53,083 nucleotides of DNA. Origin: a virus. Both the position numbers and the translations under genes were made by a program. Below are positions 1 through 53,083 of this stretch, one piece after another. The notes beneath the pieces were generated by a model that saw only the letters and a list, made by a program, of their open reading frames with translations, ran no database searches and had not been told where the DNA came from. Numbering within the stretch: the stretch's first letter is position 1; each line of letters opens with the position of its first letter. Location: IMG/VR virus record IMGVR_UViG_3300029258_001854; one strand, given 5' to 3'.

Positions 1-515
1 ACAATATTTCCATTTGCATCAGAGTTCAAAAAAGCAGACTGCTTCTTAGCAAGCTTTTCAAGATACCCAAAGCAATTATCGCCAGGTTCAGGTGCTAAGT
101 CAGAATCATTTTTAGTAAATTTAGCACCATCAGTCAGATCAATAACATCAATAGAGGAATCAATGTGTTTAACTACAGCTTCAATAACCTGCTTAAGAGT
201 GGAATCGCCATTTATATCATTTAAAGTGTCAATTGAAGAGTCAACAATATCTGCTGTTAAATCTCTTCCTGCTATTGTTATGTTGTGGCTAGTGGCTGCA
301 CCGTCACCCTGTATGACCTCAACATAGCCAGTAGTGACTAATTCACCATCAACATAAACAGAGCATTCATCATCCATTTTTACAGGAATGACTCTATTGC
401 CCTCAGGGCTTGTCTTAAATGAAAAGCTATTACACAAATTGTCAATGCTAGTTTTAACTGTAGCAGAGAGAAAGTTTGTATACCTTCTTCCATTTATTTC
501 AAGCGTTATAATCAT
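1..515 (-). CDS. Baseplate hub protein (Mu gp44/gpP-like), 5' part; continues across the circular junction into 52336..52939 (about 372 aa in total)
   Basis: ATG at 515-513 overlaps the upstream stop (TCAT at 512-515 = ATGA on the minus strand). My hand translation of the minus strand from 515 to 121 has no stop (MIITLEINGRRYTNFLSATVK...DLTDGAK). The frame matches tracked ORF 52336..52968 through the 144-bp overlap. The position fits Mu gene order. Confidence 0.8.
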   Translation of the reverse strand, partial: MIITLEINGRRYTNFLSATVKTSIDNLCNSFSFKTSPEGNRVIPVKMDDECSVYVDGELVTTGYVEVIQGDGAATSHNITIAGRDLTADIVDSSIDTLNDINGDSTLKQVIEAVVKHIDSSIDVIDLTDGAKFTKNDSDLAPEPGDNCFGYLEKLAKKQSAFLNSDANGNI

Positions 516-1738
516 GAGGTGAATACTTTTACAACACCGCTCATATTTATTCCATATGAGTCATTAAGATCTGCTATAGCATCTGCTTCGGAATCACTAC
601 CATAGTATCTGTATGCTAATGTTCTTGAACTCGTAAGGGGAACTTCAACTTCAACAACTCTAGCAGCAACCAATCTTCTACTTTGGAAAAGCTGTCTGAT
701 TCTGTCTCTTCCATCAAGAATTGTCGGTATAATGGAAAGATCCTTATCTCCATTTTCCATTATCAAATTGAACTGATCATCAAGAATTTGCTCGATTTCA
801 TCAATGTCACTAAGAGTCTTGAGATCCAAGTTTGCTGCGTGCTGATATGCAGAAGTCAGAGCAAGGCCATTTATACTGGTATTTATTGTTCTGTTATTCT
901 TGTTTATTGCTGCAGCAGCATTTGTTCCAAAGCTAAGCTCAAGATCTGTGAGGAATCCGAAGCCAAAGAATGTCCTAAAGGACTCAAAACCAGATACAGC
1001 TGTTGCAACAGTTCCATTTATTGTAGCAAAAACATTTGTTACTGCATTTGCAAATGCTTGAGGAGCAGAAGCTAAAACTGCAATGTTTTCCTGTATCTCA
1101 GCAATTTGAGAGGTCACATCAGCAACTGCATCTTCAACTAGCTGAACAGCTTCACCAACTTCTTCTATTGCATCTCCAACTCTTGTTGCTGCTTCTTTGA
1201 GGTCATTGTATACACCAAGCAATCCTGTATCAGCTTCAAGATTTTCAGCTAAGTCAGTATTTGCATTAGCATTGGCAATTTCCTGTGTATTATTTAGAGA
1301 TGCCGCCTCAGCAACATCCTCTGCAATTACACCATCAAAATTGGAAACCTGAAATGTTACAGTCAGGCCACCCTTGCCAATTGACTCATCACTTTCATCA
1401 AGTGACCAATCTACGGCCTTTATATCAGTTAAAGCACCAAAAGTTGGATGAACTAGTAATCCCTTACCTGGAGAGTTAAGAGCATCTATTACATAGTCTC
1501 TCTCTGAAATATAGTCAGGCTGCTCTCCAGTTCCAACAGCATCAAATGGCTGTATACAGCCCTTTATCTTGTATGTGCTAAGTTTACTTCCAAGCTCTTC
1601 AATAGTTTGTTTTGAGCTATTAGCAATCTTGTGTATTGCTACTTCAGTACCACCATCTGTGGTATATGAGTATGCATACCACTGCACACCCTTGTATTGC
1701 ACAGGGAATAGATACTCTGAACCTTGTACAGTTGCCAT
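512..1738 (-). CDS. DNA circulation protein-like tail protein (Mu gpN-like)
   Basis: Tracked ORF 512..1747. The ATG at 1738 forms TAATG with the tape-measure stop; 1747 is a TTG alternative. The N-terminus (FPVQYKGVQWYAY...IHKIANSSKQTIEELG) resembles the gpN family, and the gene sits between the tape measure and the hub. Confidence 0.65.
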   Translation of the reverse strand: MATVQGSEYLFPVQYKGVQWYAYSYTTDGGTEVAIHKIANSSKQTIEELGSKLSTYKIKGCIQPFDAVGTGEQPDYISERDYVIDALNSPGKGLLVHPTFGALTDIKAVDWSLDESDESIGKGGLTVTFQVSNFDGVIAEDVAEAASLNNTQEIANANANTDLAENLEADTGLLGVYNDLKEAATRVGDAIEEVGEAVQLVEDAVADVTSQIAEIQENIAVLASAPQAFANAVTNVFATINGTVATAVSGFESFRTFFGFGFLTDLELSFGTNAAAAINKNNRTINTSINGLALTSAYQHAANLDLKTLSDIDEIEQILDDQFNLIMENGDKDLSIIPTILDGRDRIRQLFQSRRLVAARVVEVEVPLTSSRTLAYRYYGSDSEADAIADLNDSYGINMSGVVKVFTS

Positions 1739-3159
1739 TAGTACCAACCAGCAGGGCTCATGTTTTGCCCTGTATTGAAGTCAACACCGCCTTCAGATGA
1801 TGTGCCTTCAACCATTCCACCAGGATCTCGAATGTCAATGACGCCTTCCCACTGATGGCGCCATCTTCTTTCATCCCAAAGGCCAAGTGCTGATCCACCT
1901 TCTCTAATAAGGCCAACAACTGACAATGTCTCAGCATCCCAGACCATGTCAATGAACTGGTTCCACTTTCTCTTTAAATATTCAATCCCTGAGTCAATAA
2001 AAGAAAGTATATTCTGGAAATTAGCAACAACAAGCCAAAGTGATGCAATTATAAGAGCAGGCCATCCAAAGACTGCCATAAATCCAACATTGAGAACTGC
2101 AAGAACCAACTGGAGGCCAGCAAACATAACACTCAGACTGCCAATAAGACCAATTAGTATTGGAGTCAGAAGCACAAGAAGAGAGAAGTAAGACACAAGT
2201 GTCATTATTGACTCATACTTCTCAGGATTTTTCTGGAAGTTATCAATGAATTCTTTTAGCTGATCATTAAGAAACTTCAATGTATCCTTGATCTTAAATG
2301 TCTTATCAAGAGCGCCACCCCAAATGATTCCAACTCGAATCATATTATCCTGAAGGTTTGTGAACTGACCAGGGAGGGTGTTGTTGAGCTCCTCCATGAT
2401 CTTATGAAATCTTCCACCTTCTTCAGTCAAGTCTCTCATTATGGTAAGAATGAACTCAGCAGGTATCATTCTCTCAGAGACAGCCTTCATGACATCACCC
2501 ATGGGTAGATCAACCCCATGGATTTCCTTTACCTTTTCTCTGACCATTCTACGAATGCCAACACCAGCAGCTTCTAACTGCCTAGCATCCTGACCCTGAA
2601 GGAATCCTGTGCTCTTGACCTGACCAACAGCAAGTGCAATTCTTCCAATATCAGCACCAGTACCAGAAGAAATTTCACCAACCATTCTTACAGTATCAAG
2701 AATCTGGTCAGATTCAATACCGTATGCCAAAAGAGTCTTGGCAGTTTGCTGAACTTTGGGAATGGTGAATGGCGTTGTTGCAGCAAATGCCATCAAATCC
2801 TTATTGAGGGTTTGACCAATTTCCCTGTTTCCAGTCAATACGCCAAAGCTTGTCTCCATCATAACATTTTGCCCATATTGCTGTAATGCTTTAAACATTA
2901 GCAATGCTGGACCCATGCTTCTGACAAGAGTTCCCATCTGATTATTCAGAAATGAAGTATTTTTGCCAACCTTTCGAAGTGCTCTGCCAAACTTAAGACT
3001 AGCTTTTTCAGAATCGTTAAAGGTTTTGGCTAACTGCTTTCCAGTGACACGGAGCTTTCGCATCTTAACACTAAGCATGCTAGTAGCACGCGCAACCTTA
3101 TTTGCAACACGTGTGTACCTATCTTTAAGTACAATTGTATACTTTACATTTCTAGGCAT
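1738..3159 (-). CDS. Tail tape measure protein
   Basis: 473 aa, immediately after the frameshifted chaperone pair. It has a long hydrophobic block (LVSYFSLLVLLTPILIGLIGSLSVMFAGLQLVLAVL...). Its ATG overlaps the stop of the frameshift product (TAATG at 3161-3157). Confidence 0.8.
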   Translation of the reverse strand: MPRNVKYTIVLKDRYTRVANKVARATSMLSVKMRKLRVTGKQLAKTFNDSEKASLKFGRALRKVGKNTSFLNNQMGTLVRSMGPALLMFKALQQYGQNVMMETSFGVLTGNREIGQTLNKDLMAFAATTPFTIPKVQQTAKTLLAYGIESDQILDTVRMVGEISSGTGADIGRIALAVGQVKSTGFLQGQDARQLEAAGVGIRRMVREKVKEIHGVDLPMGDVMKAVSERMIPAEFILTIMRDLTEEGGRFHKIMEELNNTLPGQFTNLQDNMIRVGIIWGGALDKTFKIKDTLKFLNDQLKEFIDNFQKNPEKYESIMTLVSYFSLLVLLTPILIGLIGSLSVMFAGLQLVLAVLNVGFMAVFGWPALIIASLWLVVANFQNILSFIDSGIEYLKRKWNQFIDMVWDAETLSVVGLIREGGSALGLWDERRWRHQWEGVIDIRDPGGMVEGTSSEGGVDFNTGQNMSPAGWY

Positions 3160-3787
3160 TATCTACGTTTTCTTGTTGCTTTCTTCATTTCAGAATTTCG
3201 CTTTGTAAGGATTCTCTCAACTTCATCTCTTACAATTAGAAACTCATCAAAATGAAGATCCATAAGATCGTTTATAGTGAACGCTTCACAAGCAGTTATG
3301 ATTCGAACACACTCTCTCAAGTAGAGTTCTGAATCGACTTCATAGCTGATTTCATGATAAAAAAAGCGACATACTCTCCAATCAATTTTTCAAGCTCTTC
3401 GACAGGCAAGCGATCAAGTATTACTGAATTTGCTTCTTTGACACCATCTACTTTGCAAAGGCCATTTGCAATCAATTTTCGGCCAAGTTCGATAAACTCA
3501 TCATACTCAACCCTAGTTGATTGCATGATTACGAATAGGACTTCTTCACCATTAATATCGAAATCATCACCTTCTGTTTCTGACTTCCTTGCTTCAGCAG
3601 CTTCCTTTTGGCTATCGCTAATTTCTTCAATTCCAGGCATGGATCTGAAGAACATCTGCTTCAACTTTGTAACATCTTTGCGATGCTTACCCTTTGGAGC
3701 CGTGCAAACAAGAACTTCGCCTTCAACCTGTTCCCCCTGATCCGCGTACTCAACAGGCTGGCTAAGTTTGTATTCCAAAGTCTTCAC
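3159..3787 (-). CDS. Tail assembly chaperone, -1 frameshifted long product (about 209 aa)
   Basis: Hand translation: after GCT TTT TTT (3367-3359), a -1 slip opens a stop-free 66-codon frame (YHEISYEVDSELYLRECVRIITACEAFTINDLMDLHFDEFLIVRDEVERILTKRNSEMKKATRKRR). It ends at a TAA at 3161-3159 that overlaps the tape-measure ATG. Confidence 0.8.
3317..3787 (-). CDS. Tail assembly chaperone, zero-frame short product
   Basis: 156-aa acidic protein between the tube and tape-measure genes. It contains a T7 slippery run near its 3' end. Confidence 0.8.
   Translation of the reverse strand: MKTLEYKLSQPVEYADQGEQVEGEVLVCTAPKGKHRKDVTKLKQMFFRSMPGIEEISDSQKEAAEARKSETEGDDFDINGEEVLFVIMQSTRVEYDEFIELGRKLIANGLCKVDGVKEANSVILDRLPVEELEKLIGEYVAFFIMKSAMKSIQNST
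3359..3365 (-). promoter_or_regulatory. Slippery heptamer T TTT TTT for programmed -1 ribosomal frameshifting
   Basis: A7 on the plus strand at 3359-3365 is U7 in the minus-strand mRNA. It lies in the zero frame as GC[T TTT TTT] ATC. Confidence 0.75.
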
Positions 3788-3795
3788 TTTTTACC

Positions 3796-4185
3796 TCATG
3801 TTGTGGGCAGAGCCCTGAATTCAATAGTAATAGAAGAATCAGGTCCAAGTGCAACTTCATAGTCAGTTATGAGTGCAGCTCGACTGAATGTGCGCGTTAT
3901 CGTACCATCAGCATTCTTGCCAATGATCTGCACAACATTATTGTTCTGATTGAGCTTCCATGTCTTCGCAAGCTCAATAAGTTCAATAACAGAAGGCATA
4001 TCAGCGCGGACCATAGAGAAGGCAGTACTGAGGTCATTAGAATAAATGGCCTCAACTTCACCACCACCAACGGAAGCAGCCCTCATTGTCTGCTCACCAA
4101 GCCCTTCTGTGAACGCCACACTATCAGGCATCACAGGGATGGGCTCATCATTAACGATGAATGTTGCGTCAGTTAACTGAATCAT
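3796..4185 (-). CDS. Tail tube protein
   Basis: 129 aa, directly downstream of the sheath gene and upstream of the chaperone, matching myovirus/Mu gene order. Confidence 0.7.
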   Translation of the reverse strand: MIQLTDATFIVNDEPIPVMPDSVAFTEGLGEQTMRAASVGGGEVEAIYSNDLSTAFSMVRADMPSVIELIELAKTWKLNQNNNVVQIIGKNADGTITRTFSRAALITDYEVALGPDSSITIEFRALPTT

Positions 4186-4189
4186 TTAA

Positions 4190-5806
4190 TCACCCCTGGG
4201 TGCTAAAGGCAATCTGAATCGTGCCTATGATATTTCGGACCTGTGTTATGATCGGAACCTTCATGTTGACTGTGATTGTTCCGGTGAGCAGATTCAAGAC
4301 AACAACTCTGTTGTTCTTGAAAAAGTCAGTTGCTGCCTGACCACCCTGGAGGAGCAAAAGCTCAGGTCTTGTCTGATCACCATACAGTCTGTCTGTATAG
4401 CCTTCAAACGTAGCCTGATTGACCATGTCTCTGCCTCTCTGAACATTCCCTTCAGTCAAACGAGACTGGGCATATCTCTTCTTGTAGTTATTGAAGAAAT
4501 ACTCACGAGAATTAGAGATTGTATCAACATAGTTGAGGTACTTGAAAGAAGGATCAGGATTACCAGCAGGATCAGTCTTGAACGTAGTCAAAACTTCACC
4601 GACTATTGCATTCGTTCCTGTTCTATTTGTTCCAAGTACTGTTCCACCAACTGCCTTTATGTTTTCAATTTCTATTGCAGTAAAGCCGTGTGCGTTTCCT
4701 GCATAAGTAGTTGAAAGCTGAGGGGCATTAGTATTGTGATAAGGCAGAGTTGCTGTGGAAGGTCCACCAAACTGATCTCCAGAAGCGTTTGTTGTAACAT
4801 ATCTGGAAATAGATGCATTAGGTGTCAGCCTAAGCGATCTAACAGCAGCAAGGAAAGTGGCTTGAATTATTCCAGAATTCCTATTTGCAGGACCAAAATA
4901 CTGATCGTCAGTTGCAGTAGCACCAAGATCCTCATCGCAAATCACAACATCAGACTTGAAATTTCGGCTTGTAAGGTGGCTTATTACAGTAGTTTCAGTT
5001 CCAACGAAATCACTAAAGCAAACGCCATCAAGAACCTGATTATTGACATTGAATCTGTCTTCAAGCCAATTCTGAGCAGCAGTTCCCAAAGATCCAGGGC
5101 AAACAACACCTTGATATCTAGTGTTTACTGCAGGTGTAAACTGAGCAGCAACTAAAGTAGGATCTGTTGCACCTGGTGTTGTTCTCGCAATAGTAGCAGT
5201 TAGTCCATTTATGATTCCTAATGCGGCTCCATTCAGCTTTATGCCAAAAGGAAGATTCCCCCAAGTACCAGCATTCTTACAATCAGCTGTAAGCTGGTTT
5301 GTAGTAGGAACAACAGGAATTGTAAAGGGCGAATTAACATCACCATTGATCTTATTGTAAATCTTTGTGATGATATCAGCTGCAGCCTCACCATTGCTAA
5401 CACTTACTGTGTAACGATAGTCATTAGCACTACCAGCAATAACTTCAATTGTTCCTGATTCAGTAGGAGTACCACTAAGAGTTATTCGGTATTCTGTGCT
5501 AGTGGTGCCATTATCAGCAAGAGGTATTGCATCAAGTGCAACTTGAGGTGCAACCTGCTTGAACTTTCTCACCATAATGGCAAGCTGAGATCCAGCACCA
5601 AAGAGATCATTCTCCTGACCAGCATTACCAATATTAGTATTGATAGTAGGCGATACAGCTGTGGAAGGAGTGGCCGACCCTGCACCACTACCAGATGTTA
5701 CCATCTGACCAATCAACAGAACTCTCTGCGGAGCATTTTCAACAGGAACATCAGCACTGATAATGCTCAAGCTGACATTCGGTTCGTCAATGACATTATC
5801 AGCCAT
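4190..5806 (-). CDS. Contractile tail sheath protein
   Basis: 538 aa. Its size and position ahead of the tube gene fit a sheath; the rest of the module is Mu-like. Confidence 0.8.
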   Translation of the reverse strand: MADNVIDEPNVSLSIISADVPVENAPQRVLLIGQMVTSGSGAGSATPSTAVSPTINTNIGNAGQENDLFGAGSQLAIMVRKFKQVAPQVALDAIPLADNGTTSTEYRITLSGTPTESGTIEVIAGSANDYRYTVSVSNGEAAADIITKIYNKINGDVNSPFTIPVVPTTNQLTADCKNAGTWGNLPFGIKLNGAALGIINGLTATIARTTPGATDPTLVAAQFTPAVNTRYQGVVCPGSLGTAAQNWLEDRFNVNNQVLDGVCFSDFVGTETTVISHLTSRNFKSDVVICDEDLGATATDDQYFGPANRNSGIIQATFLAAVRSLRLTPNASISRYVTTNASGDQFGGPSTATLPYHNTNAPQLSTTYAGNAHGFTAIEIENIKAVGGTVLGTNRTGTNAIVGEVLTTFKTDPAGNPDPSFKYLNYVDTISNSREYFFNNYKKRYAQSRLTEGNVQRGRDMVNQATFEGYTDRLYGDQTRPELLLLQGGQAATDFFKNNRVVVLNLLTGTITVNMKVPIITQVRNIIGTIQIAFSTQG

Positions 5807-5993
5807 CGTTCTCTTCCCCCTCGTTCACTTCTTCAATGTTTTCTTCGACGACAATCTCGCAATTGCCATCTTCATCAGCTTCACGCAGCTTCTTTGCCCA
5901 ATACAACTTATATTGGTAAGTAAGTGTGTCAGTATCTATTATCTGATCTTTACTGTATACAGGATGATGCTCCTGTAAAACTCTGATCTTCAC
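5799..5993 (-). CDS. Hypothetical small acidic protein
   Basis: 64-aa ORF tightly packed between two late genes, with overlapping junctions. Confidence 0.4.
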   Translation of the reverse strand: MKIRVLQEHHPVYSKDQIIDTDTLTYQYKLYWAKKLREADEDGNCEIVVEENIEEVNEGEENDG

Positions 5994-7096
5994 AACGGAA
6001 CCTCATCCAAGTTTATGCTTGCATCTGCCGTTACTGTACCATCAGTAATAGTAGAAGTGCTAAGGTTAGGATCTACAAACATGTTTATATTTCTGAATGC
6101 AACATCATTGCTATATCCAGATGTATCTCCAAAGCTAAGCTCTTCATCAGCCTCGAAAACAAATTCATGAGCATAATAAGAGCCATCATATTCCATTGTG
6201 CCATGCTGAACAAAAACTAATGGATGGCTTCTGCCATACACAGTTTCATTATCAAATTCATGGAACAGCAATGTCTTGTTAAGAGCAAGCGCAACATCTT
6301 CCATATTGTCTCTCGTTGCGCGCACACCTATCTCATCATTTGGATTTGACATATAGTAGATATTAACAATTTTTTGGTTCTGCTGTCTAAAGAAGTATCC
6401 GCGATCAATAACAGCAGTAAGATCACTATTGTTTATTCTGCTTTTAGAAGCAGTAGTCTGGCCAAGAACAACTGCTATGAAGCCTTTATCTCTAGGCTGT
6501 GCAGTGAATGCTTCTTTCGCAACTTCATATGTAGCTGCTCCTGATATTGCAATATTATACTGTACAAACCCACCGACAGAAGTAGACCCATCAATTGCAT
6601 TAGGAGCAGAAACTGTAAAAGTTGTTGTATCCACGACAGAAGCAATTTGGAAAAGTCCATTATAAGACTGGTCATATCGCTCAGCGTGAATTACTTCACC
6701 ATCAGAAGCACTGGTTTCAACAACAGGGGCTGTGTATTCAACCCTTATTGTTCTTCTGTTCTCTATTTGCTCAACTTTATGGGTGCCGTTAAACTCAGCA
6801 ACAGTGCAATTCTGTATTGTAAGGTTTACAGCAATCTTTCCTGTCAAATCATGATCTACTGCAGTAACAATTCGCAGTATATTGTCAACTCTTGTTATTG
6901 ATGCAATATTCACAGGAGTTACAATTCCAGTTGTGCTAACTCCCTTGCCTACTGTCAGCCCATGAGGCGTAGTAGTCTGAATGGTAAGCACACCAGAAGA
7001 TGCTTGAACAGACTGAACATTAAGAGTGCTGCTCATAGCCTGTGTATGGCGAGGCAACTCTTGTATCAATCTTGTTATGACTTGCAGTGCTTTCAA
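5990..7096 (-). CDS. Hypothetical virion-associated protein
   Basis: 368-aa ORF between the tail-completion and sheath genes. I recognise no motif. Confidence 0.55.
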   Translation of the reverse strand: MKALQVITRLIQELPRHTQAMSSTLNVQSVQASSGVLTIQTTTPHGLTVGKGVSTTGIVTPVNIASITRVDNILRIVTAVDHDLTGKIAVNLTIQNCTVAEFNGTHKVEQIENRRTIRVEYTAPVVETSASDGEVIHAERYDQSYNGLFQIASVVDTTTFTVSAPNAIDGSTSVGGFVQYNIAISGAATYEVAKEAFTAQPRDKGFIAVVLGQTTASKSRINNSDLTAVIDRGYFFRQQNQKIVNIYYMSNPNDEIGVRATRDNMEDVALALNKTLLFHEFDNETVYGRSHPLVFVQHGTMEYDGSYYAHEFVFEADEELSFGDTSGYSNDVAFRNINMFVDPNLSTSTITDGTVTADASINLDEVPL

Positions 7097-7105
7097 AACT
7101 AAAAT

Positions 7106-7558
7106 TCACTTTTGACTTATAGCTGAGTTGAAATAGCTTTCAAAATCAACATCTTCTATGTTCTTTTCAATAGAAGGTCTACTTTCTATTCTGGAGCTAC
7201 CTTCTTCAATGGATTGGGCATACTCATATGCTTCACCATACCAGTGTGTTATACCATAGCCAATTTGCAGGCCATTGACGCCGTTTGTTTTCCACGATAG
7301 AGATTTCTTCAACGCCTGAGATTCATTGGCATGGGCATTACCAGGAGCAGATCGCTTCACATGCCGTCCAAGGTAATGATTGAAATATCTTCTTCCGTGG
7401 GTTCTAGGTGTCTTATTGATATCATTGATTATCTTTCCCTTGAGCTTTCTACCCATACTATGGAGTGTCTTCTTGACAGCCTTCTCCATATGCTCATCTA
7501 TATTGATAATCTCTTGGTATTCAGAATCATCAACAACTTGATATATTACAGAACTCAT
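7106..7558 (-). CDS. Tail completion/neck protein (HK97 gp10-like, tentative)
   Basis: 150 aa. Position after the head-tail adaptor. The C-terminal YAQSIEEGSSRIESRP resembles the gp10-family YA..vE.G motif. Confidence 0.45.
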   Translation of the reverse strand: MSSVIYQVVDDSEYQEIINIDEHMEKAVKKTLHSMGRKLKGKIINDINKTPRTHGRRYFNHYLGRHVKRSAPGNAHANESQALKKSLSWKTNGVNGLQIGYGITHWYGEAYEYAQSIEEGSSRIESRPSIEKNIEDVDFESYFNSAISQK

Positions 7559-7929
7559 CTCTTGCCTGCATTCGTAGGGCCTCTGAAGCTACACTCAAGT
7601 TTTGTGTACTCACCTCTTTCAGAGACATTCATTACACGCTCTATCTTTAGCCTGCTACCATCAGTTTTCTGTATAAAATACTCAGTTGTAACTTCAGAGC
7701 GGTATCTAATTATCACCTCATCTGTGATCAGAGTCTCCCTTCCAGTCTGATCAAGTACATACCTGCCTCTAATGGGTCTTATAGCAGCCCATATGGCAGT
7801 ATTTTCAAACGCCTCATCAAAATCAACAGAACCAAAAACCGGAGGCACAATTGTGCGGTCTTGTAAGAGGACTCTTTCACTCAAGTCCCCAATTTCATAC
7901 CCGTCGTGTGTCAGTTTCTTTTTCTGCAT
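7555..7929 (-). CDS. Head-tail adaptor / head closure protein
   Basis: 124 aa with the pattern ...IWAAIRPIRGRYVLDQTGRETLITDEVIIRYRSEV..., typical of the SPP1 gp16-type head closure family. ATGA overlap with the next gene. Confidence 0.65.
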   Translation of the reverse strand: MQKKKLTHDGYEIGDLSERVLLQDRTIVPPVFGSVDFDEAFENTAIWAAIRPIRGRYVLDQTGRETLITDEVIIRYRSEVTTEYFIQKTDGSRLKIERVMNVSERGEYTKLECSFRGPTNAGKR

Positions 7930-7988
7930 AATAATAGTGGGACGCCCAGCGCACGGAACTGAGCGCCCCGAGCTATCAGGGGATAGCC

Positions 7989-8525
7989 CTATACATTGGG
8001 AATAGCCGATGCAAGATAGAATCGAGTTCTATCATAATCGTTTGAATCATCACCTCGATTCTCATATTCCCAACTGATATGCCGAAGCATATCTTGTTTG
8101 ACTACAGGAAGCATAGCATGTGCGGAAGTGTTAAACGCAATTCTGATTGGCTCCACTGTTTCCTTCACCTGTTTTGGCCATGACTGATCATATGCCAAAA
8201 CAACCTCAGATTGCAGTGTTTCCTTTTTGAGCTCATATGTGGAAGATGGGACAATAACAACGCTATTATCAGTACTCACATAATCTATTTGAAGAACCTG
8301 TGAAACAGGATTCCGATTCAAAACAGCATCAAAACAATCAGTAAAGCCATACCACTGGTTTGGCCTTAACTCACGTCTAGTATGCGCTTCTGCAAACAGC
8401 GTTACTTGACTTATGATATTGGTTATTACAGAGTCGTCTGCCGTAGTATCCACTTTCATGAAGAGTTTGGCTTCTGAAAGGGTGACAGGAGGAGGTCCGT
8501 AATTTACAATCTCATATCGTACCAT
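7989..8525 (-). CDS. Head-tail connector protein (gp6-like)
   Basis: The N-terminus (VTLSEAKLFMKVDTTADDSVITNIISQVTLFAEAHT) matches the gp6-like connector signature. Confidence 0.6.
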   Translation of the reverse strand: MVRYEIVNYGPPPVTLSEAKLFMKVDTTADDSVITNIISQVTLFAEAHTRRELRPNQWYGFTDCFDAVLNRNPVSQVLQIDYVSTDNSVVIVPSSTYELKKETLQSEVVLAYDQSWPKQVKETVEPIRIAFNTSAHAMLPVVKQDMLRHISWEYENRGDDSNDYDRTRFYLASAIPNV

Positions 8526-8580
8526 CTGTAGTCCCGCGCAAAGTGCGATTAGTCATTACACGAATGACAAATCAGTCGCA

Positions 8581-8796
8581 TCAGCCCTTTGCCTTCCTAG
8601 CTGCTTTCTTTGCAGTCTTGGCAGGCTTACTTGCTTTTTCGACAATTGCTTCTGCACCACCGCCATTGATGATACTCTCAGCCCAAACCTCAGGCAGATC
8701 AATCTCTTGACCTTCACTGAGCTCAATCTGAGCAGTACCAGCACTAGTCGGATGTGCATAGCGCCCAGTTCTAAGCATTTTGATCTTCATGATCAA
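8581..8796 (-). CDS. Hypothetical small head-module protein with a Lys/Ala-rich tail
   Basis: 71-aa ORF downstream of the capsid-associated genes. A 6-bp hairpin (8552-8568) follows it. Confidence 0.45.
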   Translation of the reverse strand: MIMKIKMLRTGRYAHPTSAGTAQIELSEGQEIDLPEVWAESIINGGGAEAIVEKASKPAKTAKKAARKAKG

Positions 8797-8801
8797 AAGT
8801 C

Positions 8802-9224
8802 TCAGGTATTCTGAGCATCAGTCGGCACAGTCTGGGGATTACCAAGAATGGCAGTCACACCAAACACTCCAGCCGTAATTGTGCCAGACTCTGTGGCAAC
8901 AAGTCTCTGATGCCGCTCCTTGCCGATCGAGCCAACCCGAAACACTGCATTTGTATCAGCAATTGAAATGGTGGGAAGGGTGCCAAGCGTCTCGGCTGCG
9001 GGAACCGCAGTCCAAACACCAGTCGGCGAGCCTGTGCCATCATCGGGCGACTGCTCGATCGTGACATCAAAGCCACCACCGACCATTGCCGTTCCAACGT
9101 GGCAAATGTACTCAATGCTCTCGAAACCCTTGGTGTCAATTGGAGCACTGGTCTGTGTACCAGTGTGCGCAGCAGCCGGAATGGCATGGACAGCAAGGAT
9201 GCTGTTGTGGATATCATATTCCAT
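8802..9224 (-). CDS. Head-associated protein, paralogue B
   Basis: 140 aa. It aligns by eye with 9237..9656 (IDTKGFESI / VTIEQSPDDG...VPAAETLGTLP / VGSIGKERHQR). Confidence 0.6.
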   Translation of the reverse strand: MEYDIHNSILAVHAIPAAAHTGTQTSAPIDTKGFESIEYICHVGTAMVGGGFDVTIEQSPDDGTGSPTGVWTAVPAAETLGTLPTISIADTNAVFRVGSIGKERHQRLVATESGTITAGVFGVTAILGNPQTVPTDAQNT

Positions 9225-9236
9225 TTTTTTGTTCCT

Positions 9237-9656
9237 TTAAGGGGTGTGTTCACCCTTTAGAAGTATGATTGTAATTCCACCGGTCCAAATCATATCACCA
9301 TTTACAGAGTCGTAAAAATAACCACGAAGGTATCTCTTTTTACCAATATAACCGGCGAAAGCTCTGCTAACAGAACCAATAGATATAAGCACATCAGGAC
9401 CGGGCAAAGACCCATTCAACTCATTAGAAGGCACATCTGTGAATGTGGCAGGATCATCAGAATCTGAATGTTGTATGGTCAGCCTAGCACCGTCACCAGG
9501 GAGAACTGTTTCCCCGCTAATTATGGAGCCAGTAATGGTCACCAATACACCGTCAAACTTGGCAGTATCAATTATTTCGCCGGCAGAGGGCAACACATCA
9601 ACACCATCAAGAGTGACGCCGTATGAAGCGCCCGATTTTACATCATATTCAGCCAT
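9237..9656 (-). CDS. Head-associated protein, paralogue A (decoration/cement candidate)
   Basis: 139 aa directly after the major capsid gene (IDTAKFDGV / LTIQHSDSDD...VPSNELNGSLP / AGYIGKKRYLR). Confidence 0.6.
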   Translation of the reverse strand: MAEYDVKSGASYGVTLDGVDVLPSAGEIIDTAKFDGVLVTITGSIISGETVLPGDGARLTIQHSDSDDPATFTDVPSNELNGSLPGPDVLISIGSVSRAFAGYIGKKRYLRGYFYDSVNGDMIWTGGITIILLKGEHTP

Positions 9657-9665
9657 TAGGCTACC

Positions 9666-10895
9666 TTAGTTAAGCTGGAGAATCTTGATTGCCTCAGGAA
9701 GAACAACCTTGCCGGTGTTCCATCGATGCATCGTGAATTCAACAATAGCTTCCTTCTTGCGAGTGTAGTCATCACGGATGATCTCTGTCGCCGTCCGGTC
9801 AACAATGAGATAACCAATGTTGAACGCGCCGTAGGCCATGCACTTGGCCGTAGCAGCAACATCAGGCATCGAGTTGGCGAGGACATACGGATCACCAGCA
9901 ATCGTAGCACTAGCAGGGCCATTCAGACCAGGCTGGAACAGATACTGACCTGTGGTGCTCTTCTTTGTGCGGAGGTCAGACAGTGTTCGTCTGTTCAGCA
10001 CGAAGACACCATTGTAACCCGTCTTCAGCTCACCCTGGAGCTTCAGCGGATCATCAGCATCGAGAACGCCAGCAGCACCAGCACCAGTAACAACACCAAC
10101 ACGAGTATCGTTCATGAAACCAGTCGGAGCCTTGTGACCCGAGCCAACAACAAAGCCGTTGCCCTCACCATAAGCGAAAGCCTCAGCACCATCAGCGATG
10201 ATCTCAGTCTCCATGTCAAAGGACGAATCCATGAGCATGTCTCGTGTGATCGGGACTGTGTGCGTCAGGCGGAAAGCCGTCAGCGTCTCGCTGCCATAGG
10301 AGCTAACACTCTCCTGGCTCGTCTCAGTCTCACCCTCGTACTGCGCAGTCGGAATTCCAGTGCGAACCGGAACCACCAGGCTCTTCGACGATGTAGGTCG
10401 GACACGGGCAATCGAGCGAATCGGATCAATCTCTGTGATCTGCTTCAGGATCGACGTTTCCATCTCCGGCACAACAAGAACACCGCCGTCTGTGGCGTTG
10501 TCCGTGCGAAGCTCAGCCTTATACTCAGCGTTCATTCTCTCTTCACCCTCAAGGATGTAGGAGTTGAAAGCCTTGTACTCGGTCGACTCACGATAGTCAG
10601 AGCCCTCAAGCTTGCCCGCGCTCTTGGCGAGAGCAATCTCAAGCGAATCCACCTGCTCGCGAATCTTGCCAGCCTCGACACCCTTCTCCTCAAGCTCATT
10701 CTTGAAAGCCTTGATGCTTTCTTCGTGAGCAAGAATCTGCTGGTTCGCCTTGACAAGCTCCTGATTCTTGACTTCATACTCGTCGAGAATCGCATCAAGC
10801 TTCATGCGCTTCTCTTCTGTAATGGTACCAGCTTCGACGCCCTTTCTCAGCTCGTCGATAGCCTGACCAACTTTCTCAATAGTAAGTTCAGACAT
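9666..10895 (-). CDS. Major capsid protein, HK97 fold, with N-terminal coiled-coil (delta/scaffold-like) region
   Basis: 409 aa. The N-terminal 100 aa are rich in E/K heptads. The core has HK97-like blocks (TAFRLTHTVPITRDMLMDS..., AFAYGEGNGFVVGSG). It follows the prohead protease. Confidence 0.85.
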   Translation of the reverse strand: MSELTIEKVGQAIDELRKGVEAGTITEEKRMKLDAILDEYEVKNQELVKANQQILAHEESIKAFKNELEEKGVEAGKIREQVDSLEIALAKSAGKLEGSDYRESTEYKAFNSYILEGEERMNAEYKAELRTDNATDGGVLVVPEMETSILKQITEIDPIRSIARVRPTSSKSLVVPVRTGIPTAQYEGETETSQESVSSYGSETLTAFRLTHTVPITRDMLMDSSFDMETEIIADGAEAFAYGEGNGFVVGSGHKAPTGFMNDTRVGVVTGAGAAGVLDADDPLKLQGELKTGYNGVFVLNRRTLSDLRTKKSTTGQYLFQPGLNGPASATIAGDPYVLANSMPDVAATAKCMAYGAFNIGYLIVDRTATEIIRDDYTRKKEAIVEFTMHRWNTGKVVLPEAIKILQLN

Positions 10896-10910
10896 AACTA
10901 TTATCAGACC

Positions 10911-11894
10911 TCATTTTCTCGTGATCTTTGTAGTCTCGACTATCTTCTCAAGCAAAGAACTGAGACCTCCATCGGATTCAGAAACATTCTGATCCTTCTG
11001 CCTAGCAATCAGAGCGCGTGCGGCACCATTGCTAAACATTCCTGTGTCGAGCAGTGCAGCCTTATAATCTGCATTGCTCCAATTCTTAACATCCTCAACA
11101 GAGTAGAACATCTTTGACTTGAACGGGGATGCTTCACCCATCTTGGCGTAGTAACGCTCAAGTATTACCTGCTGAGACTTCTCTTCTGTGCCCTTGACTA
11201 ATGCAGCTGCATTTCTAATCGCAGTGGGAATGGCATAAAGCTTGTCATCAACAACATCGCCAATTATGCTTTCACCAACAAAGGCATGAGCACCGTTTCC
11301 AATGGAGTATTTCATCTCCATAACGCGCTCACGTGCCTCTTCTTCATTCCATTCATAGCCATCAGTGACATACAAGGGAAGATCACCAAACATAGTCTTC
11401 ACCTCTGTGATGTTTGCTCTCTGATTCTTGGGCTCATCAGTTATCGAGCCTTCAAGCAGTATGGCCTTCTTGATCAGCCTTGTGCCATTATCAATTTCAT
11501 CATCAGTAACGACATGACCAACTGAGAAATCAACTAAGACGTTCTGCTGGGCAAGGGAATATGCTTCCCGTCCCTGCTGGGTGTCAAGATTGATCTCTCC
11601 AACTCCGTACAGGCCCCGATTGTCTTCTCGCACTGAATCAATCGGGAAGCCTCCAATTGTCTTTCCGTGATTGTCCTTGAGTCTAACTTGGCGATTGCGG
11701 TTTGCCTTGTGCTCTTGGATGGACTCTGCGTATGCACCGCGAACAATGCGGTCTGGCATTCCATATATTCCATTCCAGGCATCCAACTGCCATGTGGCAA
11801 TATAACCAGAAACAACGCCAACAGGAACACCATTCCTATCAGCAGTCTTGGTCTCAATAATCTCGCCACTTAGCGAGACTCGCTCAATTGTCAT
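10911..11894 (-). CDS. Prohead protease (HK97 family, S78-like) with C-terminal extension
   Basis: Blocks GYIATWQLDAWNG...VRLKDNHG...GLYGVGEINLDTQQGREAY...DFSVGH. It sits between the portal-side genes and the capsid gene. Confidence 0.8.
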   Translation of the reverse strand: MTIERVSLSGEIIETKTADRNGVPVGVVSGYIATWQLDAWNGIYGMPDRIVRGAYAESIQEHKANRNRQVRLKDNHGKTIGGFPIDSVREDNRGLYGVGEINLDTQQGREAYSLAQQNVLVDFSVGHVVTDDEIDNGTRLIKKAILLEGSITDEPKNQRANITEVKTMFGDLPLYVTDGYEWNEEEARERVMEMKYSIGNGAHAFVGESIIGDVVDDKLYAIPTAIRNAAALVKGTEEKSQQVILERYYAKMGEASPFKSKMFYSVEDVKNWSNADYKAALLDTGMFSNGAARALIARQKDQNVSESDGGLSSLLEKIVETTKITRK

Positions 11895-11959
11895 CGTGAG
11901 TCTCCACAGGTATTAAGGGAAGGAATAAACGATGTTTTAATTTGACGCTATAAAAATCT

Positions 11960-12655
11960 TTATAGCTGTGATATTCTAGTCAATTCTGCAGAATCTACAG
12001 AGTAAAATACTGAGCACCTACAATTTACAATGTTTCCTGCACTTGCACCAAGGCTAGGATCGCCTGGATACAACAGATATTCATTGTCAACTGTAAAAGG
12101 TTCATCTAAATTAACGGTTTGACCTTTTGCAAATGCATGGTGATCTCTCATTCTATTATCACCTATGACATCCCATCTTTTGGTACCAGAACTATTTGAA
12201 ATTCCACCTTGCAAGAACTGAACTTCTCTTAACTTTGTATGTTCAGATGCCCATTCAGTCTCAGTAGCTGAAATAGTTACAGAACGAACGCCCATTCTAA
12301 ACTGAAACATGTTCAATTTTTCTTGGTTGGACAAATCCATTTGCTGTATTTTATTCCAAATCTTTTTGCTGTTTTCTGATATTAAAGATGCTTGCCTATT
12401 TGCCCTATTTTCAAATTCATGCTGGACATAATCTTTCATGGTCAGACGCTGAAATTTAGGCATTCTGATTTCTTTTCTGTCTTGATAATTTCTGGAAAAG
12501 GAATCATATGTGCGATTGTAGTGCCCTACAAGAAACTGCTCTAAATTTCTCCGCTGGAATTCAACTGGGTTTCTCAATATTCTGCCTAGATTGCTTATGA
12601 ATTGGGATTCAAGCCTGAGCTTTTCTCTCAAATCACGTTCTGCATTCCTAGACAT
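11960..12655 (-). CDS. Head morphogenesis protein (Mu gpF / SPP1 gp7 family)
   Basis: 231 aa directly after the portal gene. The C-terminal PGDPSLGASAGNIVNCRCS motif is typical of the family. Confidence 0.7.
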   Translation of the reverse strand: MSRNAERDLREKLRLESQFISNLGRILRNPVEFQRRNLEQFLVGHYNRTYDSFSRNYQDRKEIRMPKFQRLTMKDYVQHEFENRANRQASLISENSKKIWNKIQQMDLSNQEKLNMFQFRMGVRSVTISATETEWASEHTKLREVQFLQGGISNSSGTKRWDVIGDNRMRDHHAFAKGQTVNLDEPFTVDNEYLLYPGDPSLGASAGNIVNCRCSVFYSVDSAELTRISQL

Positions 12656-13944
12656 TATCTAAGAGTCTCTACATCCAACTCAGGATCATTGTTTACAACA
12701 TCCTCGCCAACAGGAACCAGTGTAGAGGGCTTGTAAATGAGATCTCCACCAGCATAGTCTTCACGACCAATTCTGTTTCTAAGCTCATTATCAGACTCGA
12801 TGCCAAGATCCTTGACCTTAGTCACCTCATCAAGAGTTCTGCGCTTCAGAGAAGGAATCTTGTCCTCATCATAAGTCAGATACTCACCAGGGCCAAGACC
12901 AAACTTGTCACCAATGTCTCTTTGGATTCCTTGGAATATGACCTTGGACAGAGGTGTCACAGCATCATCATAGAGCATCTCAATGCCAGTAGCAAGATTG
13001 TTGAATGTAGAAGCATCAACTGTGAGAAGCTGCAAAGGGTAGTTGTAAGCAAGAGCAACAGCTTCCTGTGCTATCTGCATACCCTTGGACCAATCCATGT
13101 CATTGTTTGTCATGGAAAGGTTCTTCACATCAAGCTTACCACCAGCAGTAACGCCAATAGCACCAGCATTAGCAACGCCAGCATACTGATCATTAACCTT
13201 CTGTCTTACAGCAGTAAACTCATCCTCATCCATGTCATTCTCAAAGTGGAATATAAGCGACATTCTGCCGCCCTTCTCCAGAACGCTGAGATTATGGCTT
13301 ATGCCAAGTGTTTGCTGTCTAGCATAATTTGAAGCAGCAACAAGAACAGACTGACCCCTAAACATAGAGTTGTCTCTTGTTGAAAAGTCCCTGTGCTGTG
13401 AAAGTGTTCTCAGTCCGTTCTGATAATCAATGTAAACTTCTCCATCTCGCTTATAGCAGCCGGGAAGCAAATCACCATTGACATCAAAAGCAGTTAGAAA
13501 CCCATCAGAATTCTGATAGGAGACAAATTCAGGTGACATAGGATATGCCTGCTTTGGAGCAGACTCATTGTTCCCAAGGTATATAATGAAGAACTCACCT
13601 GTAACAAGATAGTATATAGCAAGCTGCTTTAAAAACAGGTATCTCGTGTGGTCTTCAGAAGGCTTGCGCAAAAAGTCCAGAATTGGATGCTCTGTAATCT
13701 TTGCCTTGTCTTTAATGATAACAGGCTCAAGCTCTGCCAGCTTATCAGCAATCTTACGCACTGGCATCATAACTGCAAGACTCTGCTCATAAAGGTCAAG
13801 GCAACCCTTGGGAGTCTTTGCATTATTAGTTGCACCGTAAACCATAAAGTTACGGAGCTCATCGAATCCACCAGAACTCTTAATTTCAACAACTCTCGGC
13901 GAAGACTCAGAAGAGCCACGACCGAAAGGCCAGAAATTTGCCAT
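12655..13944 (-). CDS. Portal protein (HK97-type)
   Basis: 429 aa directly downstream of the large terminase, with portal-like composition. Confidence 0.8.
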   Translation of the reverse strand: MANFWPFGRGSSESSPRVVEIKSSGGFDELRNFMVYGATNNAKTPKGCLDLYEQSLAVMMPVRKIADKLAELEPVIIKDKAKITEHPILDFLRKPSEDHTRYLFLKQLAIYYLVTGEFFIIYLGNNESAPKQAYPMSPEFVSYQNSDGFLTAFDVNGDLLPGCYKRDGEVYIDYQNGLRTLSQHRDFSTRDNSMFRGQSVLVAASNYARQQTLGISHNLSVLEKGGRMSLIFHFENDMDEDEFTAVRQKVNDQYAGVANAGAIGVTAGGKLDVKNLSMTNNDMDWSKGMQIAQEAVALAYNYPLQLLTVDASTFNNLATGIEMLYDDAVTPLSKVIFQGIQRDIGDKFGLGPGEYLTYDEDKIPSLKRRTLDEVTKVKDLGIESDNELRNRIGREDYAGGDLIYKPSTLVPVGEDVVNNDPELDVETLR

Positions 13945-13950
13945 TTTATA

Positions 13951-15375
13951 TTATCCTACGTGTACGCGGCCAGTGTTATCAGTAAGTTTCTTCAAACCGA
14001 GTGAAGTTGCATCAACTTGGTCTTTATACTTACCAACCGGGAATTTCCTAAGCTCATCAAGGTAATCATTCGTCCAGTCTCTTGCAAGAACTTCTACATT
14101 GCTAACGTCTAGCTGAATAGCCAAGGGTTCAGCACGAGTCTCTTTAGCACCTTTCGGTGGCTCGTGATATGCCCTAAAGCCAGCTAGATTAGCAATTGTT
14201 CCCTCTGCAGATTCCTTGCCGCCTGATCCACCCTCTTGCTCAATATAGATGCGAATCTTTTTCCCATCTAATTCAGCAACATTCTTAATGGCCTTTTCCC
14301 TTTTCGCAGCTGAATGTTGGAACTTAACAACATCGGTGATGCATATCCTTCCATTCTCCAGCAATGCAATTCTAACGCCAGCAGTTCTAGCACCAGCCCC
14401 TTCGGTGCCAGCTTTATCCCACGCTCTGACTTCCTTCTTTATAGGCGCGGAAGGCTCTGCTCTTACTTCAACATTATCAACGTCAAGCATTGTACCTTTG
14501 CGCGGAGTTGGGACCTGCTGATATTGACCAGCATATGCATAAGATCCCATATTCTTCTTCAGCCGAGCAATTTCCTCATTACCAATATGCTCAGGCCAAA
14601 GTAAATCACCCTCATTCTCTCTAGGATCTTTGAAACCAGTAACTTCAACGCTACACTTGATCTGCGGGTCATATTCCATTGGAAGGCAAAGATGTTCCCA
14701 TCCACCCTTCTCCAAAAGATGACCTGTGATGTCGCGCTCATGTACGCGCTGCATAATAATGAAGCGACAACCAGTCTTCGGATCATTCAGGCGGGAGGAC
14801 ATTGTCTCATCCCACCAAGTTACAGCACCTTCTCTTCTTGCATCAGATTCTGCTTCATTAACATTGTGCGGATCATCACAAGCAACAAAATCGCCACCTT
14901 CACCAGTTGCAACACCTTCTACTGAAGTAGCAATCCGATAGCCAGTGGCAATGTTCTCAAACTTGATTTTCTGATTAGAATCTGCCTCTAACTTAATAGG
15001 CCAATTCTTCTGAAACCAAGGAGATGTGATAATACGGCGCATCTTCATTGAATCACGAATGCTAAGTGTCTGAGCGTAAGATGCATAAACAAACTTAGCA
15101 GAAGGCTCATCAGTCCAAATCCAAGATGGAAAGAAAACTGACGCAGCAAGCGATTTCATACACCGAGGCGGAATGTTAATGATTAGCTGACGAATCTCCC
15201 TTTTGCGAAGTGCTTCCAGATGGTCACAGATAGCATCAATATGCCAGTTCGATCTGAAAGGGTATGCAGGCTCTACAATATCCCAAGCTTGACTAATGAA
15301 GTGCTTTAGACTCCTTGTGGCAAGCTCGCGATACAATCCATCTCTATCTCTCAAATAGTCAAGTGCCGCACTCAC
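13951..15375 (-). CDS. terL: Terminase large subunit
   Basis: Walker-A-like NIPPRCMKS, Walker B/coupling GDFVACDDPHN, and nuclease-half motifs (IYIEQEGGSGGKE, DQVDATS). Confidence 0.9.
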   Translation of the reverse strand: MSAALDYLRDRDGLYRELATRSLKHFISQAWDIVEPAYPFRSNWHIDAICDHLEALRKREIRQLIINIPPRCMKSLAASVFFPSWIWTDEPSAKFVYASYAQTLSIRDSMKMRRIITSPWFQKNWPIKLEADSNQKIKFENIATGYRIATSVEGVATGEGGDFVACDDPHNVNEAESDARREGAVTWWDETMSSRLNDPKTGCRFIIMQRVHERDITGHLLEKGGWEHLCLPMEYDPQIKCSVEVTGFKDPRENEGDLLWPEHIGNEEIARLKKNMGSYAYAGQYQQVPTPRKGTMLDVDNVEVRAEPSAPIKKEVRAWDKAGTEGAGARTAGVRIALLENGRICITDVVKFQHSAAKREKAIKNVAELDGKKIRIYIEQEGGSGGKESAEGTIANLAGFRAYHEPPKGAKETRAEPLAIQLDVSNVEVLARDWTNDYLDELRKFPVGKYKDQVDATSLGLKKLTDNTGRVHVG

Positions 15376-15617
15376 TCAACATCTACTCCCAACGCAATCA
15401 TTAACTCAGTATTGCGCTTCAAAAGCCACTGCCTATTGGATTCCCATCTAACGCGATCAGCATTGTGCTCTTTACGCTCGTGCTGCAATTCCTGCTCTAA
15501 CCTTGCTATCTGTTCCTGGTATGGGTGGATAACAAATTCAAATACAGGAAGCGCACTCGCAAGTAAAGGAAGAACACCCGCAAGGGCAAGATATTTGCTA
15601 GAAGGGATCTCACTCAT
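15372..15617 (-). CDS. Hypothetical membrane/coiled-coil protein
   Basis: 81 aa with one hydrophobic segment (YLALAGVLPLLASALPVF) followed by a coiled coil. It lies between terS and terL. Confidence 0.45.
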   Translation of the reverse strand: MSEIPSSKYLALAGVLPLLASALPVFEFVIHPYQEQIARLEQELQHERKEHNADRVRWESNRQWLLKRNTELMIALGVDVE

Positions 15618-15658
15618 AAAAAAAGCGCCGCAACCGATTGCTCAGTCACGACGCTCTC

Positions 15659-16276
15659 CTATTTCTTGTCCAAGCTTTGTTCAAGCTCAGCAAGCATTTC
15701 AAGCTGTTCAGTAGTCAACGACTTGAAGTCTATTTCAACAGGCTTGTCTCCACCCTGGTGCTCAACCTGAATCTTGTCACCATAGACAGTCGGCAGTCTC
15801 TTTGAAACATACCACTTTCTAGCGCCGATTCTGTTTGCATTGGTCTGAAGTATGCCCTTAACAACTCTCTCAAACTGCTTGTTCATGCCCTCTTTATAGG
15901 GGTTGTCAATATTGCGCAAAGACTCTTCTAAAAGGTCGGCTGTAGTGCTATCAGTACCATCACTGATATCAATGATCATCTCACCCATGGCCGAAGCCTG
16001 GAACTCAGCAGCCTTTAGATATGCCTGTGTGAATGTCTTCGGTGTATCCCTAGCACCTCTTCTCCAAGAAGCCCAAACCTTCATATCAAGAGGGATCAAA
16101 GCACAAGCTTGTCGATCTGTGAGACCGATCATCATGTACTCTAATATGATTCTTGCTTTATCAGGTTGAAACTGTCTCGGATCAATATCCTGAGGGGCTC
16201 TGAAGTAATCACCGTTATCACCGATGTCACCTAAGAACCATTCAACTTGAATTGACTTAAGATCCTCGTCCGTCAT
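15659..16276 (-). CDS. terS: Terminase small subunit
   Basis: 205 aa upstream of terL. It has an HTH-like LTDRQACALIP and a C-terminal NANRIGARKWYVSKRLPTVYGDK block typical of TerS proteins. Confidence 0.7.
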   Translation of the reverse strand: MTDEDLKSIQVEWFLGDIGDNGDYFRAPQDIDPRQFQPDKARIILEYMMIGLTDRQACALIPLDMKVWASWRRGARDTPKTFTQAYLKAAEFQASAMGEMIIDISDGTDSTTADLLEESLRNIDNPYKEGMNKQFERVVKGILQTNANRIGARKWYVSKRLPTVYGDKIQVEHQGGDKPVEIDFKSLTTEQLEMLAELEQSLDKK

Positions 16277-16667
16277 ATCCAGCTATCCGTTTCTGCGCGT
16301 ATTTGACAAACGCTACGGATTTTAGGATAGCGAAACTTCCGGGCACGCCTAATAAATTTTCCAAAGAGATTAGGAATGTCCAATTACCTCTATTCTTCCT
16401 GTGGGCAACTACCGGCTCACGACCTATAGCGCGACAATCCATGACTGCTTTGAGCCACCATTTGTCATAAGTTGAAAAATAAGTTACATTCTCTACTCGC
16501 TTGACTTCATAAGCAAAAGGATGGTTTTCAGGTATTACATCAATCCCTCCAGACCTGACTTGCTCGAGATTTCTCTCAGGCACAGACTCAACTAGATGCT
16601 TCTGATACAGCCATGTACAGAACTCACGTTCACCGGCTGCTCCCTTACTTCTGGCATTAATAGGCAT
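16257..16667 (-). CDS. PD-(D/E)XK nuclease, Holliday-junction-resolvase (Hjc)-like
   Basis: The start at 16667 is supported by AAGGAG 6 nt upstream; the longer tracked start at 16862 runs through the repeat array. Motif RSKGAAGEREF...AYEVKR. Confidence 0.6.
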   Translation of the reverse strand: MPINARSKGAAGEREFCTWLYQKHLVESVPERNLEQVRSGGIDVIPENHPFAYEVKRVENVTYFSTYDKWWLKAVMDCRAIGREPVVAHRKNRGNWTFLISLENLLGVPGSFAILKSVAFVKYAQKRIAGYDGRGS

Positions 16668-16686
16668 GAATTGCTCCTTTACCTTT

Positions 16687-16695
16687 ATTATAGCG
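16687..16695 (-). promoter_or_regulatory. CGCTATAAT promoter (-10), copy 5, driving the late block
   Basis: The minus strand reads TTCGCTATAATAAAGGTAAAGGAGCAATTCATG. The same 9-mer occurs at four plus-strand sites. Confidence 0.55.
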
Positions 16696-16716
16696 AATTT
16701 ATAGGGCTGAAGAAAG

Positions 16717-16797
16717 TTGAAAACCAATCGGCGTTTCCGGGTGGAAAATTTTGAAAAAATTTCAGCCAACCTGGTTCCTAGGTTGAAATTTTTGAAA
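16717..16797. repeat. A/T-rich block with four TTGAAA copies and small palindromes (AAAATTTT, GAAAAAATTTC)
   Basis: TTGAAA at 16717, 16751, 16783 and 16792. It lies between the late promoter and the dyad array. Confidence 0.6.
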
Positions 16798-16846
16798 TCG
16801 GTCTCAGCACTCGCGAGCGGCCCCGGATGGGCCGGATCTCGTTTCC

Positions 16847-16936
16847 CCCCGGGTGAAAACACACCCCCGGGTGATTTTTGAGCCCCCTAGGGTGAAATAT
16901 CACCCCCGGGTGTTGATTTTCCCCCACGGGTGGTGA
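16847..16936. repeat. Array of five dyad-symmetric sites, (CA)CCC-N2-4-GGGTG, spaced 18-21 bp
   Basis: GGGTG cores at 16851, 16869, 16890, 16908 and 16928. Examples: ACACCCCCGGGTGA and TCACCCCCGGGTGT. Confidence 0.8.
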
Positions 16937-16967
16937 TTTAGGGGTAGCGGGGGGGTGCCGGGGGGGT

Positions 16968-16978
16968 TATACTATATT
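16968..16978 (+). promoter_or_regulatory. Candidate early promoter -10 (TATACT / TATATT)
   Basis: GGGGGGTTATACTATATTCA immediately follows the dyad array and faces the early block. Confidence 0.4.
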
Positions 16979-17017
16979 CATGGCGTCGGGGATTTACCCC
17001 GATGCTGGCCGGAGGAG

Positions 17018-17278
17018 CCGATAGAGGGGATTTCACCTCGGGCTAGACGCCCGCGTAGCCGAGTCAACGCGCGTCCGCGATTGTGCGGAGTAACGGACGC
17101 CTACATCCAAATACCCACCAGGGTGGGTAGGTCCACGGTCGGGCGCGAACGGCGATAGCAGCCCGCTCGCGCGGGGGTTTACACCCTCGCTCGCCATCGG
17201 TCCAATGACGTCGCCTAAGCTCGCGCCAAAAAAACAGGCTACGCTCGCACGCGATCGGGGTGAAATACCCTCTATCGG
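17018..17278 (+). ncRNA. GC-rich structured segment closed by a 19/20-bp long-range helix (structured leader, ncRNA or protein-bound DNA element)
   Basis: CCGATAGAGGGGATTTCACC (17018-17037) pairs with GGTGAAATACCCTCTATCGG (17259-17278). Internal hairpins include GCGTCCG..CGGACGC, ACCCAC-CAGG-GTGGGT and CCCGC-TCGC-GCGGG. Confidence 0.45.
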
Positions 17279-17323
17279 TTCCTCGACAATAATCGTAGGG
17301 ATATCCCTACCAAGGAGACAAAA

Positions 17324-17890
17324 ATGTCCGATATTCTCGACAACGCCAACGCCATCCTCATCCCGCTCATCAATGGAGGCACGACCGATGAGGATGAACT
17401 CATGACGGCCCTCGCCAACGCGGGTGGCTTTTCCATCAAGCGCATCCCGTCTCTGGTAACCCAGATTCTCCAGGATGAGGGGCTCCGCACTTCTCCCAAG
17501 GAACGCAACGAGGCCGTGGCTGAGCTCTTTGCCTCGGACACGCCGACCTTCGGAACCTGGGATGACGTCATTGCGGCTGCGGAGCGTGTCTGCGACCACG
17601 TGGCGAACACGACCACGGCGCAGGCGGTCACTTCCATCAAGAAGTGGGCCAAGGCCAACGGTGTGGAGTTGCCCTCCAAGCCCAAGGCGGCTGCGGGTGG
17701 ATCCCGGCGCAACGCATACGATGCCTTCGCAGAGTGGTTCCTGGCAAACCCCCAGGCCACGGACACGGATATCAATGACTATGCCCTGGGTGCCTTCCTC
17801 AAGGATGGGGAGCCCAATGAGAAGCAGGCTGTGAAGTACGCAGCCATCTTCATCCGCATGGCGGCCATGGCCCGCGCCTACCAGGCGTAG
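17324..17890 (+). CDS. Hypothetical early protein
   Basis: 188 aa with an AAGGAGACAAAAATG start context and GC-rich codon usage. A strong terminator follows. Confidence 0.7.
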   Translation: MSDILDNANAILIPLINGGTTDEDELMTALANAGGFSIKRIPSLVTQILQDEGLRTSPKERNEAVAELFASDTPTFGTWDDVIAAAERVCDHVANTTTAQAVTSIKKWAKANGVELPSKPKAAAGGSRRNAYDAFAEWFLANPQATDTDINDYALGAFLKDGEPNEKQAVKYAAIFIRMAAMARAYQA

Positions 17891-17898
17891 CCAAGGGT

Positions 17899-17939
17899 GA
17901 GGGGTGGGGTCCACACGGACCCTGCCCCTCTTGCTTTTT
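17899..17939 (+). terminator. Rho-independent terminator
   Basis: GAGGGGTGGGGTCC-ACAC-GGACCCTGCCCCTC stem (about 14 bp including G.U pairs), followed by TTGCTTTTT. Confidence 0.75.
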
Positions 17940-18031
17940 CTCACATCCAACCTGTGAAGGAGCCAACACCGCAATTTTGCCAAGCCACGCAGATTGCATG
18001 CCAAAATTCATGCCAACACGCTCCAGTGCGT

Positions 18032-18122
18032 GCTCGCTCGTGCGCTCGCTCGTGGGCGACAGCGACAACGACAGTGACAGTGCTAGTGCATATTCGCGCG
18101 ACAGTGACAGTACGCGAATATG
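18032..18122 (+). repeat. Short tandem repeats plus a 10-bp hairpin
   Basis: GCTCGCTCGTG twice (18032, 18044). GACARY hexamers (GACAGCGACAACGACAGTGACAGT). CATATTCGCG (18089-18098) pairs with CGCGAATATG (18113-18122). Confidence 0.6.
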
Positions 18123-18168
18123 GAGTTGCACTCTCGCCACTCTGAATGCCAATAAGGAATTTGAATCA

Positions 18169-18435
18169 ATGCCCAAGTGCCCTAGCTCTCTGACTCTCAC
18201 GACCTTGGATGATGTCGCCGAAACCTTCGATGGTGTGTCCGAGGAGGTGTACGACCAACTCTACTTGTACAGTGTCGCAGACAATCGCGACCCTCAAGAT
18301 GACTGGGACCCGGCAAGCTGGAAGGCTGGGAGCCCCAACCTCATCGAGAAGCGCTGGAACGAGTTGCCTCTCGTGCTCCAGTACACTCTCATCAAGATTG
18401 CTGCTAGGGAATATCCTGGAGACTTCTGGGACTAG
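18169..18435 (+). CDS. Hypothetical early protein
   Basis: The start was chosen at MPKCPSS because AAGGAATTTGAATCAATG carries the conserved initiation cassette. 88 aa, acidic. Confidence 0.6.
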   Translation: MPKCPSSLTLTTLDDVAETFDGVSEEVYDQLYLYSVADNRDPQDDWDPASWKAGSPNLIEKRWNELPLVLQYTLIKIAAREYPGDFWD

Positions 18436-18443
18436 TAGGGTGG

Positions 18444-18502
18444 CTCTATACCGACACGAGCCTTCACAGCTTCTGTCGGTATATTGACACACTACCTGTG
18501 TC
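18444..18502 (+). promoter_or_regulatory. Intercistronic two-hairpin element, copy A
   Basis: CTCTATA, then TATACCGACA...TGTCGGTATA (18447-18483), then TATATTGA, then GACAC..GTGTC (18486-18502). Confidence 0.7.
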
Positions 18503-18526
18503 CAACAACGTGAATAGGAATTTTGA

Positions 18527-18829
18527 ATGGCAATCCAGACGCAACGTGCACCCTTGTGGATCGAAGCATTGGTGCTCGGCAACGAGAAATTCCGTGCTCG
18601 GCAACTCGGTGAAGAGTTCGACGAGTTGGAATACTGCCAGAAGATGCATGGCTTCTATGATCAGGTCTGTGAGGATGGGTTCAGGGTCGCTGGGCGAGAC
18701 ACGCAGGCTCTTGAGGTGGAGCAGCTGGAGGAGCGCTGCGAATACTACGCCAAGCGCTACGAGGAACTCCTCAAGGAGCGTGACCCTGAACTCTGGGAGA
18801 AGACGTTCAAGCATCCGATGGGTGTGTAG
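18527..18829 (+). CDS. Hypothetical early protein
   Basis: 100 aa with an AGGAATTTTGAATG start cassette. Confidence 0.7.
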   Translation: MAIQTQRAPLWIEALVLGNEKFRARQLGEEFDELEYCQKMHGFYDQVCEDGFRVAGRDTQALEVEQLEERCEYYAKRYEELLKERDPELWEKTFKHPMGV

Positions 18830-18932
18830 CCAGTAGGGCACTAATTGCAGGATAAGTACCTGCCCTAGTGACCCTGGTTTCCCGATTCCGAAAAAGCCTA
18901 CATGCCACTAGTGCCAAAAATTGTTAGGGTCA

Positions 18933-18985
18933 TTTACTAACAATTTCTCAAAAAATTCTAGTGGTTTTACTAGCTTTTTACTAAC
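18933..18985 (+). repeat. Three TTTACTARC copies inside a roughly 460-bp ORF-poor region
   Basis: Copies at 18933, 18966 and 18977. CTAGTG/CACTAG motifs occur nearby (18862, 18907, 18958, 19177). Confidence 0.55.
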
Positions 18986-19252
18986 AGGTAAGTATCCGAA
19001 AAATAAGGGTTTTTTATATATCATATATAGGGACATCCTCTCTTACCCCCATGCTCCCTCTTGGGCAGCCTCATTTGCTCTGGTTGCCGTCTCTGGCGCC
19101 TGCGCGCTAACTGAGGTCGCTAACATAGGGGCAAATCGAAAAAACGTAATAAAATCGCGGACTTATCTGTTAGAAAGCACTAGCGAAAAGCTAGGGGCGG
19201 AAAATTGTTTTTCCAAAGGGCCTGAAAGCCCCTTTACTTCAGCGTAGAAATA

Positions 19253-19261
19253 CGCTATAAT
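19253..19261 (+). promoter_or_regulatory. CGCTATAAT promoter (-10), copy 1
   Basis: TTTACT, 17 nt, then TATAAT. A hairpin AAAGGGC..GCCCCTTT (about 19215-19238) precedes it. Confidence 0.6.
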
Positions 19262-19297
19262 AGCCCTACGGGCTGCAAAATTGACAAGGGAATGTAA

Positions 19298-19507
19298 ATG
19301 AAAATGAAGTATGCCTCGAAGCGCGACATGTTTGAGAACATCAAGTAGGTCGAGATTGGCCGATCTACTTACAGCGACGAGTGGGTCTGCCGTGCGTGGA
19401 TCTTGGTAGAGGGGAAGGTTGTCCGAGTGCCGGCTGCCGACTACTACACAGATGACCTCAAGGATGCGGAGGTGGCGAAAAGCGTGATGCTGGAGAAGGG
19501 AAAGTGA
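19298..19507 (+). pseudogene. ORF with the conserved start cassette, interrupted by an in-frame TAG at 19346-19348 (16 + 52 codons)
   Basis: Hand translation: MKMKYASKRDMFENIK * VEIGRSTYSDEWVCRAWILVEGKVVRVPAADYYTDDLKDAEVAKSVMLEKGK, ending at a TGA at 19505. Confidence 0.5.
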
Positions 19508-19572
19508 GACTAGGTGAAGCACTGTTCATCGCTGCCTTGATCTATTACCTCTACATTAGGAGTCAGATGTGA
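19504..19572 (+). CDS. Hydrophobic micro-ORF (22 aa, GTG start)
   Basis: MRLGEALFIAALIYYLYIRSQM. GTGA overlap with the upstream stop. Confidence 0.3.
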   Translation: MRLGEALFIAALIYYLYIRSQM

Positions 19573-19649
19573 AGGAAGTGGTTGCCATAATCTTCGCGTA
19601 CATGACCTTTGGCACTATCTGCCACGTCTACTTCAGCTTGACACTCTGA
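19569..19649 (+). CDS. Hydrophobic micro-ORF (26 aa, GTG start)
   Basis: MKEVVAIIFAYMTFGTICHVYFSLTL. AGGAG lies upstream and the junction reads ATGTGA. Confidence 0.3.
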   Translation: MKEVVAIIFAYMTFGTICHVYFSLTL

Positions 19650-19656
19650 GGCAAGA

Positions 19657-19707
19657 CTTTATATCCACAGGTTACACTGTGGGTATATTGAGTTGCTTCT
19701 AACTCAA
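19657..19707 (+). promoter_or_regulatory. Intercistronic two-hairpin element, copy B
   Basis: CTTTATA, then ATATCCACAG..CTGTGGGTAT, then TATATTGA, then TTGAGTT-GCTTCT-AACTCAA. Confidence 0.7.
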
Positions 19708-19726
19708 CTTGAATAAGGGAATTTGA

Positions 19727-20098
19727 ATGAGCATCTACAAAATTGCATACCGAGTGTGCCAGAACTACAATGAGTCTGGCTTCGCGTTCACGATTGATGA
19801 GCGGTCCAGTGATCTCGCAGGGGCGCAATTCTTCATCGAGTTTGATGCGAACCCTGACACATCCATCAAGATCTGGGAGGGTCATCGGACGAACACCTAC
19901 AACGTGAGGTGTCGCACTACTGATGACAACATCAGTGATCTCTGGAAGGATCTGGGGTTCCGCGTGGACATGGAGCCTGCGCCTCCTTCGATTGGTGTCG
20001 ATCAGCTGTATTCCTGCAGTCAGTCAACTCCCATCAAGGGTGGTGATATCGACGAACTGGTCACCTTCTGCCTGGATGTTGCCGACTATGTGGGTTGA
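19727..20098 (+). CDS. Hypothetical early protein
   Basis: 123 aa with an AAGGGAATTTGAATG start cassette. Confidence 0.7.
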   Translation: MSIYKIAYRVCQNYNESGFAFTIDERSSDLAGAQFFIEFDANPDTSIKIWEGHRTNTYNVRCRTTDDNISDLWKDLGFRVDMEPAPPSIGVDQLYSCSQSTPIKGGDIDELVTFCLDVADYVG

Positions 20099-20321
20099 TG
20101 AGATCTGCGAACTGAGGCGACGTGCTGACCAAGCGGAAAGCATCGGTGATCACCTGGAAGTTGCTGACATCAAGGCGACTCTGTGCCACTTGGACTACGA
20201 CTTGATGAAGTTGTACGACAAGCCACAGGTCGAGGTCGATGATCAGTGGAAGACGGTGGTCTTCTGGAACATGGTCTGCTCCTATCACTTCCACTACAAG
20301 GAGGCAACGGAATGTATCTGA
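20088..20321 (+). CDS. Hypothetical early protein
   Basis: In-frame ATG at 20088 (MWVDEICELRR...). The longer tracked start at 19923 would overlap the previous gene almost entirely. Confidence 0.55.
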   Translation: MWVDEICELRRRADQAESIGDHLEVADIKATLCHLDYDLMKLYDKPQVEVDDQWKTVVFWNMVCSYHFHYKEATECI

Positions 20322-20374
20322 TCTGGCTGATCGTGATGGCATTCAGTGCCTGGGTGTTCCACGATGCGTCCTGA
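20312..20374 (+). CDS. Hydrophobic micro-ORF (20 aa)
   Basis: MYLIWLIVMAFSAWVFHDAS, with AAGGAGGCAACGGAATG upstream. Confidence 0.3.
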   Translation: MYLIWLIVMAFSAWVFHDAS

Positions 20375-20531
20375 CTACAAGGATAAGTTCACAATGAAAG
20401 CAAGGTACGAAATCTTCAACCTGGAGACGGGTGAAGTGTTCGAGGGCGGATTCTTCACGCTGGAAGCAGCTGAGGACTACGCCTGGGAGCACTACCGTGA
20501 CAAGCCTCACGGTATTCGACAGGTGGGCTAA
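20346..20531 (+). CDS. Hypothetical early protein (start uncertain)
   Basis: Tracked 61-aa ORF. Alternative ATGs lie at 20364 and 20394. Confidence 0.5.
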   Translation: MPGCSTMRPDYKDKFTMKARYEIFNLETGEVFEGGFFTLEAAEDYAWEHYRDKPHGIRQVG

Positions 20532-20537
20532 GCACCA

Positions 20538-20584
20538 CTTTATATGGTCAGGCGACTGGCCATATATTGAGTTGCTTAACTCAA
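20538..20584 (+). promoter_or_regulatory. Intercistronic two-hairpin element, copy C
   Basis: CTTTATA, then TATATGGTCAG-GCGA-CTGGCCATATA, then TATATTGA, then TTGAGTT-GCTT-AACTCAA. Confidence 0.7.
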
Positions 20585-20597
20585 AAGGAGAATGTGA

Positions 20598-20822
20598 ATG
20601 AAGGCCAAAGGCAAGCAATGGCATGAGGGCACAAAGGTGGAATACTTGGGTGGCACCAAGATCCGCTTCACTTGCCCTCGTGGTCATCGCAAAACCCATG
20701 ATTACAGCAAGGGGCCTGTTCACAAGCGCATGGGAGAGTTTGGCTGTGAGTTCATGGCCAAAAGCTGGCAGCGCAATCGCGTTGTCTACCGATGCGTAAA
20801 GTGTGAAAAAAGGAGAATGTGA
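20598..20822 (+). CDS. Zinc-ribbon-like small basic protein
   Basis: 74 aa with FTCPRGH...YRCVKCEK. Start cassette AAGGAGAATGTGAATG. Confidence 0.65.
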   Translation: MKAKGKQWHEGTKVEYLGGTKIRFTCPRGHRKTHDYSKGPVHKRMGEFGCEFMAKSWQRNRVVYRCVKCEKRRM

Positions 20823-21068
20823 ATGAGAATGGAAGATCAGGATATCTTGCCCGGTGATATCATCGAAGTTGGTATCCACGAAGGCAAGACTGTGACTCGT
20901 GTCGAGTTGGACCCTAGTACCAACATGCTTTGGTACAAGGTGGGTGGTCGGTGGATCACTCGTGGCAACCTCATGCTTTCCTTCAGCCCGAGTGCTCAGG
21001 AGAGGGAGCAGGTGGACTTCGTGACTTCTGAGTGGTTCGAGAAGCGAGTCAGGAGGTTGAAGCTGTGA
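20823..21068 (+). CDS. Hypothetical early protein
   Basis: 81 aa. The identical AAGGAGAATGTGAATG cassette spans the upstream stop. Confidence 0.65.
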   Translation: MRMEDQDILPGDIIEVGIHEGKTVTRVELDPSTNMLWYKVGGRWITRGNLMLSFSPSAQEREQVDFVTSEWFEKRVRRLKL

Positions 21069-21247
21069 ATGATCCTGAATTGGTCGCTGGTCGGATGCTC
21101 TCCCAGAGGATGCACCGTGGCGTCAAGATCAAGGATGCCAAGCGGAGTGCCTACCTGATGGCTGAGGCTCATTGGCGAAATGCAGTGGAGAATCAGGAAA
21201 CTGGAAGCGTGATCTTCTGGAGAAAGGTGAAGGAGATTCTCAGATGA
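21065..21247 (+). CDS. Hypothetical early protein (GTG start)
   Basis: GTGA overlap with the upstream stop. 60 aa. Confidence 0.5.
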   Translation: MNDPELVAGRMLSQRMHRGVKIKDAKRSAYLMAEAHWRNAVENQETGSVIFWRKVKEILR

Positions 21248-21627
21248 GATGTTACATCGTGCCTTGGATTGGCGGAGGCAAGTCCTACTTCACAGAGGCT
21301 GAACTTCCCAACGTCATTGGCCCTGATAAGGCCAAGCTGCTGACAAGTGAGTTCCCGGCAATGTACTGTGTTGGGCGTAGTGAATGTGATTTCTACTACG
21401 TCTCAACTACATTCCTGGGGCATTCCTTCAATGGATGTGAACCGCCCACTCCGTTTGAGTCAATGGCCTTCATGAAGGAGAATGGCGAGATCAATTTCAT
21501 GGACATTGACCGTATGCAAGCAACCACTTGGGAGAACGCTGAAAACAATCACCGTGTGCTTGTCGAGAGGTACTTGACCAAGCTGCCGGATGATTGGCCG
21601 AAACTGGAATGGTGGAGGATGGACTGA
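21244..21627 (+). CDS. Hypothetical early protein
   Basis: ATGA overlap. 127 aa (MRCYIVPWIGGGKSYFTE...). Confidence 0.6.
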   Translation: MRCYIVPWIGGGKSYFTEAELPNVIGPDKAKLLTSEFPAMYCVGRSECDFYYVSTTFLGHSFNGCEPPTPFESMAFMKENGEINFMDIDRMQATTWENAENNHRVLVERYLTKLPDDWPKLEWWRMD

Positions 21628-21842
21628 TGCCGAGATGTGAAGACTTCCCTTGTTGTGGTCATCAAGATCCCGATGGGACTTCTTGGTGCCCTGATGAAGA
21701 TGGACGCTTTGACTGCGTCCTGTGCTACAGCAAGTTGCCGAAAGGTGCAACGAGCTCAGTGTGCCAAGGCTGCATGAACAGGCGGCGCTACTTGGACCCG
21801 TTTGAACGAGAGTTCGATGACAGAGAGGAGATGGACTATTGA
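21627..21842 (+). CDS. Cys-rich small protein (metal-binding candidate)
   Basis: TGATG junction. EDFPCCGH...WCPDEDGRFDCVLC...CQGC. Confidence 0.55.
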   Translation: MPRCEDFPCCGHQDPDGTSWCPDEDGRFDCVLCYSKLPKGATSSVCQGCMNRRRYLDPFEREFDDREEMDY

Positions 21843-22051
21843 AGCCCAAGATTTCCAAGAACAGCAAGCTCTGGGTGGACAAGGCTCCTGCTGAAAAGGC
21901 AGAGGTCATCAGAGAGGATGCAGCAATGCTCCGATCACAGGCACACGCCTACATGGTCAAAGCCAGGATGTGCCAGGATGATGCCAAAGCCTTGGAGACT
22001 CACGCCAAGAAATTGGAGAAAGGAGAGGCAACCGAACCCTATCAGTGGTGA
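21839..22051 (+). CDS. Hypothetical early protein (TTG start)
   Basis: TTGA overlap. 70 aa, helical and charged. Confidence 0.5.
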   Translation: MKPKISKNSKLWVDKAPAEKAEVIREDAAMLRSQAHAYMVKARMCQDDAKALETHAKKLEKGEATEPYQW

Positions 22052-22057
22052 GGTGCA

Positions 22058-22104
22058 CTTTATACACTCACTAACACTGAGTGTATATTGAGCAATTCAG
22101 CTCA
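22058..22104 (+). promoter_or_regulatory. Intercistronic two-hairpin element, copy D
   Basis: CTTTATA, then TATACACTCA..TGAGTGTATA, then TATATTGA, then TGAGC-AATTCA-GCTCA. Confidence 0.7.
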
Positions 22105-22116
22105 GATGGAGGAAGT

Positions 22117-22341
22117 ATGGGACTCACAATTGCAAAGATGGAACAGGAGTTTCTTGACATCACTGGCTATGAAAGCATCAATGAGTATCTCGACAGTGGA
22201 GAGGCTCTTGATAGCATTCAGCTGGGGATCTGCAAGGAATGTGGGTACAGCACCAATGTGGAACCGGATCAGGACAAGGGCTGGTGTGCACAATGTGATG
22301 CTGGTACTGTTCAGTCCATTCTCGTCATCTTGGGTATGTGA
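22117..22341 (+). CDS. Zinc-ribbon small protein
   Basis: GGAGGAAGTATG start. CKECGY...CAQCD. Confidence 0.6.
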   Translation: MGLTIAKMEQEFLDITGYESINEYLDSGEALDSIQLGICKECGYSTNVEPDQDKGWCAQCDAGTVQSILVILGM

Positions 22342-22784
22342 TGAACTGCTTTGTGACTAGCAAACAAAAGTTCTGGTCAGATTGGCACCCGAGTGGAGAG
22401 TTCTCAGTCATCTCCATTCAGTCTCCTCCCACACCTTGGGGTGAAGGCAGCTTGACTCCAATAGATGAAAGGTGGACTCAATCCATTGTCCTTGAGTTCC
22501 ATGACATTCTCCCTGATGATACAGTGGACAGGCCGTACACTTTGTTCAGCAAGGAGATGGCAAGTGAGCTCTTTGACTTTATCAGCAGTAGAGTCAAGAG
22601 GGGCAATGAACATAGCTTCCTAGTTCACTGTGATGCTGGAATGAGCAGATCTGTGGCAGTGGGTATGTTCATCAAGGAATACTACAACTACTTTCTGCAC
22701 CTCGAAGTTGCCCAGGATTGTAGCGCGTACAATGTGCACGTTTTTAATCTACTCCGAAGGCAATGGATGCAGAAAGAGGGGTAG
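22341..22784 (+). CDS. Cys-based phosphatase-like protein (CX5R motif)
   Basis: FLVHCDAGMSRSVAVGMF matches the HC-X5-R-S signature of protein-tyrosine/dual-specificity/polynucleotide phosphatases. Confidence 0.6.
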   Translation: MNCFVTSKQKFWSDWHPSGEFSVISIQSPPTPWGEGSLTPIDERWTQSIVLEFHDILPDDTVDRPYTLFSKEMASELFDFISSRVKRGNEHSFLVHCDAGMSRSVAVGMFIKEYYNYFLHLEVAQDCSAYNVHVFNLLRRQWMQKEG

Positions 22785-22801
22785 CGCCAACGTCTCATAT
22801 G

Positions 22802-22810
22802 CGCTATAAT
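22802..22810 (+). promoter_or_regulatory. CGCTATAAT promoter (-10), copy 2
   Basis: ATGCGCTATAATAGCG lies 30 nt upstream of the 22841 ATG. Confidence 0.6.
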
Positions 22811-22840
22811 AGCGTAACCCCCTTGAATTAAGGAGTTTGA

Positions 22841-23326
22841 ATGAACATCTTTTATCTTCACGCCGATCCTCACGTTGCTGCACAATATCAGTGTGACAAG
22901 CATGTTGTCAAGATGATTCTTGAGACTGCTCAAATGCTGAGTACAGCACATCGGGAGTTGTCAGACGAGTGTGATATTCCTGAGCATGCCTATAAGGCAA
23001 CTCATGTCAATCATCCTTGCAGTATCTGGGTGCGTGAAAGTGGATACAACTACGAATGGGCATATGAGCACTTCATTGCCCTTTGTAAAGAGTATTCATT
23101 CAGATATGACAAGACCCACCTGACTTACAAAAAGCTAGGTGCATCACTCTTGCTTCCACCGACTAAGATGAAGCTGGGTCATTTCACCGAGCCTCCTCAG
23201 TGCATGCCAGATCAGTACAAGCACTCTGATCCTGTTCAAGCATACCGTGCCTATTACAAGGGTGATAAGGCAGATATTGCTCAATGGTCAAAGGGGCGAC
23301 CTGCTCCCAGTTGGTGGAAAGCATGA
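22841..23326 (+). CDS. Conserved viral protein of unknown function
   Basis: 161 aa. The N-terminal MNIFYLHADPHVAAQYQCDKHVVKMILETAQML looks like a motif I recall from other phage and giant-virus proteins. I do not assign a function. Confidence 0.6.
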   Translation: MNIFYLHADPHVAAQYQCDKHVVKMILETAQMLSTAHRELSDECDIPEHAYKATHVNHPCSIWVRESGYNYEWAYEHFIALCKEYSFRYDKTHLTYKKLGASLLLPPTKMKLGHFTEPPQCMPDQYKHSDPVQAYRAYYKGDKADIAQWSKGRPAPSWWKA

Positions 23327-23514
23327 AGAGAAATGACAACTGTGTAATCTGCGGGCTTACCAGTGAGTTCATCAATGGTCTGAACTCAAAGCAAGAATGT
23401 GAAAACTGTGAAGCCTTGTTTGATATCGTAGATGAAGATGAGGTGGATCTTTCAATAGTGGAGGATGGGTATGACTGGATCAATAGATACCGAAGAAGTC
23501 GTCAAGAAGTTTGA
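23323..23514 (+). CDS. Zinc-ribbon small protein
   Basis: ATGA overlap. CVICG...CENC. Confidence 0.5.
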   Translation: MKRNDNCVICGLTSEFINGLNSKQECENCEALFDIVDEDEVDLSIVEDGYDWINRYRRSRQEV

Positions 23515-23821
23515 ACCTCTCGGCCATGCAATCCAAGGGTTTGTTGCAGGACTAGTGAACTTTCACTGGTACACCTGGAAGCGGGAGGTAAAGCAATACC
23601 CTCCTGCCACAGATAGACTGCCGCCTGTTTGGATTGATACAGAAGATGTAGTTCACTCTGTGCTAACCAAAAACTCTGATCTTTACTTTGCTGCCGAGCG
23701 AGTTGATGATGTTTACAGTGACTTCATGGACTATCACGTTGGCTATATGCTCGCAGGAATCTTCAAAGACATTGTGTGGATGGCTATTGTAGTATGCTTG
23801 ATTGCGAAGGGTTCGTGGTAG
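23465..23821 (+). CDS. Hypothetical protein with C-terminal hydrophobic segment
   Basis: 118 aa. IVWMAIVVCLIAKGSW at the C-terminus. Confidence 0.5.
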   Translation: MGMTGSIDTEEVVKKFEPLGHAIQGFVAGLVNFHWYTWKREVKQYPPATDRLPPVWIDTEDVVHSVLTKNSDLYFAAERVDDVYSDFMDYHVGYMLAGIFKDIVWMAIVVCLIAKGSW

Positions 23822-23961
23822 TCTGTGTCCAATGTAGAGAGCTCACAGACAAAACAGTTGATGGAATGTGCGATATCTGTGTTGAGGAGTATCTCGCCAG
23901 GGTTGCCGCAGACAATTGTAAAAGGTCTAATGCGAGACAAGCAACTCAGAGAAGAAGCTAA
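23776..23961 (+). CDS. Cys-rich small protein (start uncertain; GTG at 23815 possible)
   Basis: CVQC...CDIC. Confidence 0.4.
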   Translation: MDGYCSMLDCEGFVVVCVQCRELTDKTVDGMCDICVEEYLARVAADNCKRSNARQATQRRS

Positions 23962-23987
23962 AAAGGGTAGATTGCAAATTCGATCTA

Positions 23988-23996
23988 CGCTATAAT
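23988..23996 (+). promoter_or_regulatory. CGCTATAAT promoter (-10), copy 3
   Basis: TAGATT, 17 nt, then TATAAT. Confidence 0.55.
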
Positions 23997-24001
23997 TAGG
24001 G

Positions 24002-24058
24002 GGTTCCGTCGGCAAATACCCCCTCTAGTGCAGGTCGTACTAATTTGTCGGCGGAACC
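24002..24058 (+). promoter_or_regulatory. Structured 5' leader: 14-bp helix with two G.U pairs
   Basis: GGTTCCGTCGGCAA (24002-24015) pairs with TTGTCGGCGGAACC (24045-24058). The wobble pairs work only for the plus-strand RNA. Confidence 0.5.
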
Positions 24059-24077
24059 AACCTAAAGGTGAATGTGA

Positions 24078-24410
24078 ATGACGAGAATTATGCATCTGAT
24101 TCAAGAGATGGTTTGCGAATGTGATGAGATTGCTAGTGATGATCCTTGCATTCAATGCCAGCTGGCTGAAGAACTTGTTTCTGCTACTGATGATCTTAAA
24201 AAGGTAAGTGAACAGTGTGCAGCCCTCAAGAGGGAGAATGTGCAAGTTCACAAAACTTACAAACGCATCCAAGAAGTTCATGAGATGCATATTGATGCTC
24301 TTAACAGATATTGGCACCGTGGTCACAAAGACTGCCCTTGTGAAGATGGGAAGTTTCCTGCTAGGTGTGAATCAATCTGGCTCAAGACTAGGTTTTCTGA
24401 AACTTTATGA
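24078..24410 (+). CDS. Hypothetical Cys-rich/coiled-coil protein
   Basis: 110 aa with start cassette AAAGGTGAATGTGAATG. Confidence 0.65.
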   Translation: MTRIMHLIQEMVCECDEIASDDPCIQCQLAEELVSATDDLKKVSEQCAALKRENVQVHKTYKRIQEVHEMHIDALNRYWHRGHKDCPCEDGKFPARCESIWLKTRFSETL

Positions 24411-24595
24411 CTACACAAGCGCAAAAGTATCGTAACAACCTCATAAGTGCTATAGGTACTGTTATGAGGGAGTGTCCTGATTTGACTTTCCAGCAAATCA
24501 TCAAATCAGTCTTTGATGGGAAGAGCATTCCTGCTGATGACAAAGATGCATATGATCAAATCATTCGCTGGATGATTAATCATGGGGACTCTTAG
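24407..24595 (+). CDS. Hypothetical small protein
   Basis: 62 aa. ATGA overlap upstream. Its last 10 nt overlap the tRNA 5' end. Confidence 0.55.
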   Translation: MTTQAQKYRNNLISAIGTVMRECPDLTFQQIIKSVFDGKSIPADDKDAYDQIIRWMINHGDS

Positions 24596-24662
24596 CTCAG
24601 TTGGTTAGAGCGCCCGGCTCATAACCGGATGGTCCTGGGTTCAAGTCCCAGAGAGTCCACCA
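24586..24662 (+). tRNA. tRNA, anticodon CAT (elongator Met or Ile2-lysidine type), CCA encoded
   Basis: Hand-folded cloverleaf: acceptor GGACTCT/AGAGTCC, D GCTC/GAGC, anticodon loop CTCATAA, T CTGGG-TTCAAGT-CCCAG, A73, CCA. Confidence 0.85.
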
Positions 24663-24678
24663 CTTTACTTGGAGCAAA

Positions 24679-24873
24679 ATGAACTGCACAATATGTAATG
24701 AGTATGTGAATCCAAAACGAATTAAAATTGGCTATAAAACTTGTCTAAAATGCGGTCAGCATTTTGCTGAAAAAGAATCAGCAAGAAGGAAGAAATGCAT
24801 TGCTCCTGCATTCAACAAAGGTCCATACATGTATGTGACTGGTAAAAGTATGGCAAAGGATGTAGGCAAGTAA
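24679..24873 (+). CDS. TraR/DksA-like C4 zinc-finger protein (tentative)
   Basis: CTICNEYVNPKRIKIGYKTCLKCGQ. GGAG lies upstream. Confidence 0.5.
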   Translation: MNCTICNEYVNPKRIKIGYKTCLKCGQHFAEKESARRKKCIAPAFNKGPYMYVTGKSMAKDVGK

Positions 24874-24916
24874 AGCTCGCCCCTGCTGGCATACCGGGGT
24901 CTAAACTTGTATGCCA

Positions 24917-25018
24917 CTATATGGATACCCATTAGAACAAATACCGTGGATGCGGAGTGTTAATTGGGACAGGCGGTTTGTCCCCACTCATGCAACCGTC
25001 TAATGGGTATCCACATAG
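24917..25018 (+). ncRNA. Candidate stable RNA: 102-nt rod-like imperfect hairpin
   Basis: 24917-24936 pairs 19/20 with 24999-25018. Inner helices: TGC/GCA, GGAGTG/CACTC, GGGACA-7 nt-TGTCCC. Confidence 0.5.
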
Positions 25019-25161
25019 TATTTTATTGTTGAAGCATTATCAGGTGTATGGGCGTTGCAGGACGCTGCGACAGAGCAAGCGTGGCTCAGAGAAAATGGCC
25101 AACTCAAAACACGAGGGCTGCTTCTTAACTTTGGTGCGGTAGGTAACACCAGAGACTATGT

Positions 25162-25236
25162 GCCGATTTAGCTCAGAGGTAGAGCAGCTGATTTGTAATC
25201 AGCAGGTCGTCAGTTCGAATCTGACAGTCGGCTCCA
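25162..25236 (+). tRNA. tRNA-Thr (anticodon TGT), CCA encoded
   Basis: Acceptor GCCGATT/AGTCGGC, anticodon stem GCTGA/TCAGC, loop TTTGTAA, T GTCAG-TTCGAAT-CTGAC. Confidence 0.9.
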
Positions 25237-25256
25237 TTTAACAACAGGGGTGCAAT

Positions 25257-25364
25257 ATGCCTGGATCTGGAAAAGCAAAGCAGAAGAAGATGGCAAAGAA
25301 GAAGCGGCACAAGGAGTGCCTTGCCATCAAGCGCAAGAAGAAGGCTGAAAAGAAGGGGAAGTAG
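25257..25364 (+). CDS. Lys-rich micro-ORF (35 aa)
   Basis: MPGSGKAKQKKMAKKKRHKECLAIKRKKKAEKKGK. AGGGG lies upstream. The 3' end overlaps the next tRNA by 10 nt. Confidence 0.35.
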   Translation: MPGSGKAKQKKMAKKKRHKECLAIKRKKKAEKKGK

Positions 25365-25430
25365 CCCAACGGCAGAGGCAGGAGACTTAAAATCTCTACA
25401 GTGTGGGTTCGAATCCCACCTTCCCTACCA
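25355..25430 (+). tRNA. tRNA with anticodon TAA (Leu by anticodon) but a class I (5-nt) variable region, CCA encoded
   Basis: Exactly 76 nt with standard numbering. Acceptor GGGGAAG/CTTCCCT (G1.U72), loop CTTAAAA, variable ACAGT, T GTGGG-TTCGAAT-CCCAC, A73. Confidence 0.75.
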
Positions 25431-25448
25431 TTTTAATGAGGAATTTGA

Positions 25449-25592
25449 ATGATGCCTAGAATTGGTGATGATCTTACACTTGAGCCGCCTCTTGATCCTC
25501 CTGATGATGATGAAGTGTGCGATGATGAGTATGACTACTCAGATTATGAGTCAAAGGAAGACAATGCTGCGTACTGGGGTGACTGGGATTGA
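25449..25592 (+). CDS. Acidic micro-protein (47 aa)
   Basis: GAGGAATTTGAATG cassette. MMPRIGDDLTLEPPLDPPDDDEVCDDEYDYSDYESKEDNAAYWGDWD. Confidence 0.5.
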   Translation: MMPRIGDDLTLEPPLDPPDDDEVCDDEYDYSDYESKEDNAAYWGDWD

Positions 25593-25996
25593 CCTCTAAC
25601 ACTCTTTACATTCTCAGGGGTGTTCCTGGGTCTGGTAAGACCACTCTTGCCAACTTGATGACTATTGGATTCAATTCTGTGGACATTCATGCTGTGGCCT
25701 ATGCTGCTGATGATTACTTCACAGATGAGAATGGCAATTACAGGTTTGACAAGAAGCGTCTTGGCGAAGCTCATGATTGGTGCCAGGACAGAGTGCTCGC
25801 TGATATGAGAGCAAGGATTCCTGTCATCATTGTGCACAACACTTTCGTCCAGATTTGGGAGATGAAGCCGTATATGGATATGGCAGATGAGAGTGGTTAC
25901 ATTGTCAATGAGATTGTCTGTAAGGGGCGATGGATGAATCAGCATGGAGTCCCTGATGAAGTCATTATCAGTATGCAGAATCGTTGGGAAGATTGA
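25589..25996 (+). CDS. P-loop kinase-like ATPase (AAA_33/polynucleotide-kinase-like)
   Basis: TTG start with TTGA overlap. Walker A GVPGSGKTT. Short 135-aa kinase-sized fold. Confidence 0.65.
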   Translation: MTSNTLYILRGVPGSGKTTLANLMTIGFNSVDIHAVAYAADDYFTDENGNYRFDKKRLGEAHDWCQDRVLADMRARIPVIIVHNTFVQIWEMKPYMDMADESGYIVNEIVCKGRWMNQHGVPDEVIISMQNRWED

Positions 25997-26003
25997 TAAA
26001 TAA

Positions 26004-26080
26004 GCACCCGTAGCTCAGTTGGATAGAGCAGCTGCCTTCTAAGCAGCGGGTCGCAGGTTCGAGTCCTGCCGGGTGCGCCA
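26004..26080 (+). tRNA. tRNA-Arg (anticodon TCT), CCA encoded
   Basis: Acceptor GCACCCG/CGGGTGC, anticodon stem GCTGC/GCAGC, loop CTTCTAA, T GCAGG-TTCGAGT-CCTGC. Confidence 0.92.
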
Positions 26081-26125
26081 TCACCCAAACTTTAGGTTTT
26101 ATAACCCAAAAGAAAGGTGGAAAGC

Positions 26126-26356
26126 ATGAAGGTTTTCGAGGAAATCGGAAGGTTCTGGTCTGCTAAATCTTTGCTAGTTGGAAAGATTGGAGAACATGAA
26201 CACTGGAAAGTTTATAGTGAACTAGAGACTGGGAACATTATTGAGTATTACGAAGACGGGGAGTGCAAGAAGGAGTTGGTACTACCGTGGGAGCCAGAGC
26301 TATTGATTGCCATTGGCGAAGCGATCTGCGCTCTAGGGAAAACAAATAATGAATAA
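26126..26356 (+). CDS. Hypothetical small protein
   Basis: ATG at 26126 after AAAGGTGG. 76 aa. Confidence 0.55.
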   Translation: MKVFEEIGRFWSAKSLLVGKIGEHEHWKVYSELETGNIIEYYEDGECKKELVLPWEPELLIAIGEAICALGKTNNE

Positions 26357-26801
26357 GTCTAAAGAAGCAGAGGACCGCATTGAAACGCTCCAATCTGAAG
26401 TTGAAGAAAGAAAGCGCTTGTGGGTTGAAGCGATGGACGAGGCACAGACGCAGAAAGATCGCGCCGCTGCCGCCGAGGCCCGCGCCGCCGAGTTGGAGGA
26501 CGAGCTGCGCCGTCGCCAGGAGATCATCGACGACGCGCGCATTCGGATGGACAAGCTTGACCTCGCAGACCGGCTGGCGGAGGCGGCGAAACCCGCGATC
26601 AAGCAACTCTTTAGCTACGATCACGCACCCGGCGTCCGAGTGGCCGTCCCTCTCAAGGAGGCCCTCGCCGCCTACCACTCGGCGAAAGCTGTCGTGAACG
26701 ATCCGCACCCGGACACGGAGCGGCTGGACTGGCTCCTCCGTGTCTACCGTCTCGACCGTGAAGCAATCGACGCAGCGCGGGAGGGGAGTCGTGAGGATTA
26801 A
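26349..26801 (+). CDS. Hypothetical coiled-coil protein, strongly GC-rich gene
   Basis: 150 aa rich in A/R/E. Its composition contrasts sharply with flanking DNA. It lies between tRNA-Arg and tRNA-Ile. Confidence 0.6.
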   Translation: MNKSKEAEDRIETLQSEVEERKRLWVEAMDEAQTQKDRAAAAEARAAELEDELRRRQEIIDDARIRMDKLDLADRLAEAAKPAIKQLFSYDHAPGVRVAVPLKEALAAYHSAKAVVNDPHPDTERLDWLLRVYRLDREAIDAAREGSRED

Positions 26802-26819
26802 ACTGTTCTACTCGCCAGA

Positions 26820-26896
26820 GGGCCTGTAGCTCAACTGGTTAGAGCACACGTCTTATAAGCGTGCGGTTGTGGGTTCGAGTCCCACCAGGCCAACCA
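26820..26896 (+). tRNA. tRNA-Ile (anticodon TAT), CCA encoded, G1-A72 mismatch
   Basis: Acceptor GGGCCTG/CAGGCCA, D GCTC/GAGC, loop CTTATAA, T GTGGG-TTCGAGT-CCCAC. Confidence 0.85.
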
Positions 26897-26898
26897 TT

Positions 26899-27063
26899 AT
26901 GGGTAAAATAGTAATCTTCATAAGCATGGATGACCCACAAGAGAAGTGGGATGCTCTTTATGAGTATATCCGCAAATATGATATTGATGAAAGGGAGGTA
27001 GTTGATGATCTAGAATATGAAAATACAAACAAATTGAAGTTTTACTCAGAACCTGAAGATTGA
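26899..27063 (+). CDS. Hypothetical small acidic protein
   Basis: The ATG at 26899 lies just 3' of the tRNA. The longer tracked start would lie inside the tRNA. Confidence 0.5.
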   Translation: MGKIVIFISMDDPQEKWDALYEYIRKYDIDEREVVDDLEYENTNKLKFYSEPED

Positions 27064-27074
27064 AGGTAATGTAA

Positions 27075-27179
27075 ATGGAAGATGGTTACTGTGTAGTTTG
27101 TGGTGATTTTGATGAACTTGATTCGGAAAATTGCTGCCCAAACTGTGACCTAGATGAATTGGAAGAAGATGGCAATTAA
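27075..27179 (+). CDS. Zinc-ribbon micro-protein (34 aa)
   Basis: GAAGGTAATGTAAATG cassette. MEDGYCVVCGDFDELDSENCCPNCDLDELEEDGN. Confidence 0.45.
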   Translation: MEDGYCVVCGDFDELDSENCCPNCDLDELEEDGN

Positions 27180-27903
27180 AATCACTACAGTTGATGAGTC
27201 CATCAAAAGTCAAGGGCTAAAACTTCTTGTTTATGGCCTTTTGGGCACTGGTAAGACAGTTCTTGGAGCAACTCCTGCTAGTCAGGATAGCCCTGTGCTG
27301 TTTATCAATGCTGAAGGTGGTCTTTTGTCACTGAAAGATATGCCTTCTGAGAAGAAAAAGCATATTTCTGTGGCAACTGTGCGTGGTTTAGGTGATGTGG
27401 ATGAGATTTACAACACCCTTACCACCACAAAGGACTACAAATGGGTGGTACTTGACTCAATTTCTGAGATTGCTGAGGTTGTTCTAGCAGAACAGAAGAA
27501 GCAAGAAAGAGATGGGCGTGCCGCATACGGAAATCTGGCTGATATTATGAATGTCACGCTCAGATCTTTCCGTGATATTGAAGGCTACAATGTATACATG
27601 TCTGCAAAGATGACTCGTTATACAGACGAGATCACCAATCGCACCATGTATTGGCCTTTGATGCCTGGTAGGCAGCTTACCAATGGTATTGGGTACATTT
27701 TTGATGAGGTTTTTGCTCTAAGAGTGGAAACTGATCAGGAAGGTAACCAAACAAGATGGCTTCAGACGAGCAGAGATGTTCAATATGAAGCAAAAGACAG
27801 GTCTGGTAGACTAGATATGTTTGAAGAGCCTGACCTTAACCACATTGAAAATAAAATCAATGGAATTTCAGAGGAGAATGATAATGGCACGGCTTCCGCT
27901 TAA
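27169..27903 (+). CDS. RecA-fold AAA ATPase (AAA_24 / Sak4-like recombination protein)
   Basis: Walker A LLVYGLLGTGKT, Walker B WVVLDSISE. Adjacent to an SSB-like gene. Confidence 0.75.
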   Translation: MAIKITTVDESIKSQGLKLLVYGLLGTGKTVLGATPASQDSPVLFINAEGGLLSLKDMPSEKKKHISVATVRGLGDVDEIYNTLTTTKDYKWVVLDSISEIAEVVLAEQKKQERDGRAAYGNLADIMNVTLRSFRDIEGYNVYMSAKMTRYTDEITNRTMYWPLMPGRQLTNGIGYIFDEVFALRVETDQEGNQTRWLQTSRDVQYEAKDRSGRLDMFEEPDLNHIENKINGISEENDNGTASA

Positions 27904-28372
27904 TGACTTTCGGGCTTCCCAGCAGGAGAAGATGGGTTCTTTCACTCCTATCCCTGCCGGAGTCTACACAGCACAGATTACCAAGTCTGAAGTCAAGGAA
28001 ACGAGAGATGGAAATGGTCAGTATCTGAACCTGACCTTTACAATTCTCGATGGTGAGTATGTTAATCGTAATGTTTGGGCACGGCTGAACATTATCAATC
28101 AGAACCCTCAGACTGTTGAGATTGCAAATAAGGCTCTTGCTACTATCTGTGAGTGCTGCAATGTTGACGCACTTGATGACACAGAGCAGCTTCACAACTG
28201 TCCTATGGAAATCAACGTAATTGTCAAAGAGGCAACTGCTCAGTACCCTGCTCAAAATGATGTTCGGGGTTACACTGCTATTGCTGGAGTTACTGGTGGT
28301 CCTGTTTCAGGAGCTACTCCTGGTAATGGGGGTGATTCCTCTGGTGGGAAGACTCCTCCGTGGAATAAGTAG
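27884..28372 (+). CDS. SSB-like protein (DUF669-type)
   Basis: Start MARLPL after GAGGAGAATGATAATG. FTPIPAGVYTAQITKSEVKETRDGNGQYLNLTFTILDGEY matches my memory of DUF669. Gly-rich C-tail. Confidence 0.65.
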   Translation: MARLPLNDFRASQQEKMGSFTPIPAGVYTAQITKSEVKETRDGNGQYLNLTFTILDGEYVNRNVWARLNIINQNPQTVEIANKALATICECCNVDALDDTEQLHNCPMEINVIVKEATAQYPAQNDVRGYTAIAGVTGGPVSGATPGNGGDSSGGKTPPWNK

Positions 28373-28478
28373 ACAACAGTAAGGGTTTTTTGGACATTCC
28401 CTTGGGCTAAGTATCTTGTCAAACCGGGGGGTCGGGCAGGAAGGGACTGGAAGCGTTGGGTACTTTCAGGCTGTTGTT

Positions 28479-28715
28479 ATGGCTATATTTTCAAAGATAA
28501 ACAAACAAGATGATTCTCTTGTCGAGTTAGATCAAAATAAAGTTGATATGATTGCTTACATGCTTTTAGTTGAAAAGCAGAGTATGCAATACATTGAAGA
28601 TGAAATGCAAATACCAATCACTATACTTGAAAGTATAGTTGAAGCTAGAACGCATAAGAATAAGTGGCTAAATGCCATCGCCCGTTGGGGCAGACTCAAT
28701 TTAATTGAAATGTAA
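28479..28715 (+). CDS. Hypothetical small protein (HTH-like, tentative)
   Basis: 78 aa from the ATG at 28479. It ends in the string ATG TAA ATG TGA ATG. Confidence 0.45.
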   Translation: MAIFSKINKQDDSLVELDQNKVDMIAYMLLVEKQSMQYIEDEMQIPITILESIVEARTHKNKWLNAIARWGRLNLIEM

Positions 28716-28754
28716 ATGTGAATGCCTTCGACCTTTTGAGGGGTAACGGTTAGG

Positions 28755-30992
28755 GTGTTGACAGAATACGAATTTTTGGATCTTTTCCCAGGTAAACTCT
28801 GCTTTGTTACCTTGGATGACAAAAGACAAGATCCTACGCTTTTACATTATCATGAAGGATACAAGGAATCGCGTGAAGAGATTCTTTCAATCCTTCGCAA
28901 TGAAAACAAATCGAAAAACCATCGAGGTGTTTACTTTTGCGTTAATGAGATAGATCGCAATTTAGACTTGCCAAGGAAAAGAACTGAAGCGATGGTGATT
29001 CGCTTTAGGGCTGTGTTTCTTGATGATGACATAGTTCGTGATGAACCTAGGAATGATTTTAAAATCAAGCCTTCTATTGTTGTCGAATCAAGCCGTGGCA
29101 AGTATCATTATTATTGGCTAACTGATCTTCGTTTCACTGAGGAAAATGCTCAGGAATGGGACAAGGTCATGATAACGCTAATTGATGAGTATGATGGTGA
29201 TCCTGCTTGTAAGGATAGGGTGCGCATTCTTCGTGTGCCTAAATTCAAGCATCTGAAAGGAAAACCTTTCATATCCAGAGTTGTAGTCAATAATGATATC
29301 AAATATAGCTGGGATATAATCAAAGGTGCTTTTCCTCCCAGTGAGCATAGCAGGCCTACAATCAGGCTTACCAAAAAAGATGGTACAACTGAAAGGCTAA
29401 GGCTCAATGACTATAAAACTGCAACTGATCTAATAAGGTCTGGTCAAAACTATCATGATTCAATTAGATACCTTGGCTTACACTATTCGAACATGGGAAT
29501 GTCTGGTGAAGAGATACTTTCACTTTTACAGACTCTCATGGAAACCTGTGAGGTTAAGGATGATAGATGGCTCCAGAGATGCAATCAACTTGAAGATAAC
29601 CTCAAAGATTGGGTAAAGTTTGTAGAGGATAAGCCTCTTGAAACAACTCAGTTTGAAATTATCGAAGAGGGTGTACTTTCAACTGATCTTGAGTTCCCTC
29701 CTGGACTTATGGGTCAACTCTGCAAAGAATTCTATGAAATGGCTCCTCATCCAAATGAAGAGATTGCCATAGCAGGAGCATTCACTCTTGTTGCAGGAAT
29801 TATAGGCAGAGTTGTAAATATAAATGGAATGGGAACAAACCTTTATATAACACTTGTTGCAGAATCAGGACTTGGTAAAGATGCTGCAATCACCGGAATC
29901 AATAAAGCTCTGAGCATACCTGAGCTTATGAGCCAAGGCATTCAGATATTTCCTGAGCAATCTCCTACTGCTGAAAAAGGTCTTGTAAAGCTCATGTGGG
30001 ATTATCCATCAAGAATACTGGTTGATGATGAAGCTGGTATTATGGGGCAATCAAGATCAGGTGATCAGGCAACTCTGAGAGCATCTAAGCTGAAGATGTT
30101 TTCAGCATCCTCTGTTGGTTCAGTTTATACTGGTAGGCAATACTCCACAGATAGGATTCCATTTGTTAATGCACCTTGCTTGACTGTTCTTTCTGTATCA
30201 ACTCCTGCTATTTACGCAAAGTTGTTGTCAGATAGAGATGCAGCAAGAACTGGTGAACTTAACAGAATGTGGATGATTGAAACCAGAAGGATGAAGGCAT
30301 ATCTCAATAGAAATATGAAAAAGGATTTTTCTGATGAGGTGAAGGAAAGGATCAAAGATTTGGTCTTGTTCTCACATCAGATAAATAACAAAAGAACTGA
30401 TGGTCCTGCACAACCAACAGTGATACATATGGATATGTCAACAGTGCCATTCTTTGAAGATAATGATAAATGGACTGATATAGCAAATAAGGCAACTGAT
30501 CCTATCACTGCTCATGTTGCTAATAGAGCTCATGCCAAGATAGCAAAAGTCTCAACTATTGCATCTTTCTTCAATAGCCCTGATGGCAAATTAGGAATAG
30601 ATGAATACAAATGGGCTAGTGATGTTGTGTCTATTGAGCTTAGAAATGCACCTGTGTCTATGAATTCTCATGAGGACACAGATTTGTATTCTGTTGTCAA
30701 ATACACAATGATTCCTGCTATTAAATCCATCATGAATAATAGCAAGCATCAAAGACTCACTTCCCAGAATTGCTTTAGATGGTCACCTGTTCAGCAAAAG
30801 GTGAGATATAAGTGCAAGCCTCATGCAACTAGCTTCAAGTCTGGTGAGGAGGTTGTTCTTGACTATATGATGAGAGAAGCACTTGTAAGAAACATTGATT
30901 ATGAAAAAGACAAGATATTGTGCTCTCGTATGGGAGTTGACAGAAGACATGGCAGAATTCTGCTACTATCAGAGGCGGTGAATACATTCTAA
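28755..30992 (+). CDS. Primase-polymerase (AEP) fused to a P-loop helicase-like domain
   Basis: AEP motifs VFLDDD, SSRGKYHYYW and RILRVPKFKHLK. C-terminal Walker A LVAESGLGKD. 745 aa. Confidence 0.75.
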   Translation: MLTEYEFLDLFPGKLCFVTLDDKRQDPTLLHYHEGYKESREEILSILRNENKSKNHRGVYFCVNEIDRNLDLPRKRTEAMVIRFRAVFLDDDIVRDEPRNDFKIKPSIVVESSRGKYHYYWLTDLRFTEENAQEWDKVMITLIDEYDGDPACKDRVRILRVPKFKHLKGKPFISRVVVNNDIKYSWDIIKGAFPPSEHSRPTIRLTKKDGTTERLRLNDYKTATDLIRSGQNYHDSIRYLGLHYSNMGMSGEEILSLLQTLMETCEVKDDRWLQRCNQLEDNLKDWVKFVEDKPLETTQFEIIEEGVLSTDLEFPPGLMGQLCKEFYEMAPHPNEEIAIAGAFTLVAGIIGRVVNINGMGTNLYITLVAESGLGKDAAITGINKALSIPELMSQGIQIFPEQSPTAEKGLVKLMWDYPSRILVDDEAGIMGQSRSGDQATLRASKLKMFSASSVGSVYTGRQYSTDRIPFVNAPCLTVLSVSTPAIYAKLLSDRDAARTGELNRMWMIETRRMKAYLNRNMKKDFSDEVKERIKDLVLFSHQINNKRTDGPAQPTVIHMDMSTVPFFEDNDKWTDIANKATDPITAHVANRAHAKIAKVSTIASFFNSPDGKLGIDEYKWASDVVSIELRNAPVSMNSHEDTDLYSVVKYTMIPAIKSIMNNSKHQRLTSQNCFRWSPVQQKVRYKCKPHATSFKSGEEVVLDYMMREALVRNIDYEKDKILCSRMGVDRRHGRILLLSEAVNTF

Positions 30993-31813
30993 TGGTAAAA
31001 GTTCCCAAGATTGAAGAGAGTGCTGTAAGTTCAAATTACATTCTTAATCAAGTTAATGCCCCTCAAGGAAGACCTAGCAGAAGGTTGGGTATGTCAACAC
31101 TTGGTGAAGACTGTGTTCGTAAAATGTGGTATAGGTTTAGGTGGGCTAAGCAAGGAAATATCACTAGAAGGATACAGCGCTTGTTTGATGCTGGTCATTT
31201 ATATGAAGACCAAGTTATCAAATCACTTGTTGAAGCAGGAATGGAAGTTACAGATCAGCAAGACATGCTTCTTGGATGGGCTGGTCATATTGTAGGGTAT
31301 ATTGATGGTGTAGTAACCAATGTTCCTGAAGCTCCTAAAACACCTCACCTGCTTGAAGTTAAAACAATGAATGATAGAAATTTCAAAGAGTTCAAGAAGA
31401 AAGGCATTCAGAAATCACATCCAAAGTATTACAGCCAGGCCCAGGCATACTGTGGTAAGAAGAAGCTAACCAGGATCTTGTTTGCTTGTATAAACAAGAA
31501 TGACTCTGAGCTTTGGACTGAAAGATTACACTTTGATGATGATCACTATAGGTTCATCATGAATAGAGGTATGGATGTTGTAGGCTCTGAATTAGCACCT
31601 CCTAATGTAATTGCAGATAGAGGTAATTTTGCATGCAGATTCTGTGATTATTCAGATATTTGCTATGATGGTGCTAATGCAAAGCAAACATGTAGAAGTT
31701 GTAAGTATGCTGACCTAGAAAATGAGGGTAAGTGGTCTTGTAGTCTTCATGAAAAGGATCTTAGCAATGAAGACCAAGAAAAGGGCTGCCATCACTACAT
31801 AACTATAATCTAA
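30992..31813 (+). CDS. Cas4/RecB-family PD-(D/E)XK exonuclease with 4-Cys cluster
   Basis: IDGVV...LLEVKT, QAQAY, an N-terminal Cys (GEDCVRK) plus CRFCDYSDIC (C-X2-C-X5-C). Confidence 0.8.
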   Translation: MVKVPKIEESAVSSNYILNQVNAPQGRPSRRLGMSTLGEDCVRKMWYRFRWAKQGNITRRIQRLFDAGHLYEDQVIKSLVEAGMEVTDQQDMLLGWAGHIVGYIDGVVTNVPEAPKTPHLLEVKTMNDRNFKEFKKKGIQKSHPKYYSQAQAYCGKKKLTRILFACINKNDSELWTERLHFDDDHYRFIMNRGMDVVGSELAPPNVIADRGNFACRFCDYSDICYDGANAKQTCRSCKYADLENEGKWSCSLHEKDLSNEDQEKGCHHYITII

Positions 31814-32145
31814 TGCCTCAGCATGAAGTAGTTTGGGTTCAGGAAGAATCTGAAAATGTCGAATCATGGGAGTTCCAATATTCTCCAAATACTGTAATAT
31901 GGAGGTGGGTTGCAAATGTTGAGCCTGTCGATGGATGTGAAAATTGCTATAAAGCAATAATAGAAATTCCTGATCAAACTGCTATGGTTAGAGCAAGGTC
32001 TATTGACTCTAACAATATTGTATCTGAATGGTCGAATGCAATTTATTTGAATGAGCCTGAATTTGGAATCATTCCAGCATTATTGTTGCTGATATTATTG
32101 AAGAGAAAGTATTATGGCAAAAATAGCCAGAGACTATCAAGATGA
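31813..32145 (+). CDS. FN3-like domain protein with a C-terminal EPE + TM + KRK anchor
   Basis: MVRARSIDSNNIVSEWSNAIYL (FN3-like G strand), followed by NEPEFGIIPALLLLILLKRKYY. Confidence 0.5.
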   Translation: MPQHEVVWVQEESENVESWEFQYSPNTVIWRWVANVEPVDGCENCYKAIIEIPDQTAMVRARSIDSNNIVSEWSNAIYLNEPEFGIIPALLLLILLKRKYYGKNSQRLSR

Positions 32146-33703
32146 AGCTGCCAAGGCATTATTCTTTGCAATAAATAAGCCTGACTGTCATCCTATTGCT
32201 GCTATTCCTACTGGTGCTGGTAAAACAGTAGTTATGACTGAGTTCATCGAGCACTGTTTGGGCCAAGACTTTTCAAGAAAAATTCTTGTCTTGTCTCATG
32301 TCAAGGAAATCTTAGAGCAAAATTATGACACACTCGAAGAAGAGTATGGAGAGCTTCTTGTTGGACTTTATTCCGCAGGACTTGATCGAAGAGAGATCAA
32401 AAAGATCACTGTCGCTGGAATCCAGTCTGTATATCGTAAGCCAGAGAATTTCCAAGAATTTGGAATTGTCATCATCGACGAATGTCATTTGGTTAACACC
32501 CGCCAAACCGGGATGTACAGAAAGTTCTTATCTGAAATCAATGCATCATACGTTGGACTCACAGCTACGCACTTTAGGACTGGGCACGGATATATCCATG
32601 AAGGTGAGAACTCGCTCTTCAATCGCCTTGTATACAATAAGTGCAATATTGAAGGATTCAACGATCTAATTGATAGAGGCTATCTTAGCAAGTTAGTTGC
32701 CAAGGGAACTGAAATGAAACTTGATCCTACTGGAGTCAAGATTTCTGCTGGTGACTACTTAAACAAGGATTTGTCTAAGAAATTAGATAGAGATGAGATT
32801 ACAAAGAAAGCAGTTGCTGAAATTGTAAGATTTGGAAAGCCATATAAAAAGTGGTTGGTATTTGCAATTGATATTGCACATGCTGAGAATGTAACAAAAG
32901 CATTAAGAGGAAGAGGCATTAAAGCAAGCTGTGTGCACTCAAAGATGGTTAGTGACCGATCTGATGTTATTGCTGCTTTTAAGCGTGGTGATATAAAGTG
33001 CATTGTAAATGTAGACATTTTGACTACTGGCTTTGATGCTCCTGATATTGATCTTATTGCTATGCTTAGACCAACACAGTCCCCAATTCTGCATGTTCAA
33101 TCTATTGGAAGAGGCATGCGAGTTGCTAAGGATAAAGATCACTGCCTTGTGCTTGATTTTGCAGGAAATGTTGCACGTCTTGGCCCTATTAATGATGTGA
33201 CTGTTAATCAAGTCAAATCAGGCAAAAGTGATGGCAAGCCTAGAATGAAAGAGTGCCCTGATTGCCAAGGGTATGTTCATACTGCTGCCAAAGAATGTGA
33301 ATGGTGTGGCTATAAATTCCCTGTAAAAGAGAAAATTCAAGTTAATGCATATGAAGGTGAAATTGTAAGAACTGACAAGAAGCTTGAGATAAGAAAAGAG
33401 TGGCAATCAGTTCTTGGTATGAAATACTACCCACACAATAAACCCAAAAAGCCGCCTATGGTCAAGGCTGTTTATTTCATAGGCAACCAAACAATTACTG
33501 AATACATTTGCTTAGATCATAACAACTATGCAGGTCATAAAGCAAGGAATTGGGTTAGGTTCCGATTTGATGGCCCTGAATCTGATATGCCTATGACTTC
33601 CAAGGATTTGCTCAAAGCTGTTAGGAAGCGCCAGATCAAGGACCCAAAGAAAATCTTGATCAGCTATGGTAAATGGCCAACAATCCACGATGTAGAATTC
33701 TAG
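32114..33703 (+). CDS. SF2 (DEAD/DEAH-like) helicase with C-terminal zinc ribbon
   Basis: PTGAGKT, IIDECH, TATHFR, QSIGRGMR, CPDCQG...CEWCG. Confidence 0.85.
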   Translation: MAKIARDYQDEAAKALFFAINKPDCHPIAAIPTGAGKTVVMTEFIEHCLGQDFSRKILVLSHVKEILEQNYDTLEEEYGELLVGLYSAGLDRREIKKITVAGIQSVYRKPENFQEFGIVIIDECHLVNTRQTGMYRKFLSEINASYVGLTATHFRTGHGYIHEGENSLFNRLVYNKCNIEGFNDLIDRGYLSKLVAKGTEMKLDPTGVKISAGDYLNKDLSKKLDRDEITKKAVAEIVRFGKPYKKWLVFAIDIAHAENVTKALRGRGIKASCVHSKMVSDRSDVIAAFKRGDIKCIVNVDILTTGFDAPDIDLIAMLRPTQSPILHVQSIGRGMRVAKDKDHCLVLDFAGNVARLGPINDVTVNQVKSGKSDGKPRMKECPDCQGYVHTAAKECEWCGYKFPVKEKIQVNAYEGEIVRTDKKLEIRKEWQSVLGMKYYPHNKPKKPPMVKAVYFIGNQTITEYICLDHNNYAGHKARNWVRFRFDGPESDMPMTSKDLLKAVRKRQIKDPKKILISYGKWPTIHDVEF

Positions 33704-33756
33704 TCCCCGAGGGGTATCAGGCTTTGTATACGCCCCTCTAAGGGGCGAACGTCCGA

Positions 33757-33806
33757 CCCTAGCCTACCCTACCCCTAACGGAATAAAGTCGCATAGAGGC
33801 GATTCT
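33757..33806 (+). repeat. Repeat family copy 1 (CCCTAGCCTA...AAAGTCGCWTAGAGG), similar to 41881-41930
   Basis: CCCTAGCCTACCCTACCCCTAACGGAATAAAGTCGCATAGAGGCGATTCT. A third partial copy, CCCTAGCCTAGTCTAGCGG, lies at 33840-33858. Confidence 0.6.
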
Positions 33807-33902
33807 AGGGGTGTTAGCTGACACTTTTCGAGCATAGTTCCCTAGCCTAGTCTAGCGGCCAGGGGCGTAGGTATTTCACTACTTTCGCCAATCTATGTGA
33901 TG

Positions 33903-33911
33903 CGCTATAAT
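33903..33911 (+). promoter_or_regulatory. CGCTATAAT promoter (-10), copy 4
   Basis: GATGCGCTATAATAGG lies 24 nt upstream of the GTG at 33935. Confidence 0.6.
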
Positions 33912-33934
33912 AGGTTCTTAACCAAGGAGTTTTT

Positions 33935-34378
33935 GTGCCCAAACTGATCGTTTTGCTCAATGAAGGTCTTTACAAGACTGTAGAATGTGAACCTGAATTT
34001 GAACTAAATTTCTTAAATGGAATAATTGGAGGCTGGCCTGAGTGTGCACTTCAGGTTCCAAGCCCTAGCTATCTTTTTGAAAGTGTAAATGGAACAGACT
34101 GGTCACTTGATCTGTGGTGTGATGAGGAGGGCCATCTCAAGCGCCTGCCTTTCACAGTTAATAGACCAACTGACTTGCACCCTCTTGTTGGTCCAATTGT
34201 CATTTGCAACAGAAGAGAGTTTTGGTGTGATGATGGCAGGGACTTTAGACTCAGACCATTTGATGATAATACTACAAAACAGATCCGGGATGTTCTTCGT
34301 GAAAGAAACTGGGCTGAAGAAGTTTTCAATGCTGGTGATGTAGGATCACCTGAAACAGATGGCGGAGAAGCAGCATAA
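33935..34378 (+). CDS. DUF3846-like protein (tentative)
   Basis: GTG start after AAGGAG. LWCDEEGHLKRLPFTVNR...GPIVIC resembles the DUF3846 consensus as I recall it. Confidence 0.5.
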   Translation: MPKLIVLLNEGLYKTVECEPEFELNFLNGIIGGWPECALQVPSPSYLFESVNGTDWSLDLWCDEEGHLKRLPFTVNRPTDLHPLVGPIVICNRREFWCDDGRDFRLRPFDDNTTKQIRDVLRERNWAEEVFNAGDVGSPETDGGEAA

Positions 34379-35328
34379 TGTATATAATTGGTGCAGGTAT
34401 GGCTGGGTGTTTAGCAGCTATACATTTTCCCAATTCAGTCATACTAGAAGGCAATCCTGAACCAACTAGGAATCATTTTGCACTTCTAAGAATGAGAACA
34501 AATAGAATTGAGGAGATGACTGGAATAAAATTCAAAAGAATTATAGTTGATAAATTCATATGGGATGAGCAGACGTATGACTGTACACAGTCTGTTCTTC
34601 CTAGACACATAATCAATTATTCAAGAAAGGTCTCTGGTGTAGCATCCAGCAGATCCATAGTGAACTTAGAACCAGAATTGAGATTTATACCTCCTGATGA
34701 TTTTCATAGCATCATGCTAAATAATCTTGAAGGTAGAATTAAATATGATCAAAAAGTAACAAGTATAACCCCAAATTATATTGAGTGTGATGGTGGTGCA
34801 TATGAGACTGGGTTTGAGCCTACTATAAGCACACTTCCCATATCTGTGAATATGAAGGCCACAGGTATTGATGTTGATTATCAGCCTAACATTCCTGAGT
34901 CTAAGACCATATATGTTCGCAGGATTAAGCTGAAAAAATTCAATATGTTTACCACTATATACTTTCCAGATCCAATTGTGAATGTATATAGGGCAAGCAT
35001 TTCTGGCGATATACTTACAATTGAAAGTATTGATGAGCCTTGCTCTGATGTATCTATGAAAGTTGCTTTCCAAGCTTTTGGTCTTGATGTTGAAGCAAGT
35101 GGTGATTATACAATACTAGATAAAAGCATAAAGCAGATTAATGGAAAGATAATTTCATTAGATGATAATGCTAGGAAATTAGCACTGTTTGAAATGACCA
35201 AGAAATGCAATTTGTATTCCCTTGGTAGATTTGCCTGTTGGCGTCAGATACTTCTTGATGATGTTGTAAATGACATAAAGCAGATTCACAAAATGATAAC
35301 AACTCACCCGTATGATAGGATCTTGTAA
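34378..35328 (+). CDS. FAD/NAD(P)-binding oxidoreductase-like protein
   Basis: N-terminal Rossmann dinucleotide motif MYIIGAGMAGCLAA. TAATG junction with the upstream gene and TAATG with thyX. Confidence 0.65.
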   Translation: MYIIGAGMAGCLAAIHFPNSVILEGNPEPTRNHFALLRMRTNRIEEMTGIKFKRIIVDKFIWDEQTYDCTQSVLPRHIINYSRKVSGVASSRSIVNLEPELRFIPPDDFHSIMLNNLEGRIKYDQKVTSITPNYIECDGGAYETGFEPTISTLPISVNMKATGIDVDYQPNIPESKTIYVRRIKLKKFNMFTTIYFPDPIVNVYRASISGDILTIESIDEPCSDVSMKVAFQAFGLDVEASGDYTILDKSIKQINGKIISLDDNARKLALFEMTKKCNLYSLGRFACWRQILLDDVVNDIKQIHKMITTHPYDRIL

Positions 35329-36104
35329 TGGAAGTCAATCTAATCAACTATACTCCTGATGCTCTCGCACTTTTGATTTACACAAAGAACACTAGGCTTC
35401 AAGGCAAGATGTCTTTGCTGGAAATTAAAGAGGCATCTCCTGAGTGGCAAATGGAACAACTCTCTTATATGAGGGACACAATCAAATCAAGCTGGGAGTT
35501 TGTTGATTATGTTTTTGAGATTAACAATGTAAGTAGAGCATTTACACACCAGCTAGTTAGGACTCGACAAGGCTCATATGCACAAGAGTCACATCGCTCT
35601 GGTGATCTTAGTGATCATCTTTGGGTATCACCCTCAGTAGACAAATATGGTGGTGATGTTATTGCAGAATTTGATACTGCTATGGAAGTATCATTCAGAG
35701 CTTATGAGCAGCTTATTTCAGAGGGAATGGAAAGACAAGATGCTCGTGGCTTGATTCCTACAAATGTTGAGACTCACATCATTGCCAAGTTTAATTTGCG
35801 TACACTTCACCAGATGGCAGAAGTTAGGCTGTGCACAAGAACACAGGGTGAATACCAAGATGTATTCAGAGCGATGAAAGCTGCTATTATTGAAGTACAT
35901 CCTTGGGCTGATGACTTTATCAATGTGTTCTGTGCTAATCATGGCACGTGCTGCTTCCCCAGATACACTGAGTGTCCAATCCAAAAGTACACACTCAATA
36001 GCGATCAGGAAAGATTGAATACTGTCAAGAGAAATGTCCGTGATGAACATGAGCGCAATAGACATGCTGCCAATCCTGAGGCTCGTGGCGGGGAAACTAT
36101 GTGA
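35328..36104 (+). CDS. thyX: Flavin-dependent thymidylate synthase ThyX-like (variant RTR motif)
   Basis: The ThyX signature R-H-R-X2-S-X4-S-X-R is present as VRTRQGSYAQESHRS, with T in place of H. Confidence 0.75.
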   Translation: MEVNLINYTPDALALLIYTKNTRLQGKMSLLEIKEASPEWQMEQLSYMRDTIKSSWEFVDYVFEINNVSRAFTHQLVRTRQGSYAQESHRSGDLSDHLWVSPSVDKYGGDVIAEFDTAMEVSFRAYEQLISEGMERQDARGLIPTNVETHIIAKFNLRTLHQMAEVRLCTRTQGEYQDVFRAMKAAIIEVHPWADDFINVFCANHGTCCFPRYTECPIQKYTLNSDQERLNTVKRNVRDEHERNRHAANPEARGGETM

Positions 36105-36544
36105 TGGATAAGGCTTGGATTGTAGATCTGGATGGCACCCTTACTGATTGTGACTGGCGAGACCAAGTAAAGAAGAAAGCTGAAAAATCTGGAGTTTATG
36201 ATCTTTATGATCACTTAGGCCACTTTGATCCTCCTCGTCAAAATGTTATTGATTTAGTCAAGAGAGCTAGATCTGGTAATCGTAAGATCATGATTGTGAC
36301 TAGTCGCTCTGATGCTAGGCGAGATATTGCTATTGCTTTGCTTTCTCGTTTAGAAGTCAAGTTTGATGGTCTATTCATGAGGAAGGAAGGTGACTTGACC
36401 CCTACTGCTGAATACAAATTAGCAGAAGTTACAAATCTTACTTTTAATTATGAGATTGAAATGGTCATTGATGATCACCCTGAAGTTTGTAATATAATGA
36501 ATCAGTATGGCTACAATGTATGCAAAGCAGGGAGAGACATTTGA
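36101..36544 (+). CDS. HAD-superfamily phosphatase (polynucleotide 3'-phosphatase / nucleotidase-like)
   Basis: DxDxT motif WIVDLDGTLTD, a later TSRS, and VIDD. Confidence 0.7.
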   Translation: MMDKAWIVDLDGTLTDCDWRDQVKKKAEKSGVYDLYDHLGHFDPPRQNVIDLVKRARSGNRKIMIVTSRSDARRDIAIALLSRLEVKFDGLFMRKEGDLTPTAEYKLAEVTNLTFNYEIEMVIDDHPEVCNIMNQYGYNVCKAGRDI

Positions 36545-36867
36545 GGCCGGATGAATCGCTATTTGTACTGTCGGAACTCTATAGGCAAAGAAATGAAGAG
36601 TATGGGGACAATTACAAGAACTTCGGTGCTATCATAGAGGTTATGTTCCCTAATGGTATTCACCTTTCTTGTGCTAGTGATTTTAACCGGATTGCTGTTT
36701 TATTCCATATACTTGACAAAATCACTCGTTACATAGCAAACTTCGATAATGGTGGTCATCAGGACTCTCTTGATGATGTATCTGTGTACGCACAAATGCT
36801 AAAGGAACTTGATCTTGATAGAGCAGCTGTTCAGACTAGGGATGAAAAGAGAACTTCCTCAATTTAA
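36520..36867 (+). CDS. DUF1599-like helical protein (start uncertain; TTG at 36541 possible)
   Basis: RNEEYGDNY...RIAVLFHILDKITRY...DSLDDVSVYAQM resembles the DUF1599 consensus as I recall it. Confidence 0.55.
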   Translation: MQSRERHLRPDESLFVLSELYRQRNEEYGDNYKNFGAIIEVMFPNGIHLSCASDFNRIAVLFHILDKITRYIANFDNGGHQDSLDDVSVYAQMLKELDLDRAAVQTRDEKRTSSI

Positions 36868-37303
36868 GCAATGGCATAATGATGGCATCGTTCTAAATAT
36901 TGGAAGTGGTAATGATGTAATAAAAGGATCTGTAAATCTGGATCTTCCAGAATACAATGCTGATGTTGATCCAATTCCATTTGATGATGGTAGTGTAAGC
37001 ACAATTCATGCATACCATGTGATTGAGCATTTGGCCAATCCTATCTTTTTCATCAAAGAATGCCAACGTGTCTTAACAGTTGGTGGTCTAATTAATATTT
37101 GCGTTCCACATTACAAGTCTGAAATTGCTTGGCACGATTTGACTCATAGGAGAGCAGTTGCACTTGATACTTTTGAAACTTTGCTAAAAACTGAATATTA
37201 CAATACAGGGAATTGGGAACTTGAGCTTATTGGTTCTGTAGCAATAGGCATCGTTGATAGAAACTTAGCAATCCTCACACAACTGGAAAAGATAGAACTG
37301 TGA
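36809..37303 (+). CDS. Class I SAM-dependent methyltransferase (start uncertain; ATG at 36842 possible)
   Basis: Motif I VLNIGSGND, a post-I acidic residue, and YHVIEHL...VLTVGGLINICVP. Confidence 0.7.
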   Translation: MILIEQLFRLGMKRELPQFKQWHNDGIVLNIGSGNDVIKGSVNLDLPEYNADVDPIPFDDGSVSTIHAYHVIEHLANPIFFIKECQRVLTVGGLINICVPHYKSEIAWHDLTHRRAVALDTFETLLKTEYYNTGNWELELIGSVAIGIVDRNLAILTQLEKIEL

Positions 37304-37857
37304 TATATGTATTCTTTGATACAGAGACAACAGGCCTTTTAAAGCCTGAAGAAGTTAACCTCAATTTACAGCCTGAAATTATTGAGTTGTATATGGTTAA
37401 ACTCTCTCTTGATGAGAATAATGAATTCAATTTTGTAGATGAATTTAATAGCTTTATGCGTCCAAAGAGTATGCCTTTAGATCCAGTTATAACTAAGATC
37501 ACAAACATAACAAATGAAATGATTGCTGATGCCCCAACATTTATCAGCTTGTATCCCAAGATGGCTGAATTTATGACTGGAGTTGATGTCTTGGTAGGAC
37601 ACAACACTTCATTCGATGTTGGAATGGTATGGACTGAATTGGCAAGAATTGAGTGTGAGACTAAATTCCCTTGGCCAAGAATTCAGAAGTGCACAGTAGA
37701 GTTGAGTCTCCCAATTGAGCACCATAGATTAAAGCTAAGTGATCTTCACACAAAGGCTACAGGCCATCCGCATGATGGTGCTCATCGTGCTAAGGAAGAT
37801 ACCATGGCTTTAGTCACATGCTATAAATGGCTTATGGAAGAGGGATATGCTCTGTGA
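37300..37857 (+). CDS. DnaQ-like 3'-5' exonuclease (DEDDh)
   Basis: Exo I FFDTETTGL, Exo II GHNTSFDVGM, Exo III HRAKEDTMA. GTGA overlap upstream. Confidence 0.85.
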   Translation: MIYVFFDTETTGLLKPEEVNLNLQPEIIELYMVKLSLDENNEFNFVDEFNSFMRPKSMPLDPVITKITNITNEMIADAPTFISLYPKMAEFMTGVDVLVGHNTSFDVGMVWTELARIECETKFPWPRIQKCTVELSLPIEHHRLKLSDLHTKATGHPHDGAHRAKEDTMALVTCYKWLMEEGYAL

Positions 37858-40661
37858 TAAATTTAGCATTAAGAACTGAATATTCATTCGATACATTTGC
37901 ACACATTAAGGATATTGTAAATACCGGTGGGTCTGCTATTGGTATTGCAGATCAGAATTCCACCTTTGGTCATTATCAGCATTACAAATTATGCAAAGAG
38001 AAGGGCATCAAACCTATTCTTGGTGTAAGGCTTATGGTTACAAAGCCAAGAGAATGGGTAGAAACTGAAGGCAAAAGAGTAAAGATGTGGGGGCCTGTTT
38101 ACATCTTTATTGCCAAAAATAGAGATGGCCTAATAGAAACATACAAACTTGTAAAGAAAGCATATTCAAATTTTTATTATCATCCATTTATTGAAATTAC
38201 TGATGTAAGTGATTTATCTGATAATATAATTGTAATTGCTGAAGACATTCAATTTCCTGATAGAGTTGATTACATAGGCATTAGTCCTAAAACATCAGCA
38301 AAGGTCTTGCTCAATACTGATATACCAAAAGTAGCAATATCTTGTAATAAGTATATCCACCCAAATGATAGAAGAACATATCAGCTTTTGTCTGGCTCTC
38401 AAAGAAGTGGACAAACTTATCCTGAATATATTTTGTCAGAAGATGAGCATCTGGCAATCTGTGGTAGCAGGGAGGCCATAGAAAATACATACAAGATTGC
38501 TGACCAATGTGATGTTGAGTTTATCAAATCAGATATGGTCAAATATAAAGGCTTGGCTAATTTTGATCTGCTATGTAAGAACGGTGCAAAGAAGAAGGGA
38601 ATTGATTTAGAAGACCCTGTTTACAAAGAGAGATTTGAGAAAGAAGTCAGACTCATCAAAGAGAAGAATTATCTTGATTACTTTCTCATTGTTTCTGATA
38701 TGATCAAGTATGCAAAAGAGACAATGTTTGTTGGTCCAAGTAGAGGATCAAGTGCAGGATCTCTGATTTGCTATCTTCTTGATATTACAGAGATTGATCC
38801 GATCAAGTACGATCTCATCTTTGAAAGATTTATTGATATCAATCGTGCAGACTTGCCAGATATTGATATTGATTTCCCTGATGTTAGCAGAAACAAAGTA
38901 GTCAAATATCTTGCCAATAAATATGGACAAGATAGAGTTGCTCATATTGCTACAATATCAAGACTAAAGCCTAAGTCAGCAATAGGCATCTTCGGCAAAA
39001 ATCTTAGTATTCCTTTTGCTGATTGCGAGGATGTTAAGGGAGCAATTATTGAAAGAAGTGGTGGTGATGCTCGGGCTGCTATGTGCATCACAGATACCTT
39101 TGATACAACTGAAGTTGGTAAAGACTTTGTTGAGAGGTATCCAAGCATGCGCCTTGTTGAAAAGGTTGAGAATCACGCATCCCATACTGGTACACATGCT
39201 GCAGGCATCATTGTTTGTAATGATCCTCTCACAGATTACTGTGGAGTAAATACTCGTGAGAATGTAATCATGTTAGACAAGCACGAAGCAGAAGGATTGA
39301 ATCTGCTTAAGATTGATTGCCTTGGTCTTCGTACTTTGTCTATTCTACAGGAAGTAGCTGATCGTGCTGGTATGCACTATTCTGATTATTACAATCTTGA
39401 TCTTGAGGATGAGAATGTATACAAGACTCTAAATGATATGCGCTTATTTGGAGTATTTCAATTTGAAGGATATGCTCTACAAGCAGTTACCCGTGAAATG
39501 GGTTGTACAGAATTTAATGATATTGCTGCAATTACATCACTAGCTAGACCTGGGCCTTTACAGTCTGGTGGTGCTAATTTGTATATCAAAAGAAGGATTG
39601 GTGTCGAAGAGGTTGAATACCTTAGTGAGCATCCTAGTGTAATAAATACTACAAAAGACACTTATGGAATTATCATCTATCAAGAGCAGCTGATGAGAAT
39701 TGCCAGGGAATATGGAATGATGTCATGGGAAGATGTTAGTGATCTTCGTAAGGCAGCATCCAAGTCTCTTGGTGAAGAGTTCTTTAACAAGTATAAAGAC
39801 AAGTTTATGGAAGGCACTGCATCACAAGGAATAGACCCAAGAGAAGCAGAGCATGTATGGAGTAACATGATGACTTTTGGATCTTGGGGATTCAATAAAA
39901 GTCATGCTGTTAGCTATGCTTTGATTTCTTACTGGACTGCTTGGGCTAAGACATACTACCCATTAGAGTTCTGTGCTGCTAACATGAACAATGCTAGAAG
40001 TGAGCAATCTGCAATACGCATTCTTAGAGAAATGGTAAAGAATGAAGGTATTGATTATGTTGCAATAGATCCTGATGAATCTACAGAAAGATGGGAAATA
40101 CACGATGGTAAGCTGATAGGAGGCTTAACCAATATTAAGGGTATTGGCCCAAAGAAAGCAGTTGATATAATCAAAAGAAGAAAGAATGGGAACCTTACTC
40201 CCAAGATGGTTGATATGCTTCTCAACCCTCAAACTCCTTTCAATATATTATTTCCTGCTAAGCATTATTGGGGTGATATATATGAAAACCCAATGAAGTT
40301 TGGATTGAATGGGAAAATATCTGAAATCTGTGACATCAGGGATCAGGGTGAGTATCTATTTATAGGCAGGCTTGCAGATAGAAACTTGAGAGATCTGAAT
40401 GAATATCAGCTTGTAGTTAAGAGAGGTGGAGACATCATTGAAAATGATACTCTTTATCTTAACTTAACACTGGAGGATGATACAGAATCAATTAGTTGTA
40501 CAATTGGTCGTTTTGATTATGAAAGGCTAGGTAGAAATATAGCAGAAAATGGTAAAGTTGATCATGACTGGTATTTAGTATTCGGCATAATTGACAGCCA
40601 TTGGCGTAGAATCAAAATTAAGAATATAATTAACCTTTGGGAGTGGGCAAAGGATGATTGA
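37854..40661 (+). CDS. dnaE: DNA polymerase III alpha subunit (DnaE-type)
   Basis: PHP-like N-terminus, GPSRGSSAGS, DIDIDF, HAAGIIV, KIDCLGLRTL, FQFEG, RPGP, IIYQEQ, FNKSHAVSYA. The GTG at 37854 overlaps the exonuclease stop; the tracked start is 37827. Confidence 0.9.
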   Translation: MINLALRTEYSFDTFAHIKDIVNTGGSAIGIADQNSTFGHYQHYKLCKEKGIKPILGVRLMVTKPREWVETEGKRVKMWGPVYIFIAKNRDGLIETYKLVKKAYSNFYYHPFIEITDVSDLSDNIIVIAEDIQFPDRVDYIGISPKTSAKVLLNTDIPKVAISCNKYIHPNDRRTYQLLSGSQRSGQTYPEYILSEDEHLAICGSREAIENTYKIADQCDVEFIKSDMVKYKGLANFDLLCKNGAKKKGIDLEDPVYKERFEKEVRLIKEKNYLDYFLIVSDMIKYAKETMFVGPSRGSSAGSLICYLLDITEIDPIKYDLIFERFIDINRADLPDIDIDFPDVSRNKVVKYLANKYGQDRVAHIATISRLKPKSAIGIFGKNLSIPFADCEDVKGAIIERSGGDARAAMCITDTFDTTEVGKDFVERYPSMRLVEKVENHASHTGTHAAGIIVCNDPLTDYCGVNTRENVIMLDKHEAEGLNLLKIDCLGLRTLSILQEVADRAGMHYSDYYNLDLEDENVYKTLNDMRLFGVFQFEGYALQAVTREMGCTEFNDIAAITSLARPGPLQSGGANLYIKRRIGVEEVEYLSEHPSVINTTKDTYGIIIYQEQLMRIAREYGMMSWEDVSDLRKAASKSLGEEFFNKYKDKFMEGTASQGIDPREAEHVWSNMMTFGSWGFNKSHAVSYALISYWTAWAKTYYPLEFCAANMNNARSEQSAIRILREMVKNEGIDYVAIDPDESTERWEIHDGKLIGGLTNIKGIGPKKAVDIIKRRKNGNLTPKMVDMLLNPQTPFNILFPAKHYWGDIYENPMKFGLNGKISEICDIRDQGEYLFIGRLADRNLRDLNEYQLVVKRGGDIIENDTLYLNLTLEDDTESISCTIGRFDYERLGRNIAENGKVDHDWYLVFGIIDSHWRRIKIKNIINLWEWAKDD

Positions 40662-41709
40662 GCTTTTCAAGAAAACTAAAGATGGTATTAGGTATTGGTC
40701 AATTGATATTGAATACCCGACAGCAGAGCTAATAATTGACTATGGTTGGCTTAATGGTGCAATACAGACTCAGTATGAAAGTGTAGAAGAGAATGAGTCT
40801 GGTAGACCAATTGATGAACAACTTGAGCTAAGAAGAGACTCAAGAGTAAATGCCAAGATTGATTCTGGATATAGGTATACAGTTGATCAAGCTATAGCAG
40901 AGGCTGGTCAGAACACTCTTGGTTTTTACAGGCCTATGCTTGCTAAGAGATTTGATCAAATCAAAAATATAAACTGGGAGAACATGTGGTGCCAAAATAA
41001 GTATGATGGCCATAGGTGTCTTATGAGAAGAACGCAAGATGGAATAGTTGCTTATTCTAGGCAAGGCAAAGAGATCACCACTATAGATCACATTACATCA
41101 AGTATGCATATACCATTTAATGCTACACTAGATGGAGAGCTATATTGCCACGGAGAAAGTCTGCAGCGAATTAGCTCATGGGTTAAAAGGAAGCAAATAA
41201 ATACAAAGAAAATTGAATATGTCGTTTATGATTTGGTATCTAAAACAGAACCATATTATGAAAGATATAATAGAATCAAGAATATGAATCTTGGTGAAAA
41301 TGCAAGAATGGCACCAACAGACAAAACAATATCAGCTGAGCATGTTACACACATGTTACAAAGTTCTATTTATGCAGGATATGAAGGGCTTATCCTAAGA
41401 GACAAAAATGCAAAATATGAAGTTGGTGCAAGATCAAAAGGTCTGATTAAAGTAAAGAAATTTCTTGATTCAGAATTCAAAGTTTTGGATGTAATTGAAT
41501 CATCAGATGGTTGGGGCATTTTAGTTTGCGATACTGGCAAAAGATCAAAGTTCAGAGTTTCTGCTCCAGGAACAATTCCAGAGAAGACTAAAATTCTCAA
41601 TAATAAGCACGACTATATTGGCCAGTTGGTCACAGTTGAATATGCTAACATGACTGCAGATGGAGTACCATTCCACCCTGTGGCAATTAGATTCAGAGAA
41701 GACATATGA
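40654..41709 (+). CDS. lig: ATP-dependent DNA ligase
   Basis: Motif I KYDGHR, motif IV EGLILRD, motif V LIKVKK. Confidence 0.85.
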   Translation: MIELFKKTKDGIRYWSIDIEYPTAELIIDYGWLNGAIQTQYESVEENESGRPIDEQLELRRDSRVNAKIDSGYRYTVDQAIAEAGQNTLGFYRPMLAKRFDQIKNINWENMWCQNKYDGHRCLMRRTQDGIVAYSRQGKEITTIDHITSSMHIPFNATLDGELYCHGESLQRISSWVKRKQINTKKIEYVVYDLVSKTEPYYERYNRIKNMNLGENARMAPTDKTISAEHVTHMLQSSIYAGYEGLILRDKNAKYEVGARSKGLIKVKKFLDSEFKVLDVIESSDGWGILVCDTGKRSKFRVSAPGTIPEKTKILNNKHDYIGQLVTVEYANMTADGVPFHPVAIRFREDI

Positions 41710-41846
41710 ACAACGATTATCTAAACTTGATCTTTCTTGCGTTGACTACATTAGTCATAGCAATGCTAATAGGATTTTGTGCAGGAACCACAGAGAGATT
41801 ATGCCTAACTGCTAGCTTTGGCGCAGAATACTGCCTTTCTGATTGA
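41706..41846 (+). CDS. Small membrane peptide (46 aa)
   Basis: ATGA overlap with the ligase stop. MNNDYLNLIFLALTTLVIAMLIGFCAG... Confidence 0.35.
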   Translation: MNNDYLNLIFLALTTLVIAMLIGFCAGTTERLCLTASFGAEYCLSD

Positions 41847-41854
41847 AACAAAAA

Positions 41855-41927
41855 AGCCCCTCTAAGCGCCTAGATTCTTCCCCTAGCCTAGCCTATAGGC
41901 TCTGAGAAAAAGTCGCTTAGAGGGGCT
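41855..41927. terminator. Convergence-point terminator: perfect 14-bp stem with a 45-nt loop (repeat family copy 2)
   Basis: AGCCCCTCTAAGCG (41855-41868) pairs with CGCTTAGAGGGGCT (41914-41927). An A5 run on the 5' side gives a U-tract for minus-strand transcripts. Confidence 0.6.
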
Positions 41928-41962
41928 TCTGCACGGCCCTAGGTAGCGTTTTAGGGACGAAG

Positions 41963-42253
41963 CTACATACCAATCCTTGCATTGTGTGCTCTACAAAATT
42001 GAGCTAACCTGCCTAAGAAGTCAAGAATCAACTGATCTCTTTCCATTTGTGATTCTTCCCTACCAAGACTTCTGATTGCTTCCAATTCCTCTTCACTTGC
42101 CTTAGAGCAAGGAGGAAAAGAGGAATCTGTGGCATACCTACCGTGACAGCTTGCTCCAAGCGTCAGCCACAGAATCACTATCAGTGTGAACAGGCTCAGA
42201 TTCGATGAGCTTAGCAATCTTCTCACGCCTATTCCTTGCCTTCTGAATATCAA
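41963..42253 (-). CDS. o-spanin candidate (lipoprotein), overlapping the i-spanin gene out of frame
   Basis: A likely GTG start at 42226 gives RRLLSSSNLSLFTLIVILWLTLGAS-C, a signal peptide plus lipobox-like LGASC. It overlaps 42138..42356 by about 90-115 nt. Confidence 0.5.
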   Translation of the reverse strand: MIFRRQGIGVRRLLSSSNLSLFTLIVILWLTLGASCHGRYATDSSFPPCSKASEEELEAIRSLGREESQMERDQLILDFLGRLAQFCRAHNARIGM

Positions 42254-42356
42254 TCAAAGCAGATTGTTTTCCACTTTCTTTAGCACTTTTTCCATAAAGA
42301 ACTGCAACTGTGAATGCAGCTGCCAAAGATGCTAAGAATGAAAAGAAAGTGTACAT
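42138..42356 (-). CDS. i-spanin candidate
   Basis: 72 aa with an N-terminal TM (FFSFLASLAAAFTVAVLY) followed by a charged helix. Confidence 0.5.
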   Translation of the reverse strand: MYTFFSFLASLAAAFTVAVLYGKSAKESGKQSALIDIQKARNRREKIAKLIESEPVHTDSDSVADAWSKLSR

Positions 42357-42357
42357 T

Positions 42358-42570
42358 TTAATCTACCGATCCAGCATTCCTACTCTTGCCAATATTGTTA
42401 GCAATAAAGTCCCAAGCTAAGCGAACAGGCTTAGGCCAAGTGGACTTGAATTCTTCTGTGAAGAAAGAGGCATCAAGACCTGCCACAATGTAAGCAAACA
42501 TGGCATAGGCAGGAACAACCCACCAGTTGCCTTCAGAAAAACTATTTATAAAAGCAGGAACATCACTCAT
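42358..42570 (-). CDS. Small membrane protein (holin/antiholin candidate)
   Basis: The ATG at 42570 overlaps the amidase stop (ATGA). 70 aa with TM WWVVPAYAMFAYIVAGL. Confidence 0.45.
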   Translation of the reverse strand: MSDVPAFINSFSEGNWWVVPAYAMFAYIVAGLDASFFTEEFKSTWPKPVRLAWDFIANNIGKSRNAGSVD

Positions 42571-42992
42571 ATACAATCTCCAAAGTTTGGTCCAAGTAAC
42601 ATGGCCCTTACATTTAGGCCTGGGCATTCAGTCGTGTTGACTAAATCTCTGTGTCCATAAGTCCTGATATCAGGATAAAGCACAATCACAGAAAGGTAGT
42701 GCTGGAATAGTGATCTTACTTGCATCCTATTCCATTTATTTGCTTCACTAGTATTATCACCTGTGAGGCATATGGCTATACTTCCAGTATTGTAAGGCTT
42801 TTGTGCTGCAGGTGCATATGCCAAATCCCTACCTTTGTGTATAATTCCTTCCTGTGTTATTACATAATGGTAGCCTATATCATCCCATCCATTTCCATCT
42901 ACATGCCAGCTTTTGATCTCTTCAAAAGTTGTATCTATTGGGCTTGCAGAATGGTGAACTACATAGTTTTTTATAGGCCCATTATATGTCAT
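42567..42992 (-). CDS. Endolysin: N-acetylmuramoyl-L-alanine amidase (Amidase_2/PGRP type)
   Basis: VVHHSASP...WDDIGYHYVITQEGIIHKGR...NTGSIAICLTGDN. Confidence 0.85.
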   Translation of the reverse strand: MTYNGPIKNYVVHHSASPIDTTFEEIKSWHVDGNGWDDIGYHYVITQEGIIHKGRDLAYAPAAQKPYNTGSIAICLTGDNTSEANKWNRMQVRSLFQHYLSVIVLYPDIRTYGHRDLVNTTECPGLNVRAMLLGPNFGDCI

Positions 42993-43222
42993 TGTACCTG
43001 CTGTATTATGAAAGCAACTATGCTAGCAAAAGTAGCACAGACTGCAATTGTGGTGTAAATCTTAGTCTGCAGACTGCTTAGAGAACTCTCTAGTTTGTCT
43101 ATTTCATCTGCCATAAGATTGATTGAAGTTCTTAAGTTCTTCATATCATACGACAGCTTCTTTACCTCAGTTGTTAGAGTGCCCCATTCTCTTCCAGTAG
43201 GACCCCCATTAATTTCTGTCAA
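42989..43222 (-). CDS. Coiled-coil protein with C-terminal TM (holin candidate)
   Basis: 77 aa. IYTTIAVCATFASIVAFIIQQ at the C-terminus. ATGA overlap with the amidase. Confidence 0.45.
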   Translation of the reverse strand: MTEINGGPTGREWGTLTTEVKKLSYDMKNLRTSINLMADEIDKLESSLSSLQTKIYTTIAVCATFASIVAFIIQQVQ

Positions 43223-43249
43223 GACTAATCACCAACCTTTCAGCACAGG

Positions 43250-46200
43250 CTAGAAGCAGGCAGTATTTGGATTGTGGAACTCCCTACCAACTCCAAGTCC
43301 ATCACAGAAGCAATACTGATCGTCAGTATCATTGTAGAAGACATATGCCTCAGGAGCATTGGCACAAGGATCAGTAGTCACAGGCTTTCCAGTTAGAATT
43401 TGTGCACCGTCTGTGGCATTGTCAGGGGCATGAGCAGTTGAATATCTCAAGGGCTGTGATGTTGTCGTATCGTCAACCCATATGTGGTTGCCATCATCAT
43501 GTTCACCCTTTAGGGCTATATGCCCATTGTTCCAAAGCCCACCAGCGTGAGTTATGTTCCCATAAAAGCTAGGATTGCTTGCACATATGGTTGCACCAGT
43601 TCCACAAGTCTGATCATCAGCATAGAATACAGATCCTGCAGAGCCATAGCCAAGCTGATTGTAGACATAAAACGCTCTTCTTCTGCCGCTTATGTTAGAA
43701 GAATTAGCACCAGTTGCAAATGGCTGAAGCATTCTTATGCCGGCAGAGCCATTGTATGTATTGTCGGTGCCACGGAAATCATGTCTCAAATCAATTATGT
43801 ATGATTGATAGCTAGGGTTGTTCGACACTAAGTTCTGAGTCTGTGAAACAGCACTTACTGCAGGGTTGTTATCTGCATGAGAACCAACAGTTAGAGCAGT
43901 TGGCAATATACTACCATCATAGTTTATTGCGACACTATGCTGATATAGTCCATCGTAGGTAGTATCAGAAGTTTGTATTCTCAAGGGGAAAAGGGGATTT
44001 CGCGGCTGAACTCTCCAGTTATAGAATGCATTATTCTGCCTAGTCTTCCATTCAAACTGGTGTGCTCTCCAGCCTTCTTCTACATTACGTGATGTGACAC
44101 TAGCAACCGTTATAGTAGCAGTATCACCGCTAGCATCAGTAACAGTTACAGTTGTTCCTTCTAGCTGTCCAAAATCATGAATCCACTCAAGAAGGTTTGT
44201 AGATATTGTGTTGTAAGACCTAACATAACCACGAGCATTTGTACCAGCACTAAATGTAACAAACTCACCAGGCTGAGGATTAAAACCTGCTTGCGGACTT
44301 GTAACAGTTGCTCTATTTATGGGCGGGTAAAGGTCATAGTTTAGCTCAAACCAGGTTTCATCACCAGTCGCAGTGGCTCTATATGAGCCCTCCCAAGATG
44401 CATCAGCAGCATGTTCATATTGATTATAAGCACCAGGGGAATTTACACCCGTCTTGTTGTAAAAGTATCCTACTAAATTATTTGCTTCTGGTGCAGGTTG
44501 GGCTGCAAATTGATTCGGATTTGGATATGTGATTCCATATCCTAATTGAGTTGTTGCAGGATCAGTTATATTTCCATTGATCAGGTTCTCATTTTGAAAT
44601 GAAGTAGGTGAGGGCTGAGTTGATTCACCTGTAGTTGCAGGCTCCCAGCTTGACCCATTGTACTCAATGACCTGGCCGGTTGTAACCCCAGCTGTACTAA
44701 CATCAGTCAGATCATTAAGTGCTAGGGATGCAGAACCTCCAGCAGTCCCTAATCCGATGGGTGCTCCTCCAGGCCCACATACACAAGTAGACTTAAAGCT
44801 GCCGCCTCCATCAACTCTGCCATCACCATTGGAATCTGTGCATGCTCCAGCACTAGGTCCATCATCAATAACTGTGAATACAGTTCCCTGAAGAGTTCCT
44901 GTTGCACTACAATCAGGAGACTGTGCAGCAAGGCTTATGTTCCAATCTATTTCAGAAACATTCTTAGGTATGCACTCTGTTGGCCAAGCCCTCGATGCAT
45001 CCCATGCAAATGTTGTTTGGACTTCCTCACCAATTCTGTTTGCACCACAAGAAAGAAGTCCAATACCATCGTCAGCAACTCCTCCGTTGAACCCAGCATC
45101 CATATTTAGAACGCCAAATGCAACTGGAGAGTAAATTCCAAATGCAATTTTGCCTTGAGTTACTATGTTATCAGCAAAATATATCCTTGCATTATCAGGA
45201 TCGTCAGTCCCTCTGATCCCAAAAACAGCAGAATCAGGATTTGCAGTTTGGAATGAATTATCCGTTACATTAATCCCACCAGGGCCAATTCCACCAAGAG
45301 CTATATCAGCAGAGGATTTGACCAGAATGTGGGCACTGTAGCTAGGAGCCGCGTCATTAATATTAGTCGTCTTTGCAGATCTTAAGAAATCATTATGGTG
45401 TATATCAATAAACTCATTGTGACCTCCGCTGACGCCATTACCACTTGGATTATCACCAGCTATGTATATAGAAGCGCCGTATGAACGGTTCCCTGTTATA
45501 TTTGTAAAAGATCCAACATCAAAGACATTCTCTGAAATATCAATATACCTTACACCTCTGCCAATATTCAAACAAGTGCTAGAAGATTGTAAGCACTTAT
45601 TGCCAGAGAAAGTACCATAGTCACCAATCATATCAACAACAGAAGAAACCTGATTAGTTCCAGTGCCATCTGTACTAAGAATGTTAACATCATTTCTTTC
45701 AAAAATGTTGTTTGTTATCTTATACATAAAGCCTTGGTTTCTAATGAGCCAAACGCTAGCAGACTGATTCCCAGCACTATTGATTGTATTAAGTGCAGTA
45801 TTATCAGAAACAACATTATCTGTGAACTGCATGTAGTTGCTAATATCTACAAGCCCACCGCCAGTGTTGTATCGGAAAATGCTATTTCTTACCTTGGCAT
45901 TTGCTAATGAAGGAGCTGTATTTATAGCACCACCAGAACCCATTGCTGTATTGCTGTTTATGATGCCAATGTTATCAAGTGTGATGTTATATCCAGATGA
46001 AAGCGTTATAAGAGAGCCATTATCGCAAACAGCCTGAGTTCCATCAGTACAGCCTCCAGTTCCGATGTAATCGTTGTGCGTAATATAGAATCCTGTTACT
46101 GTGATTCCTTGAGGCATCCTAGATTCATCTATTCTAGCTCCAACTGTAGCAACTCTGCTATTGCCGCTGCCACGATCAATCAAAGAAGAGCTATCAGATC

Positions 46201-47869
46201 CCATTACCTCAAAGGGTATAGTGGGCCTTGTGTTCCCAGCACCATTTATGTTCTCAAGAACAGGTATCGGGCCAAGGCTAACAAGAAGACCTGAATTTGC
46301 AGTTTGCCCATTAACAGCAGACCCGCAAGCACCACCAATAGATCCAACTCTTATAAGAGTTCTGCTGATTCCTCCTCCCATGTTTGTTTGGGTAAGAGTG
46401 TGTAAAGAACCAGGGGTCATATTGTTAGTTACATATCCACCACTGTTTTCAATGCAAAGTGTATTGCCAGTATCAATATCAGAACTAAGCCTGTTATTTC
46501 CACCAGTTGCAGCATCACTAGCAGGCAAGTTTGTATTATCACAAACTCCATCACCAGTCAGATCACCACAATTTCCCTTTCTAATTCCAACTCTTACAAT
46601 TGCAGAACCAGCACCAGTAGCATTCGGATCGCCAATCTTAAAGTCACCATTGATAAGTGTGGTTCCGCCTCTGACTGCAGTCCAGGTATTTCTCAAACCC
46701 TTGTTGTGAACAAAGTGTGTTCCATCATACTTAAGGTCAAGGAAGCCATCTGTATCAACGCCCTGGCCCTCAAGGGTCATGTTGGAGTGTATGGCTTCAA
46801 TACCAATCAGAGCCCTACCCAATTCATTAACAGCACAGGTCTGTGTGTAATCTTGACTAGTAGAATTCCAACAATTGTTGCTAGTTATTCCATTTCCTTT
46901 CAGTACATAAGTTCCAGTCTCGAATACAACCTTAGTGCCTTCTTTGTACTGGTTTCTTATTGCATTGAAGTCATCTGCAATGTCATCCCAAATTCTCTGT
47001 CCATGAAAGCTACATTCTTCAGGATTATTTGCAGAGTCTGCTCCAGCACCGCCGCCAGCAACAGACCAATCAAATTGTGTTATATTTGTCTCACTAGTAG
47101 CATGAGTTCCACAAAGCCAACCATATGAATAGCCAGAGGTTGTACTGGAATCTCCACCACAATCACAGGTGTACCAAGATGTACCATCACCATCATGATC
47201 CTGGGGCATATTTATTATGTTATAGCCTCCAGTTATATCACCTATAGTTGCTAACTGAACACCGCCAATCTGAGACTCTAGCTCAGGAAGTGTGTCCATT
47301 TCTGCAAATACAGGATCAGCTTCAGTTGTTACAATAGTAGATCCAATCTGAGACTCTAGTGCTGCAAGACTATTCATCTGCTTGAAGAAAGGATCAACCT
47401 CAACAATGGGCCCAACCTGATTGGATCCACAAACTTCAAGTATGCTACTCCCAGTGCCGGTTATTGCGGTGTTTACCTGTGCTCTAAGGAATTGTGTTGT
47501 AGTTGCTAAGAAGTCTGCATCAGCAGTAAGTGCTGCAACAACAGGCGAGCCACTACTGTTAATATCTGCAATCATATCTGTGCAGCTATTAGTGTCTACG
47601 CCATCAGTACAAGACTTGAGTGTTATGTCAGCACCAGTTCCTGTTCCATCAAGCTTATCATATACAAAACGTGCATTTGTAATTGCTGTTGTATTCAGAG
47701 CAGGAGTGTAAGAAGATGCAGAATCAGCATAGCTAAGTCTGAGGTATCGGCACTCTTCACCTGCTATCATATCAGTAGTGAAAGGTGAATACCTATCAAC
47801 ATACCAATCAGCAGCACTAGCACTAAAAGGCATCAAAAGGGCAAAAACTAAGAGTATGAATTGTTTCAT
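43250..47869 (-). CDS. Giant beta-helix protein (tail spike/depolymerase candidate) with an N-terminal Sec-type signal peptide
   Basis: 1539 aa. MKQFILLVFALLMPFSASA-AD. PbH1-like repeats (NSIFRYNTGGG..., ITNNIFERNDVN...). Tandem DPxF..L..LESQIG repeats. Many Cys. Confidence 0.7.
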   Translation of the reverse strand: MKQFILLVFALLMPFSASAADWYVDRYSPFTTDMIAGEECRYLRLSYADSASSYTPALNTTAITNARFVYDKLDGTGTGADITLKSCTDGVDTNSCTDMIADINSSGSPVVAALTADADFLATTTQFLRAQVNTAITGTGSSILEVCGSNQVGPIVEVDPFFKQMNSLAALESQIGSTIVTTEADPVFAEMDTLPELESQIGGVQLATIGDITGGYNIINMPQDHDGDGTSWYTCDCGGDSSTTSGYSYGWLCGTHATSETNITQFDWSVAGGGAGADSANNPEECSFHGQRIWDDIADDFNAIRNQYKEGTKVVFETGTYVLKGNGITSNNCWNSTSQDYTQTCAVNELGRALIGIEAIHSNMTLEGQGVDTDGFLDLKYDGTHFVHNKGLRNTWTAVRGGTTLINGDFKIGDPNATGAGSAIVRVGIRKGNCGDLTGDGVCDNTNLPASDAATGGNNRLSSDIDTGNTLCIENSGGYVTNNMTPGSLHTLTQTNMGGGISRTLIRVGSIGGACGSAVNGQTANSGLLVSLGPIPVLENINGAGNTRPTIPFEVMGSDSSSLIDRGSGNSRVATVGARIDESRMPQGITVTGFYITHNDYIGTGGCTDGTQAVCDNGSLITLSSGYNITLDNIGIINSNTAMGSGGAINTAPSLANAKVRNSIFRYNTGGGLVDISNYMQFTDNVVSDNTALNTINSAGNQSASVWLIRNQGFMYKITNNIFERNDVNILSTDGTGTNQVSSVVDMIGDYGTFSGNKCLQSSSTCLNIGRGVRYIDISENVFDVGSFTNITGNRSYGASIYIAGDNPSGNGVSGGHNEFIDIHHNDFLRSAKTTNINDAAPSYSAHILVKSSADIALGGIGPGGINVTDNSFQTANPDSAVFGIRGTDDPDNARIYFADNIVTQGKIAFGIYSPVAFGVLNMDAGFNGGVADDGIGLLSCGANRIGEEVQTTFAWDASRAWPTECIPKNVSEIDWNISLAAQSPDCSATGTLQGTVFTVIDDGPSAGACTDSNGDGRVDGGGSFKSTCVCGPGGAPIGLGTAGGSASLALNDLTDVSTAGVTTGQVIEYNGSSWEPATTGESTQPSPTSFQNENLINGNITDPATTQLGYGITYPNPNQFAAQPAPEANNLVGYFYNKTGVNSPGAYNQYEHAADASWEGSYRATATGDETWFELNYDLYPPINRATVTSPQAGFNPQPGEFVTFSAGTNARGYVRSYNTISTNLLEWIHDFGQLEGTTVTVTDASGDTATITVASVTSRNVEEGWRAHQFEWKTRQNNAFYNWRVQPRNPLFPLRIQTSDTTYDGLYQHSVAINYDGSILPTALTVGSHADNNPAVSAVSQTQNLVSNNPSYQSYIIDLRHDFRGTDNTYNGSAGIRMLQPFATGANSSNISGRRRAFYVYNQLGYGSAGSVFYADDQTCGTGATICASNPSFYGNITHAGGLWNNGHIALKGEHDDGNHIWVDDTTTSQPLRYSTAHAPDNATDGAQILTGKPVTTDPCANAPEAYVFYNDTDDQYCFCDGLGVGREFHNPNTACF

Positions 47870-47875
47870 CTTTTA

Positions 47876-49129
47876 TTACCTGTAGAAGTAGTATGCATGT
47901 GTGGAAAGTGTTACAGTTGGCACTGAACTAGAACTTCCATATGATTTTGCAAAATACTCTCTATTTGCATTCACTTTAACTTTTGCAGTTCCAACTGATT
48001 CCAAATCAAAAGGAGAACCAGTATAAGATCCATCAGTGATATTGGAATCTGAAAAAGCATAATCAGCAACGTCAGATGAAGTAACCATTAACCTGAATAG
48101 CCTGTTATTATTGGATGATACATAGTTCATTTTACTATACACCATGGCATAACAATCAGGAGGGCAGCGATTTGACGTAATTGTTTGTCTTGTATTGATA
48201 GCAAAGGCAGAACTTATATCAGGATCATTATTATCATCATAGTAGAAATAATTTGGATCTGTAGAGTGATTGAAAAACTTTACAATACCACTACTAGCAT
48301 CAGTCAGAACCCAACCAATCTGTCTCCAATTAGGATATGTGCTTGCTCCTGCAGCAATTCTTAAGTTGGAAGCAGTTGGATTTGTATCAAATCCTGCATC
48401 AGTACCAGATGAACCTGATATGATAAAAACTCTGTAAAAGGTATTTGGATTCAAAGAAATAGTAGAAGGTCTACCACCACCATTACCTGCAACCCATGTA
48501 GCACCAATATTCTTATTAAGAGTTGTTGCAAGATTAGCGTTTATGTATGTTCCAGCAGGGCTTGAATTTGTAAAAGCAGAACCAGTAGCAATTTGAATTT
48601 CTGAGGAATTTATCCAGCTGATAGTCATCCCATCAATGTGACCAGGAGGGTAAATATTGGCAATTTGAGGCTTAATGGATCTTTGCAGAACAACAAAAGT
48701 TGTTCCATTGAATCTGACTTCGCAATCTCTAGTTGTATCTATATCACCAGCTAATAGCGCAGTCTCTTCACCAACTATTGCATATGTTACACCCCTGTAA
48801 GTTAGATTAGGTGTAGCAATTGTATTTGCACTAGCAGGCCTAAACTTCAGTGTAAGGCCAGTATATATAGCAGTTCGAGTGAAAGAGTTGTTGGCATGTG
48901 CTAAATTGTATGCACCACCAGATCCACTATCTGTGCACCAAATTGCAAAACCTGTGCTAAAGCGATCGAGCGCCGCAATCAATTGGTCTAGAGCAGATGC
49001 ACTAGGGGTCTGGCCTGATGCAGTAATAGCATTAAGAATCTCACTAGTCACCTGGTTTGATTCTCCGGCAGCGTAAATGCCTTGTGCATTAGCTCCGCCG
49101 TTTGCAACTTTATTATTTATTGAGTCCAT
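47876..49129 (-). CDS. Tail fibre protein
   Basis: 417 aa directly after the gp48-like baseplate gene. Ser/Thr/Asn/Gly-rich. Confidence 0.65.
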   Translation of the reverse strand: MDSINNKVANGGANAQGIYAAGESNQVTSEILNAITASGQTPSASALDQLIAALDRFSTGFAIWCTDSGSGGAYNLAHANNSFTRTAIYTGLTLKFRPASANTIATPNLTYRGVTYAIVGEETALLAGDIDTTRDCEVRFNGTTFVVLQRSIKPQIANIYPPGHIDGMTISWINSSEIQIATGSAFTNSSPAGTYINANLATTLNKNIGATWVAGNGGGRPSTISLNPNTFYRVFIISGSSGTDAGFDTNPTASNLRIAAGASTYPNWRQIGWVLTDASSGIVKFFNHSTDPNYFYYDDNNDPDISSAFAINTRQTITSNRCPPDCYAMVYSKMNYVSSNNNRLFRLMVTSSDVADYAFSDSNITDGSYTGSPFDLESVGTAKVKVNANREYFAKSYGSSSSVPTVTLSTHAYYFYR

Positions 49130-50019
49130 TATAACCCCGTGAATAGAATATCACAATGTGCAGGCTTTGCTTTCCTCAGAACACATCGTAAAAGTGCAGC
49201 CCCAGCATCCTGGAATGGAAAATCAAAAGTGTAATCAAAAGAGTTTTGAGTTTCCAACTGAGTCACAACTATAGTTTGCCTTGCTCTAGTTGCAATACCA
49301 AATCCTCTGCTTGCAAGAACATATCCTTCATTAACACCAGTGAAATTAGTAGGATTAGGAGGCAAAGTATCATTTATAGTTATATAGATAGCTTCACTTC
49401 CAGGTGCAGTATTAAAAGAGTGAACTATAAAATTACCACCAACGCCTGATGTTGTATTAATAACTAGGCACTTCATACCAACATAGATTAGAGAAAAATC
49501 AGGAGGTGTAGCAAACGAAGTTATTTCATAATCTGCAACTGTACTGGTAGCTATTGTTGCATTAGAATCAGACAAGATGACTGCATTATCAATACTTAGC
49601 TTTGGATCTTCTGTGCCATAGCCACCTTGATTTACAGGCACATGATCAATTCCGCTTCTTACCTTGATATCCTGGCCAATTCTTTCAGCAAAAATTTCAA
49701 AGTCAGATGAAGTCTGTATCCCCAGAGAAGACAGCTTTAGTATTACATTGTTTCTTCTTTCTTGCAATGTTGCCCCAATAGGGAAGCAAGAGTCAGGTAT
49801 TCCTACAGCACTCTCCCAATTTGTTATAAGTGTTTCAGTAGTATCAGGGAACCACTCATTAACAAATGCTGCAATTTCAGTTTCCATCCTAAAGAATTCT
49901 TCAGCAAATCCAAGAAGCATTCTCCTCAGGTTTGAAGATTCATCTTTAGCTGCCTTGAAAGAATCACCACTTGGAAGGTAATTGTTTACAAATACTTCAA
50001 TATTGTTTTCAATTGTCAT
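49129..50019 (-). CDS. Baseplate wedge/tail-fibre-attachment protein (Mu gp48 / P2 gpI-like, DUF2313-type)
   Basis: YLPSGDSFKAAKDESSNLRRMLLGFAEEFFRMETEIAAFVNEWFPDTTETLITNWESAVGIP matches my memory of the family consensus. Confidence 0.7.
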   Translation of the reverse strand: MTIENNIEVFVNNYLPSGDSFKAAKDESSNLRRMLLGFAEEFFRMETEIAAFVNEWFPDTTETLITNWESAVGIPDSCFPIGATLQERRNNVILKLSSLGIQTSSDFEIFAERIGQDIKVRSGIDHVPVNQGGYGTEDPKLSIDNAVILSDSNATIATSTVADYEITSFATPPDFSLIYVGMKCLVINTTSGVGGNFIVHSFNTAPGSEAIYITINDTLPPNPTNFTGVNEGYVLASRGFGIATRARQTIVVTQLETQNSFDYTFDFPFQDAGAALLRCVLRKAKPAHCDILFTGL

Positions 50020-50020
50020 A

Positions 50021-51331
50021 TCACACCGGATATGTTGTTGTGCCTAATATCGGCAATTGATTGGGAGCAGGAGTGACATCAGCAGCAGGAACTGTCATTG
50101 TAAAGCTAGTGACTCCATCGCCTGTGCTTGTATCAATTGTGGAATTTATTGCAGATCTTATGTCATCTAACGTAAGAACTTCACCAGGAGCAGCTTGAGT
50201 TTCAAATAACTGTGTCAAGTTCTGTGTTATGCTGGACTTCATGTTTGCAGTATTTGGAGTCAATGCTGTAAGAGTCACTGCAACACTAACAGTTGCTGCT
50301 TGTGCAACAATAACGTCATTATCAGATGTATCAGCAGGCTTTATTGCTAAAACTGCTTGCTTAACTTCATCAATCTTTGTAGTGCTGGGAATAGGAGGTG
50401 TGGAACCATCAACTAACGGGTAAATTGTCACTTGCCCAATATTAGGCGTTATTTCTTTTACATAGACTCTAGTTATGGAAGTAACTGCAAGTGCAACTGT
50501 CTCTATCTGTGCAACGTTAAAGTTAGCAACTGGCTTTCTCAATCTATCAAGCAGTCTCTTTCTAAGATCAGCATTGCTCTCTTGATCGGATCCACCACTT
50601 AGACCTAAAGGCCCAACCATGCCAAGATTGGTGATACCAGCAACTCCAGCTGTTAGACTAAGCCCAGTAAAAGCTGCAAGGTTTGTTGCTTTGCCTGTTG
50701 ATATAGATCGGATAGTCACTTCATTACTACTGAAACCAACAAGTGTGGTACCACTAGCAGGAACTGTTCCAGTAAGCGGAGCAGTAACAGTAAAAGTATT
50801 TACACCAGTTGTAGTTACTTGTCTGACGCCATCAAGCTGAGAATAGGATGAGAATGCGAAGTTGCAATCAGCACCAGTTGGAAGATAATGGTCATTATAA
50901 GTAACTGTGAATAAATCACCACTTCTAGTCCAAGTTGCTGGCTGTACTACTGTGAGCCTTAGGCCTGAAGAAGCAGTAGTTTCATACAAGTTGCCATTGC
51001 TATCAGTTAGAGATGTACCAGCAGGAATTAGTCCAGTGGGGAATACTGACCCTGTGTAATACCAGACTCCAGTTGAGCTATCTCCTGCCTTTCTCGAAAG
51101 GTTATAAATTGATGCCCAGCGCTCAATATAAAGGCTAGTCGTATCAGGGAATAGCTCTGTAATAAGCTGATTTATAGAGTGATAAAAGCTGTACACTCTT
51201 TCAGCAAATGCATCAGCTAATGTACCAAGCCACTCTCCAGCAATAAAAGGATTAGCAATCGGCAGATATGATCTAATATCTGCTTTGATTCTATCCCTAA
51301 CTTGCTTTGCATTATCAGGTAGATTCAGCAT
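50021..51331 (-). CDS. Baseplate J-like protein (Mu gp47-like)
   Basis: 436 aa. Its position and N-terminal pattern (RDRIKADIRSYLP...) fit the Baseplate_J family. Confidence 0.7.
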   Translation of the reverse strand: MLNLPDNAKQVRDRIKADIRSYLPIANPFIAGEWLGTLADAFAERVYSFYHSINQLITELFPDTTSLYIERWASIYNLSRKAGDSSTGVWYYTGSVFPTGLIPAGTSLTDSNGNLYETTASSGLRLTVVQPATWTRSGDLFTVTYNDHYLPTGADCNFAFSSYSQLDGVRQVTTTGVNTFTVTAPLTGTVPASGTTLVGFSSNEVTIRSISTGKATNLAAFTGLSLTAGVAGITNLGMVGPLGLSGGSDQESNADLRKRLLDRLRKPVANFNVAQIETVALAVTSITRVYVKEITPNIGQVTIYPLVDGSTPPIPSTTKIDEVKQAVLAIKPADTSDNDVIVAQAATVSVAVTLTALTPNTANMKSSITQNLTQLFETQAAPGEVLTLDDIRSAINSTIDTSTGDGVTSFTMTVPAADVTPAPNQLPILGTTTYPV

Positions 51332-51774
51332 TACTTACCCGTGCCATCCCAAATTGCGTAGTATTTTTCTTCAGTAGGGCCATCTGGACGCTCAATTGTT
51401 ACAGTGAAGTTGACCCTATTTTCGAGTATTTGTATTCTTGATCTAACTCTTGTAGCAATGCCTGTGGCTACAAAAGTTCTTTCCAGTGCTCTCTTTACCT
51501 CAGACTTTATGAGGTTTATATCCTTCTGAGTCAATCTTAACTGATTGTAGACCCAGAATCTTGATCCCACAGGCACAGGATTGTCTTGGTTCCCTATCCA
51601 CCCTCTTCTCAATTCAGGGATTTGTACCTGTCCTTCTTCTGCTCTTTCCTCAGAAAGAATAGTGTTTATAATTGCAGATTCAAAAGAATCTTCTGTTTCC
51701 AACTGGCCTTGGTCATCAAAACTGATATCATAATAAGAGCCAGTATGTGTTAGTTTGGCATCATGCTTAGGCAT
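51331..51774 (-). CDS. Baseplate protein (Mu gp46-like)
   Basis: DSFESAIINTILSEERAEEGQ...RRGWIGN...GSRFW resembles the GP46 family consensus. Confidence 0.7.
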   Translation of the reverse strand: MPKHDAKLTHTGSYYDISFDDQGQLETEDSFESAIINTILSEERAEEGQVQIPELRRGWIGNQDNPVPVGSRFWVYNQLRLTQKDINLIKSEVKRALERTFVATGIATRVRSRIQILENRVNFTVTIERPDGPTEEKYYAIWDGTGK

Positions 51775-52376
51775 TAGTTCTCCGGTATTGTGCCTTGCGT
51801 GCCACCACGCGTATGCCTATGCTCTGTTAAATCAACAACGCCATTGCTGTTTGTTACGTTTGTAGCTCCACCAAATGAAACATCACCAGTCAAAGTGGAT
51901 TGAAGATCAACCGTTAAGTTTGCATCTATTTCAACATTTGATTGAAATTGAGCAGTGCCTGCTACACCAAAAGTTCCAGTCACATCAAGGTCACCATTTA
52001 CCTGTGTGAGCGGGGCTGTAACATTAACCTGTACATCACTTGCTATATCAATTGTTCCATCTGCTTTGAAGTGCATCTTTGACTTTGTCGCAGGGTGATA
52101 TACAATCACCTCTCCAACTGCAACAGGGATTCTATCTTGTGCAGAGCTTGGAAAATCAACTCTCTCTTCTGGTCTAGCATTAGGAGAGACAACTAATGTA
52201 AAGCTATCAGGAGTTGGAACTGCATGGAACCCAAAAGGGAACCAAGGAACTGACTCGCCAAGTTTCCCTTTGTATTGGATTTGATGCTTAGGCATAGCAA
52301 ACCCATCACTACCAGGGGTGACGACAGCTGCTAATTTAATTAGACTCTGAAGTTTCTGTACTAAAGACAAAGTCAA
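51774..52376 (-). CDS. Baseplate spike/assembly protein (Mu gp45 / P2 gpV-like)
   Basis: 200 aa, TTG start preceded by AAAGGGG. Its position between the hub and gp46-like genes fits Mu order. Confidence 0.65.
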   Translation of the reverse strand: MTLSLVQKLQSLIKLAAVVTPGSDGFAMPKHQIQYKGKLGESVPWFPFGFHAVPTPDSFTLVVSPNARPEERVDFPSSAQDRIPVAVGEVIVYHPATKSKMHFKADGTIDIASDVQVNVTAPLTQVNGDLDVTGTFGVAGTAQFQSNVEIDANLTVDLQSTLTGDVSFGGATNVTNSNGVVDLTEHRHTRGGTQGTIPEN

Positions 52377-53083
52377 GTAGCCCCTTTTTGGCAGAGAAGG
52401 TTGCTTCTTCAGCAGCTAATTTGTATGAATTTTCATTTACAAGTTCTAGCGAACTAATAGCACCTTGAGGCCCATAGTTGAACTCAACAGAGTTGATAAG
52501 AAGATTATCACTTATTTGGGCATACTCATCAGAAACTTGAACTACAGTATTGGGCTCCCAAAGTTTATTTTCAGCATTTCTATAACCATAAACTTTGCAA
52601 CTATAAACTCTGCTTCTTGCCCTTCTTATGTTCTTTTCCCATTCTGCGCGCTCAGTCTGCTGTGAAGGGTCACCTGGGTTCTCACTAGTGAAGACATGCT
52701 GTCTTCCATTGCGTATCAAAACATCAAGTGTTTGTCCAGGTTCATCAACAGATTGATTTGCATCCTGCTTTGCAGAAAAGAAAAGTGAGGCAAGATTTCT
52801 GCTTGATTTTACACCATAAATATGGAATCTTTTGCTATTGTCATATTTGAATCTATAGCTCAGTATGTTGTTCTTGCTGTTATCGCTGACTTTGTTTATT
52901 ATAGGGCTTCTTACAAAATCAGGATCTGATCTGTATATTACAATATTTCCATTTGCATCAGAGTTCAAAAAAGCAGACTGCTTCTTAGCAAGCTTTTCAA
53001 GATACCCAAAGCAATTATCGCCAGGTTCAGGTGCTAAGTCAGAATCATTTTTAGTAAATTTAGCACCATCAGTCAGATCAATA
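52336..53083 (-). CDS. Baseplate hub protein, 3' part (same gene as 1..515)
   Basis: The tracked ORF 52336..52968 is open upstream to the window end. 52940-53083 duplicates 1-144. Confidence 0.8.
   Translation of the reverse strand, partial: IDLTDGAKFTKNDSDLAPEPGDNCFGYLEKLAKKQSAFLNSDANGNIVIYRSDPDFVRSPIINKVSDNSKNNILSYRFKYDNSKRFHIYGVKSSRNLASLFFSAKQDANQSVDEPGQTLDVLIRNGRQHVFTSENPGDPSQQTERAEWEKNIRRARSRVYSCKVYGYRNAENKLWEPNTVVQVSDEYAQISDNLLINSVEFNYGPQGAISSLELVNENSYKLAAEEATFSAKKGLLDFVFSTETSESN
52940..53083. repeat. 144-bp exact terminal overlap with 1-144 (circular closure or terminal redundancy)
   Basis: Direct comparison of the two ends: ACAATATTTCCATTTGCATC...CAGTCAGATCAATA appears at both. Confidence 0.95.

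Follow-up and report, generated by a model that had tools for sequence, protein, structure and literature searches.

The window analysed here, that is, the whole 53,083-nt stretch of viral DNA, represents a phage genome of approximately 52.9 kb, which was assembled as a circle (144-bp terminal overlap). The same genome is present as the ENA contig k141_2144266. Searches of deposited phages and of IMG/VR did not reveal close relatives at the DNA or the protein level, the best TerL match to a deposited phage being 40% identical, and relatives of the phage were recovered solely through the metagenome protein index. The clade has no cultured relative.

The gene map agrees with the original prediction: the TerS, TerL and portal genes are read leftwards from the minus strand and the early genes rightwards from the plus strand, in accordance with the Pfam and PHROG matches (Table 1). 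Besides the primase-helicase, the plus-strand early/replication block, which extends rightwards from 17324, encodes an SNF2 helicase, ThyX, Pol III alpha and a ligase. The leftward PDDEXK-TerS-TerL-portal operon is separated from the early genes by a 656-bp gap, which contains the array of repeated sites described below. The cumulative GC-skew minimum falls at 17-18 kb; it coincides with the switch in gene orientation, and is thus confounded with it.

The PDDEXK gene had been predicted to start at 16667 rather than at 16862, and the homologues confirm this start. They are 130-144 aa long, the upstream extension is not conserved, and in three of the five lineages compared in-frame stops occur within 0-9 codons of the ATG at 16667. 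Judged by these homologues, the longer ORF (16257-16862) is not genuine, its extra length being due to an upstream frame that happens to be open. Two small ORFs overlapping the array (16717-16881, plus strand; 16778-16927, minus strand) were also rejected as non-coding, as they show no protein-level conservation and contain indels between lineages.

Table 1. Genes and sequence elements in and around the divergent junction
Feature	Position	Strand	Remarks
Portal gene	12655-13944	-	Packaging operon; Pfam/PHROG
TerL gene	13951-15375	-	Packaging operon; Pfam/PHROG
TerS gene (Sf6-like)	15659-16276	-	Packaging operon; Pfam/PHROG
PDDEXK_15 endonuclease gene	16257-16667	-	First gene of the leftward packaging operon; Pfam and PHROG matches
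Leftward (late operon) -10-like box TATAAT	16687-16692	-	TATAAT/TATAGT/TATACT at the same place in all five lineages; putative function
TTGAAA/TGAAAA repeat block	16717-16797	+	Four TTGAAA; TGAAAA-type repeats here in all five lineages
First CGTTTC motif	16732-16743	+	CGTTTCC(G)GGTG, fused to a sixth GGGTG unit; motif conserved in five lineages
GC hairpin and second CGTTTC motif	16818-16845	+	Hairpin 16818-16834 followed by GATCTCGTTTC, terminator-like; CGTTTC at 16840-16845
Site S1	16845-16855	+	CCCCCCGGGTG; retained in all five lineages
Site S2	16862-16873	+	CACCCCCGGGTG; dyad
Site S3	16883-16894	+	CCCCCTAGGGTG
Site S4	16901-16912	+	CACCCCCGGGTG; dyad
Site S5	16921-16932	+	CCCCCACGGGTG
Three G-run units	16941-16967	+	GGGGTAGC, GGGGGGGTG, GGGGGGGTT; -35 region of the putative early promoter; TRF period 10
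Rightward (early) -10 box TATACT	16968-16973	+	Predicted transcription start near 16981
Structured leader, GC-rich (61%)	16980-17323	+	Inverted repeat and RNA fold
First early gene	17324-17890	+	188 aa, no family; ~50% identity in all five lineages
Early-gene module	19727-23821	+	Shared only with the array-keeping lineage L092; pool of candidate binders
RepB_primase/DUF3987 primase-helicase gene	28755-30992	+	Next gene starts at 30992

The array comprises five sites of the form CCCC-N1-3-GGGTG between 16845 and 16932. All five GGGTG cores were found where they had been predicted (starting at 16851, 16869, 16890, 16908 and 16928), and each is preceded by a C-run of five or six. The cluster is far above chance. 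When the whole genome was searched for CCCCNNGGGTG with at most one mismatch, 15 matches were obtained against 4.1 expected, a number reached by none of 100 shuffles; all three exact matches fall between 16845 and 16932, together with four one-mismatch matches (S2 and S4, both strands). The array is the sole such cluster in the genome, and the motif occurs at no other promoter. A repeat finder described the same segment as a 39-bp two-site unit, duplicated once with 72% identity. A second origin-like repeat cluster suggested by a k-mer scan (38.7-39.0 kb, in the polymerase gene) proved to have no array structure.

Two details of the original description required correction. The CACCC-N2-GGGTG dyads are present in S2 and S4, whereas S1, S3 and S5 consist of a C-run plus GGGTG. 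The proposed phasing, which would place all sites on one face of the DNA, does not hold: at spacings of 18, 21, 18 and 20 bp the cumulative rotation of the sites is 0, 257, 257, 154 and 120 degrees (10.5 bp/turn). Units related to the five sites are found at 16734-16744 (TTTCCGGGTGG), in the G-run segment at 16941-16967, and in the leader at 17114-17125 (CCCACCAGGGTG).

On the late side of the array, the predicted minus-strand TATAAT near 16687 is present, and a box of TATAnT type occupies this place in all five lineages. The segment described as an A/T-rich TTGAAA block is non-random in its repeats, four TTGAAA copies in 16717-16797 corresponding to a Poisson P of ~7e-7 (~4e-4 after window correction), but its A/T richness is only 63% against 57% for the genome. 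In the other lineages the sequences ahead of the first site show, by eye, a short GC inverted repeat and, behind it, the T-rich (A)TTTTTCGTTTCC.

On the early side, the prediction of a -10-like box downstream of the array was confirmed, the box being shared by all five lineages. TATA[AC]T is the only early-side hexamer with this property, and lies 105-130 bp past the second CGTTTC motif; in the window the extended form TTATACTATA (16967-16976) occurs once in the genome. Canonical sigma-70 promoters were not detected between 16500 and 17500, and TATACT has no canonical -35 partner. A sigma-54 reading of GGCAC...AGC was dropped, as by eye neither the spacing nor the GG is conserved. In place of a -35 element there are the G-run units, which resemble the GGGT(G/A) cores of the array. 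GGGGTAGC and CCGGGGGGT are retained in L092; the middle G-run unit is absent from same-species variants, in which the first G7 run downstream of S5 (16949-16955) is dispensable. The conserved hexamer points to a putative early promoter at TATACT. Relative to its predicted start (~16981), the centres of the five sites would be located at about -131, -113, -92, -74 and -54.

The DNA between the -10 box and the first early gene has the features of a structured 5' leader. Its closing stem is formed by 17012-17040 and 17256-17284, and a small hairpin and a Shine-Dalgarno sequence precede the ATG at 17324. The RNA fold of 16980-17323 has a z-score of -6.9 relative to shuffled sequences, and the leader of L078 a z-score of -6.5. 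An 82-nt hairpin (17139-17220) appears to be optional: exactly this domain is missing in same-species variants. The 3' halves of the leaders of three other lineages share common hairpins supported by 11 compensatory pairs. Across the lineages the leaders following the TATA[AC]T box are 270-450 nt long with 56-60% G+C. Neither the array nor the leader had a match in Rfam at gathering or E-value thresholds. The presence of a structured leader behind the -10 box supports the view that this box drives a 5' leader. A 29-nt long-range inverted repeat, considered as an IncQ-like pair of inverted priming hairpins, was rejected, as it is limited to the window lineage.

Units of the array type occur in the leader of L092 as well as in that of the window. 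CCCGCGGGT, the core of S1 and S5, is found exactly four times in 12.8 kb of L092, and every copy lies within this gap, with one pair in the array and another in the leader; the CCCGCGGGT search yielded 9 matches against 1.05 expected. Such sites on both sides of the promoter would suit a looping regulator.

Lineages with the same divergent junction were found through homologues of the flanking proteins. The window was compared with four further lineages, L092/L111, L094 and its copies, L078/L106 and L105; a sixth lineage, L108, is partial. Late and core genes are 75-85% identical between lineages at the nucleotide level. All five lineages share the geometry of the junction, with a minus-strand TATAnT 20-35 bp from the PDDEXK start and a plus-strand TATA[AC]T downstream, and all have two CGTTTC motifs, 105 or 108 bp apart, flanking the TGAAAA repeats.

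Conservation of the array in these relatives was partial. L092, an independent lineage, keeps the five sites, their order and almost the same spacing (21, 21, 18 and 20 bp between GGGTG cores, against 18, 21, 18 and 20 bp in the window), whereas the three other lineages lack a five-site array. Between the window and L092, identity is 25/25 in the GGGTG cores, 27/40 in the eight bases upstream of the cores and 22/40 in the spacers; given a background divergence of ~25%, the perfect retention of the cores has a P of about 1e-4. Since L092 keeps all five sites while the spacers drift and the similarity of the adjacent leader is lost, the array appears to be under selection, and on this comparative evidence it is a selected cis-element. 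In L078, L094 and L105 the first site only is retained, and the rest of the 105-130 bp slot contains other short repeats: CCCCGAGGG three times in L105, TTCGATTTCG three times in L094, and a close pair of sites plus GGGGTGAAAACACCC in L078. In seven same-species contigs the array is unchanged, which carries little weight, as only ~1.7% of positions vary overall. Many short metagenomic contigs break in or near the array region.

A sliding comparison of the window with L092 revealed unbroken similarity (73-82%) from the packaging genes through the array, ending near 16950, before the -10 box. From ~16950 until 19950 there is none, and the leader has no detectable DNA similarity to that of L092. 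Two further segments, 19950-22850 and 23325-23775, are 80-99% identical at the nucleotide level to L092 only. A paired-site pattern scan of IMG/VR returned 77 loci, none of them re-found by the protein-based scans for this clade; of the two inspected, one was a 23-bp tandem array and the other consisted of collagen-like coding repeats. The junction can be drawn as a compact map: a putative leftward late promoter, a block with the CGTTTCC pair and the TGAAAA repeats that every lineage has, a lineage-specific array, a conserved -10 box and a structured leader. Control regions that swap short repeats while the enzymes stay constant are expected from phage mosaicism, and will not surprise the specialist.

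We compared the candidate readers of the array between lineages with and without it. TerS is 78-81% identical in all five lineages, its N-terminal half being almost identical in the four that were aligned; the corresponding values are 76-79% for PDDEXK, 84-89% for TerL and 78-81% for the primase-helicase, which has no positions specific to the window and L092. TerS was rejected as the reader, as it does not co-vary with the array and is equally similar in lineages with and without it, and the primase-helicase was rejected for the same lack of co-variation. The 188-aa first early protein was also discarded (~50% identity in every pair, no patch specific to the window and L092). The conservation of TerS and the primase-helicase despite replacement of the array argues against both as readers. 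A signal for packaging or for the late promoter is more likely to reside in the CGTTTCC pair and the TGAAAA block, which are conserved alongside these two proteins.

The early-gene module that the window shares with L092 (Table 1) encodes proteins mostly 64-92% identical to those of L092 at the amino acid level, whose counterparts in L094 and L078 are either missing or just 28-44% identical; the exception is the gene at 21627-21842, whose product is 74-78% identical in L094/L078. No DNA-binding family, helix-turn-helix or other, was found among the 30 early proteins, the proteins of the module included. A 60-aa basic protein of the module (21065-21247) is predicted by a confident model to form a three-helix bundle, which gave no significant match in the PDB. 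The link between array and module may serve as a lead, but a weak one: the module is 80-99% identical at the nucleotide level and looks like a recent exchange, whereas the array, at 73-82%, is at the level of the core genes. Shared ancestry, with recent exchange of the module, could adequately account for their co-occurrence. If a binder of the array were found among the unannotated early proteins, this would assign a function to that protein and explain the early-transcription switch.

The array is an ordinary kind of phage control element. The best explanation we can offer, though one that we hold tentatively, is that the array provides binding sites for a lineage-specific regulator of the rightward early promoter. 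The uniqueness of the cluster, its selection in L092, its position, the failure of the conserved trans-acting factors to track it and the shared module would all count in favour of a regulator; the absence of the motif from every other promoter of the genome, unusual for a general regulator, and the fact that five ~20-bp tandem repeats beside a repeat-rich block would also fit an origin count against it. The cooperative operator array of the original prediction is upheld in its regular tandem sites beside a putative promoter; no DNA-binding family was recognised among the 30 early proteins, and a lineage-matched early module exists. The five sites would act as double-stranded DNA sites for a sequence-specific protein controlling the early promoter. 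They would lie 54-131 bp upstream of the predicted start and continue, as GGGT(A/G)-type G-runs, into the -35 position. An oligomerising protein on the array could recruit the host RNA polymerase, replacing the -35 contact; alternatively, later in infection the protein could cover the region and thereby silence the early promoter. Its influence might even extend to the leftward late promoter, at a distance of 280 bp. The reader would differ between lineages, and would most likely be one of the small unannotated early proteins, less probably a host factor. What we observe is the sites, their conservation and their geometry with respect to the conserved -10 box; that a protein binds them, which protein this is and whether it activates or represses are points that we infer.

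The strongest competitor is a replication origin, which we regard as possible but unlikely. The five ~20-bp units would be iterons for an initiator, the duplex would be opened at the TGAAAA block or by transcription from the adjacent promoter, and the RepB-type primase-helicase would do the priming, perhaps on the GC hairpin region to the right. Tandem units 18-21 bp apart, partly dyad-symmetric and next to a repeat-rich, somewhat A+T-richer block, are what an origin would look like; the array is located where transcription diverges and where the cumulative GC skew has its minimum, and the genes of the phage include those for a RepB_primase/DUF3987 primase-helicase, Pol III alpha and a ligase. 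The skew is of limited use here, however, being confounded with gene orientation, and the block predicted as an unwinding element (16717-16797) has 63% A+T against 57%, and is 48 bp from S1 with a GC-rich hairpin between, which makes that reading weak. Distant collinear relatives add to the case, with lineage-specific 9-bp G-run repeats right after the primase-helicase gene (AAGGGGGTA in L096, AATAGGGTAA in L098, TAGGGGAAG in L100 and AATAGGGGG in L102). Copies in both orientations make up two clusters, with a GC hairpin and an A/T-rich stretch between them, as has been described for the origins of SaPIs (PMC9371898), and the C-terminal ~100 aa of the primase-helicase are its most variable part in those relatives. 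In the window clade, on the other hand, the primase-helicase is uniformly 78-81% identical and does not co-vary with the array, which is not adjacent to its gene but lies 11.8 kb upstream of the gene's start and 14 kb from the gene's end. Between the window junction and the repeat regions of the relatives no homology was detected; a resemblance to their post-primase regions seen by eye (CTRAGTAC...CGATTTT) was rejected after nhmmer and blastn gave no support. Iterons are joined with hairpin priming signals for the RepB' primase in the RSF1010 oriV (PMC8567376), but the 29-nt inverted repeat, the possible ssiA/ssiB analogue of the window, is absent from the other lineages. Of the iteron origin originally proposed, the five tandem ~20-bp units stand, and the primase-helicase, the sole candidate initiator tested, does not track them; a different initiator is possible. 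Two points make us lean towards the operator rather than the origin: where the array stands with respect to the conserved -10 box, and the lack of co-variation between array and primase-helicase. A bolder proposal seems rather improbable to us: in an uncultivated marine/saline phage clade, the array would act jointly with the GC island on its right, rich in hairpins, as an origin of a new kind, or as an origin combined with a switch of the early promoter. It would be read by a small early protein of a family without a known DNA-binding fold, and the specificity of its repeats would turn over fast, in the manner of determinants of immunity or incompatibility, with no change in the replication and packaging enzymes.

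The other explanations receive less weight. The repeats may act through structure rather than as protein sites, each GGGTG pairing with the next CACCC to form hairpins in the transcript or in single-stranded DNA and extending the leader, or the C and G runs forming an i-motif or a G-quadruplex. The leader next to the array is strongly structured. By eye, neighbouring units can be paired into hairpins in the window as well as in L092, the loops having changed and the other changes being compatible with wobble pairing (GGGTGA-AATA-TCACCC in the window, GGGGTGA-CTTT-TCACCCC and GGGTGC-CGAAAA-GCGCCC in L092). Dyad-symmetric sites, however, pair with their neighbours automatically, and such hairpins carry no independent information; with the -10 box downstream and a terminator-like hairpin just upstream, the array is probably outside the rightward transcript; loops of 14-16 nt between the runs are poor for quadruplexes; and the first G7 run after S5 is dispensable in same-species variants. 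We judge this explanation improbable. Slightly less credit still is given to neutral turnover, in which repeats made by slippage fill a spacer whose length, and not its sequence, matters. Each lineage fills the same 105-130 bp slot with its own amplified short motif, and the frequent contig breaks in this region would fit as well; against this, all 25 core positions are retained over the background divergence, and the number and spacing of the sites were kept while the adjacent leader diverged beyond recognition. The original prediction had also offered a TerS recognition site, which is now disfavoured and to which we assign the smallest chance. In this pac- or cosB-like case, TerS oligomers on the repeats would bring TerL, perhaps together with the PDDEXK nuclease, to the place of the first cut. 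The array is 180-265 bp upstream of the PDDEXK-TerS-TerL operon and 570-660 bp from the start of terS, lambda cosB and SPP1 pac likewise have repeated TerS sites, located in terS or upstream of it, and the DNA similarity between the window and L092 is continuous from the packaging genes through the array. Yet TerS is near-constant also in L078, L094 and L105, where the five-site array is missing, and the elements conserved alongside it are others, the CGTTTCC pair and the TGAAAA block. The contigs are circles with arbitrary ends, and mark no terminus here. A ParR/parC-type centromere was rejected: the neighbours are the PDDEXK nuclease, TerS and unannotated early proteins, and no partition family was matched.

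Several known systems resemble the window in part. The TerS sites of lambda cosB (R1-R3) and of SPP1 (pacL and pacR) are similarly repeated and located directly upstream of the small-terminase operon; in contrast to them, the array of the window varies between lineages with nearly the same TerS, and the circular assemblies mark no terminus. In the lambda origin four dyad-symmetric iterons of ~19 bp beside an A/T-rich stretch are bound by the O protein. The window shares with it tandem, partly dyad-symmetric units of ~20 bp, A/T tracts between the cores and an A/T-richer block nearby. The lambda origin is, however, inside the initiator gene, whereas the array is intergenic and no O-like initiator was found, and the A/T block of the window, unlike that of lambda, is weak and lies beyond a GC hairpin.

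The oriV of the IncQ plasmid RSF1010 consists of RepC iterons and the ssiA/ssiB hairpin signals for the RepB' primase (PMC8567376). The window is similar in having ~20-bp tandem repeats followed by GC-rich hairpin DNA, and in a primase domain of the RepB family. It differs in lacking a RepC-like initiator and a conserved inverted pair of 40-nt signals, and its hairpin region is located, as an mRNA leader would be, behind a conserved -10 box and before a ribosome-binding site. SaPI/PICI origins contain 6-12 short iterons directly downstream of the rep (primase-helicase) gene, in opposite orientations and with an A/T-rich centre (PMC9371898). L096, L098, L100 and L102 match this layout closely, their iterons directly following the primase-helicase gene. 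The window encodes the same kind of primase-helicase, but its ~12-bp units at ~20-bp spacing lie 11.8 kb upstream of that gene. Nor do they surround the A/T-rich centre in opposite orientations: all five are on one side and in one orientation, and only one related unit (16734-16744) is on the other side of the A/T block.

Tandem sites for small phage switch proteins, placed between promoters that diverge or face each other, are known between the A2b/A2c and A3 promoters of phi29 (p4), in phage 186 (Apl) and in P2 (Cox boxes). In these cases a small phage protein oligomerises on the repeats and sets both promoters together. The array of the window differs from these systems in the unrelated sequence of its sites, in that no p4-, Cox-, Apl- or Cro-like protein was found in the window and binding is here a prediction, and in its spacing, 18-21 bp compared with about 10-11 bp for Cox and Apl. 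What the window has in common with phi29 p4, 186 Apl and P2 Cox is the arrangement, closely placed repeats in a short early/late control region, upstream of a promoter with a weak -35.

Within the junction between the leftward packaging operon and the rightward early genes, there is a conserved pair of CGTTTC(C) motifs, coordinates of which are listed in the table below together with those of the other features. The two motifs are spaced by exactly 105 or 108 bp, i.e. by approximately ten helical turns, and the pair was found, along with the TGAAAA repeats, in all five lineages (5/5) sharing the divergent junction, in company with conserved TerS, PDDEXK and primase-helicase. By this pattern of sequence conservation the pair is a better candidate than the five-site GGGTG array for a pac site or a late-promoter control site.

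Coordinates of the features (in the window unless a contig is named; L096, L098, L100 and L102, collinear relatives, in their own contigs)
Feature	Position	Detail
CGTTTC(C) pair	16732-16845	two motifs bracketing TGAAAA repeats
5′ leader of the first early gene	16980-17323	closing stem 17012-17040 / 17256-17284; optional domain 17139-17220
Early-gene module	19950-22850 and 23325-23775	
Six small early genes	20598-20822, 21627-21842, 22117-22341, 23323-23514, 24679-24873, 27075-27179	
9-bp G-run repeats	L096 1950-2290; L098 960-1230; L100 1100-1415; L102 1180-1455	

The leader of the first early gene is GC-rich (61%) and folds much better than its shuffled versions (z -6.9). The optional domain, a single hairpin of 82 nt, is precisely missing from same-species contigs. 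In the other lineages, where the leader is 270-450 nt long, hairpins are kept, with 11 compensatory pairs. The leader matched nothing in Rfam; it could represent a phage leader or ncRNA of a new type, serve as an RNase III target, or act in antitermination. Leader and first early gene lie in a GC island (17001-18000, 61% versus ~43% for the genome), which accounts for a spurious antisense ORF of 323 aa (17033-18004).

The early-gene module is 80-99% identical in nucleotide sequence to that of lineage L092, whereas identity in the core packaging genes reaches no more than 75-85%; in other lineages the module is missing or very divergent. This looks like recent horizontal exchange of the module. 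In each of the six small early proteins, Cys-x-x-Cys or a similar motif occurs as a pair, which gives them the look of zinc ribbons. They have no family assignment, and any of them could bind nucleic acids. Five tRNA genes (Met, Thr, Leu, Arg, Ile) are clustered amid the small early genes (24586-26896).

The window carries an exact terminal direct repeat of 144 bp (1-144 = 52940-53083). It is an overlap from circular assembly, thus the true genome measures ~52.9 kb, and where the window starts and stops is arbitrary. A pattern scan also found, in an unrelated IMG/VR contig (L043, 10300-10540), ~10 tandem copies of the 23-bp unit CTATCCTGCCCCTCGGGTGGCCG.

The order PDDEXK_15 nuclease (16257-16667), TerS (15659-16276), TerL (13951-15375) is kept in all relatives examined, divergent and collinear. 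Cos phages have an HNH-TerS-TerL arrangement, of which this order is reminiscent, and the likeness hints at a role of the nuclease in packaging. In the four collinear relatives, lineage-specific G-run repeats, both direct and inverted, lie directly 3′ of the RepB_primase-helicase gene, whose product is most variable in its C-terminal ~100 aa. The repeats form two clusters, and the DNA between them holds a GC hairpin as well as an A/T-rich stretch, which in L096 contains a run of 19 T. This layout resembles that of SaPI origins, with short iterons directly downstream of the primase-helicase gene (PMC9371898).

Follow-up and report, generated by a model that had tools for sequence, protein, structure and literature searches.

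The window, by which we mean the whole stretch of 53,083 nucleotides analysed here, is a phage contig of about 53 kb from an uncultivated marine phage. The phage is present in the samples ERZ27256770, ERZ27256791, ERZ27256796, JGI 3300017960, SRR6963308 and SRR14699966. Its gene content includes TerS, TerL, portal, major capsid, primase, helicase, family-A DNA polymerase and ligase, together with five tRNAs. A DNA search of the GenBank phages gave no match to the window. At the protein level, the best match of its TerL to a cultured phage among the GenBank phages is to Rhizobium phage RHph_X3_2, with 40% identity, and the TerL relatives in IMG/VR are all at 52% identity or below. The genome has a G+C content of about 42%; nucleotides 17001-18000 reach 61%, and the values elsewhere are roughly 40-45%. 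The segment described here is located in a 650-nt divergent gap between a minus-strand and a plus-strand block. The locus is composed of the following features:

up to 16670, minus strand: the PDDEXK-TerS-TerL block, which ends here and forms one side of the divergent gap
16966..16976, plus strand: GTTATACTATA, the -10-like box (TATACT, 16969-16974) of the presumed first early promoter, kept in nine lineages
16983..17005, plus strand: hairpin at the predicted 5' end of the transcript, GCGTCGGGG / CCCCGATGC, with a 5-nt loop
17012..17040, plus strand: 5' arm of the long-range helix, containing GGAGGAG and a reverse-oriented half motif, ATTTCACC
17041..17255, plus strand: GC-rich interior, 65% G+C, lineage-specific, with structure at chance level
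17053..17060, plus strand: 5' strand of the nested helix (GCGTAGCC), with 8/8 pairing
17139..17220, plus strand: 82-nt block present in the window and in L087, missing from L088-L091
17237..17244, plus strand: 3' strand of the nested helix (GGCTACGC), pairing with 17053-17060
17256..17284, plus strand: 3' arm of the long-range helix, containing GGGGTGAAATA; T17279 is C in three strains
17295..17310, plus strand: small perfect hairpin, GTAGGGAT/ATCCCTAC, just 5' of the SD
17313..17890, plus strand: SD (AAGGAGA, 17313-17319) and the conserved 188-aa first early gene (17324-17890)
17899..17939, plus strand: strong intrinsic terminator with a 14-bp stem and a T run, closing the promoter-leader-gene unit

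The initial annotation had placed the segment between an early promoter and the SD and ATG of the first early gene. This placement is borne out by a conserved -10 box on the upstream side and a conserved gene on the downstream side, and the untranslated stretch from the box to the SD/ATG is roughly 340 nt long. We infer the promoter from conservation alone: in nine lineages TATACT or TATAAT is found at 293-317 nt from the PDDEXK start. A strict sigma-70 scan of positions 16500-18200 detected no full promoter and no recognisable -35 element. At 16946-16976 a G-run occupies the place expected of a -35. The presumed early promoter may need either an activator that binds the upstream array or a different sigma factor. 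Near the promoter, four substitutions within six bases distinguish the strains (GGGGGGGTG vs GGATGCGCG). The loci in IMG/VR that have GTTATACTATA belong to unrelated AT-rich phages. No terminator was found within the leader, and judging from this absence and from the conserved -10 box, both arms of the helix would be carried on one transcript.

The family of the 188-aa protein comprises at least 14 clusters, all of them from metagenomes. The protein has no match in Pfam, PHROG or the PDB and no match to a DNA-binding protein, and a comparison with GenBank phage proteins gave a single weak match. The AlphaFold model is confident (pLDDT 82.5) and predicts an all-alpha fold of nine helices, with one structural match to an unnamed viral protein (A0A8E5XKS9, E 6e-6). 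A coding frame spanning the segment, which the initial annotation had named as a possible ground for abandoning an RNA interpretation, was sought in the minus-strand ORF 17033..18004. This ORF was rejected as a gene: it is antisense to the protein conserved in 14 clusters, and it would be frameshifted in nature because the natural 82-nt deletion is not a multiple of three. The array, promoter, leader, 188-aa gene and terminator together form a GC-rich self-contained unit, which is moron-like in outline.

The inverted repeat that defines the segment is real and statistically solid. The two 20-mers on which the initial annotation had based a closing helix of 19/20 bp are located at 17018-17037 and 17259-17278 and are complementary at 19 of 20 positions. 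The pair accounts for two matches in the window, with none expected from 100 shuffles of the window. The claim was correct in coordinates and pairing and fell short in length, as the full arms (17012-17040 and 17256-17284) comprise 29 nt and are 90% complementary, with 26 Watson-Crick pairs. The three remaining positions are G17017·T17279 and T17038·G17258, both of which read G·U on the plus strand, and a G·A at 17029/17267. When the two G·U pairs are counted, the pairing in plus-strand RNA amounts to 28/29. The repeat ranks first among the inverted repeats of the whole 53-kb window. Inside it and in register lies the second, nested helix (17053-17060 with 17237-17244), which is perfect over its 8 bp and is parted from the closing helix by unlike blocks of 11-12 nt.

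The duplex of the two arms has a calculated energy of -50.8 kcal/mol on the plus strand and -42.4 kcal/mol on the minus strand, a difference of 8 kcal/mol. Folded within the full leader, the arm positions have pair probabilities of 0.9-1.0, except for the mismatch and its neighbours, and this range applies to the long strain as well as to the strain with the 82-nt deletion. The pair probability of the nested helix at 17053-17060 is 0.99. The whole segment folds equally well on both strands, with z of -5.2 on the plus strand and -5.1 on the minus strand. A switch in which the 5' arm masks the SD was tried and discarded: the modelled accessibility of the SD was 0.55 with the arm and 0.47 without it.

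The interior is quite different from the arms in its structural properties. The 215 nt of 17041-17255 have z = -0.9 relative to dinucleotide shuffles, and coding controls of equal length behave in the same way. The whole-segment z of -5.2 is thus due to the closing repeat. Several nested hairpins had been described in the initial annotation. Such stems can be drawn, with no excess of structure over the controls, and two of those named overlap: the stems that begin with GCGTCCG (17071-17077) and CCGC (17075-17078) have bases in common and cannot both form fully.

Strain variation was examined in six assemblies of the lineage: the window, L087 and L088-L091. The repeat is present in all six, including the strains with the deletion, and the orientation of the segment is identical throughout. 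The 82-nt deletion is bounded by short TCG.GCGC direct repeats and removes a third of the interior, leaving both arms intact. Two substitutions preserve pairing. T17279C, found in three strains, turns a G·U of the closing helix into G-C, and G17079A turns a G·U of an inner hairpin into A-U. A third substitution, C17115G, disrupts a predicted inner stem. The closing helix is absent outside the lineage, and within it the changes are one-sided only, from G·U to G-C or A-U. The arms change at about the rate of their surroundings (1 change in 58 nt vs about 1.5%). The changes between strains are few, and are compatible with a helix in plus-strand RNA. The strand bias is derived from two or three sites, with an estimated chance probability of roughly 0.05-0.25.

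Relatives of the locus were reached through the early protein and the adjoining PDDEXK protein, and are syntenic contigs from marine and saline metagenomes. A search of IMG/VR with the arm pattern and a profile of the early protein found nothing. The divergent layout is common to nine lineages. Between L081 and the window TerL is 85% identical, whereas the early protein is only about 50% identical. Downstream of the -10 box, all nine lineages have 270-450 nt of untranslated sequence with a G+C content of 51-60%, and thus the long GC-rich leader is a feature of the clade. The leaders of the relatives are positioned as follows:

L081, 4712-5000
L093, 2640-2994
L096, 1228-1672, minus strand
L097, 1300-1696, minus strand
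L108, 1337-1697, minus strand
L116, 1045-1500
L118, 1155-1500
L120, 164-551

The centres of these leaders fall into four groups: the window by itself; L096 and L116; L097 and L120; and L081, L093, L108 and L118. The central sequence is completely different between the four groups despite the 85% identity of TerL. By sequence comparison, the leader looks like a hypervariable non-coding slot that opens the early transcript. The ends of the leader in L081 resemble those of the window. L081 has a hairpin where the 16983..17005 hairpin sits in the window, with a different stem sequence, and another one like that at 17295..17310.

Among seven other lineages with the same gene order, no long-range helix exceeds what is found in shuffled sequence, with L081 borderline (4 of 100 shuffles). 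The closing helix is thus an innovation of the lineage of the window. Long-range 5'-3' pairing conserved in all leaders was looked for and not found. The long-range helices predicted in L096 are, on inspection, not kept in its close relative L116.

The leader hairpins of L081, L093, L108 and L118 show compensatory changes in 11 of 39 pairs across the four sequences, and this implies that RNA structure matters in the leader slot of at least one subfamily. Part of these leaders is a 60-nt module of two hairpins with compensatory changes, which is found at four places:

L081, 4835-4895
L093, 2866-2925
L108, 1404-1463, minus strand
L118, 1378-1437

The pattern of the module is YCCGG-YG-CCGGR, then GCGRGAG..CCGAC-UAGGGCA-GUCGG..CUCYCGC. 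A covariance model, R1, finds it at 72-88 bits in its four lineages, and it is not in Rfam. In three lineages a hairpin near the module has a loop, GAUUCGGG, whose sequence is complementary to that of the final hairpin loop upstream of the SD.

Two other observations concern the wider set of relatives. The leader of L097 contains two runs of about 27 A (1560-1650, minus strand), and its equivalent in L099 contains a single longer run; these may be either real or an assembly artefact. Four further contigs (L100, L102, L105 and L107) encode a PDDEXK protein that is 66-71% identical and have a different layout. Their genes upstream of PDDEXK are on the same strand and include a RepB-type primase, DUF3310 and a MazG-like protein, and there is neither a divergent gap nor a long leader.

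The interior of the window has no counterpart in these leaders. Local alignment against shuffles detected no significant similarity between the interior and the leaders of seven relatives, and R1 has no plus-strand match in the window. Homology of the 82-nt block to the two-hairpin module was suggested by a pairwise MAFFT alignment; the idea was dropped, as local alignment was not significant and R1 gave no match on the plus strand. An Rfam scan found nothing in the segment at E<=10 and nothing at E<=1 in five relatives, in keeping with the initial annotation, in which the segment could not be matched to a known RNA family. With Rfam empty and the closing helix missing from all other lineages, a conserved RNA family was rejected. 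The initial proposal of a structured leader or independent non-coding RNA thus does not survive in the sense of a conserved RNA: there is no family match, the closing helix is confined to one lineage, and the interior is neither structured nor conserved.

We tentatively explain the repeat as a lineage-specific, long-range dsRNA stem that acts as an RNase III-type processing or stability signal in the leader of the early mRNA, and our confidence in this explanation falls just short of even. The duplex is longer than two helical turns and has an internal loop, making it a predicted RNase III substrate, and a processing or stability signal is therefore its most likely role. A role as RNA is favoured over one as DNA by the G·U bias, by the nested second helix, and by complementarity that extends far past the 10-bp GGGTGA motif. 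Furthermore, the nested 8-bp helix lies beyond unlike blocks of 11-12 nt, which is not the pattern that a single short inverted duplication leaves behind.

From the sequence and the structural model, we infer transcription from the predicted promoter, formation of the helix in vivo, and cleavage by RNase III with its effect. Host RNA polymerase would initiate about 7-10 nt past TATACT, near 16981, and would transcribe about 340 nt of leader (about 260 nt in the deletion strains) before it reaches the first early gene. The 3' arm, once made, would pair with the 5' arm 245 nt upstream. The predicted stem would consist of 17 bp, a 2x2 internal loop and 9-10 bp, which together provide the dsRNA of at least about 22 bp expected of an RNase III signal, and then a small junction and 8 more bp. 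It would enclose the GC-rich interior as one closed domain, with the 5' hairpin outside on one side and the short hairpin and a free SD on the other. Cutting by host RNase III would separate the 5' leader and the interior from the coding part, and would set the half-life or the translation of the first early message.

Phage T7 has RNase III sites both in the leader of its early mRNA (R0.3) and between its early genes (R0.5-R1.3). The helix of the window resembles R0.3 in its position between strong host RNA polymerase early promoters (here a presumed promoter) and the first early gene. The T7 site and the predicted helix are dsRNA stems that span some two helical turns or more and are interrupted by an internal loop. 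As in T7, long interrupted hairpins also form a family between the early genes on the plus strand of the window, and the 21-bp stem at 24916-25019 is a further paired element on that strand. However, each T7 site is a local hairpin of about 60 nt, whereas in the window 215 nt separate the two strands, which close off an entire domain. The two systems are not similar in sequence, and on the side of the window the comparison is drawn from sequence, with cleavage as a prediction.

RNase III requires a minimum of about 22 bp of dsRNA (PMC5371410). Its sites include those in the N leader and elsewhere in lambda, in T7 early RNA and in many 5' UTRs, and its cuts in 5' UTRs can be stabilising, destabilising or RBS-unmasking (PMC5371410). 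Lambda N, like the early gene of the window, is a first early gene with a long leader (about 220 nt) and an RNase III-sensitive duplex before the SD (PMC5371410). Unlike lambda, the window has no recognised nut or boxA-boxB, and its first gene is not N-like. In leaders of the lambda cIII and adhE type RNase III alters translation, whereas the model of the window lacks helix-dependent masking of the SD. The leader-trailer helices of bacterial rRNA are another analog, in which distant segments pair over about 26-30 bp, enclose a structured RNA and are cut by RNase III. These helices enclose the conserved 16S or 23S rRNA, whereas the 215 nt enclosed in the window are neither conserved nor detectably structured.

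The arms might instead function as DNA. They would then be inverted GGGTGA/TCACC half-motif sites for the putative regulator of the five-site array upstream of the promoter; binding would loop the early unit or act on it as a roadblock. We consider this unlikely. The sequence GGGTGAAATA is present both at 16890 (array site 3) and at 17258, so that the 3' arm is identical to array site 3 over this motif, and copies of the motif occur in the leaders of exactly those lineages that have a GGGTGA array (the window, L081 and L096) and not in L093, L097 or L108. The initial annotation had the site-3 motif in both arms, and this stands for the GGGTGAAATA copies; yet each arm holds a half-site of the upstream dyad only. 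The array sites are dyads of the form CACCC-N2-GGGTG, but the arms have CACCTCGGGCT and CGATCGGGGTG, with one good half-site each. The complementarity runs for 17 bp past the motif (GAGGAGCCGATAGAGGG) and resumes in the second 8-bp helix, which a 10-bp protein site does not explain. Moreover, the leader copies in L081 and L096 are direct repeats rather than inverted ones, and the neighbouring 188-aa protein has no match to a DNA-binding protein.

The repeat could also have no function and be what is left of an inverted duplication that arose by template switching, in a spacer that evolves fast under weak constraint. This account is improbable in our judgement. It would fit the hypervariability of the central leader between lineages, the tolerance of an 82-nt deletion in the interior, the confinement of the helix to one lineage, the interior without excess structure, and arms that change about as fast as their surroundings. 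On the other hand, all assemblies of the lineage that were read retain the repeat, deletion strains included, and the mismatches in its arms read as G·U on the transcribed strand. Non-matching blocks separate the second, nested helix from the first. In addition, host RNases would be unlikely to overlook a stable 28-bp duplex in a leader that is presumed to be highly transcribed.

A special case of the RNase III stem is one in which the processing stem (29+8 bp) frees the interior of 215-245 nt as a discrete and abundant early non-coding RNA with a function of its own, for instance an anti-defence decoy. The architecture is like that of the rRNA and tRNA precursor stems that excise their contents, and the slot between the promoter and the first gene holds a different GC-rich cargo in each lineage, as an arms race would predict. 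However, the interior lacks excess structure and conservation, natural strains do without a third of it, Rfam gives no match, and the leader contains no terminator. We regard a released RNA of this kind as quite improbable. Its extension to the whole clade is just as improbable: the leader would be a hypervariable cargo slot from which each lineage expresses a different GC-rich RNA at the start of infection, with that of the window being freed by the stem.

A mobile or invertible DNA element, either a MITE-like insertion or a phase-variable inverton, is extremely unlikely: 29-nt terminal inverted repeats (90% complementary) that flank about 215 bp immediately upstream of a gene fit both outlines, but the flanks GGCCG and GACAA (...GCTGGCCG / GACAATAA...) contain no direct repeat and thus no target-site duplication, the segment is present in a single copy in the phage and in none in IMG/VR, 596 Gb of genomes gave two unpaired single matches with about four expected by chance, all six assemblies have the one orientation, and every relative has a long leader at the same place, so that there is no empty site. 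The small non-autonomous element suggested in the initial annotation is discarded on these grounds.

The predicted helix is best described as a long-range form, unusual and present in one lineage, of a known kind of element: the long dsRNA stem of phage early leaders. As a feature of a single lineage, it amounts to a modest lead and not to a discovery. Cleavage of the stem by RNase III, if it occurs, would extend the processing of early messages in the style of T7 and lambda to a clade of uncultivated marine phages, in an unusual long-range version with strands 215 nt apart in place of a local hairpin. The hypervariable GC-rich leader slot, which runs across the clade, may be of greater interest than the helix itself. 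A long, GC-rich and fast-changing leader in every lineage of a phage with 42% G+C points to selection on the RNA or the DNA of this slot at the onset of infection.

Two other paired elements were found in the window. At 24916-25019 on the plus strand, a 62-nt hairpin domain closed by a near-perfect 21-bp stem (MFE -49.9 kcal/mol, z -5.8) sits in the tRNA cluster, with tRNA-Met on one side and tRNA-Thr on the other. A U-rich tail follows it, it has no Rfam match, and it could be a small RNA, a terminator or a further processing stem. At 41854-41928 an 18-nt inverted repeat, 94% complementary and with a 39-nt spacer, is positioned at the convergent junction of the replication block (plus strand) and the tail block (minus strand), and is probably a bidirectional terminator.

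Follow-up and report, generated by a model that had tools for sequence, protein, structure and literature searches.

The locus raises the question of what is carried by four short intergenic gaps in the early region of an uncultured marine phage, all of which fold into one common long interrupted hairpin. The window, i.e., the whole stretch of DNA analysed (IMGVR_UViG_3300029258_001854), is 53,083 nucleotides long. A sequence-only reading had described these gaps as two-hairpin elements. The coordinates, stems and flanks that it gave for the four copies, and the wobble pairs T19664.G19683 and T20548.G20559, are all confirmed; both of its hairpins, HP1 and HP2, exist, but it missed that the flanks pair with each other in a lower stem of 7 bp.

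Elements and their family

The features of the four elements (A–D) are listed below with the bit scores of R1, a covariance model built from the element family; the last line gives a promoter outside the elements, for context.

18435..18495, + strand: element A, long interrupted hairpin (model R1, 52.0 bits)
18435–18441: lower 5′ arm of A, GTAGGGT, overlapping the stop TAG at 18433–18435
18444, 18447–18483, 18486: core of A (C-3, HP1 upper stem-loop, G+3)
18489–18495: lower 3′ arm of A, ACACTAC
18484..18504, + strand: alternative hairpin HP2 of A, core GACAC/GTGTC, overlapping the lower 3′ arm
18527: ATG of the gene after A
19648..19699, + strand: element B, long interrupted hairpin (model R1, 69.0 bits)
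19648–19654: lower 5′ arm of B, GAGGCAA, overlapping the stop TGA at 19647–19649 of a 26-aa ORF
19657, 19660–19687, 19690: core of B (C-3, HP1, G+3)
19693–19699: lower 3′ arm of B, TTGCTTC
19688..19707, + strand: alternative hairpin HP2 of B, TTGAGTTG/TAACTCAA, 8 bp
19727: ATG of the gene after B
20529..20578, + strand: element C, long interrupted hairpin (model R1, 69.2 bits)
20529–20535: lower 5′ arm of C, TAAGCAC, including the stop TAA at 20529–20531
20538, 20541–20566, 20569: core of C (C-3, HP1, G+3)
20572–20578: lower 3′ arm of C, TTGCTTA
20567..20584, + strand: alternative hairpin HP2 of C, TTGAGTT/AACTCAA
20598: ATG of the gene after C
22049..22099, + strand: element D, long interrupted hairpin (model R1, 62.6 bits)
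22049–22055: lower 5′ arm of D, TGAGGTG, including the stop TGA at 22049–22051
22058, 22061–22087, 22090: core of D (C-3, HP1, G+3)
22093–22099: lower 3′ arm of D, CAATTCA
22088..22105, + strand: alternative hairpin HP2 of D, TTGAGC/GCTCAG
22117: ATG of the gene after D
19233..19261, + strand: sigma70-type early promoter, TTTACT-17-TATAAT, -10 context CGCTATAAT

The family numbers 24 distinct copies, which come from five related contigs of marine phages, with 3–5 per operon. Every copy is intercistronic, with a stop codon before it and the ribosome-binding site of the following gene after it, and is oriented as the sense strand of the early genes. In a covariance-model search, which the sequence-only reading had proposed, sense copies score 48–70 bits, and antisense matches on the same copies are far weaker (≤23.6 bits). 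The rest of the window gave no match beyond the copies and their antisense hits, and nothing was found in four more distant related genome lineages (best match in 928 kb of distant relatives 17.3 bits, E = 0.72). With the Rfam covariance models (positions 17000–27500, E ≤ 1) no curated family matched the elements, the matches there being five tRNAs and two sub-threshold antisense hits on two of them. As its build is that of the RNase III cutting sites in T7 early mRNA, the set is regarded as a novel sequence family within a known class of signals, to which a further, alternative hairpin is added.

The motif TATATTGA, previously taken to be invariant, varies in relatives; it occurs 11 times in the window (2.87 ± 1.73 expected), and only in the four elements does it have a hairpin before it and a ribosome-binding site after it. 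The plus strand of the window contains 66 10-bp hairpins against 29–50 in Markov-simulated windows. A single 10-bp hairpin is unremarkable, and the signal is the layout common to the copies.

Structure of the long interrupted hairpin

In every copy, positions -12 to -6 relative to HP1 pair with positions +6 to +12, forming the 7-bp lower stem; in all four window copies the upstream stop codon lies within or overlaps its 5′ arm. Above it is an internal loop of fixed geometry, 5′-N-R-C-Y-Y / U-Y-G-A-G-3′, with an isolated C-G pair, and then the upper stem, HP1, of 10–12 bp with an A-U-rich base. The length of HP1 keeps to this range in the measured copies despite loop sizes of 3–21 nt. The helix thus totals 7 + 1 + 10–12 bp (~19 bp) over ~23 helical layers, and the flanks align without gaps across all 24 copies. 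For 15/18 copies, the predicted fold of minimum free energy is this long hairpin.

Pairing statistics agree with this structure. Over 18 pairs and 24 copies, 93.3% of cells are paired against 69.5 ± 1.5% in shuffles (0/500 reach the observed value) and 28–46% with the partners slid, and 13 of the pairs show changes in both partners. The lower stem is specific to each copy: among 10 non-orthologous copies 62/70 pairs form, compared with 45.4 ± 3.0 after permuting the flanks (0/20,000 permutations reach this count); its mismatches include 9/24 copies at -8/+8 and 9/24 at -6/+6. The isolated pair C-3/G+3 is formed in 23/24 copies and is U.G in the remaining one; among the first 18 copies, G+3 and A+4 are invariant and C-3 is found in 17. 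Within HP1, pairs 2 and 10 never deviate from A-U (24/24 copies), while their neighbours covary freely. The conserved TATA flanks noted earlier are present in the window copies but are actually base pairs, which covary in relatives (UAUA/UAUA, UAAU/AUUA, CAUA/UAUG).

Selection on structure and action as RNA

Covariation within a genome could partly stem from swaps of whole hairpins, as in the chimeric copy G_a, rather than from stepwise compensation; only comparisons of orthologues are free of this effect. In the orthologous copies, 13 changed pairs remain paired, one paired position being U.G, U-A and C-G in three lineages, and substitutions per site amount to 0.047 in paired columns against 0.152 in unpaired ones. 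Substitutions between orthologues thus mostly keep pairing, as expected from the earlier proposal of selection on structure, which is supported.

The excess of G.U over A.C cells (19 vs 3) indicates that the structure acts as RNA, the plus-strand transcript being the acting form, as had been suggested. A role at the DNA level, i.e., a cruciform, an attC-like single-stranded recombination site or a site for a replication or recombination protein, would fit the variable stems, conserved flanks and location at cassette borders, as well as the one copy that is a chimera of two others. We nevertheless regard it as extremely unlikely, given that tolerance of G.T is confined to the sense strand, that 24/24 copies are oriented with the genes, and that no integrase or site-specific recombinase was found among the scanned proteins and precomputed Pfam hits of the genes around the elements (part of the window ORFs). 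In addition, the spacing of the HP2 half-sites varies by 4–7 nt, and a dimeric DNA-binding protein could not accommodate this. The elements are best explained as structures that act in cis within the polycistronic early mRNA, and not as a DNA signal.

Promoter and terminator readings

Promoter-early stem-loops (PeSLs) of T4-like phages consist of a stop codon, promoter boxes, a Shine-Dalgarno sequence and an ATG, with a stem-loop mostly between or overlapping the boxes, and mediate cassette shuffling (PMC2839356, PMC4122927). The elements share this linear layout, copies C and D score 9/12 as sigma70-like promoters, and indels border element C on both sides, so that TTTATA and TATATT might be -35 and -10 boxes with an attenuating stem-loop between them. 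Such a composite cassette is very unlikely on several grounds. The spacing of the boxes is 18–35 nt instead of ~17 bp, which bears out the doubt already voiced about a plain -35/-10 promoter, and the boxes covary as base pairs. The -10-like TATATT, from which a promoter-embedded hairpin had been proposed, is lost in relatives (TATATC, ATTATT, TATGTT), and in no single register do all copies keep both A2 and T6 of the hexamer. The region has 13 promoter-like hits, with 12.0 ± 3.4 expected by chance. A distinct promoter motif, (T)AGCGyCAAC-N17-CGCTATAAT, is well conserved in the phage and its relatives. A transcript starting ~7 nt past TATATT would also lose the 5′ arm of HP2.

The attenuating part of that reading, like the terminator/antiterminator suggested from the sequence, lacks a U-tract after the hairpin. 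Intrinsic (Rho-independent) terminators were also scanned for: 0/4 elements are flagged, the stem base being A-U-rich and followed by UUGAG. A genuine terminator is present at 17899–17930 and looks quite unlike the elements.

PeSLs and the elements are both repeated stop-to-start modules with a stem-loop, in regions rich in small unknown early genes, and both are tied to indels and chimeric copies. They differ in that PeSLs carry a near-consensus sigma70 promoter with N17 spacing, while the actual promoters of this phage lie outside the elements; the stem-loop of PeSL211/210 acted as a terminator/attenuator in a reporter assay.

Proposed processing by RNase III

The promoter at 19233..19261, which most likely drives the operon containing elements B, C and D, lies upstream of all three; the scan found no terminator-like sites between the three, and no RNA polymerase of the phage's own was found. 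By analogy with the early transcripts of T7, it is somewhat probable that the elements are RNase III-type processing and stability signals, the downstream RNA then refolding into a 5′-terminal hairpin.

RNase III had been among the candidates of the sequence-only reading and is the best supported of them, although it becomes plausible only through the combination of lower stem, internal loop and HP1, which was not seen there; HP1 beside HP2 does not give a helix of ~19 bp over ~23 layers. With the lower stem, the elements show an interrupted helix of about two turns (~20 bp) in an intercistronic position of a polycistronic transcript, both being marks of RNase III signals. For the E. coli enzyme, the cut must lie ~11 bp from the loop, a distance with which the 10–12 bp of HP1 agree for the predicted cleavage site, and the pairs adjoining the cut are preferably A-U/U-A; internal loops restrict cutting to one strand, leaving a 3′ hairpin (PMC1540722, PMC3867540); a C-G pair next to the scissile bond suppresses catalysis (PMC1540722). 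HP1 pairs 2–4, which are A-U or U-A in 24/24 copies, fit the preference of the E. coli enzyme, whereas pair 1, C-G in 5/24 copies, does not, and the E. coli rules may not be those of the host. The shortness of the lower stem, with its mismatches at -8/+8 and -6/+6, also speaks against the RNase III reading.

We folded T7 R0.3, R0.5, R1 and R1.1 for comparison, using cleavage coordinates that we take to be those of Dunn and Studier (1983). The T7 early RNase III sites (R0.3, R0.5, R1, R1.1 and R1.3) resemble the elements in that both lie in gaps of 60–80 nt between the cistrons of an early operon that host polymerase transcribes. The T7 folds likewise comprise a lower stem with the stop codon in it, then an internal loop and 9–10 bp of upper stem, and in R0.3 and R1.1 an isolated pair inside the internal loop. 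The likeness is one of architecture alone, without sequence homology (model R1 has no match in T7 positions 400–8000), and cleavage at the elements is predicted. The elements have a symmetric internal loop (5 nt / 5 nt, RCYY/UYGAG), unlike that of T7 in sequence; at its base, the upper stem is of the UAUA type in the elements and AAGG/CCUU in T7, and the T7 folds have nothing comparable to a lower 3′ arm that doubles as the HP2 5′ arm.

In T7 early sites the cut is presumably UAU|GAU, and from this analogy host RNase III would bind the long hairpin and cut the 3′ half of the internal loop at about U+2|G+3. The upstream message would be left with a protective 3′ hairpin. A one-strand cut with a protective 3′ hairpin is the outcome at T7 sites (PMC1540722, PMC3867540), and the same may be expected here.

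The alternative hairpin HP2

HP2 can form when the lower-stem 3′ arm re-pairs downstream, serving as its 5′ arm, and the HP2 core begins at the invariant G+3. The two helices are mutually exclusive because three bases are common to both, and the long-hairpin and HP2 folds differ by just 0.4–6.5 kcal/mol, so that either may prevail in the cell. HP2 had been described as having copy-specific stems; the hairpin is real and its inner pairs covary, but its copy-specificity is weak (68 pairs vs 61.2 ± 1.9 with arms permuted, 49/20,000 permutations reaching 68). In folds of RNA starting at G+3, no unpaired 5′ nucleotide is left in 13/18 copies, including all four of the window. The predicted accessibility of the ribosome-binding site is 0.67 for the intact element, 0.68 with the left flank blocked and 0.70 for RNA starting at G+3.

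After cleavage, the downstream message would refold so that HP2 begins right at the new 5′ end and protects it against 5′-end-dependent decay, while the ribosome-binding site would stay open. In this way, the early transcript would be split into monocistronic or oligocistronic mRNAs, each with a stability of its own. A hairpin without unpaired 5′ nucleotides slows 5′-end-dependent attack by RNase E. Stabilising 5′-terminal stem-loops of the ompA type were reportedly described in bacterial mRNAs by Emory, Bouvet and Belasco in 1992; HP2 after a U+2|G+3 cut is predicted to resemble them in having no unpaired 5′ nucleotides. The ompA-type hairpin lies at a transcription start, whereas HP2 would arise via processing and refolding.

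A module that is never cut is quite improbable. It might be a hairpin that both blocks exonucleases and insulates the ribosome-binding site. It might also be a switch with two states, a terminating ribosome melting the lower stem in favour of HP2 (translational coupling). The stop codon in the lower 5′ arm (4/4 window copies) and the mutually exclusive lower stem and HP2 of similar energy would suit it; accessibility that does not change between states is at odds with a switch, and a passive stabiliser leaves unexplained the conserved loop, the fixed 5-nt spacing on both sides and the narrow 10–12-bp range of the upper stem.

The earlier suggestion of a binding site for a phage regulator found no support; the hairpin loops are not conserved among the copies compared. 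An operator for another RNA-binding protein or nuclease (phage repressor, endoribonuclease or chaperone) reading the RCYY/UYGAG internal loop, held between two helices of fixed geometry, is unlikely. In its favour, this loop is the sole conserved primary sequence and has no indels, the invariant HP1 pairs 2 and 10 amid covarying neighbours suggest specific contacts, and most of the phage early genes have no known function. Against it, a candidate protein or nuclease was not found, and a ubiquitous host enzyme already explains the architecture. The ribosome-binding site lies outside the structure and its predicted accessibility is equal in all states, which makes classical translational repression unlikely. 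The HK022 put RNAs and lambda nut sites also have two adjacent stem-loops in early phage transcripts. The reported put sites occur once per early operon, just downstream of the promoter, and act on terminators, whereas the elements occur 3–5 times per operon between cistrons, with neither downstream terminators nor conserved loops.

Elements as possible cassette junctions

Element C forms a 94.5%-identical island with window-specific DNA on either side, and the chimeric copy G_a combines parts of two others. The elements thus show the association with cassette indels and chimeric copies by which PeSLs are characterised. Extending exactly from stop codon to start codon, they may behave as portable junctions for the gain, loss and exchange of cassettes.

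A broader and less probable proposal is that of a two-state 'punctuation' module, in which an endonuclease (host RNase III or an unrecognised phage factor reading RCYY/UYGAG) would cut the long hairpin and so release the lower 3′ arm, the new 5′ end would snap into HP2, and the same module would serve as a portable stop-to-start junction for cassette exchange. If this proposal is true, one module of ~70 nt would be at once a 3′ stabiliser of the upstream mRNA, a 5′ stabiliser of the downstream mRNA and a portable junction through which early cassettes are exchanged between phages.

The Elements and Their Genomic Setting

The window is essentially an entire contig of ~53 kb (ENA ERZ27256770 k141_2144266) from an uncultured tailed phage, with genes for large terminase, portal, major head protein, tail sheath, primase, helicase, DnaE-type DNA polymerase and ligase. 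Megablast gave no nucleotide match to it among 50,697 phage records, and protein identity to the nearest cultured relatives is only 40% (terminase) and 50% (polymerase). We regard the phage as marine because several related contigs derive from Tara Oceans samples, including those behind ERZ2783009 and ERZ2783065 and the TARA_R1100007xx scaffolds. The minus strand up to ~17 kb carries structural genes, and the plus strand from 17.3 kb to 42 kb carries small early genes and then replication genes; five tRNA genes (Met, Thr, Leu, Arg, Ile; 24586–26896) are scattered among the early and middle genes. Since no RNA polymerase was found among the phage proteins scanned, transcription presumably depends on the host polymerase.

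Elements in the window
18435–18495, plus strand, element A
19648–19699, plus strand, element B
20529–20578, plus strand, element C
22049–22099, plus strand, element D

The stems, the flanks, the TATATTGA sequence, the downstream hairpin HP2 and the two G·U pairs described for these copies in the sequence-only reading were all found where it had placed them. The sequence TATATTGA is over-represented in the window (11 occurrences versus 2.87 ± 1.73 expected), and only the four reported occurrences combine it with a hairpin and a ribosome-binding-site context. Hairpins of at least 10 bp number 66 on the plus strand, against 29–50 in simulated sequence; 10-bp hairpins are thus common by chance, so that a lone hairpin is no evidence, and it is the repeated shared layout, not any one hairpin, that stands out.

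Early genes of the window share a stereotyped start context, GGAR, 4–6 nt and TGAATG, in which a TGA stop directly precedes the ATG (18510–18529, 19710–19729, 20584–20600, 20809–20825, 22823–22843 and 24060–24080). Between the gene of element A and the early promoter lie ~420 nt of non-coding DNA (18830–19250) with repeated TTACTAAC, stretches with CTAGTG and several hairpins; a regulatory or origin function is conceivable for this stretch. The leader from the early promoter to element B (460 nt, window 19299–19649) contains tiny ORFs, two of them hydrophobic (19504–19572, 22 aa; 19569–19649, 26 aa), and the stop codon of the 26-aa ORF falls within the lower stem of element B.

A Long Interrupted Hairpin

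We anchored the copies on both ends of HP1, the upper stem-loop, and tested the flank positions, counted outward as −n on the 5′ side and +n on the 3′ side, for pairing. Pairing concentrates on the −k/+k diagonal: −3/+3 is paired in 18 of 18 copies, and −7/+7, −9/+9, −10/+10, −11/+11 and −12/+12 in 16–18 of 18. The flanks therefore form a 7-bp lower stem, −12 to −6 with +6 to +12, with the stop codon of the upstream gene inside it; both flanks align gap-free in MAFFT. This stem is copy-specific: ten non-orthologous copies form 62 of 70 possible pairs, versus 45.4 ± 3.0 when the left and right flanks of different copies are combined by permutation, and none of 20,000 permutations attained 62. 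The full model, consisting of the lower stem, the isolated C-G pair and the first 10 HP1 pairs in 24 sequences, has 93.3% of its cells paired, versus 69.5 ± 1.5% after column shuffles and 28–46% when the partners are slid, and 13 of its 18 pairs show two-sided change. HP1 pair 1 is U-A or C-G, pairs 3 and 4 alternate between U-A and A-U, and pairs 2 and 10 are A-U without exception in the 24 copies. The TATA boxes, earlier taken for a conserved sequence motif, are base pairs that covary, and a "−10-like" box can actually be a covarying helix, which is a lesson for annotation.

Conservation of primary sequence belongs to the internal loop, with a purine at −4, C at −3 and pyrimidines at −2 and −1 on the 5′ side, and U+1, a pyrimidine at +2, G+3, A+4 and usually G+5 on the 3′ side. 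A serious rival to RNase III as the agent is some other protein reading this loop, a possibility that we consider rather improbable.

The Sense-Strand RNA Is Under Selection

The predominance of G·U cells over A·C cells (19 versus 3) and the far lower model score of the antisense strand point to an element that acts as sense-strand RNA. Within orthologous groups, 13 changed pairs are still paired, including G-C to U-A, U·G to A-U and A-U to G-C. At one position, three lineages show U·G, U-A and C-G. In another eight changed pairs one of the states fails to pair, chiefly at the weak positions −8, −6 and −12. Paired columns have a threefold lower substitution rate (0.047 per site) than unpaired ones (0.152). 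Selection acts on both the long hairpin and HP2, and we have little doubt that the element as a whole is a selected RNA structure. One relative copy, G_a, joins flanks of one orthologous group to an HP1 that is exactly its neighbour's; because of this mixture, part of the differences between copies may be due to the swapping of whole hairpins, not to stepwise compensation.

HP2 Is an Alternative Hairpin

HP2 is real. Its inner pairs covary (GAGUU/AACUC, GAGUC/GACUC, GAGC/GCUC, GACAC/GUGUC), and it forms 68 pairs versus 61.2 ± 1.9 under permutation, with 49 of 20,000 permutations attaining 68. Since HP2 occupies +1 to +8 and the lower stem +6 to +12, both use +6 to +8 and are mutually exclusive. 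The minimum-free-energy fold is the long hairpin in 15 of 18 copies, and the fold with HP1 and HP2 is 0.4–6.5 kcal/mol away from it. In 13 of 18 copies, including all four of the window, an RNA starting at G+3 is predicted to fold with HP2 flush at its 5′ end.

Two other roles were rejected. As a DNA operator, HP2 would have half-sites whose spacing varies by 4–7 nt. A switch of translational coupling or of ribosome-binding-site accessibility was discarded as predicted accessibility is alike in three states, the unpaired probability of the site being 0.67 in the intact RNA, 0.68 with the left flank blocked and 0.70 when starting at G+3.

Distribution Among Relatives

Relatives with the element were recovered by protein searches (terminase and one early protein) and one metagenome pattern scan, in which 3 of the 120 matches listed were real, all on Tara scaffolds. 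Five related lineages carry it (L204/L205/L206, L213, L247/L248, L270 and L295/L299), giving with the window 24 distinct copies, all between early genes and in the orientation of the genes. The family is restricted to one clade, since four genome lineages with 63–68% identical terminases (L207–L212, L214–L216) are without elements. No elements were found in IMG/VR terminase relatives (≤53% identical), two IMG/VR pattern scans gave chance matches only, and a 25-nt match in L231/L232 was rejected, lying inside a coding region.

The family covariance model scores every copy at 48–70 bits; its other matches, all far weaker (≤23.6 bits), fall antisense to these copies, and the best match in 928 kb of distant relatives reaches only 17.3 bits. 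An Rfam search at E ≤ 1 returned tRNAs only, plus two sub-threshold antisense matches on tRNAs, so membership of a known Rfam family was rejected.

Promoter and Terminator Readings

We rejected a sigma70 promoter on four grounds: the distance between the boxes varies from 18 to 35 nt; no register provides a hexamer with A2 and T6 in all copies (TATATC, ATTATT, TATGTT); promoter-like matches in the region are at chance expectation; and the phage has a separate conserved promoter motif. The latter is of sigma70 type with the −10 context CGCTATAAT, and versions of it recur in relatives L204, L207, L211 and L247. A (T)AGCGCCAAC-like −35 region is present at two of its four occurrences in the window.

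Promoter motifs in the window
19233–19261
about 22780–22810 (near 22803)
about 23965–23996 (near 23989)
about 33880–33911 (near 33904)

Directly after the promoter near 23989, the 5′ UTR forms a long near-perfect hairpin (23996–24062, GGTTCCGTCGGCAAAT...ATTTGTCGGCGGAACC), a further candidate double-stranded RNA element, and a similar module of promoter and long hairpin is seen in L211 (3436–3585). Other early gaps of relatives contain, in unrelated sequences, a long hairpin and, immediately after it, a short one (L247 10572–10655, 11082–11161 and 12593–12692; L204 3984–4044 and 1987–2070). Inspection by eye shows, for the first two L247 gaps at least, that the short hairpin's 5′ arm overlaps the basal 3′ arm of the long one, which hints at a general design and not one sequence family.

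Hairpin promoters of the N4 type, read by a phage RNA polymerase, were rejected given the lack of such an enzyme among the proteins scanned. An intrinsic terminator was also rejected: the hairpin has an A-U-rich stem base and lacks a following U-tract, and none of the four elements was flagged by the terminator scan.

A canonical terminator lies at 17899–17930. This strong terminator, with a T-run, lies in an island of 60.8% G+C (17001–18200) within the 43% G+C genome; the island also holds GCTCGCTCGTG-type repeats (~18000–18120) and a 188-aa gene without family match, whose product, a neighbouring protein, has only one homologue cluster.

Proposed RNase III-Type Processing

The interpretation given in the sequence-only reading is partly supported: RNase III-type processing, one of the roles it proposed, is the best reading, though on the corrected structure; the observation itself was confirmed and extended. 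The RNase III mechanism for these elements seems to us somewhat favoured. The ~7,000-nt early precursor of T7 is cut at five such signals by E. coli RNase III (PMC3867540). Internal loops confine the cutting to one strand, so that a protective 3′ hairpin remains, at least ~11 bp are needed from the cut to the loop, and A-U or U-A pairs are favoured beside the cut (PMC1540722). Three features of the elements agree with this: an HP1 of 10–12 bp regardless of loop size, A-U or U-A at its pairs 2–4 in every copy, and an internal loop of invariant geometry.

When folded here, the T7 early intercistronic gaps show the same architecture. As in the elements, the lower stem takes in the stop codon, and R0.3 and R1.1 have an isolated pair within the internal loop; the upper stem is 9–10 bp in R0.3, R0.5, R1 (the T7 site) and R1.1 and 13 bp in R1.3. 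Each T7 site is in a 60–80-nt gap of an operon transcribed by the host polymerase. The likeness is architectural, without homology, which counts against the RNase III reading.

From HP1 length, pairs 2–4 and loop geometry we infer an RNase III cut; which enzyme acts, where it cuts and how the RNA then refolds are all parts of this proposal. By analogy with T7, where the cut is reportedly between UAU and GAU (Dunn and Studier 1983), it would fall in the 3′ half of the internal loop, approximately between U+2 and G+3; the cut positions marked on our T7 folds we take to be those of that work. The cut would remove the lower stem, and the downstream RNA, then starting at G+3, would refold with HP2 flush at its new 5′ end. 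A hairpin flush at the 5′ end protects from 5′-end-dependent attack by RNase E. Also against it, the lower stem is short and imperfect, and HP1 of five copies starts with C-G, a catalytic antideterminant according to the rules of the E. coli enzyme, which may not be those of the host's.

Module Junctions and Possible Cassette Exchange

Between window 20309–20807 and L213 3651–3734, element C forms a 94.5%-identical island that starts at a stop codon (20529) and ends at a start codon (20601), these two codons being its breakpoints; its flanks (20309–20528 and 20602–20807) are window-specific, with no counterpart in L213. A 17-nt direct repeat, AAAGGAGAATGTGAATG (20584–20600 and 20809–20825), comprising the ribosome-binding site and start codon, brackets the 74-aa gene at 20598–20822, which is missing from L213. 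This looks like a cassette gained or lost when ribosome-binding-site repeats recombined.

Copy G_a is a chimera. Two L247 copies 227 nt apart (7228–7289 and 7455–7516) have an identical 26-nt HP1, but in one of them the flanks and HP2 are those of another orthologous group (L204 7536–7599), a sign of gene conversion or of a chimera between copies. This junction behaviour resembles that of the PeSL cassettes of T4-type phages (PMC2839356, PMC4122927), although the promoter that defines PeSLs is absent from the elements.

Taken together, the elements make up a new RNA family that is confined to one clade and belongs to a functional kind already known; its one unusual feature is the alternative hairpin overlapping the lower stem. 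It would add a structured RNA family absent from Rfam, in a clade of uncultured marine tailed phages, and would show T7-style mRNA punctuation in a phage that is unrelated to T7, has a contractile tail and encodes a DnaE-type polymerase. If the refolding is real, a single short module stabilises both cleavage products, which would be useful for gene insulation in synthetic operons. As the borders of the elements are exactly the breakpoints of indels, they offer a handle on the shuffling of small early genes of unknown function among phages.

Follow-up and report, generated by a model that had tools for sequence, protein, structure and literature searches.

The tRNA locus and its relatives

The window, by which we mean the whole stretch of DNA analysed, is a contig of 53,083 nt from a marine tailed phage that has not been cultured. 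The genes and features discussed here are collected in Table 1. No close relative was found among the GenBank phages, in which the top match to the DNA polymerase, from Vibrio phage VA-RY-3, has 50% identity. After the ligase gene, where the plus- and minus-strand gene blocks converge, there is an 18-nt, 94% inverted repeat (41854-41928), which from its sequence and position is likely to be a bidirectional terminator. Five tRNA genes are found between 24586 and 26896 on the plus strand, and the flanking ORFs are all on this strand too. The gap studied here is the 288 nt (24874-25161) between a zinc-ribbon ORF and tRNA-Thr; a scan of the gap for sigma-70 promoters and intrinsic terminators showed no promoter- or terminator-like site. 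The zinc-ribbon ORF had been called 'TraR-like' on the basis of the sequence alone, a label that is unconfirmed, as Pfam gives no zf-dskA_traR match. It is carried by a cassette that is missing from three relatives (L130, L141 and L297) and that is flanked by perfect 9-bp terminal inverted repeats (CTTTACTTG...CAAGTAAAG), placed precisely at the indel junctions.

Table 1. Positions of the genes, modules and structural parts discussed in the text (window coordinates unless a contig is named)
Feature	Position	Strand	Remarks
Tail sheath, major capsid, portal and large terminase genes	left 16 kb	-	
tRNA-Met (CAT)	24586..24662	+	upstream neighbour
Optional cassette	24663..24875	+	with 64-aa CxxC...CxxC zinc-ribbon ORF (24679-24873)
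Module A	24876..25022	+	147 nt
Leader of A, CTCGCCCCTGCT	24876..24887	+	12 nt; unpaired in MFE fold; identical in all relatives
Hairpin 1 of A, GGCATAC / GTATGCC	24888..24915	+	invariant 7-bp stem, 14-nt loop
Hairpin 2 of A (long rod)	24916..25019	+	39 pairs
Distal rod of hairpin 2	24937..24998	+	about 62-64 nt; only in window lineage and L130
Module B	25023..25161	+	139 nt
tRNA-Thr (TGT)	25162..25236	+	5' end always abutted by module A or B
Primase, helicase, DNA polymerase and ligase genes	28 to 42 kb	+	
Module X (copies in relatives)	L297:1313-1450; L169:58-200; L141:1-58		

Relatives of the locus were gathered from ENA and Logan assemblies by exact-protein look-ups of the small genes next to it. 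Besides the sources of L130 and L297 given below, the samples with the phage are ENA ERZ27256770 and ERZ27256773, SRR6963311, JGI 3300017960 and 3300017991, and the TARA sample of ERZ2783009. The arrangement in the window, of which identical copies occur in several samples (L131-L134 and L162), is tRNA-Met, zinc-ribbon cassette, A, B and tRNA-Thr. In L130 (ENA ERZ25068665) a 145-nt copy of A begins 1 nt after the CCA of tRNA-Met and runs with 0 nt between into tRNA-Thr; B is absent. In L141 (TARA), which also has no B, a further module (X) is followed by a short form of A (83 nt) and, again after 0 nt, by tRNA-Thr. The 54.5-kb contig L297 (ENA ERZ26051151) has tRNA-Met, X (138 nt), the short form of A, B and tRNA-Thr with no spacers. 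Of the remaining two contigs, L170 (ENA ERZ23492300) begins within B and continues into tRNA-Thr, and L169 (Logan ERR299249) has tRNA-Met, X and the next ORF, without A, B or tRNA-Thr. The 5' boundary of A is always CTCGCCCC, behind three different upstream neighbours, and its 3' boundary is always ...CACATAGTATT (GTATT), ahead of either B or tRNA-Thr +1. The modules assort independently with identical ends, as A without B (L130 and L141), as A with B (the window and L297) or as X alone (L169). The gap, which had been presented as a single RNA, is instead made up of two independent modules. As either A or B always abuts tRNA-Thr, RNase P cleaving at this point would define the 3' terminus of whichever module lies upstream.

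In L130 (1184-1919) and L297 (1763-2498), tRNA-Thr is directly followed by a cassette for a TylF-type SAM methyltransferase, which the window lacks. The region is a hotspot of indels, with the zinc-ribbon cassette, the TylF cassette, B and X each gained or lost exactly at module boundaries.

Fold of the modules

The long helix of A has the sequence originally described: CTATATGGATACCCATTAGA (24917-24936) pairs at 19 of 20 positions with TCTAATGGGTATCCACATAG (24999-25018). A repeat search showed that this inverted repeat (21 nt, 95% complementary) is the best long one in the window. The inner helices that had been proposed, GGAGTG/CACTC and GGGACA-(5-7-nt loop)-TGTCCC, are both present in the MFE fold. 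The two flanking hairpins exist as well, at coordinates 2-6 nt away from those first given: the first spans 24888-24915 and not 24893-24916, and the last is formed by 25129-25136 and 25147-25154 (CTTTGGTG/CACCAGAG) and not by 25134-25153. The whole gap folds with -107.8 kcal/mol and a z of -4.27 on the plus strand (-4.07 on the minus strand). Module A by itself has a z of -6.0, and the L130 copy a z of -6.5. As a yardstick we used spacers between tRNA genes of the same strand in 118 other phage contigs: the 103 gaps of 80-260 nt have a median z of -1.46, and only 2% of them fall below -5.5. Even by the standard of such spacers, the 5' half of the gap is thus unusual. Other phages also have inter-tRNA gaps, of 104-113 nt, with a z of -5 to -7.6 (L268:1320-1432, L262:588-691 and L236:13164-13276), and these are either tRNAs overlooked by ARAGORN or additional structured spacer RNAs.

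In the loop of hairpin 1 GGGG and TAAACT are invariant, and variation is confined to the positions beside GGGG and to the final base. The CCCC of the leader (24880-24883) could form an H-type pseudoknot with the loop GGGG (24896-24899); both runs are invariant. Hairpin 2 is interrupted on its 5' side by bulges of 10 nt and 6 nt and by a lone unpaired U, and on its 3' side by a 1-nt bulge. Its lower stem (24916-24936 / 24999-25019), which holds one A.C mismatch and has an AU-rich base, is retained by all relatives. L141 and L297 have a 4-nt loop (centre ...CCAATTGTACAATGG...) in place of the distal rod, which to judge from these two sequences is dispensable. As both lack the upper 64 nt, the core of A is an 83-nt unit made up of the leader, hairpin 1 and a hairpin 2 of 17-20 bp. 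The '35-bp rod' of the original prediction is accordingly not the conserved unit: two relatives retain its lower 17 bp only, and the core adds the leader and hairpin 1. In L130 the Met-A-Thr precursor folds as three independent domains, namely two cloverleaves flanking the two hairpins of A. The two strands are close in energy: the plus strand leads by 1-2 kcal in the window and in L130, and the minus strand leads by 4 kcal for the short form. Fold energies do not separate the strands, and we infer the plus strand for the RNA from its context and from the substitutions involving G.U pairs described below.

Module B alone has a z of -0.8, with no significant overall fold, and the 'further structure' claimed for the 3' half is not above chance as a whole. 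The module has the conserved 3' hairpin given above and ends directly at tRNA-Thr +1. It also contains the motif TAACTTTG (25126-25133), 28 nt before tRNA-Thr and conserved in L170 and L297. The motif fits the Bacteroidota -7 promoter consensus, TAnnTTTG, and could be an internal promoter if the host belongs to the Bacteroidota. Module X, which follows tRNA-Met in relatives and is absent from the window, is non-coding and about 138 nt long; it has four hairpins, with variation in the loops and one compensatory pair (G-C to U-A).

Conservation and distribution

Module A is 95% identical between the window and L130, where the median for 145-nt windows is 79%. This conservation is not specific to A, since the entire tRNA block is at least 95% identical. 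The most distant relative, L297, is more informative in that conserved islands alternate with diverged ORFs. It has 75% identity to the window over ORF62 and tRNA-Met and 69% over a 47-aa ORF and the ATPase, compared with 92% for the 5' part of A, 21/22 for the 3' part of A, 128/140 (91%) for B, 90% for tRNA-Leu and 95% for tRNA-Arg. The alternation speaks for constraint on A and B themselves and not for one recently exchanged block. Relatives conserve the element far better than the coding background (91-93% for the core of A and for B, 69-75% for the ORFs), as the proposal of a stable small RNA would have it. Between L141 and L297, X differs at 4/58 positions and the short form of A at 0/83.

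RNAalifold gives one fold shared by the window and L130. The two copies of A differ at seven positions, five of them in loops or bulges and two at adjacent stem positions, and the chance of two or fewer of seven differences falling in paired positions is 0.07. Both stem changes in L130 preserve pairing on the plus strand (G.U to A-U and G-C to G.U). L141 has one compensatory change (A-U to G-C) beside the new loop and one pair-breaking change (C to A). With only three distinct A sequences, the covariation score was equalled by 177 of 500 shuffles.

The segment from tRNA-Thr to tRNA-Leu (25237-25354), which overlaps a 35-aa Lys-rich ORF (25257-25364), is also 92% identical to L297. Set against the 69-75% of real ORFs, this identity suggests a possible constraint on the RNA, either instead of or in addition to one on a peptide.

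The shape had been said to match no recognised RNA family, and none was found: cmscan with Rfam 15, whose families include tmRNA, Y RNA-like, 6S, ribozymes and ROOL/GOLLD, at E values up to 10 returned only the five tRNAs in 24000-27500 and nothing in 24874-25161. ARAGORN finds no tRNA-like gene in the gap, which also has no GTTCRA or TTCRAWT motif. Blastn against GenBank phages, with a 1.1-kb query and with the gap alone (E up to 1), gave only tRNA matches or a 21-nt chance match, and plasmids gave chance matches only. In IMG/VR, a 14-mer from the arm had at least 119 chance matches; the two-arm pattern had five unrelated matches, one of which was a contig-end palindrome; and a 21-mer across the hairpin 1/hairpin 2 junction, a 21-mer of X and a 22-mer of B had none. 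An 18-mer matched 11 times in JGI metagenomes, the sole real match being the identical copy L162, and GTDB genomes gave three chance matches. The 118 other phage contigs, retrieved with a 22-mer of the tRNA-Thr anticodon arm, have no A, B or X. Searching IMG/VR with the zinc-ribbon ORF or the ATPase protein led only to distant phages with no tRNAs nearby, and the ATPase homologues at 54% identity or less (within L135-L147, L167 and L168) have no A. The family is very narrow: outside the identical copies and the relatives described here, the collections searched have no homologue.

Several identities were considered for A and rejected. A dispersed repeat, MITE or repetitive extragenic palindrome is not supported, as A is single-copy in the window and has no copies in unrelated contexts in IMG/VR, JGI metagenomes or GTDB. 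An intrinsic terminator was not found by the scan; the base of the stem is AU-rich, and a U-rich tail (TATTTTATTGTT) is confined to copies of A that have B behind them, and L130 and L141 lack it. An attP arm was rejected, with no integrase among the 35 ORFs scanned. Kinship with four RNase III-like two-hairpin elements at 18.4-22.1 kb was also rejected, as both architecture and sequence differ; when refolded, the four gave strong interrupted hairpins with no sequence in common with A, and the TATATTGA motif of these elements has a one-mismatch copy at 24918.

One further contig, L293 (1-1044), joins a Bacteroidota chromosome segment (with an xerC-like gene, hpf and a promoter, TAcaTTTG) to the phage at tRNA-Thr. 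The join is an exact 31-nt stretch common to a Bacteroidota tRNA-Thr (L295) and the phage tRNA-Thr, and 31 nt is presumably the word length of the assembler. For this reason L293 is probably an assembly chimera; there is also no integrase, and we reject a prophage or attP reading. The Bacteroidota-type sequence of the anticodon arm in the phage tRNA-Thr is a hint about the host.

Processing site, palindrome or small RNA

Open frames are present in the gap, and it could be supposed to encode a small protein, either from ORF 24957..25142 (61 aa, GTG start) or from an ORF of 30-49 aa. Natural indels break the longer frame: L130, which lacks 25023-25161, deletes its C-terminal two thirds, and L141 and L297, which lack 24937-24998, have its start region deleted. 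Pfam yields nothing for it at thresholds as loose as E = 1, no gene is called in the gap on any public contig carrying it, and the differences between the window and L297 copies of B include single-base insertions. The indels refute the coding reading, to which we give next to no credence, and the gap is non-coding as originally proposed. The main rival of the reading preferred below is a cis-acting processing and stability signal with no function in trans, in which the lower helix of A would be a site for the host RNase III in the 5' leader of tRNA-Thr. Cleavage would part the upstream mRNA or tRNA from tRNA-Thr and free the latter for RNase P, and a protective 3' hairpin could remain on the upstream RNA, as in the T7 early mRNAs. 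A resembles the known RNase III hairpins (the T7 early sites R0.3-R1.3 and those of T4 tRNA maturation) in being a long near-perfect helix with internal loops between polycistronic units, with the helix proper as the only part to keep its length from one relative to another. The lower stem, paired at 19/20, is the sole part of the rod kept in all relatives, and the distal 64 nt are dispensable, as expected if helix length alone matters. A is found upstream of tRNA-Thr in all four contigs that have it (the window, L130, L141 and L297), both are lost together in L169, and in the window A lies at an mRNA/tRNA boundary. The same genome has the four strong interrupted, RNase III-like hairpins at 18.4-22.1 kb, and Escherichia coli RNase III is reported to take part in the maturation of T4-encoded tRNAs (review, PMC4810235). 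A helix of about two turns, as RNase III requires, is seen with 19/20 bp in the window and L130 and with about 17 bp plus a mismatch in L141 and L297; this short form is less than two helical turns. The known hairpins have no counterpart to the additional invariant leader and second hairpin of A, and a dsRNA site needs neither the leader nor the invariant loop bases of hairpin 1. In L130, moreover, A has a tRNA on either side, a setting in which RNase P and 3' trimming normally suffice. We regard an RNase III site without further function as possible but on balance unlikely; it is not mutually exclusive with a stable RNA, and both could hold.

The near equality of the two strands in folding raises the question of a DNA-level feature, that is, an imperfect palindrome for protein binding or recombination (cassette shuffling), or a neutral passenger beside tRNA-Thr. 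The short form is palindromic through its centre; the zinc-ribbon, TylF, B and X segments come and go exactly at module boundaries; and the zinc-ribbon cassette has its own 9-bp terminal inverted repeats. The leader and hairpin 1 are nevertheless invariant though not palindromic, the large bulges on the 5' side would make a poor cruciform, and the two stem changes in L130 pair only as plus-strand RNA, with a C.A mismatch resulting on the minus strand. A is not MITE-like, being single-copy in the window with no copy outside this phage lineage in the collections searched, and there is no integrase for which it could be an attP arm. The tRNA-level conservation of A in L297 argues against a neutral passenger. 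Taken together, we consider a DNA-level explanation rather improbable.

The explanation that we tentatively prefer, with a confidence that falls a little short of even, takes A and B, together with X in relatives, to be non-coding stretches of the tRNA-operon transcript, each behaving as a small gene of its own. The proposal of a stable small RNA is plausible and finds backing in the conservation and the boundaries of the modules, though not in covariation. By analogy with the stable RNAs of T4, A and B are probably small RNAs excised from this transcript. From the observed sequence, fold, boundaries, modular inheritance and tRNA-level conservation of A, we infer the following course for its transcription, processing and stability. 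A would be transcribed on the tRNA strand within the Met...Thr precursor and would fold independently into a short leader, the 7-bp hairpin and the long hairpin. In L130 and L141 the 3' end of A would result directly from cleavage by RNase P at tRNA-Thr +1; in the window an additional cut at the A/B junction would be needed. The 5' end would come from an endonuclease that cuts behind the upstream tRNA or mRNA. The long hairpin, 3 nt from the 3' end, would block 3' exonucleases, and an RNA of 145 nt (83 nt for the short form) would persist. Several points count against the RNA reading. In contrast to rnaC of T4, A has no T-arm or other tRNA-like part, and the cuts proposed for its 5' end and for the A/B junction lack an explanation. 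The perfectly palindromic centre of the short form (TTGTACAA) suggests palindrome evolution at the DNA level. The covariation score that shuffles equal, the near equality of the strands, the unspecific conservation in the L130 comparison and the narrowness of the family weigh on the same side.

That tRNA clusters of phages can hold extra stable RNAs, namely species 1 and 2 of T4, has been clear since the 1970s. The T4 layout is tRNA-Arg, 1 nt, rnaD (species 2, 119 nt), 6 nt, rnaC (species 1, 139 nt), and the modules tRNA-Met, X, A, B and tRNA-Thr of L297 are packed flush in the same way. The precedent of position that had been drawn from T4 thus applies, with A set flush against tRNA genes as rnaC and rnaD are. 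Like A and B, the T4 RNAs are non-tRNA, non-coding and 80-150 nt long, lie in a tRNA cluster on the tRNA strand, and have no promoter or terminator of their own. In each pair one fold is strong and one is weak (z of -4.6 for rnaC and -0.8 for rnaD; -6 for A and -0.8 for B), and rnaC and rnaD are likewise without an Rfam family. The resemblance does not extend to sequence, as blastn of A and B against rnaC and rnaD gave only chance words of 6-7 nt. There are further differences: rnaC ends in a tRNA-like T-arm and an acceptor-like stem, neither of which is present in A or B; the T4 RNAs are located 3' of their tRNA and A and B 5' of tRNA-Thr; and the T4 RNAs are seen to accumulate by northern blot, whereas A and B are predictions from sequence. 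The T4 RNAs build up late in infection, and what they do is still unknown (PMC9697503). A second comparison is offered by the ncRNAs of PhiKZ, which are UTR-derived, have two stem-loops, are about 100 and 180 nt long and have been detected experimentally (PMC8545117). These share with A the two stem-loops and are released by processing of a longer transcript with no promoter of their own; they come from mRNA UTRs and A comes from a tRNA cluster, and the likeness drawn here is one of architecture and mode of release.

It is also conceivable, although quite improbable in our view, that A, B and X are trans-acting small RNAs with host targets of their own, for example as a decoy or antisense RNA against a defence or RNA-processing factor. 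The invariant single-stranded leader CUCGCCCCUGCU and the likewise invariant GGGG...UAAACU hairpin loop of A would then be the recognition surface. The CCCC-loop-CGGGGAUAAAC of L130 resembles what we take to be the 3' half of type I-E CRISPR repeats. That A might mimic a CRISPR repeat is speculative, and this idea is weakened by the versions in the window and L141 (GGGGUCUAAAC and GGGGCUUAAAC).

If A, B and X are read as RNA modules of the tRNA transcript, as we prefer, they form a new and narrow family of a known kind, that of the non-tRNA RNAs embedded in phage tRNA clusters. The immediate value is limited, as the family is narrow and the phages are uncultured. The lineage is nonetheless a natural experiment, in which three non-coding modules that are conserved like tRNAs come and go as whole units whose boundaries are exact, and the clean 64-nt deletion of the hairpin tip that separates the long and short forms of A defines the minimal units. 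Should the modules prove to be stable RNAs, 'tRNA-cluster passenger RNAs' would be a general feature of phages and not an oddity of T4.

Follow-up and report, generated by a model that had tools for sequence, protein, structure and literature searches.

A conserved phage module pairing a flavoprotein with a variant ThyX homolog as a candidate source of C5-modified dUMP

ORFs predicted to encode a flavoprotein (FADp), a variant homolog of flavin-dependent thymidylate synthase (ThyXv), a HAD phosphatase, and a DUF6378-like helical protein make up a conserved module that is exclusive to phages. They were analyzed in a window of 53,083 nucleotides, the entire viral sequence IMGVR_UViG_3300029258_001854 from IMG/VR, and in related loci. 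We tentatively propose, at a little under even confidence, that FADp and ThyXv constitute a two-flavoprotein system that makes a C5-modified dUMP precursor. The proposal draws on direct observations of the order and conservation of the genes, protein folds, residue replacements, and phyletic distribution.

Organization of the replication operon

All six ORFs that an earlier note on this DNA had placed between positions 33935 and 37303 were recovered at the same coordinates, the motifs quoted there were located, and the promoter element it had named, CGCTATAAT, was present in the sequence (Table 1). The promoter motif occurred eight times in the window with at most one mismatch, compared to 2.1 expected copies, and none of 100 shuffles reached eight. 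No good TTGACA −35 element was found at the 33902 promoter, and a generic sigma-70 scan did not report the site because the −35 region is weak.

Table 1. Features of the operon and its flanks, in window coordinates
Feature	Position	Strand	Basis or remark
GC-rich element, upstream copy	33732..33800	+	GCCCCTCTAAG, CCCTAGCCTA, AAAGTCGCATAGAGG
−10-like promoter element heading the operon, GCGCTATAAT	33902-33911	+	Sequence reading
AAGGAG ribosome-binding site	33924-33929	+	Upstream of GTG start at 33935
DUF3846-like protein, 147 aa	33935..34378	+	Pfam DUF3846 6e-6, 26.7 bits (cutoff, 27.5)
FADp, 316 aa, GR2 FAD fold	34378..35328	+	phrog_4828 1e-77; AlphaFold2; Foldseek
ThyXv, 258 aa, variant flavin-dependent thymidylate synthase homolog	35328..36104	+	Pfam Thy1 5e-34
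HAD phosphatase, PNKP-phosphatase type	36101..36544	+	HAD_PNKP 8e-13, 49.2 bits (cutoff, 27.6); phrog_415 7e-24
DUF6378-like helical protein, third conserved module member	36520..36867	+	Pfam DUF6378 1e-3; phrog_4889, C-terminal part, 1e-12
Small class I SAM methyltransferase, small-molecule type	36809..37303	+	Methyltransf_11 5e-8; phrog_6636 8e-39
Rest of operon	37300..41709	+	Pfam and PHROG matches; overlapping junctions
RNase T-type proofreading exonuclease	37300-37857	+	Pfam/PHROG
DnaE-type PolIII alpha	37827-40661	+	Pfam/PHROG
ATP-dependent DNA ligase, last gene of operon	40654-41709	+	Pfam/PHROG
GC-rich element, downstream copy (long hairpin)	41854..41928	+	

The junctions between the DUF3846-like ORF and FADp and between FADp and ThyXv read TAATG (1-nt overlap each), and those between ThyXv and the HAD phosphatase and between the methyltransferase and the exonuclease read GTGA (4-nt overlap each). 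Longer overlaps joined the HAD and DUF6378-like ORFs (25 nt), the DUF6378-like and methyltransferase ORFs (59 nt if translation begins at the TTG, 26 nt if it begins at an ATG at 36842 that may be the true start), the exonuclease and PolIII alpha (31 nt), and PolIII alpha and the ligase (8 nt). Coupling had been described through TAATG, ATGA, and GTGA junctions; the first and last were found twice each, and no literal ATGA occurred among the operon's overlapping junctions. Because the overlaps run on through the exonuclease, PolIII alpha, and ligase, the coupled unit is a nine-gene phage replication operon (33902-41709) rather than a discrete six-gene cluster, which represents its 5′ part. Two copies of a GC-rich element flank the operon; the downstream hairpin, with 18-nt arms that are 94% complementary and an RNA minimum free energy of −40.9 kcal/mol (z-score, −3.7), is probably the operon terminator.

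Conservation of the module

ThyXv lay downstream of FADp in 81 of 83 FADp loci, with the stop-to-stop ORFs of the two abutting or overlapping in 38 of these 81, and the helical protein was found in 68 of the 83. An exonuclease (57/83) and PolIII alpha (55/83) followed the module. The methyltransferase was present in seven of the loci, and no DUF3846-like homolog was found in any; the DUF3846-like ORF, which had no PHROG match, is lineage specific and lies outside the conserved module. Four of the six genes previously grouped were therefore kept together, and two were not. One relative (L024) carried FADp with no ThyXv nearby, an observation counted against our proposal.

Among phage isolate records, 362 carried FADp and 347 carried ThyXv (≥80% coverage), in the same taxa, with Pseudomonas contributing 292 to each. 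Gordonia, Mycobacterium, and Bacillus phages were not among the 10 commonest FADp hosts, and no FADp-like gene was found in sampled regions of canonical-ThyX phages (approximately 1.5 kb around the gene). Compared to 185,579 cellular species genomes, FADp produced seven matches, every one on MAG contigs. FADp is thus phage exclusive, with at least 585 homologs, none bearing a name.

The HAD phosphatase contained motif I (DLDGT, residues 9 to 13), in agreement with the DxDxT phosphatase noted earlier, and weakly matched the Pnkp1 phosphatase domain (4xrp). Fusions combining it with a DUF6378-like helical domain occurred in Wifcevirus and, as ORF57, in Pbunavirus. The separate helical protein had been assigned to a DUF1599 type; its weak match was instead to DUF6378 (19.5 bits; cutoff, 27.1), a family matched by 25 of 34 members of the helical group, in which K67, R70, D82, S83, D86, and Y90 were invariant. 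For the helical protein, neither the PDB nor a MazG-like protein gave a match in profile searches. Gene callers elsewhere start this ORF later (108 aa).

Phage early operons commonly mix functions, and the ORFs might be unrelated neighbors in a replication/repair operon: ThyXv would be a plain or decaying dTMP synthase, HAD_PNKP and the ligase would heal DNA ends, and FADp, the helical protein, the methyltransferase, and the DUF3846-like protein would have separate roles. The HAD domain belongs to the PNKP 3′-phosphatase type, an ATP-dependent ligase closes the same operon, and the fused form carries the PHROG label "polynucleotide kinase/phosphorylase." We nevertheless consider this explanation improbable. 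Across 80 viral contigs and in isolates of several genera (Pbunavirus, Wifcevirus, and a Vibrio podovirus), the order FADp-ThyXv-helical protein was preserved at identities of only 35 to 45%. The first two ORFs abut or overlap in many loci (the overlap in the window is 1 nt), and repeated fusions join the HAD domain to the helical one. ThyXv is also strongly constrained, with 50 invariant columns across 41 sequences, and is therefore not decaying.

Enzymes encoded between FADp and PolIII in relatives included short-chain dehydrogenases (SDRs; 43 loci), glyoxalase/VOC-fold proteins (38 loci), and, more rarely, methyltransferases (7 loci), carbamoyltransferases (3 to 4 loci), sulfotransferases (3 loci), and radical SAM proteins (3 loci). 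Several of these (the SDR, carbamoyl-, sulfo-, and methyltransferase types) are predicted to act on hydroxyl groups. Among solved structures, the methyltransferase of the window, a class I enzyme as first described, was closest to a sterol C-methyltransferase, followed by a weaker match to a D-glucose O-methyltransferase. It also weakly matched the NCBIfam sugar O-methyltransferase MftM and is a candidate lineage-specific tailoring enzyme. A scan of the window's larger plus-strand ORFs turned up neither a glycosyltransferase nor a kinase, which was also counted against a modification pathway.

Variant ThyX and its partner flavoprotein

ThyXv shares with canonical ThyX (Pfam PF02511, TIGR02170; Thermotoga maritima TM0449 and Mycobacterium tuberculosis ThyX) a common fold (Foldseek TMt of 0.74 to 0.80 against T. 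maritima ThyX) and the RxR...S...SxR motif, which falls within VRTRQGSYAQESHRS (ThyXv residues 77 to 91). Canonical Gln75 and arginines 78, 80, 90, 147, and 174 are all retained; in 112 ThyXv sequences, which were also aligned with canonical ThyX, Q75, R78, R80, R90, R140, and R167 were 100% conserved, and four of the five invariant arginines are dUMP contacts according to the literature. In contrast, the His53 position was Ile in 112/112 sequences, His79 was replaced by Thr, Ser, or Asn, Asn85 by Ala or Gln, and Glu86 by Gln, and Tyr91 was present in none, with a small residue in its place; canonical HGHxSxxEH becomes DTIxSSWEF. Ser88 was variable (Ala in 21/112), and an additional C-terminal four-cysteine site was all or none (73/112). 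ThyXv is also always paired with FADp and scored 85.7 against TIGR02170, under the NCBI equivalog cutoff of 87.9. The earlier reading of a divergent ThyX with a His-to-Thr change was right as to His79, but this is one replacement among several and not the most telling. ThyXv is without the catalytic and gating triad (His53/Asn85/Tyr91) of canonical ThyX. In that enzyme, Tyr91 and Ser88 are strictly conserved and critical, mutation of Tyr91 slows the reaction approximately 1,000-fold, and His53 stacks folate and flavin (PMC11940539); the tyrosine is a lid over C5 and N5 (PMC6514825).

FADp contained GAGMAG at residues 5 to 10 and an invariant Glu24. In Foldseek, its AlphaFold2 model (pLDDT, 93) matched UDP-galactopyranose mutase (UGM; TMq, 0.66) as well as amine oxidases and flavin-dependent monooxygenases, which confirms the FAD fold suggested before. 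Like these GR2-fold flavoenzymes (UGM, flavin amine oxidases, and PHBH/TetX-type monooxygenases), FADp has an N-terminal GxGxxG followed by an acidic residue and a two-domain FAD fold (Foldseek probability, 1.0; TMq, 0.58 to 0.67), but it is much smaller and restricted to phages. At the sequence level, FADp matched none of the UGM, amine oxidase, monooxygenase, or TrmFO/MnmG families: no Pfam match was obtained, and hhalign against Escherichia coli Glf aligned the first 29 residues and nothing beyond. The C-terminal LGRFAxW...DD presumably resembles the GRxxxYxYxxMD motif of UGM. TrmFO and MnmG, folate- and FAD-dependent uracil-C5 methylases, serve as functional comparators.

From these features we infer a substrate, a product, a role for each protein, and modified DNA in the phage of the window. 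ThyXv would keep the binding of dUMP and a flavin and would have lost folate stacking (His53), the residues that fix His53 (Asn85 and Tyr91), and the cover and acid catalysis provided by Tyr91 at the C5/N5 reaction center. FADp and ThyXv would jointly convert dUMP to a C5-substituted dUMP, not (or not only) dTMP, with a hydroxymethyl or polyol group as the likeliest substituent. The HAD phosphatase and helical protein may act on a phosphorylated intermediate or tune nucleotide pools, the cotranscribed PolIII alpha replisome would insert the product into DNA, and lineage-specific enzymes, in this phage the small SAM methyltransferase, would then decorate it.

A serious rival, to which we give appreciable but lesser weight, is a two-component thymidylate synthase, in which ThyXv makes ordinary dTMP and FADp takes over either the reduction of the flavin or the delivery of the one-carbon unit. 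The phosphatase and the helical protein would then be nucleotide-pool housekeepers, comparable to the MazG-like protein that accompanies canonical ThyX in phages, and other genes would make the Pbunavirus hypermodification described below. The strong Thy1 match, the ThyX fold, and retention of Gln75 and every conserved arginine are consistent with dTMP synthesis, as is the position directly 5′ of the exonuclease and PolIII alpha. Canonical ThyX likewise adjoins DnaE PolIII and MazG-like pyrophosphatase genes in the sampled regions, including those of actinophages; with synteny this similar, the module might be a derived cassette for nucleotide supply. Against ordinary dTMP synthesis, the joint replacement of Tyr91, His53, and Asn85 (and of Ser88 in one-fifth of sequences) removes residues shown by mutagenesis to be required for methylation (PMC11940539). 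By its fold class, FADp reads as a single-dinucleotide GR2 protein (the fold of oxidases, mutases, and monooxygenases) without the separate NAD(P)H-binding domain of two-dinucleotide-domain reductases. Ordinary dTMP synthesis would also leave unexplained why variable enzymes lie within the module.

Relation to hypermodified phage DNA

Pbunavirus phages F8 and 14-1 contain a sugar-type hypermodified thymidine for which biosynthetic genes were not identified in a 2025 preprint; thymidine derivatives of 362 and 390 Da made up approximately one-quarter of T in virion DNA, the modification occurred in a TG context, and most T was canonical (PMC12191111). Module orthologs were found in 14-1 (ORF65, FADp; ORF59, ThyXv; ORF57, HAD-DUF6378 fusion) and likewise in F8, in the same order as in the window and upstream of the exonuclease and PolIII alpha, with identities of only approximately 35 to 42% to the window proteins. 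The window phage has the extra methyltransferase and is without the small ORFs between FADp and ThyXv; it is uncultured. Wifcevirus, which carries the module, resists restriction-modification systems by an unexplained mechanism (PMC11990801).

In the regions of Pbunavirus and Wifcevirus that were examined, ThyXv was the only annotated thymidylate synthase, and most Pbunavirus T is canonical; for these reasons, ThyXv could be a plain dTMP source. To our knowledge, these genomes as a whole encode no other thymidylate synthase. The TG context and the modification of approximately 25% of T suggest a sequence-specific step on DNA, whereas the conserved arginines of ThyXv point to a mononucleotide substrate; this mismatch counts against our proposal.

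Precedents for the proposed C5-modified precursor come from ThyA. Homologs of ThyA have evolved into flavin-dependent dCMP 5-hydroxylases whose products go on to glycosylated bases (PMC13326640). ThyA-family dUMP/dCMP hydroxymethylases and flavin-dependent 5-hydroxy-dCMP synthases (PMC8989533, PMC13326640) are, like ThyXv, thymidylate synthase-type enzymes with an altered active site, phage encoded, and adjacent to tailoring-type enzymes. They feed a modified pyrimidine mononucleotide into DNA, as the ThyXv module would. ThyXv differs in its nonhomologous ThyX fold and obligatory second flavoprotein, and none of the known downstream genes of ThyA pathways (5-HMUDK kinase and aGPT-Pplase) were seen with the module. 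PolB of polyoxin biosynthesis is a ThyX homolog recruited for a C5-modified pyrimidine nucleotide of a secondary product, as a UMP/dUMP C5-methylase (PMC5954106); as described, it still methylates, is without a partner flavoprotein, and is bacterial.

The suspicion of base modification raised in the earlier note gains strong circumstantial support from the FADp/ThyXv pairing (81/83), the triad loss, the interval enzymes, Pbunavirus, and Wifcevirus, with dTMP synthesis as its rival. Because it is present in Pseudomonas phages with sugar-modified thymine lacking assigned genes, the module is, on the basis of co-occurrence, the leading candidate pathway for the Pbunavirus modification, though not a proven one. 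If the proposal is correct, the module would be the genetic origin of sugar-type thymidine hypermodification in Pbunavirus.

Operon organization

The window is a complete metagenomic phage contig of 53,083 bp. Six plus-strand ORFs, separated from an upstream helicase gene by a 231-nt gap, lie exactly where an earlier, sequence-only note had placed them. When the junctions were read directly, TAATG with a 1-nt overlap was found between the DUF3846-like gene and the gene for a 316-aa FAD-fold protein (FADp) and between FADp and a 258-aa variant ThyX (ThyXv), and GTGA with a 4-nt overlap was found between ThyXv and the HAD phosphatase gene and between the methyltransferase and exonuclease genes. 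The HAD ORF shares 25 nt with the ORF of a small helical protein, which overlaps the methyltransferase ORF by 59 nt (26 nt if the latter starts at the ATG at 36842). The translational coupling that had been proposed thus holds at TAATG and GTGA junctions, but no literal ATGA occurs among the junctions read. Overlaps run on past 37303 beyond the methyltransferase/exonuclease junction, with 31 nt shared by the exonuclease and PolIII alpha genes and 8 nt by the PolIII alpha and ligase genes, and the unit is therefore a nine-gene operon ending near 41709. The genes of the proposed six-gene cluster stand, but its boundaries and membership do not, as four conserved genes lie inside this nine-gene operon.

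Features of the nine-gene operon and other elements located in the window
Feature	Coordinates	Strand	Description
CGCTATAAT-type motif copies	503, 19252, 22801, 23987, 33902	+	
CGCTATAAT-type motif copies	16687, 22717, 52898	-	
148-aa ORF	22338-22784		Weak DSPc signature (2e-4, below cutoff); phrog_5614, unknown function
Pyr_excise gene	22841-23326		T4 DenV-like pyrimidine-dimer DNA glycosylase, phrog_624; preceded by a CGCTATAAT-type motif
Five tRNA genes	24586-26896		Early region; Met-CAT, Thr-TGT, Leu-TAA, Arg-TCT, Ile-TAT
Upstream GC-rich element	33732-33800		Weaker, more degenerate copy of the 41854-41928 element
GCGCTATAAT element	33902-33911		Read as a promoter element
Gene 1	33935-34378	+	DUF3846-like
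FADp	34378-35328	+	FAD-fold protein
ThyXv	35328-36104	+	Variant ThyX
ThyXv cysteines	about 35832-35975	+	C169, C202, C208, C216
HAD	36101-36544	+	Phosphatase
Helical protein	36520-36867	+	DUF6378-like
Methyltransferase	36809-37303	+	Class I SAM
Exonuclease	37300-37857	+	RNase T type
PolIII alpha	37827-40661	+	DnaE type
Ligase	40654-41709	+	ATP dependent
Downstream hairpin	41854-41928		18-nt arms, -40.9 kcal/mol, z-score -3.7

The downstream hairpin is probably a terminator between convergent transcription units. GC-rich elements flank the operon on both sides and have GCCCCTCTAAG, CCCTAGCCTA, and AAAGTCGCnTAGAGG in common. The GCGCTATAAT element ahead of gene 1 occurs in 8 copies with one mismatch in the window, compared to 2.1 expected (a number attained by 0 of 100 shuffles), and is read as a recurring phage promoter element. 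The promoter that had been set at the head of the cluster is supported as such an element, but no good -35 hexamer is present at the site and a generic sigma-70 scan did not list it. The CGCTATAAT-type motif probably represents an early or middle promoter type proper to this phage. At least three of its copies (22801, 23987, and 33902) sit 30 to 90 nt before an ORF start, and a CTTTCnnCA-like stretch lies about 14 nt 5' of several copies. An Rfam search of the 231-nt leader returned no family match and hence no riboswitch.

A conserved phage module upstream of the polymerase

ORFs of 83 loci (80 viral contigs with FADp relatives of 34 to 45% identity and three isolates) were searched with the window proteins. 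ThyXv was located downstream of FADp in 81 of these loci, and the stop-to-stop ORFs of the two abut or overlap in 38 of the 81 pairs. The DUF6378-like helical protein was found in 68 loci, the exonuclease in 57, and PolIII alpha in 55. The HAD domain, detected in 20 loci by phmmer, is often fused to the helical domain, and clustering recovered a joint HAD/helical family in 72 loci. The conserved module is therefore made up of FADp, ThyXv, HAD, and the DUF6378-like protein, and the genes for the proofreading exonuclease and polymerase follow immediately downstream. Co-occurrence across relatives bears out these four members of the proposed cluster but not the DUF3846-like gene (0/83 loci) or the methyltransferase (7/83).

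Among 50,697 phage isolates, FADp was present in 362 and ThyXv in 347 at ≥80% coverage, with agreeing host taxa (Pseudomonas, 292 for each, followed by Escherichia, Serratia, Rhizobium, and Xanthomonas). Serratia phage MTx, Xanthomonas phage XcP1, and Vibrio phage VA-RY-3 are among the isolates with the module. A search of 185,579 prokaryotic species genomes gave 7 FADp matches, all on metagenome-assembled contigs of 3 to 59 kb (five of 18 to 59 kb). From the pairing with ThyXv, the shared distribution among isolates, and the rarity in cellular genomes, FADp is a phage-exclusive partner of this ThyX clade. No FADp-like gene was seen in the sampled regions around canonical-type ThyX (Gordonia, Mycobacterium, and Bacillus phages and an archaeal virus), and these three bacterial genera are not among the ten commonest FADp host genera. 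In a close relative (L024:5664-10922), a helicase gene is followed by FADp, HAD, exonuclease, carbamoyltransferase, and methyltransferase genes and then PolIII alpha; ThyXv was not found within the 12 kb covered, so FADp can persist without an adjacent ThyXv.

The canonical-ThyX phages Lambo (Gordonia), Mgbh1 (Bacillus), and KandZ (Mycobacterium) have a gene order like that of the window module, except that MazG takes the positions of HAD and the DUF6378-like protein. In Lambo and KandZ, no more than about 1.5 kb separates ThyX from a DnaE-type PolIII alpha, and a MazG-like pyrophosphatase is encoded near ThyX in Lambo and Mgbh1.

Among the smaller proteins, gene 1 scored 26.7 bits against DUF3846 (PF12957; cutoff, 27.5) over residues 48 to 93 only. 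The HAD protein retains an intact DLDGT motif I (residues 9 to 13) and scored 49.2 bits against HAD_PNKP (PF25109; cutoff, 27.6), which agrees with the DxDxT phosphatase that had been proposed and places it in the PNKP-phosphatase type. An assignment of the helical protein to DUF1599 was not upheld: neither the window protein nor any of 34 family members matched DUF1599 at an E value of ≤0.1, and the weak match of the window protein is to DUF6378 (PF19905; 19.5 bits; cutoff, 27.1). DUF6378 was matched by 25 of the 34 relatives (best E value, 9e-6), and some homologues carry a precomputed PF19905 assignment. The DUF6378-like profile gave only spurious POU-domain matches in the PDB and no alignment with a phage MazG-like pyrophosphatase (probability, 0.3%), and a profile search for homologues returned unnamed small proteins only. 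The methyltransferase is of class I, as had been thought (Methyltransf_11, 34 bits; cutoff, 21.2), with the glycine-rich motif I LNIGSGND. DNA-methyltransferase motifs (DPPY and PC-Q) were not seen on reading its sequence. It is a small enzyme of the small-molecule type, closest among solved and curated proteins to a sterol C-methyltransferase, with a weaker likeness to sugar O-methyltransferases.

A PNKP-type phosphatase and a ligase encoded in one operon could act in end healing, as mere neighbours of unrelated genes. This explanation is improbable, as gene order is conserved and domains are fused, and as the FADp and ThyXv ORFs share 1 nt in the window and abut in relatives.

FADp has a flavoenzyme fold

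FADp had no match in Pfam or NCBIfam and none in a sequence search of the PDB; its PHROG family, phrog_4828, has no assigned function. Structure prediction of the protein encoded at 34378..35328, which the earlier note had recommended, yielded a confident two-domain flavoenzyme fold of the GR2 type (AlphaFold2 from 55 homologues; pLDDT, 93), with G5-A-G7-M-A-G10 and an invariant Glu24. Foldseek returned 467 PDB matches at an E value of ≤1e-3, and all 50 of the matches listed were flavoenzymes or structural-genomics proteins that were labelled oxidoreductase or unnamed. The GxGxxG FAD/NAD fold that had been read from the sequence is thus confirmed by motif, model, and structural matches.

The best TM-scores (0.66 to 0.67) were to UDP-galactopyranose mutase, followed by amine oxidases and PHBH/TetX-type monooxygenases. 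The likeness to the mutase is at the level of the fold only (TMq, 0.66). Membership in the mutase family (GLF) was ruled out, as FADp had no Pfam GLF match and hhalign aligned its family profile with E. coli Glf over 29 N-terminal residues of the Rossmann motif only (probability, 5.6%). By sequence, FADp stands as a separate family. Its invariant residues include eight arginines or lysines, with another three almost invariant, which suggests an anionic substrate. UDP-galactopyranose mutase works through a flavin-N5 adduct.

The ThyXv active site is altered throughout the clade

ThyXv matched Pfam Thy1 (PF02511; 5.4e-34; residues 5 to 193) and has a ThyX fold (Foldseek TMt, 0.74 to 0.80 to 1o2a, 8req, and 7ndz); its TIGR02170 score (85.7 bits) is just under the NCBIfam ThyX equivalog cutoff of 87.9. 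ThyXv was aligned with Thermotoga maritima ThyX, whose numbering is used here, and with canonical-type phage ThyX, and residues were tallied in 112 non-redundant FADp-linked ThyXv sequences. Gln75 and arginines equivalent to R78, R80, R90, R147, and R174 are kept in 111 or 112 of them. The dUMP-contacting arginines, given in the literature in Mtb/Hp numbering (PMC6514825), would correspond by our mapping to R78, R90, R147, and R174; R80 and Gln75 are conserved motif residues.

Other positions are replaced. His53 is Ile in all 112 sequences, and Tyr91 is Tyr in none (Val, 54; Thr, 29; Ala, 21; Ser, 7; Ile, 1). Ala (98) or Gln (14) stands in place of Asn85, and His79 is replaced by Thr (96), Ser (14), or Asn (2). 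The window protein reads R78-T79-R80-QG-S83-YAQE-S88-H-R90 and does not match the canonical RHRxxSxxxxSxR. The His-to-Thr change first noticed in the window is therefore real, but the otherwise full signature is not a feature of the clade, as Ser88 is kept in only 47 of 112 sequences (Thr, 44; Ala, 21). The divergence of the active site extends to His53, Tyr91, and Asn85.

In canonical ThyX, Tyr91 and Ser88 are strictly conserved and critical, and mutation of Tyr91 slows methylation-linked flavin oxidation approximately 1,000-fold (PMC11940539). Tyr91 and Asn85 fix the position of His53, which stacks against either the pterin of the folate or the reduced flavin (PMC11940539), and the tyrosine also acts as a lid that covers uracil C5 and flavin N5 (PMC6514825). 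The kept arginines and Gln75, together with the lost Tyr91, His53, and Asn85, point to a ThyXv that would retain its nucleotide site and would have lost the apparatus for folate gating and acid catalysis, with a reaction centre that is probably opened.

The conserved arginines would also suit a two-component thymidylate synthase with ordinary dTMP as its product, in which the lost half-reaction is supplied by FADp. No other thymidylate synthase was found in the regions examined, and canonical phages share the synteny of ThyX, MazG-like, and DnaE genes, both of which favor this alternative; it is possible, if somewhat doubtful.

All four of the ThyXv cysteines C169, C202, C208, and C216 are present in 73 of 112 sequences, and the remaining 39 have none of them; partial sets did not occur. 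This all-or-none pattern is the one expected of a single metal site, which is predicted on this basis. In the alignment, actinophage "ThyX-like" proteins (Lambo and KandZ) also have cysteines at most of the corresponding positions, and the ThyX of Sulfolobus virus STSV1 has them at some (L084, L086, and L087). This suggests a candidate undescribed metal site (Zn or Fe-S) across a wide subset of viral ThyX.

Variable enzymes between FADp and PolIII alpha

For the 80 IMG/VR loci, every ORF in the interval that separates FADp from PolIII alpha was included in a clustering, and cluster representatives were scanned with Pfam. Besides the core genes, the interval contained a short-chain dehydrogenase (SDR) in 43 loci, a glyoxalase/VOC-fold protein in 38, a methyltransferase in 7, carbamoyltransferases of the NodU/CmcH type in 3 to 4, and sulfotransferases and radical SAM/SPASM proteins in 3 each. 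A core that stays fixed while decorating enzymes, several of them hydroxyl acting, are interchanged resembles the layout of a diversifying modification pathway rather than a housekeeping dTMP cassette.

Homologues of Pyr_excise lie within the FADp module in 12 related loci. A role as a DNA-level partner of the module was rejected because cyanophages and T4-like phages commonly carry this family, and only 38 Pseudomonas-phage records match it, compared to 292 with FADp.

Possible relation to thymidine hypermodification in Pbunavirus

The virion DNA of Pbunavirus phages F8 and 14-1 resists enzymes with TG in their sites, and approximately a quarter of the T is replaced by two new nucleosides derived from thymidine, with masses of 362 and 390 Da; one was taken for a derivative of a tetrose sugar alcohol and the other for a cyclised aldopentose derivative (2025 preprint, Weigele and Bondy-Denomy laboratories; PMC12191111). 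Its authors stressed that no homologues of known modification genes are encoded by these phages (PMC12191111). Phage 14-1 encodes FADp (ORF65), ThyXv (ORF59), and a HAD-DUF6378 fusion (ORF57), then the exonuclease and PolIII alpha; F8 carries the same set, with FADp, ThyXv, exonuclease, and polymerase 94 to 98% identical. The module is also present, together with an SDR, in Wifcevirus, which resists restriction-modification systems (PMC11990801). In the Pbunavirus and Wifcevirus regions covered by the analysis, ThyXv is the sole pyrimidine-C5 enzyme seen.

The thymidine modifications differ between 14-1 and F8. The most divergent proteins between the two loci are the HAD-DUF6378 fusion and ORF58, ORF60, and ORF61 (78 to 88%; HAD and helical domains, 87 to 88%). 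This divergence was considered as a sign that HAD/DUF6378 controls sugar specificity and is suggestive, although too weak for an assignment.

By our own arithmetic, not that of the preprint, a 5-hydroxymethyl-dU core accounts for both masses (258 + 122 - 18 = 362 and 258 + 150 - 18 = 390), and a carbon-linked polyol fits equally well (dU + pentose + 2H - H2O = 362 and dU + hexose - H2O = 390). The 5-hmdU route, reportedly described by Lee et al. in 2018 and 2021, is said to use a ThyA-type dUMP hydroxymethylase, 5-HMUDK kinase, aGPT-Pplase, and PLP or radical-SAM tailoring enzymes. In contrast to that pathway, no such hydroxymethylase, kinase, or tailoring enzyme was found around the window module in Pfam and PHROG scans of the operon and the larger plus-strand window ORFs. 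ThyA homologues also serve as flavin-dependent dCMP 5-hydroxylases that supply arabinosylated cytosine (PMC13326640). Literature searches pairing ThyX with phage hypermodification returned no function assigned to this ThyX clade or to FADp.

Proposed pathway

The reading that we tentatively prefer, at a little below an even chance, is that ThyXv and FADp install a C5 substituent on dUMP that is not simply reduced to methyl. ThyXv would bind dUMP and activate C5 in the manner of ThyX, and FADp and ThyXv would jointly add the substituent. Loss of the tyrosine lid and of the His53 gate could let water or a larger partner reach the exocyclic methylene or a flavin-N5 adduct. The HAD and helical proteins may process a phosphorylated intermediate or adjust the pool, and the polymerase encoded downstream would build the product into DNA, where lineage-specific enzymes (in the window phage, the methyltransferase) would decorate it.

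A more specific version, that FADp and ThyXv form a new two-flavoprotein system attaching a hydroxymethyl group or a sugar-derived polyol to dUMP C5 (the polyol via a flavin-N5 adduct like that of the mutase), that this is the source of the Pbunavirus hypermodification, and that it marks modified DNA, including that of the window phage, is conceivable but held with less confidence. The TG-context specificity argues against a mononucleotide-level route to the final modification and favors the two-component synthase of ordinary dTMP.

The suspicion of a modification pathway raised in the earlier note is thus partly supported, by comparative genomics, by the active-site analysis, and by the independent report of thymidine hypermodification in phages that carry the module; the chemistry is predicted. 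Under the preferred reading, ThyXv would be a thymidylate-synthase-family enzyme retooled for phage DNA modification, and there is a real chance of new enzymology in the FADp/ThyXv module.

Implications

For therapy against Pseudomonas aeruginosa, Pbunaviruses are among the most widely used phages. The sugar-type modified thymine of their DNA was found only recently, and the module would be a candidate for its genes. If the preferred reading is true, the module would serve as a sequence marker for modified DNA, predicting it in hundreds of isolates and in at least several hundred uncultured metagenomic phages, including the window phage, whose methyltransferase would further modify the attached group. 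The restriction resistance of Wifcevirus could then be explained, and the ThyX fold would join the thymidylate-synthase families retooled by phages for new base chemistry. If the product is dTMP only, the module would still be an undescribed two-component form of ThyX, an enzyme that is pursued as an antibiotic target.
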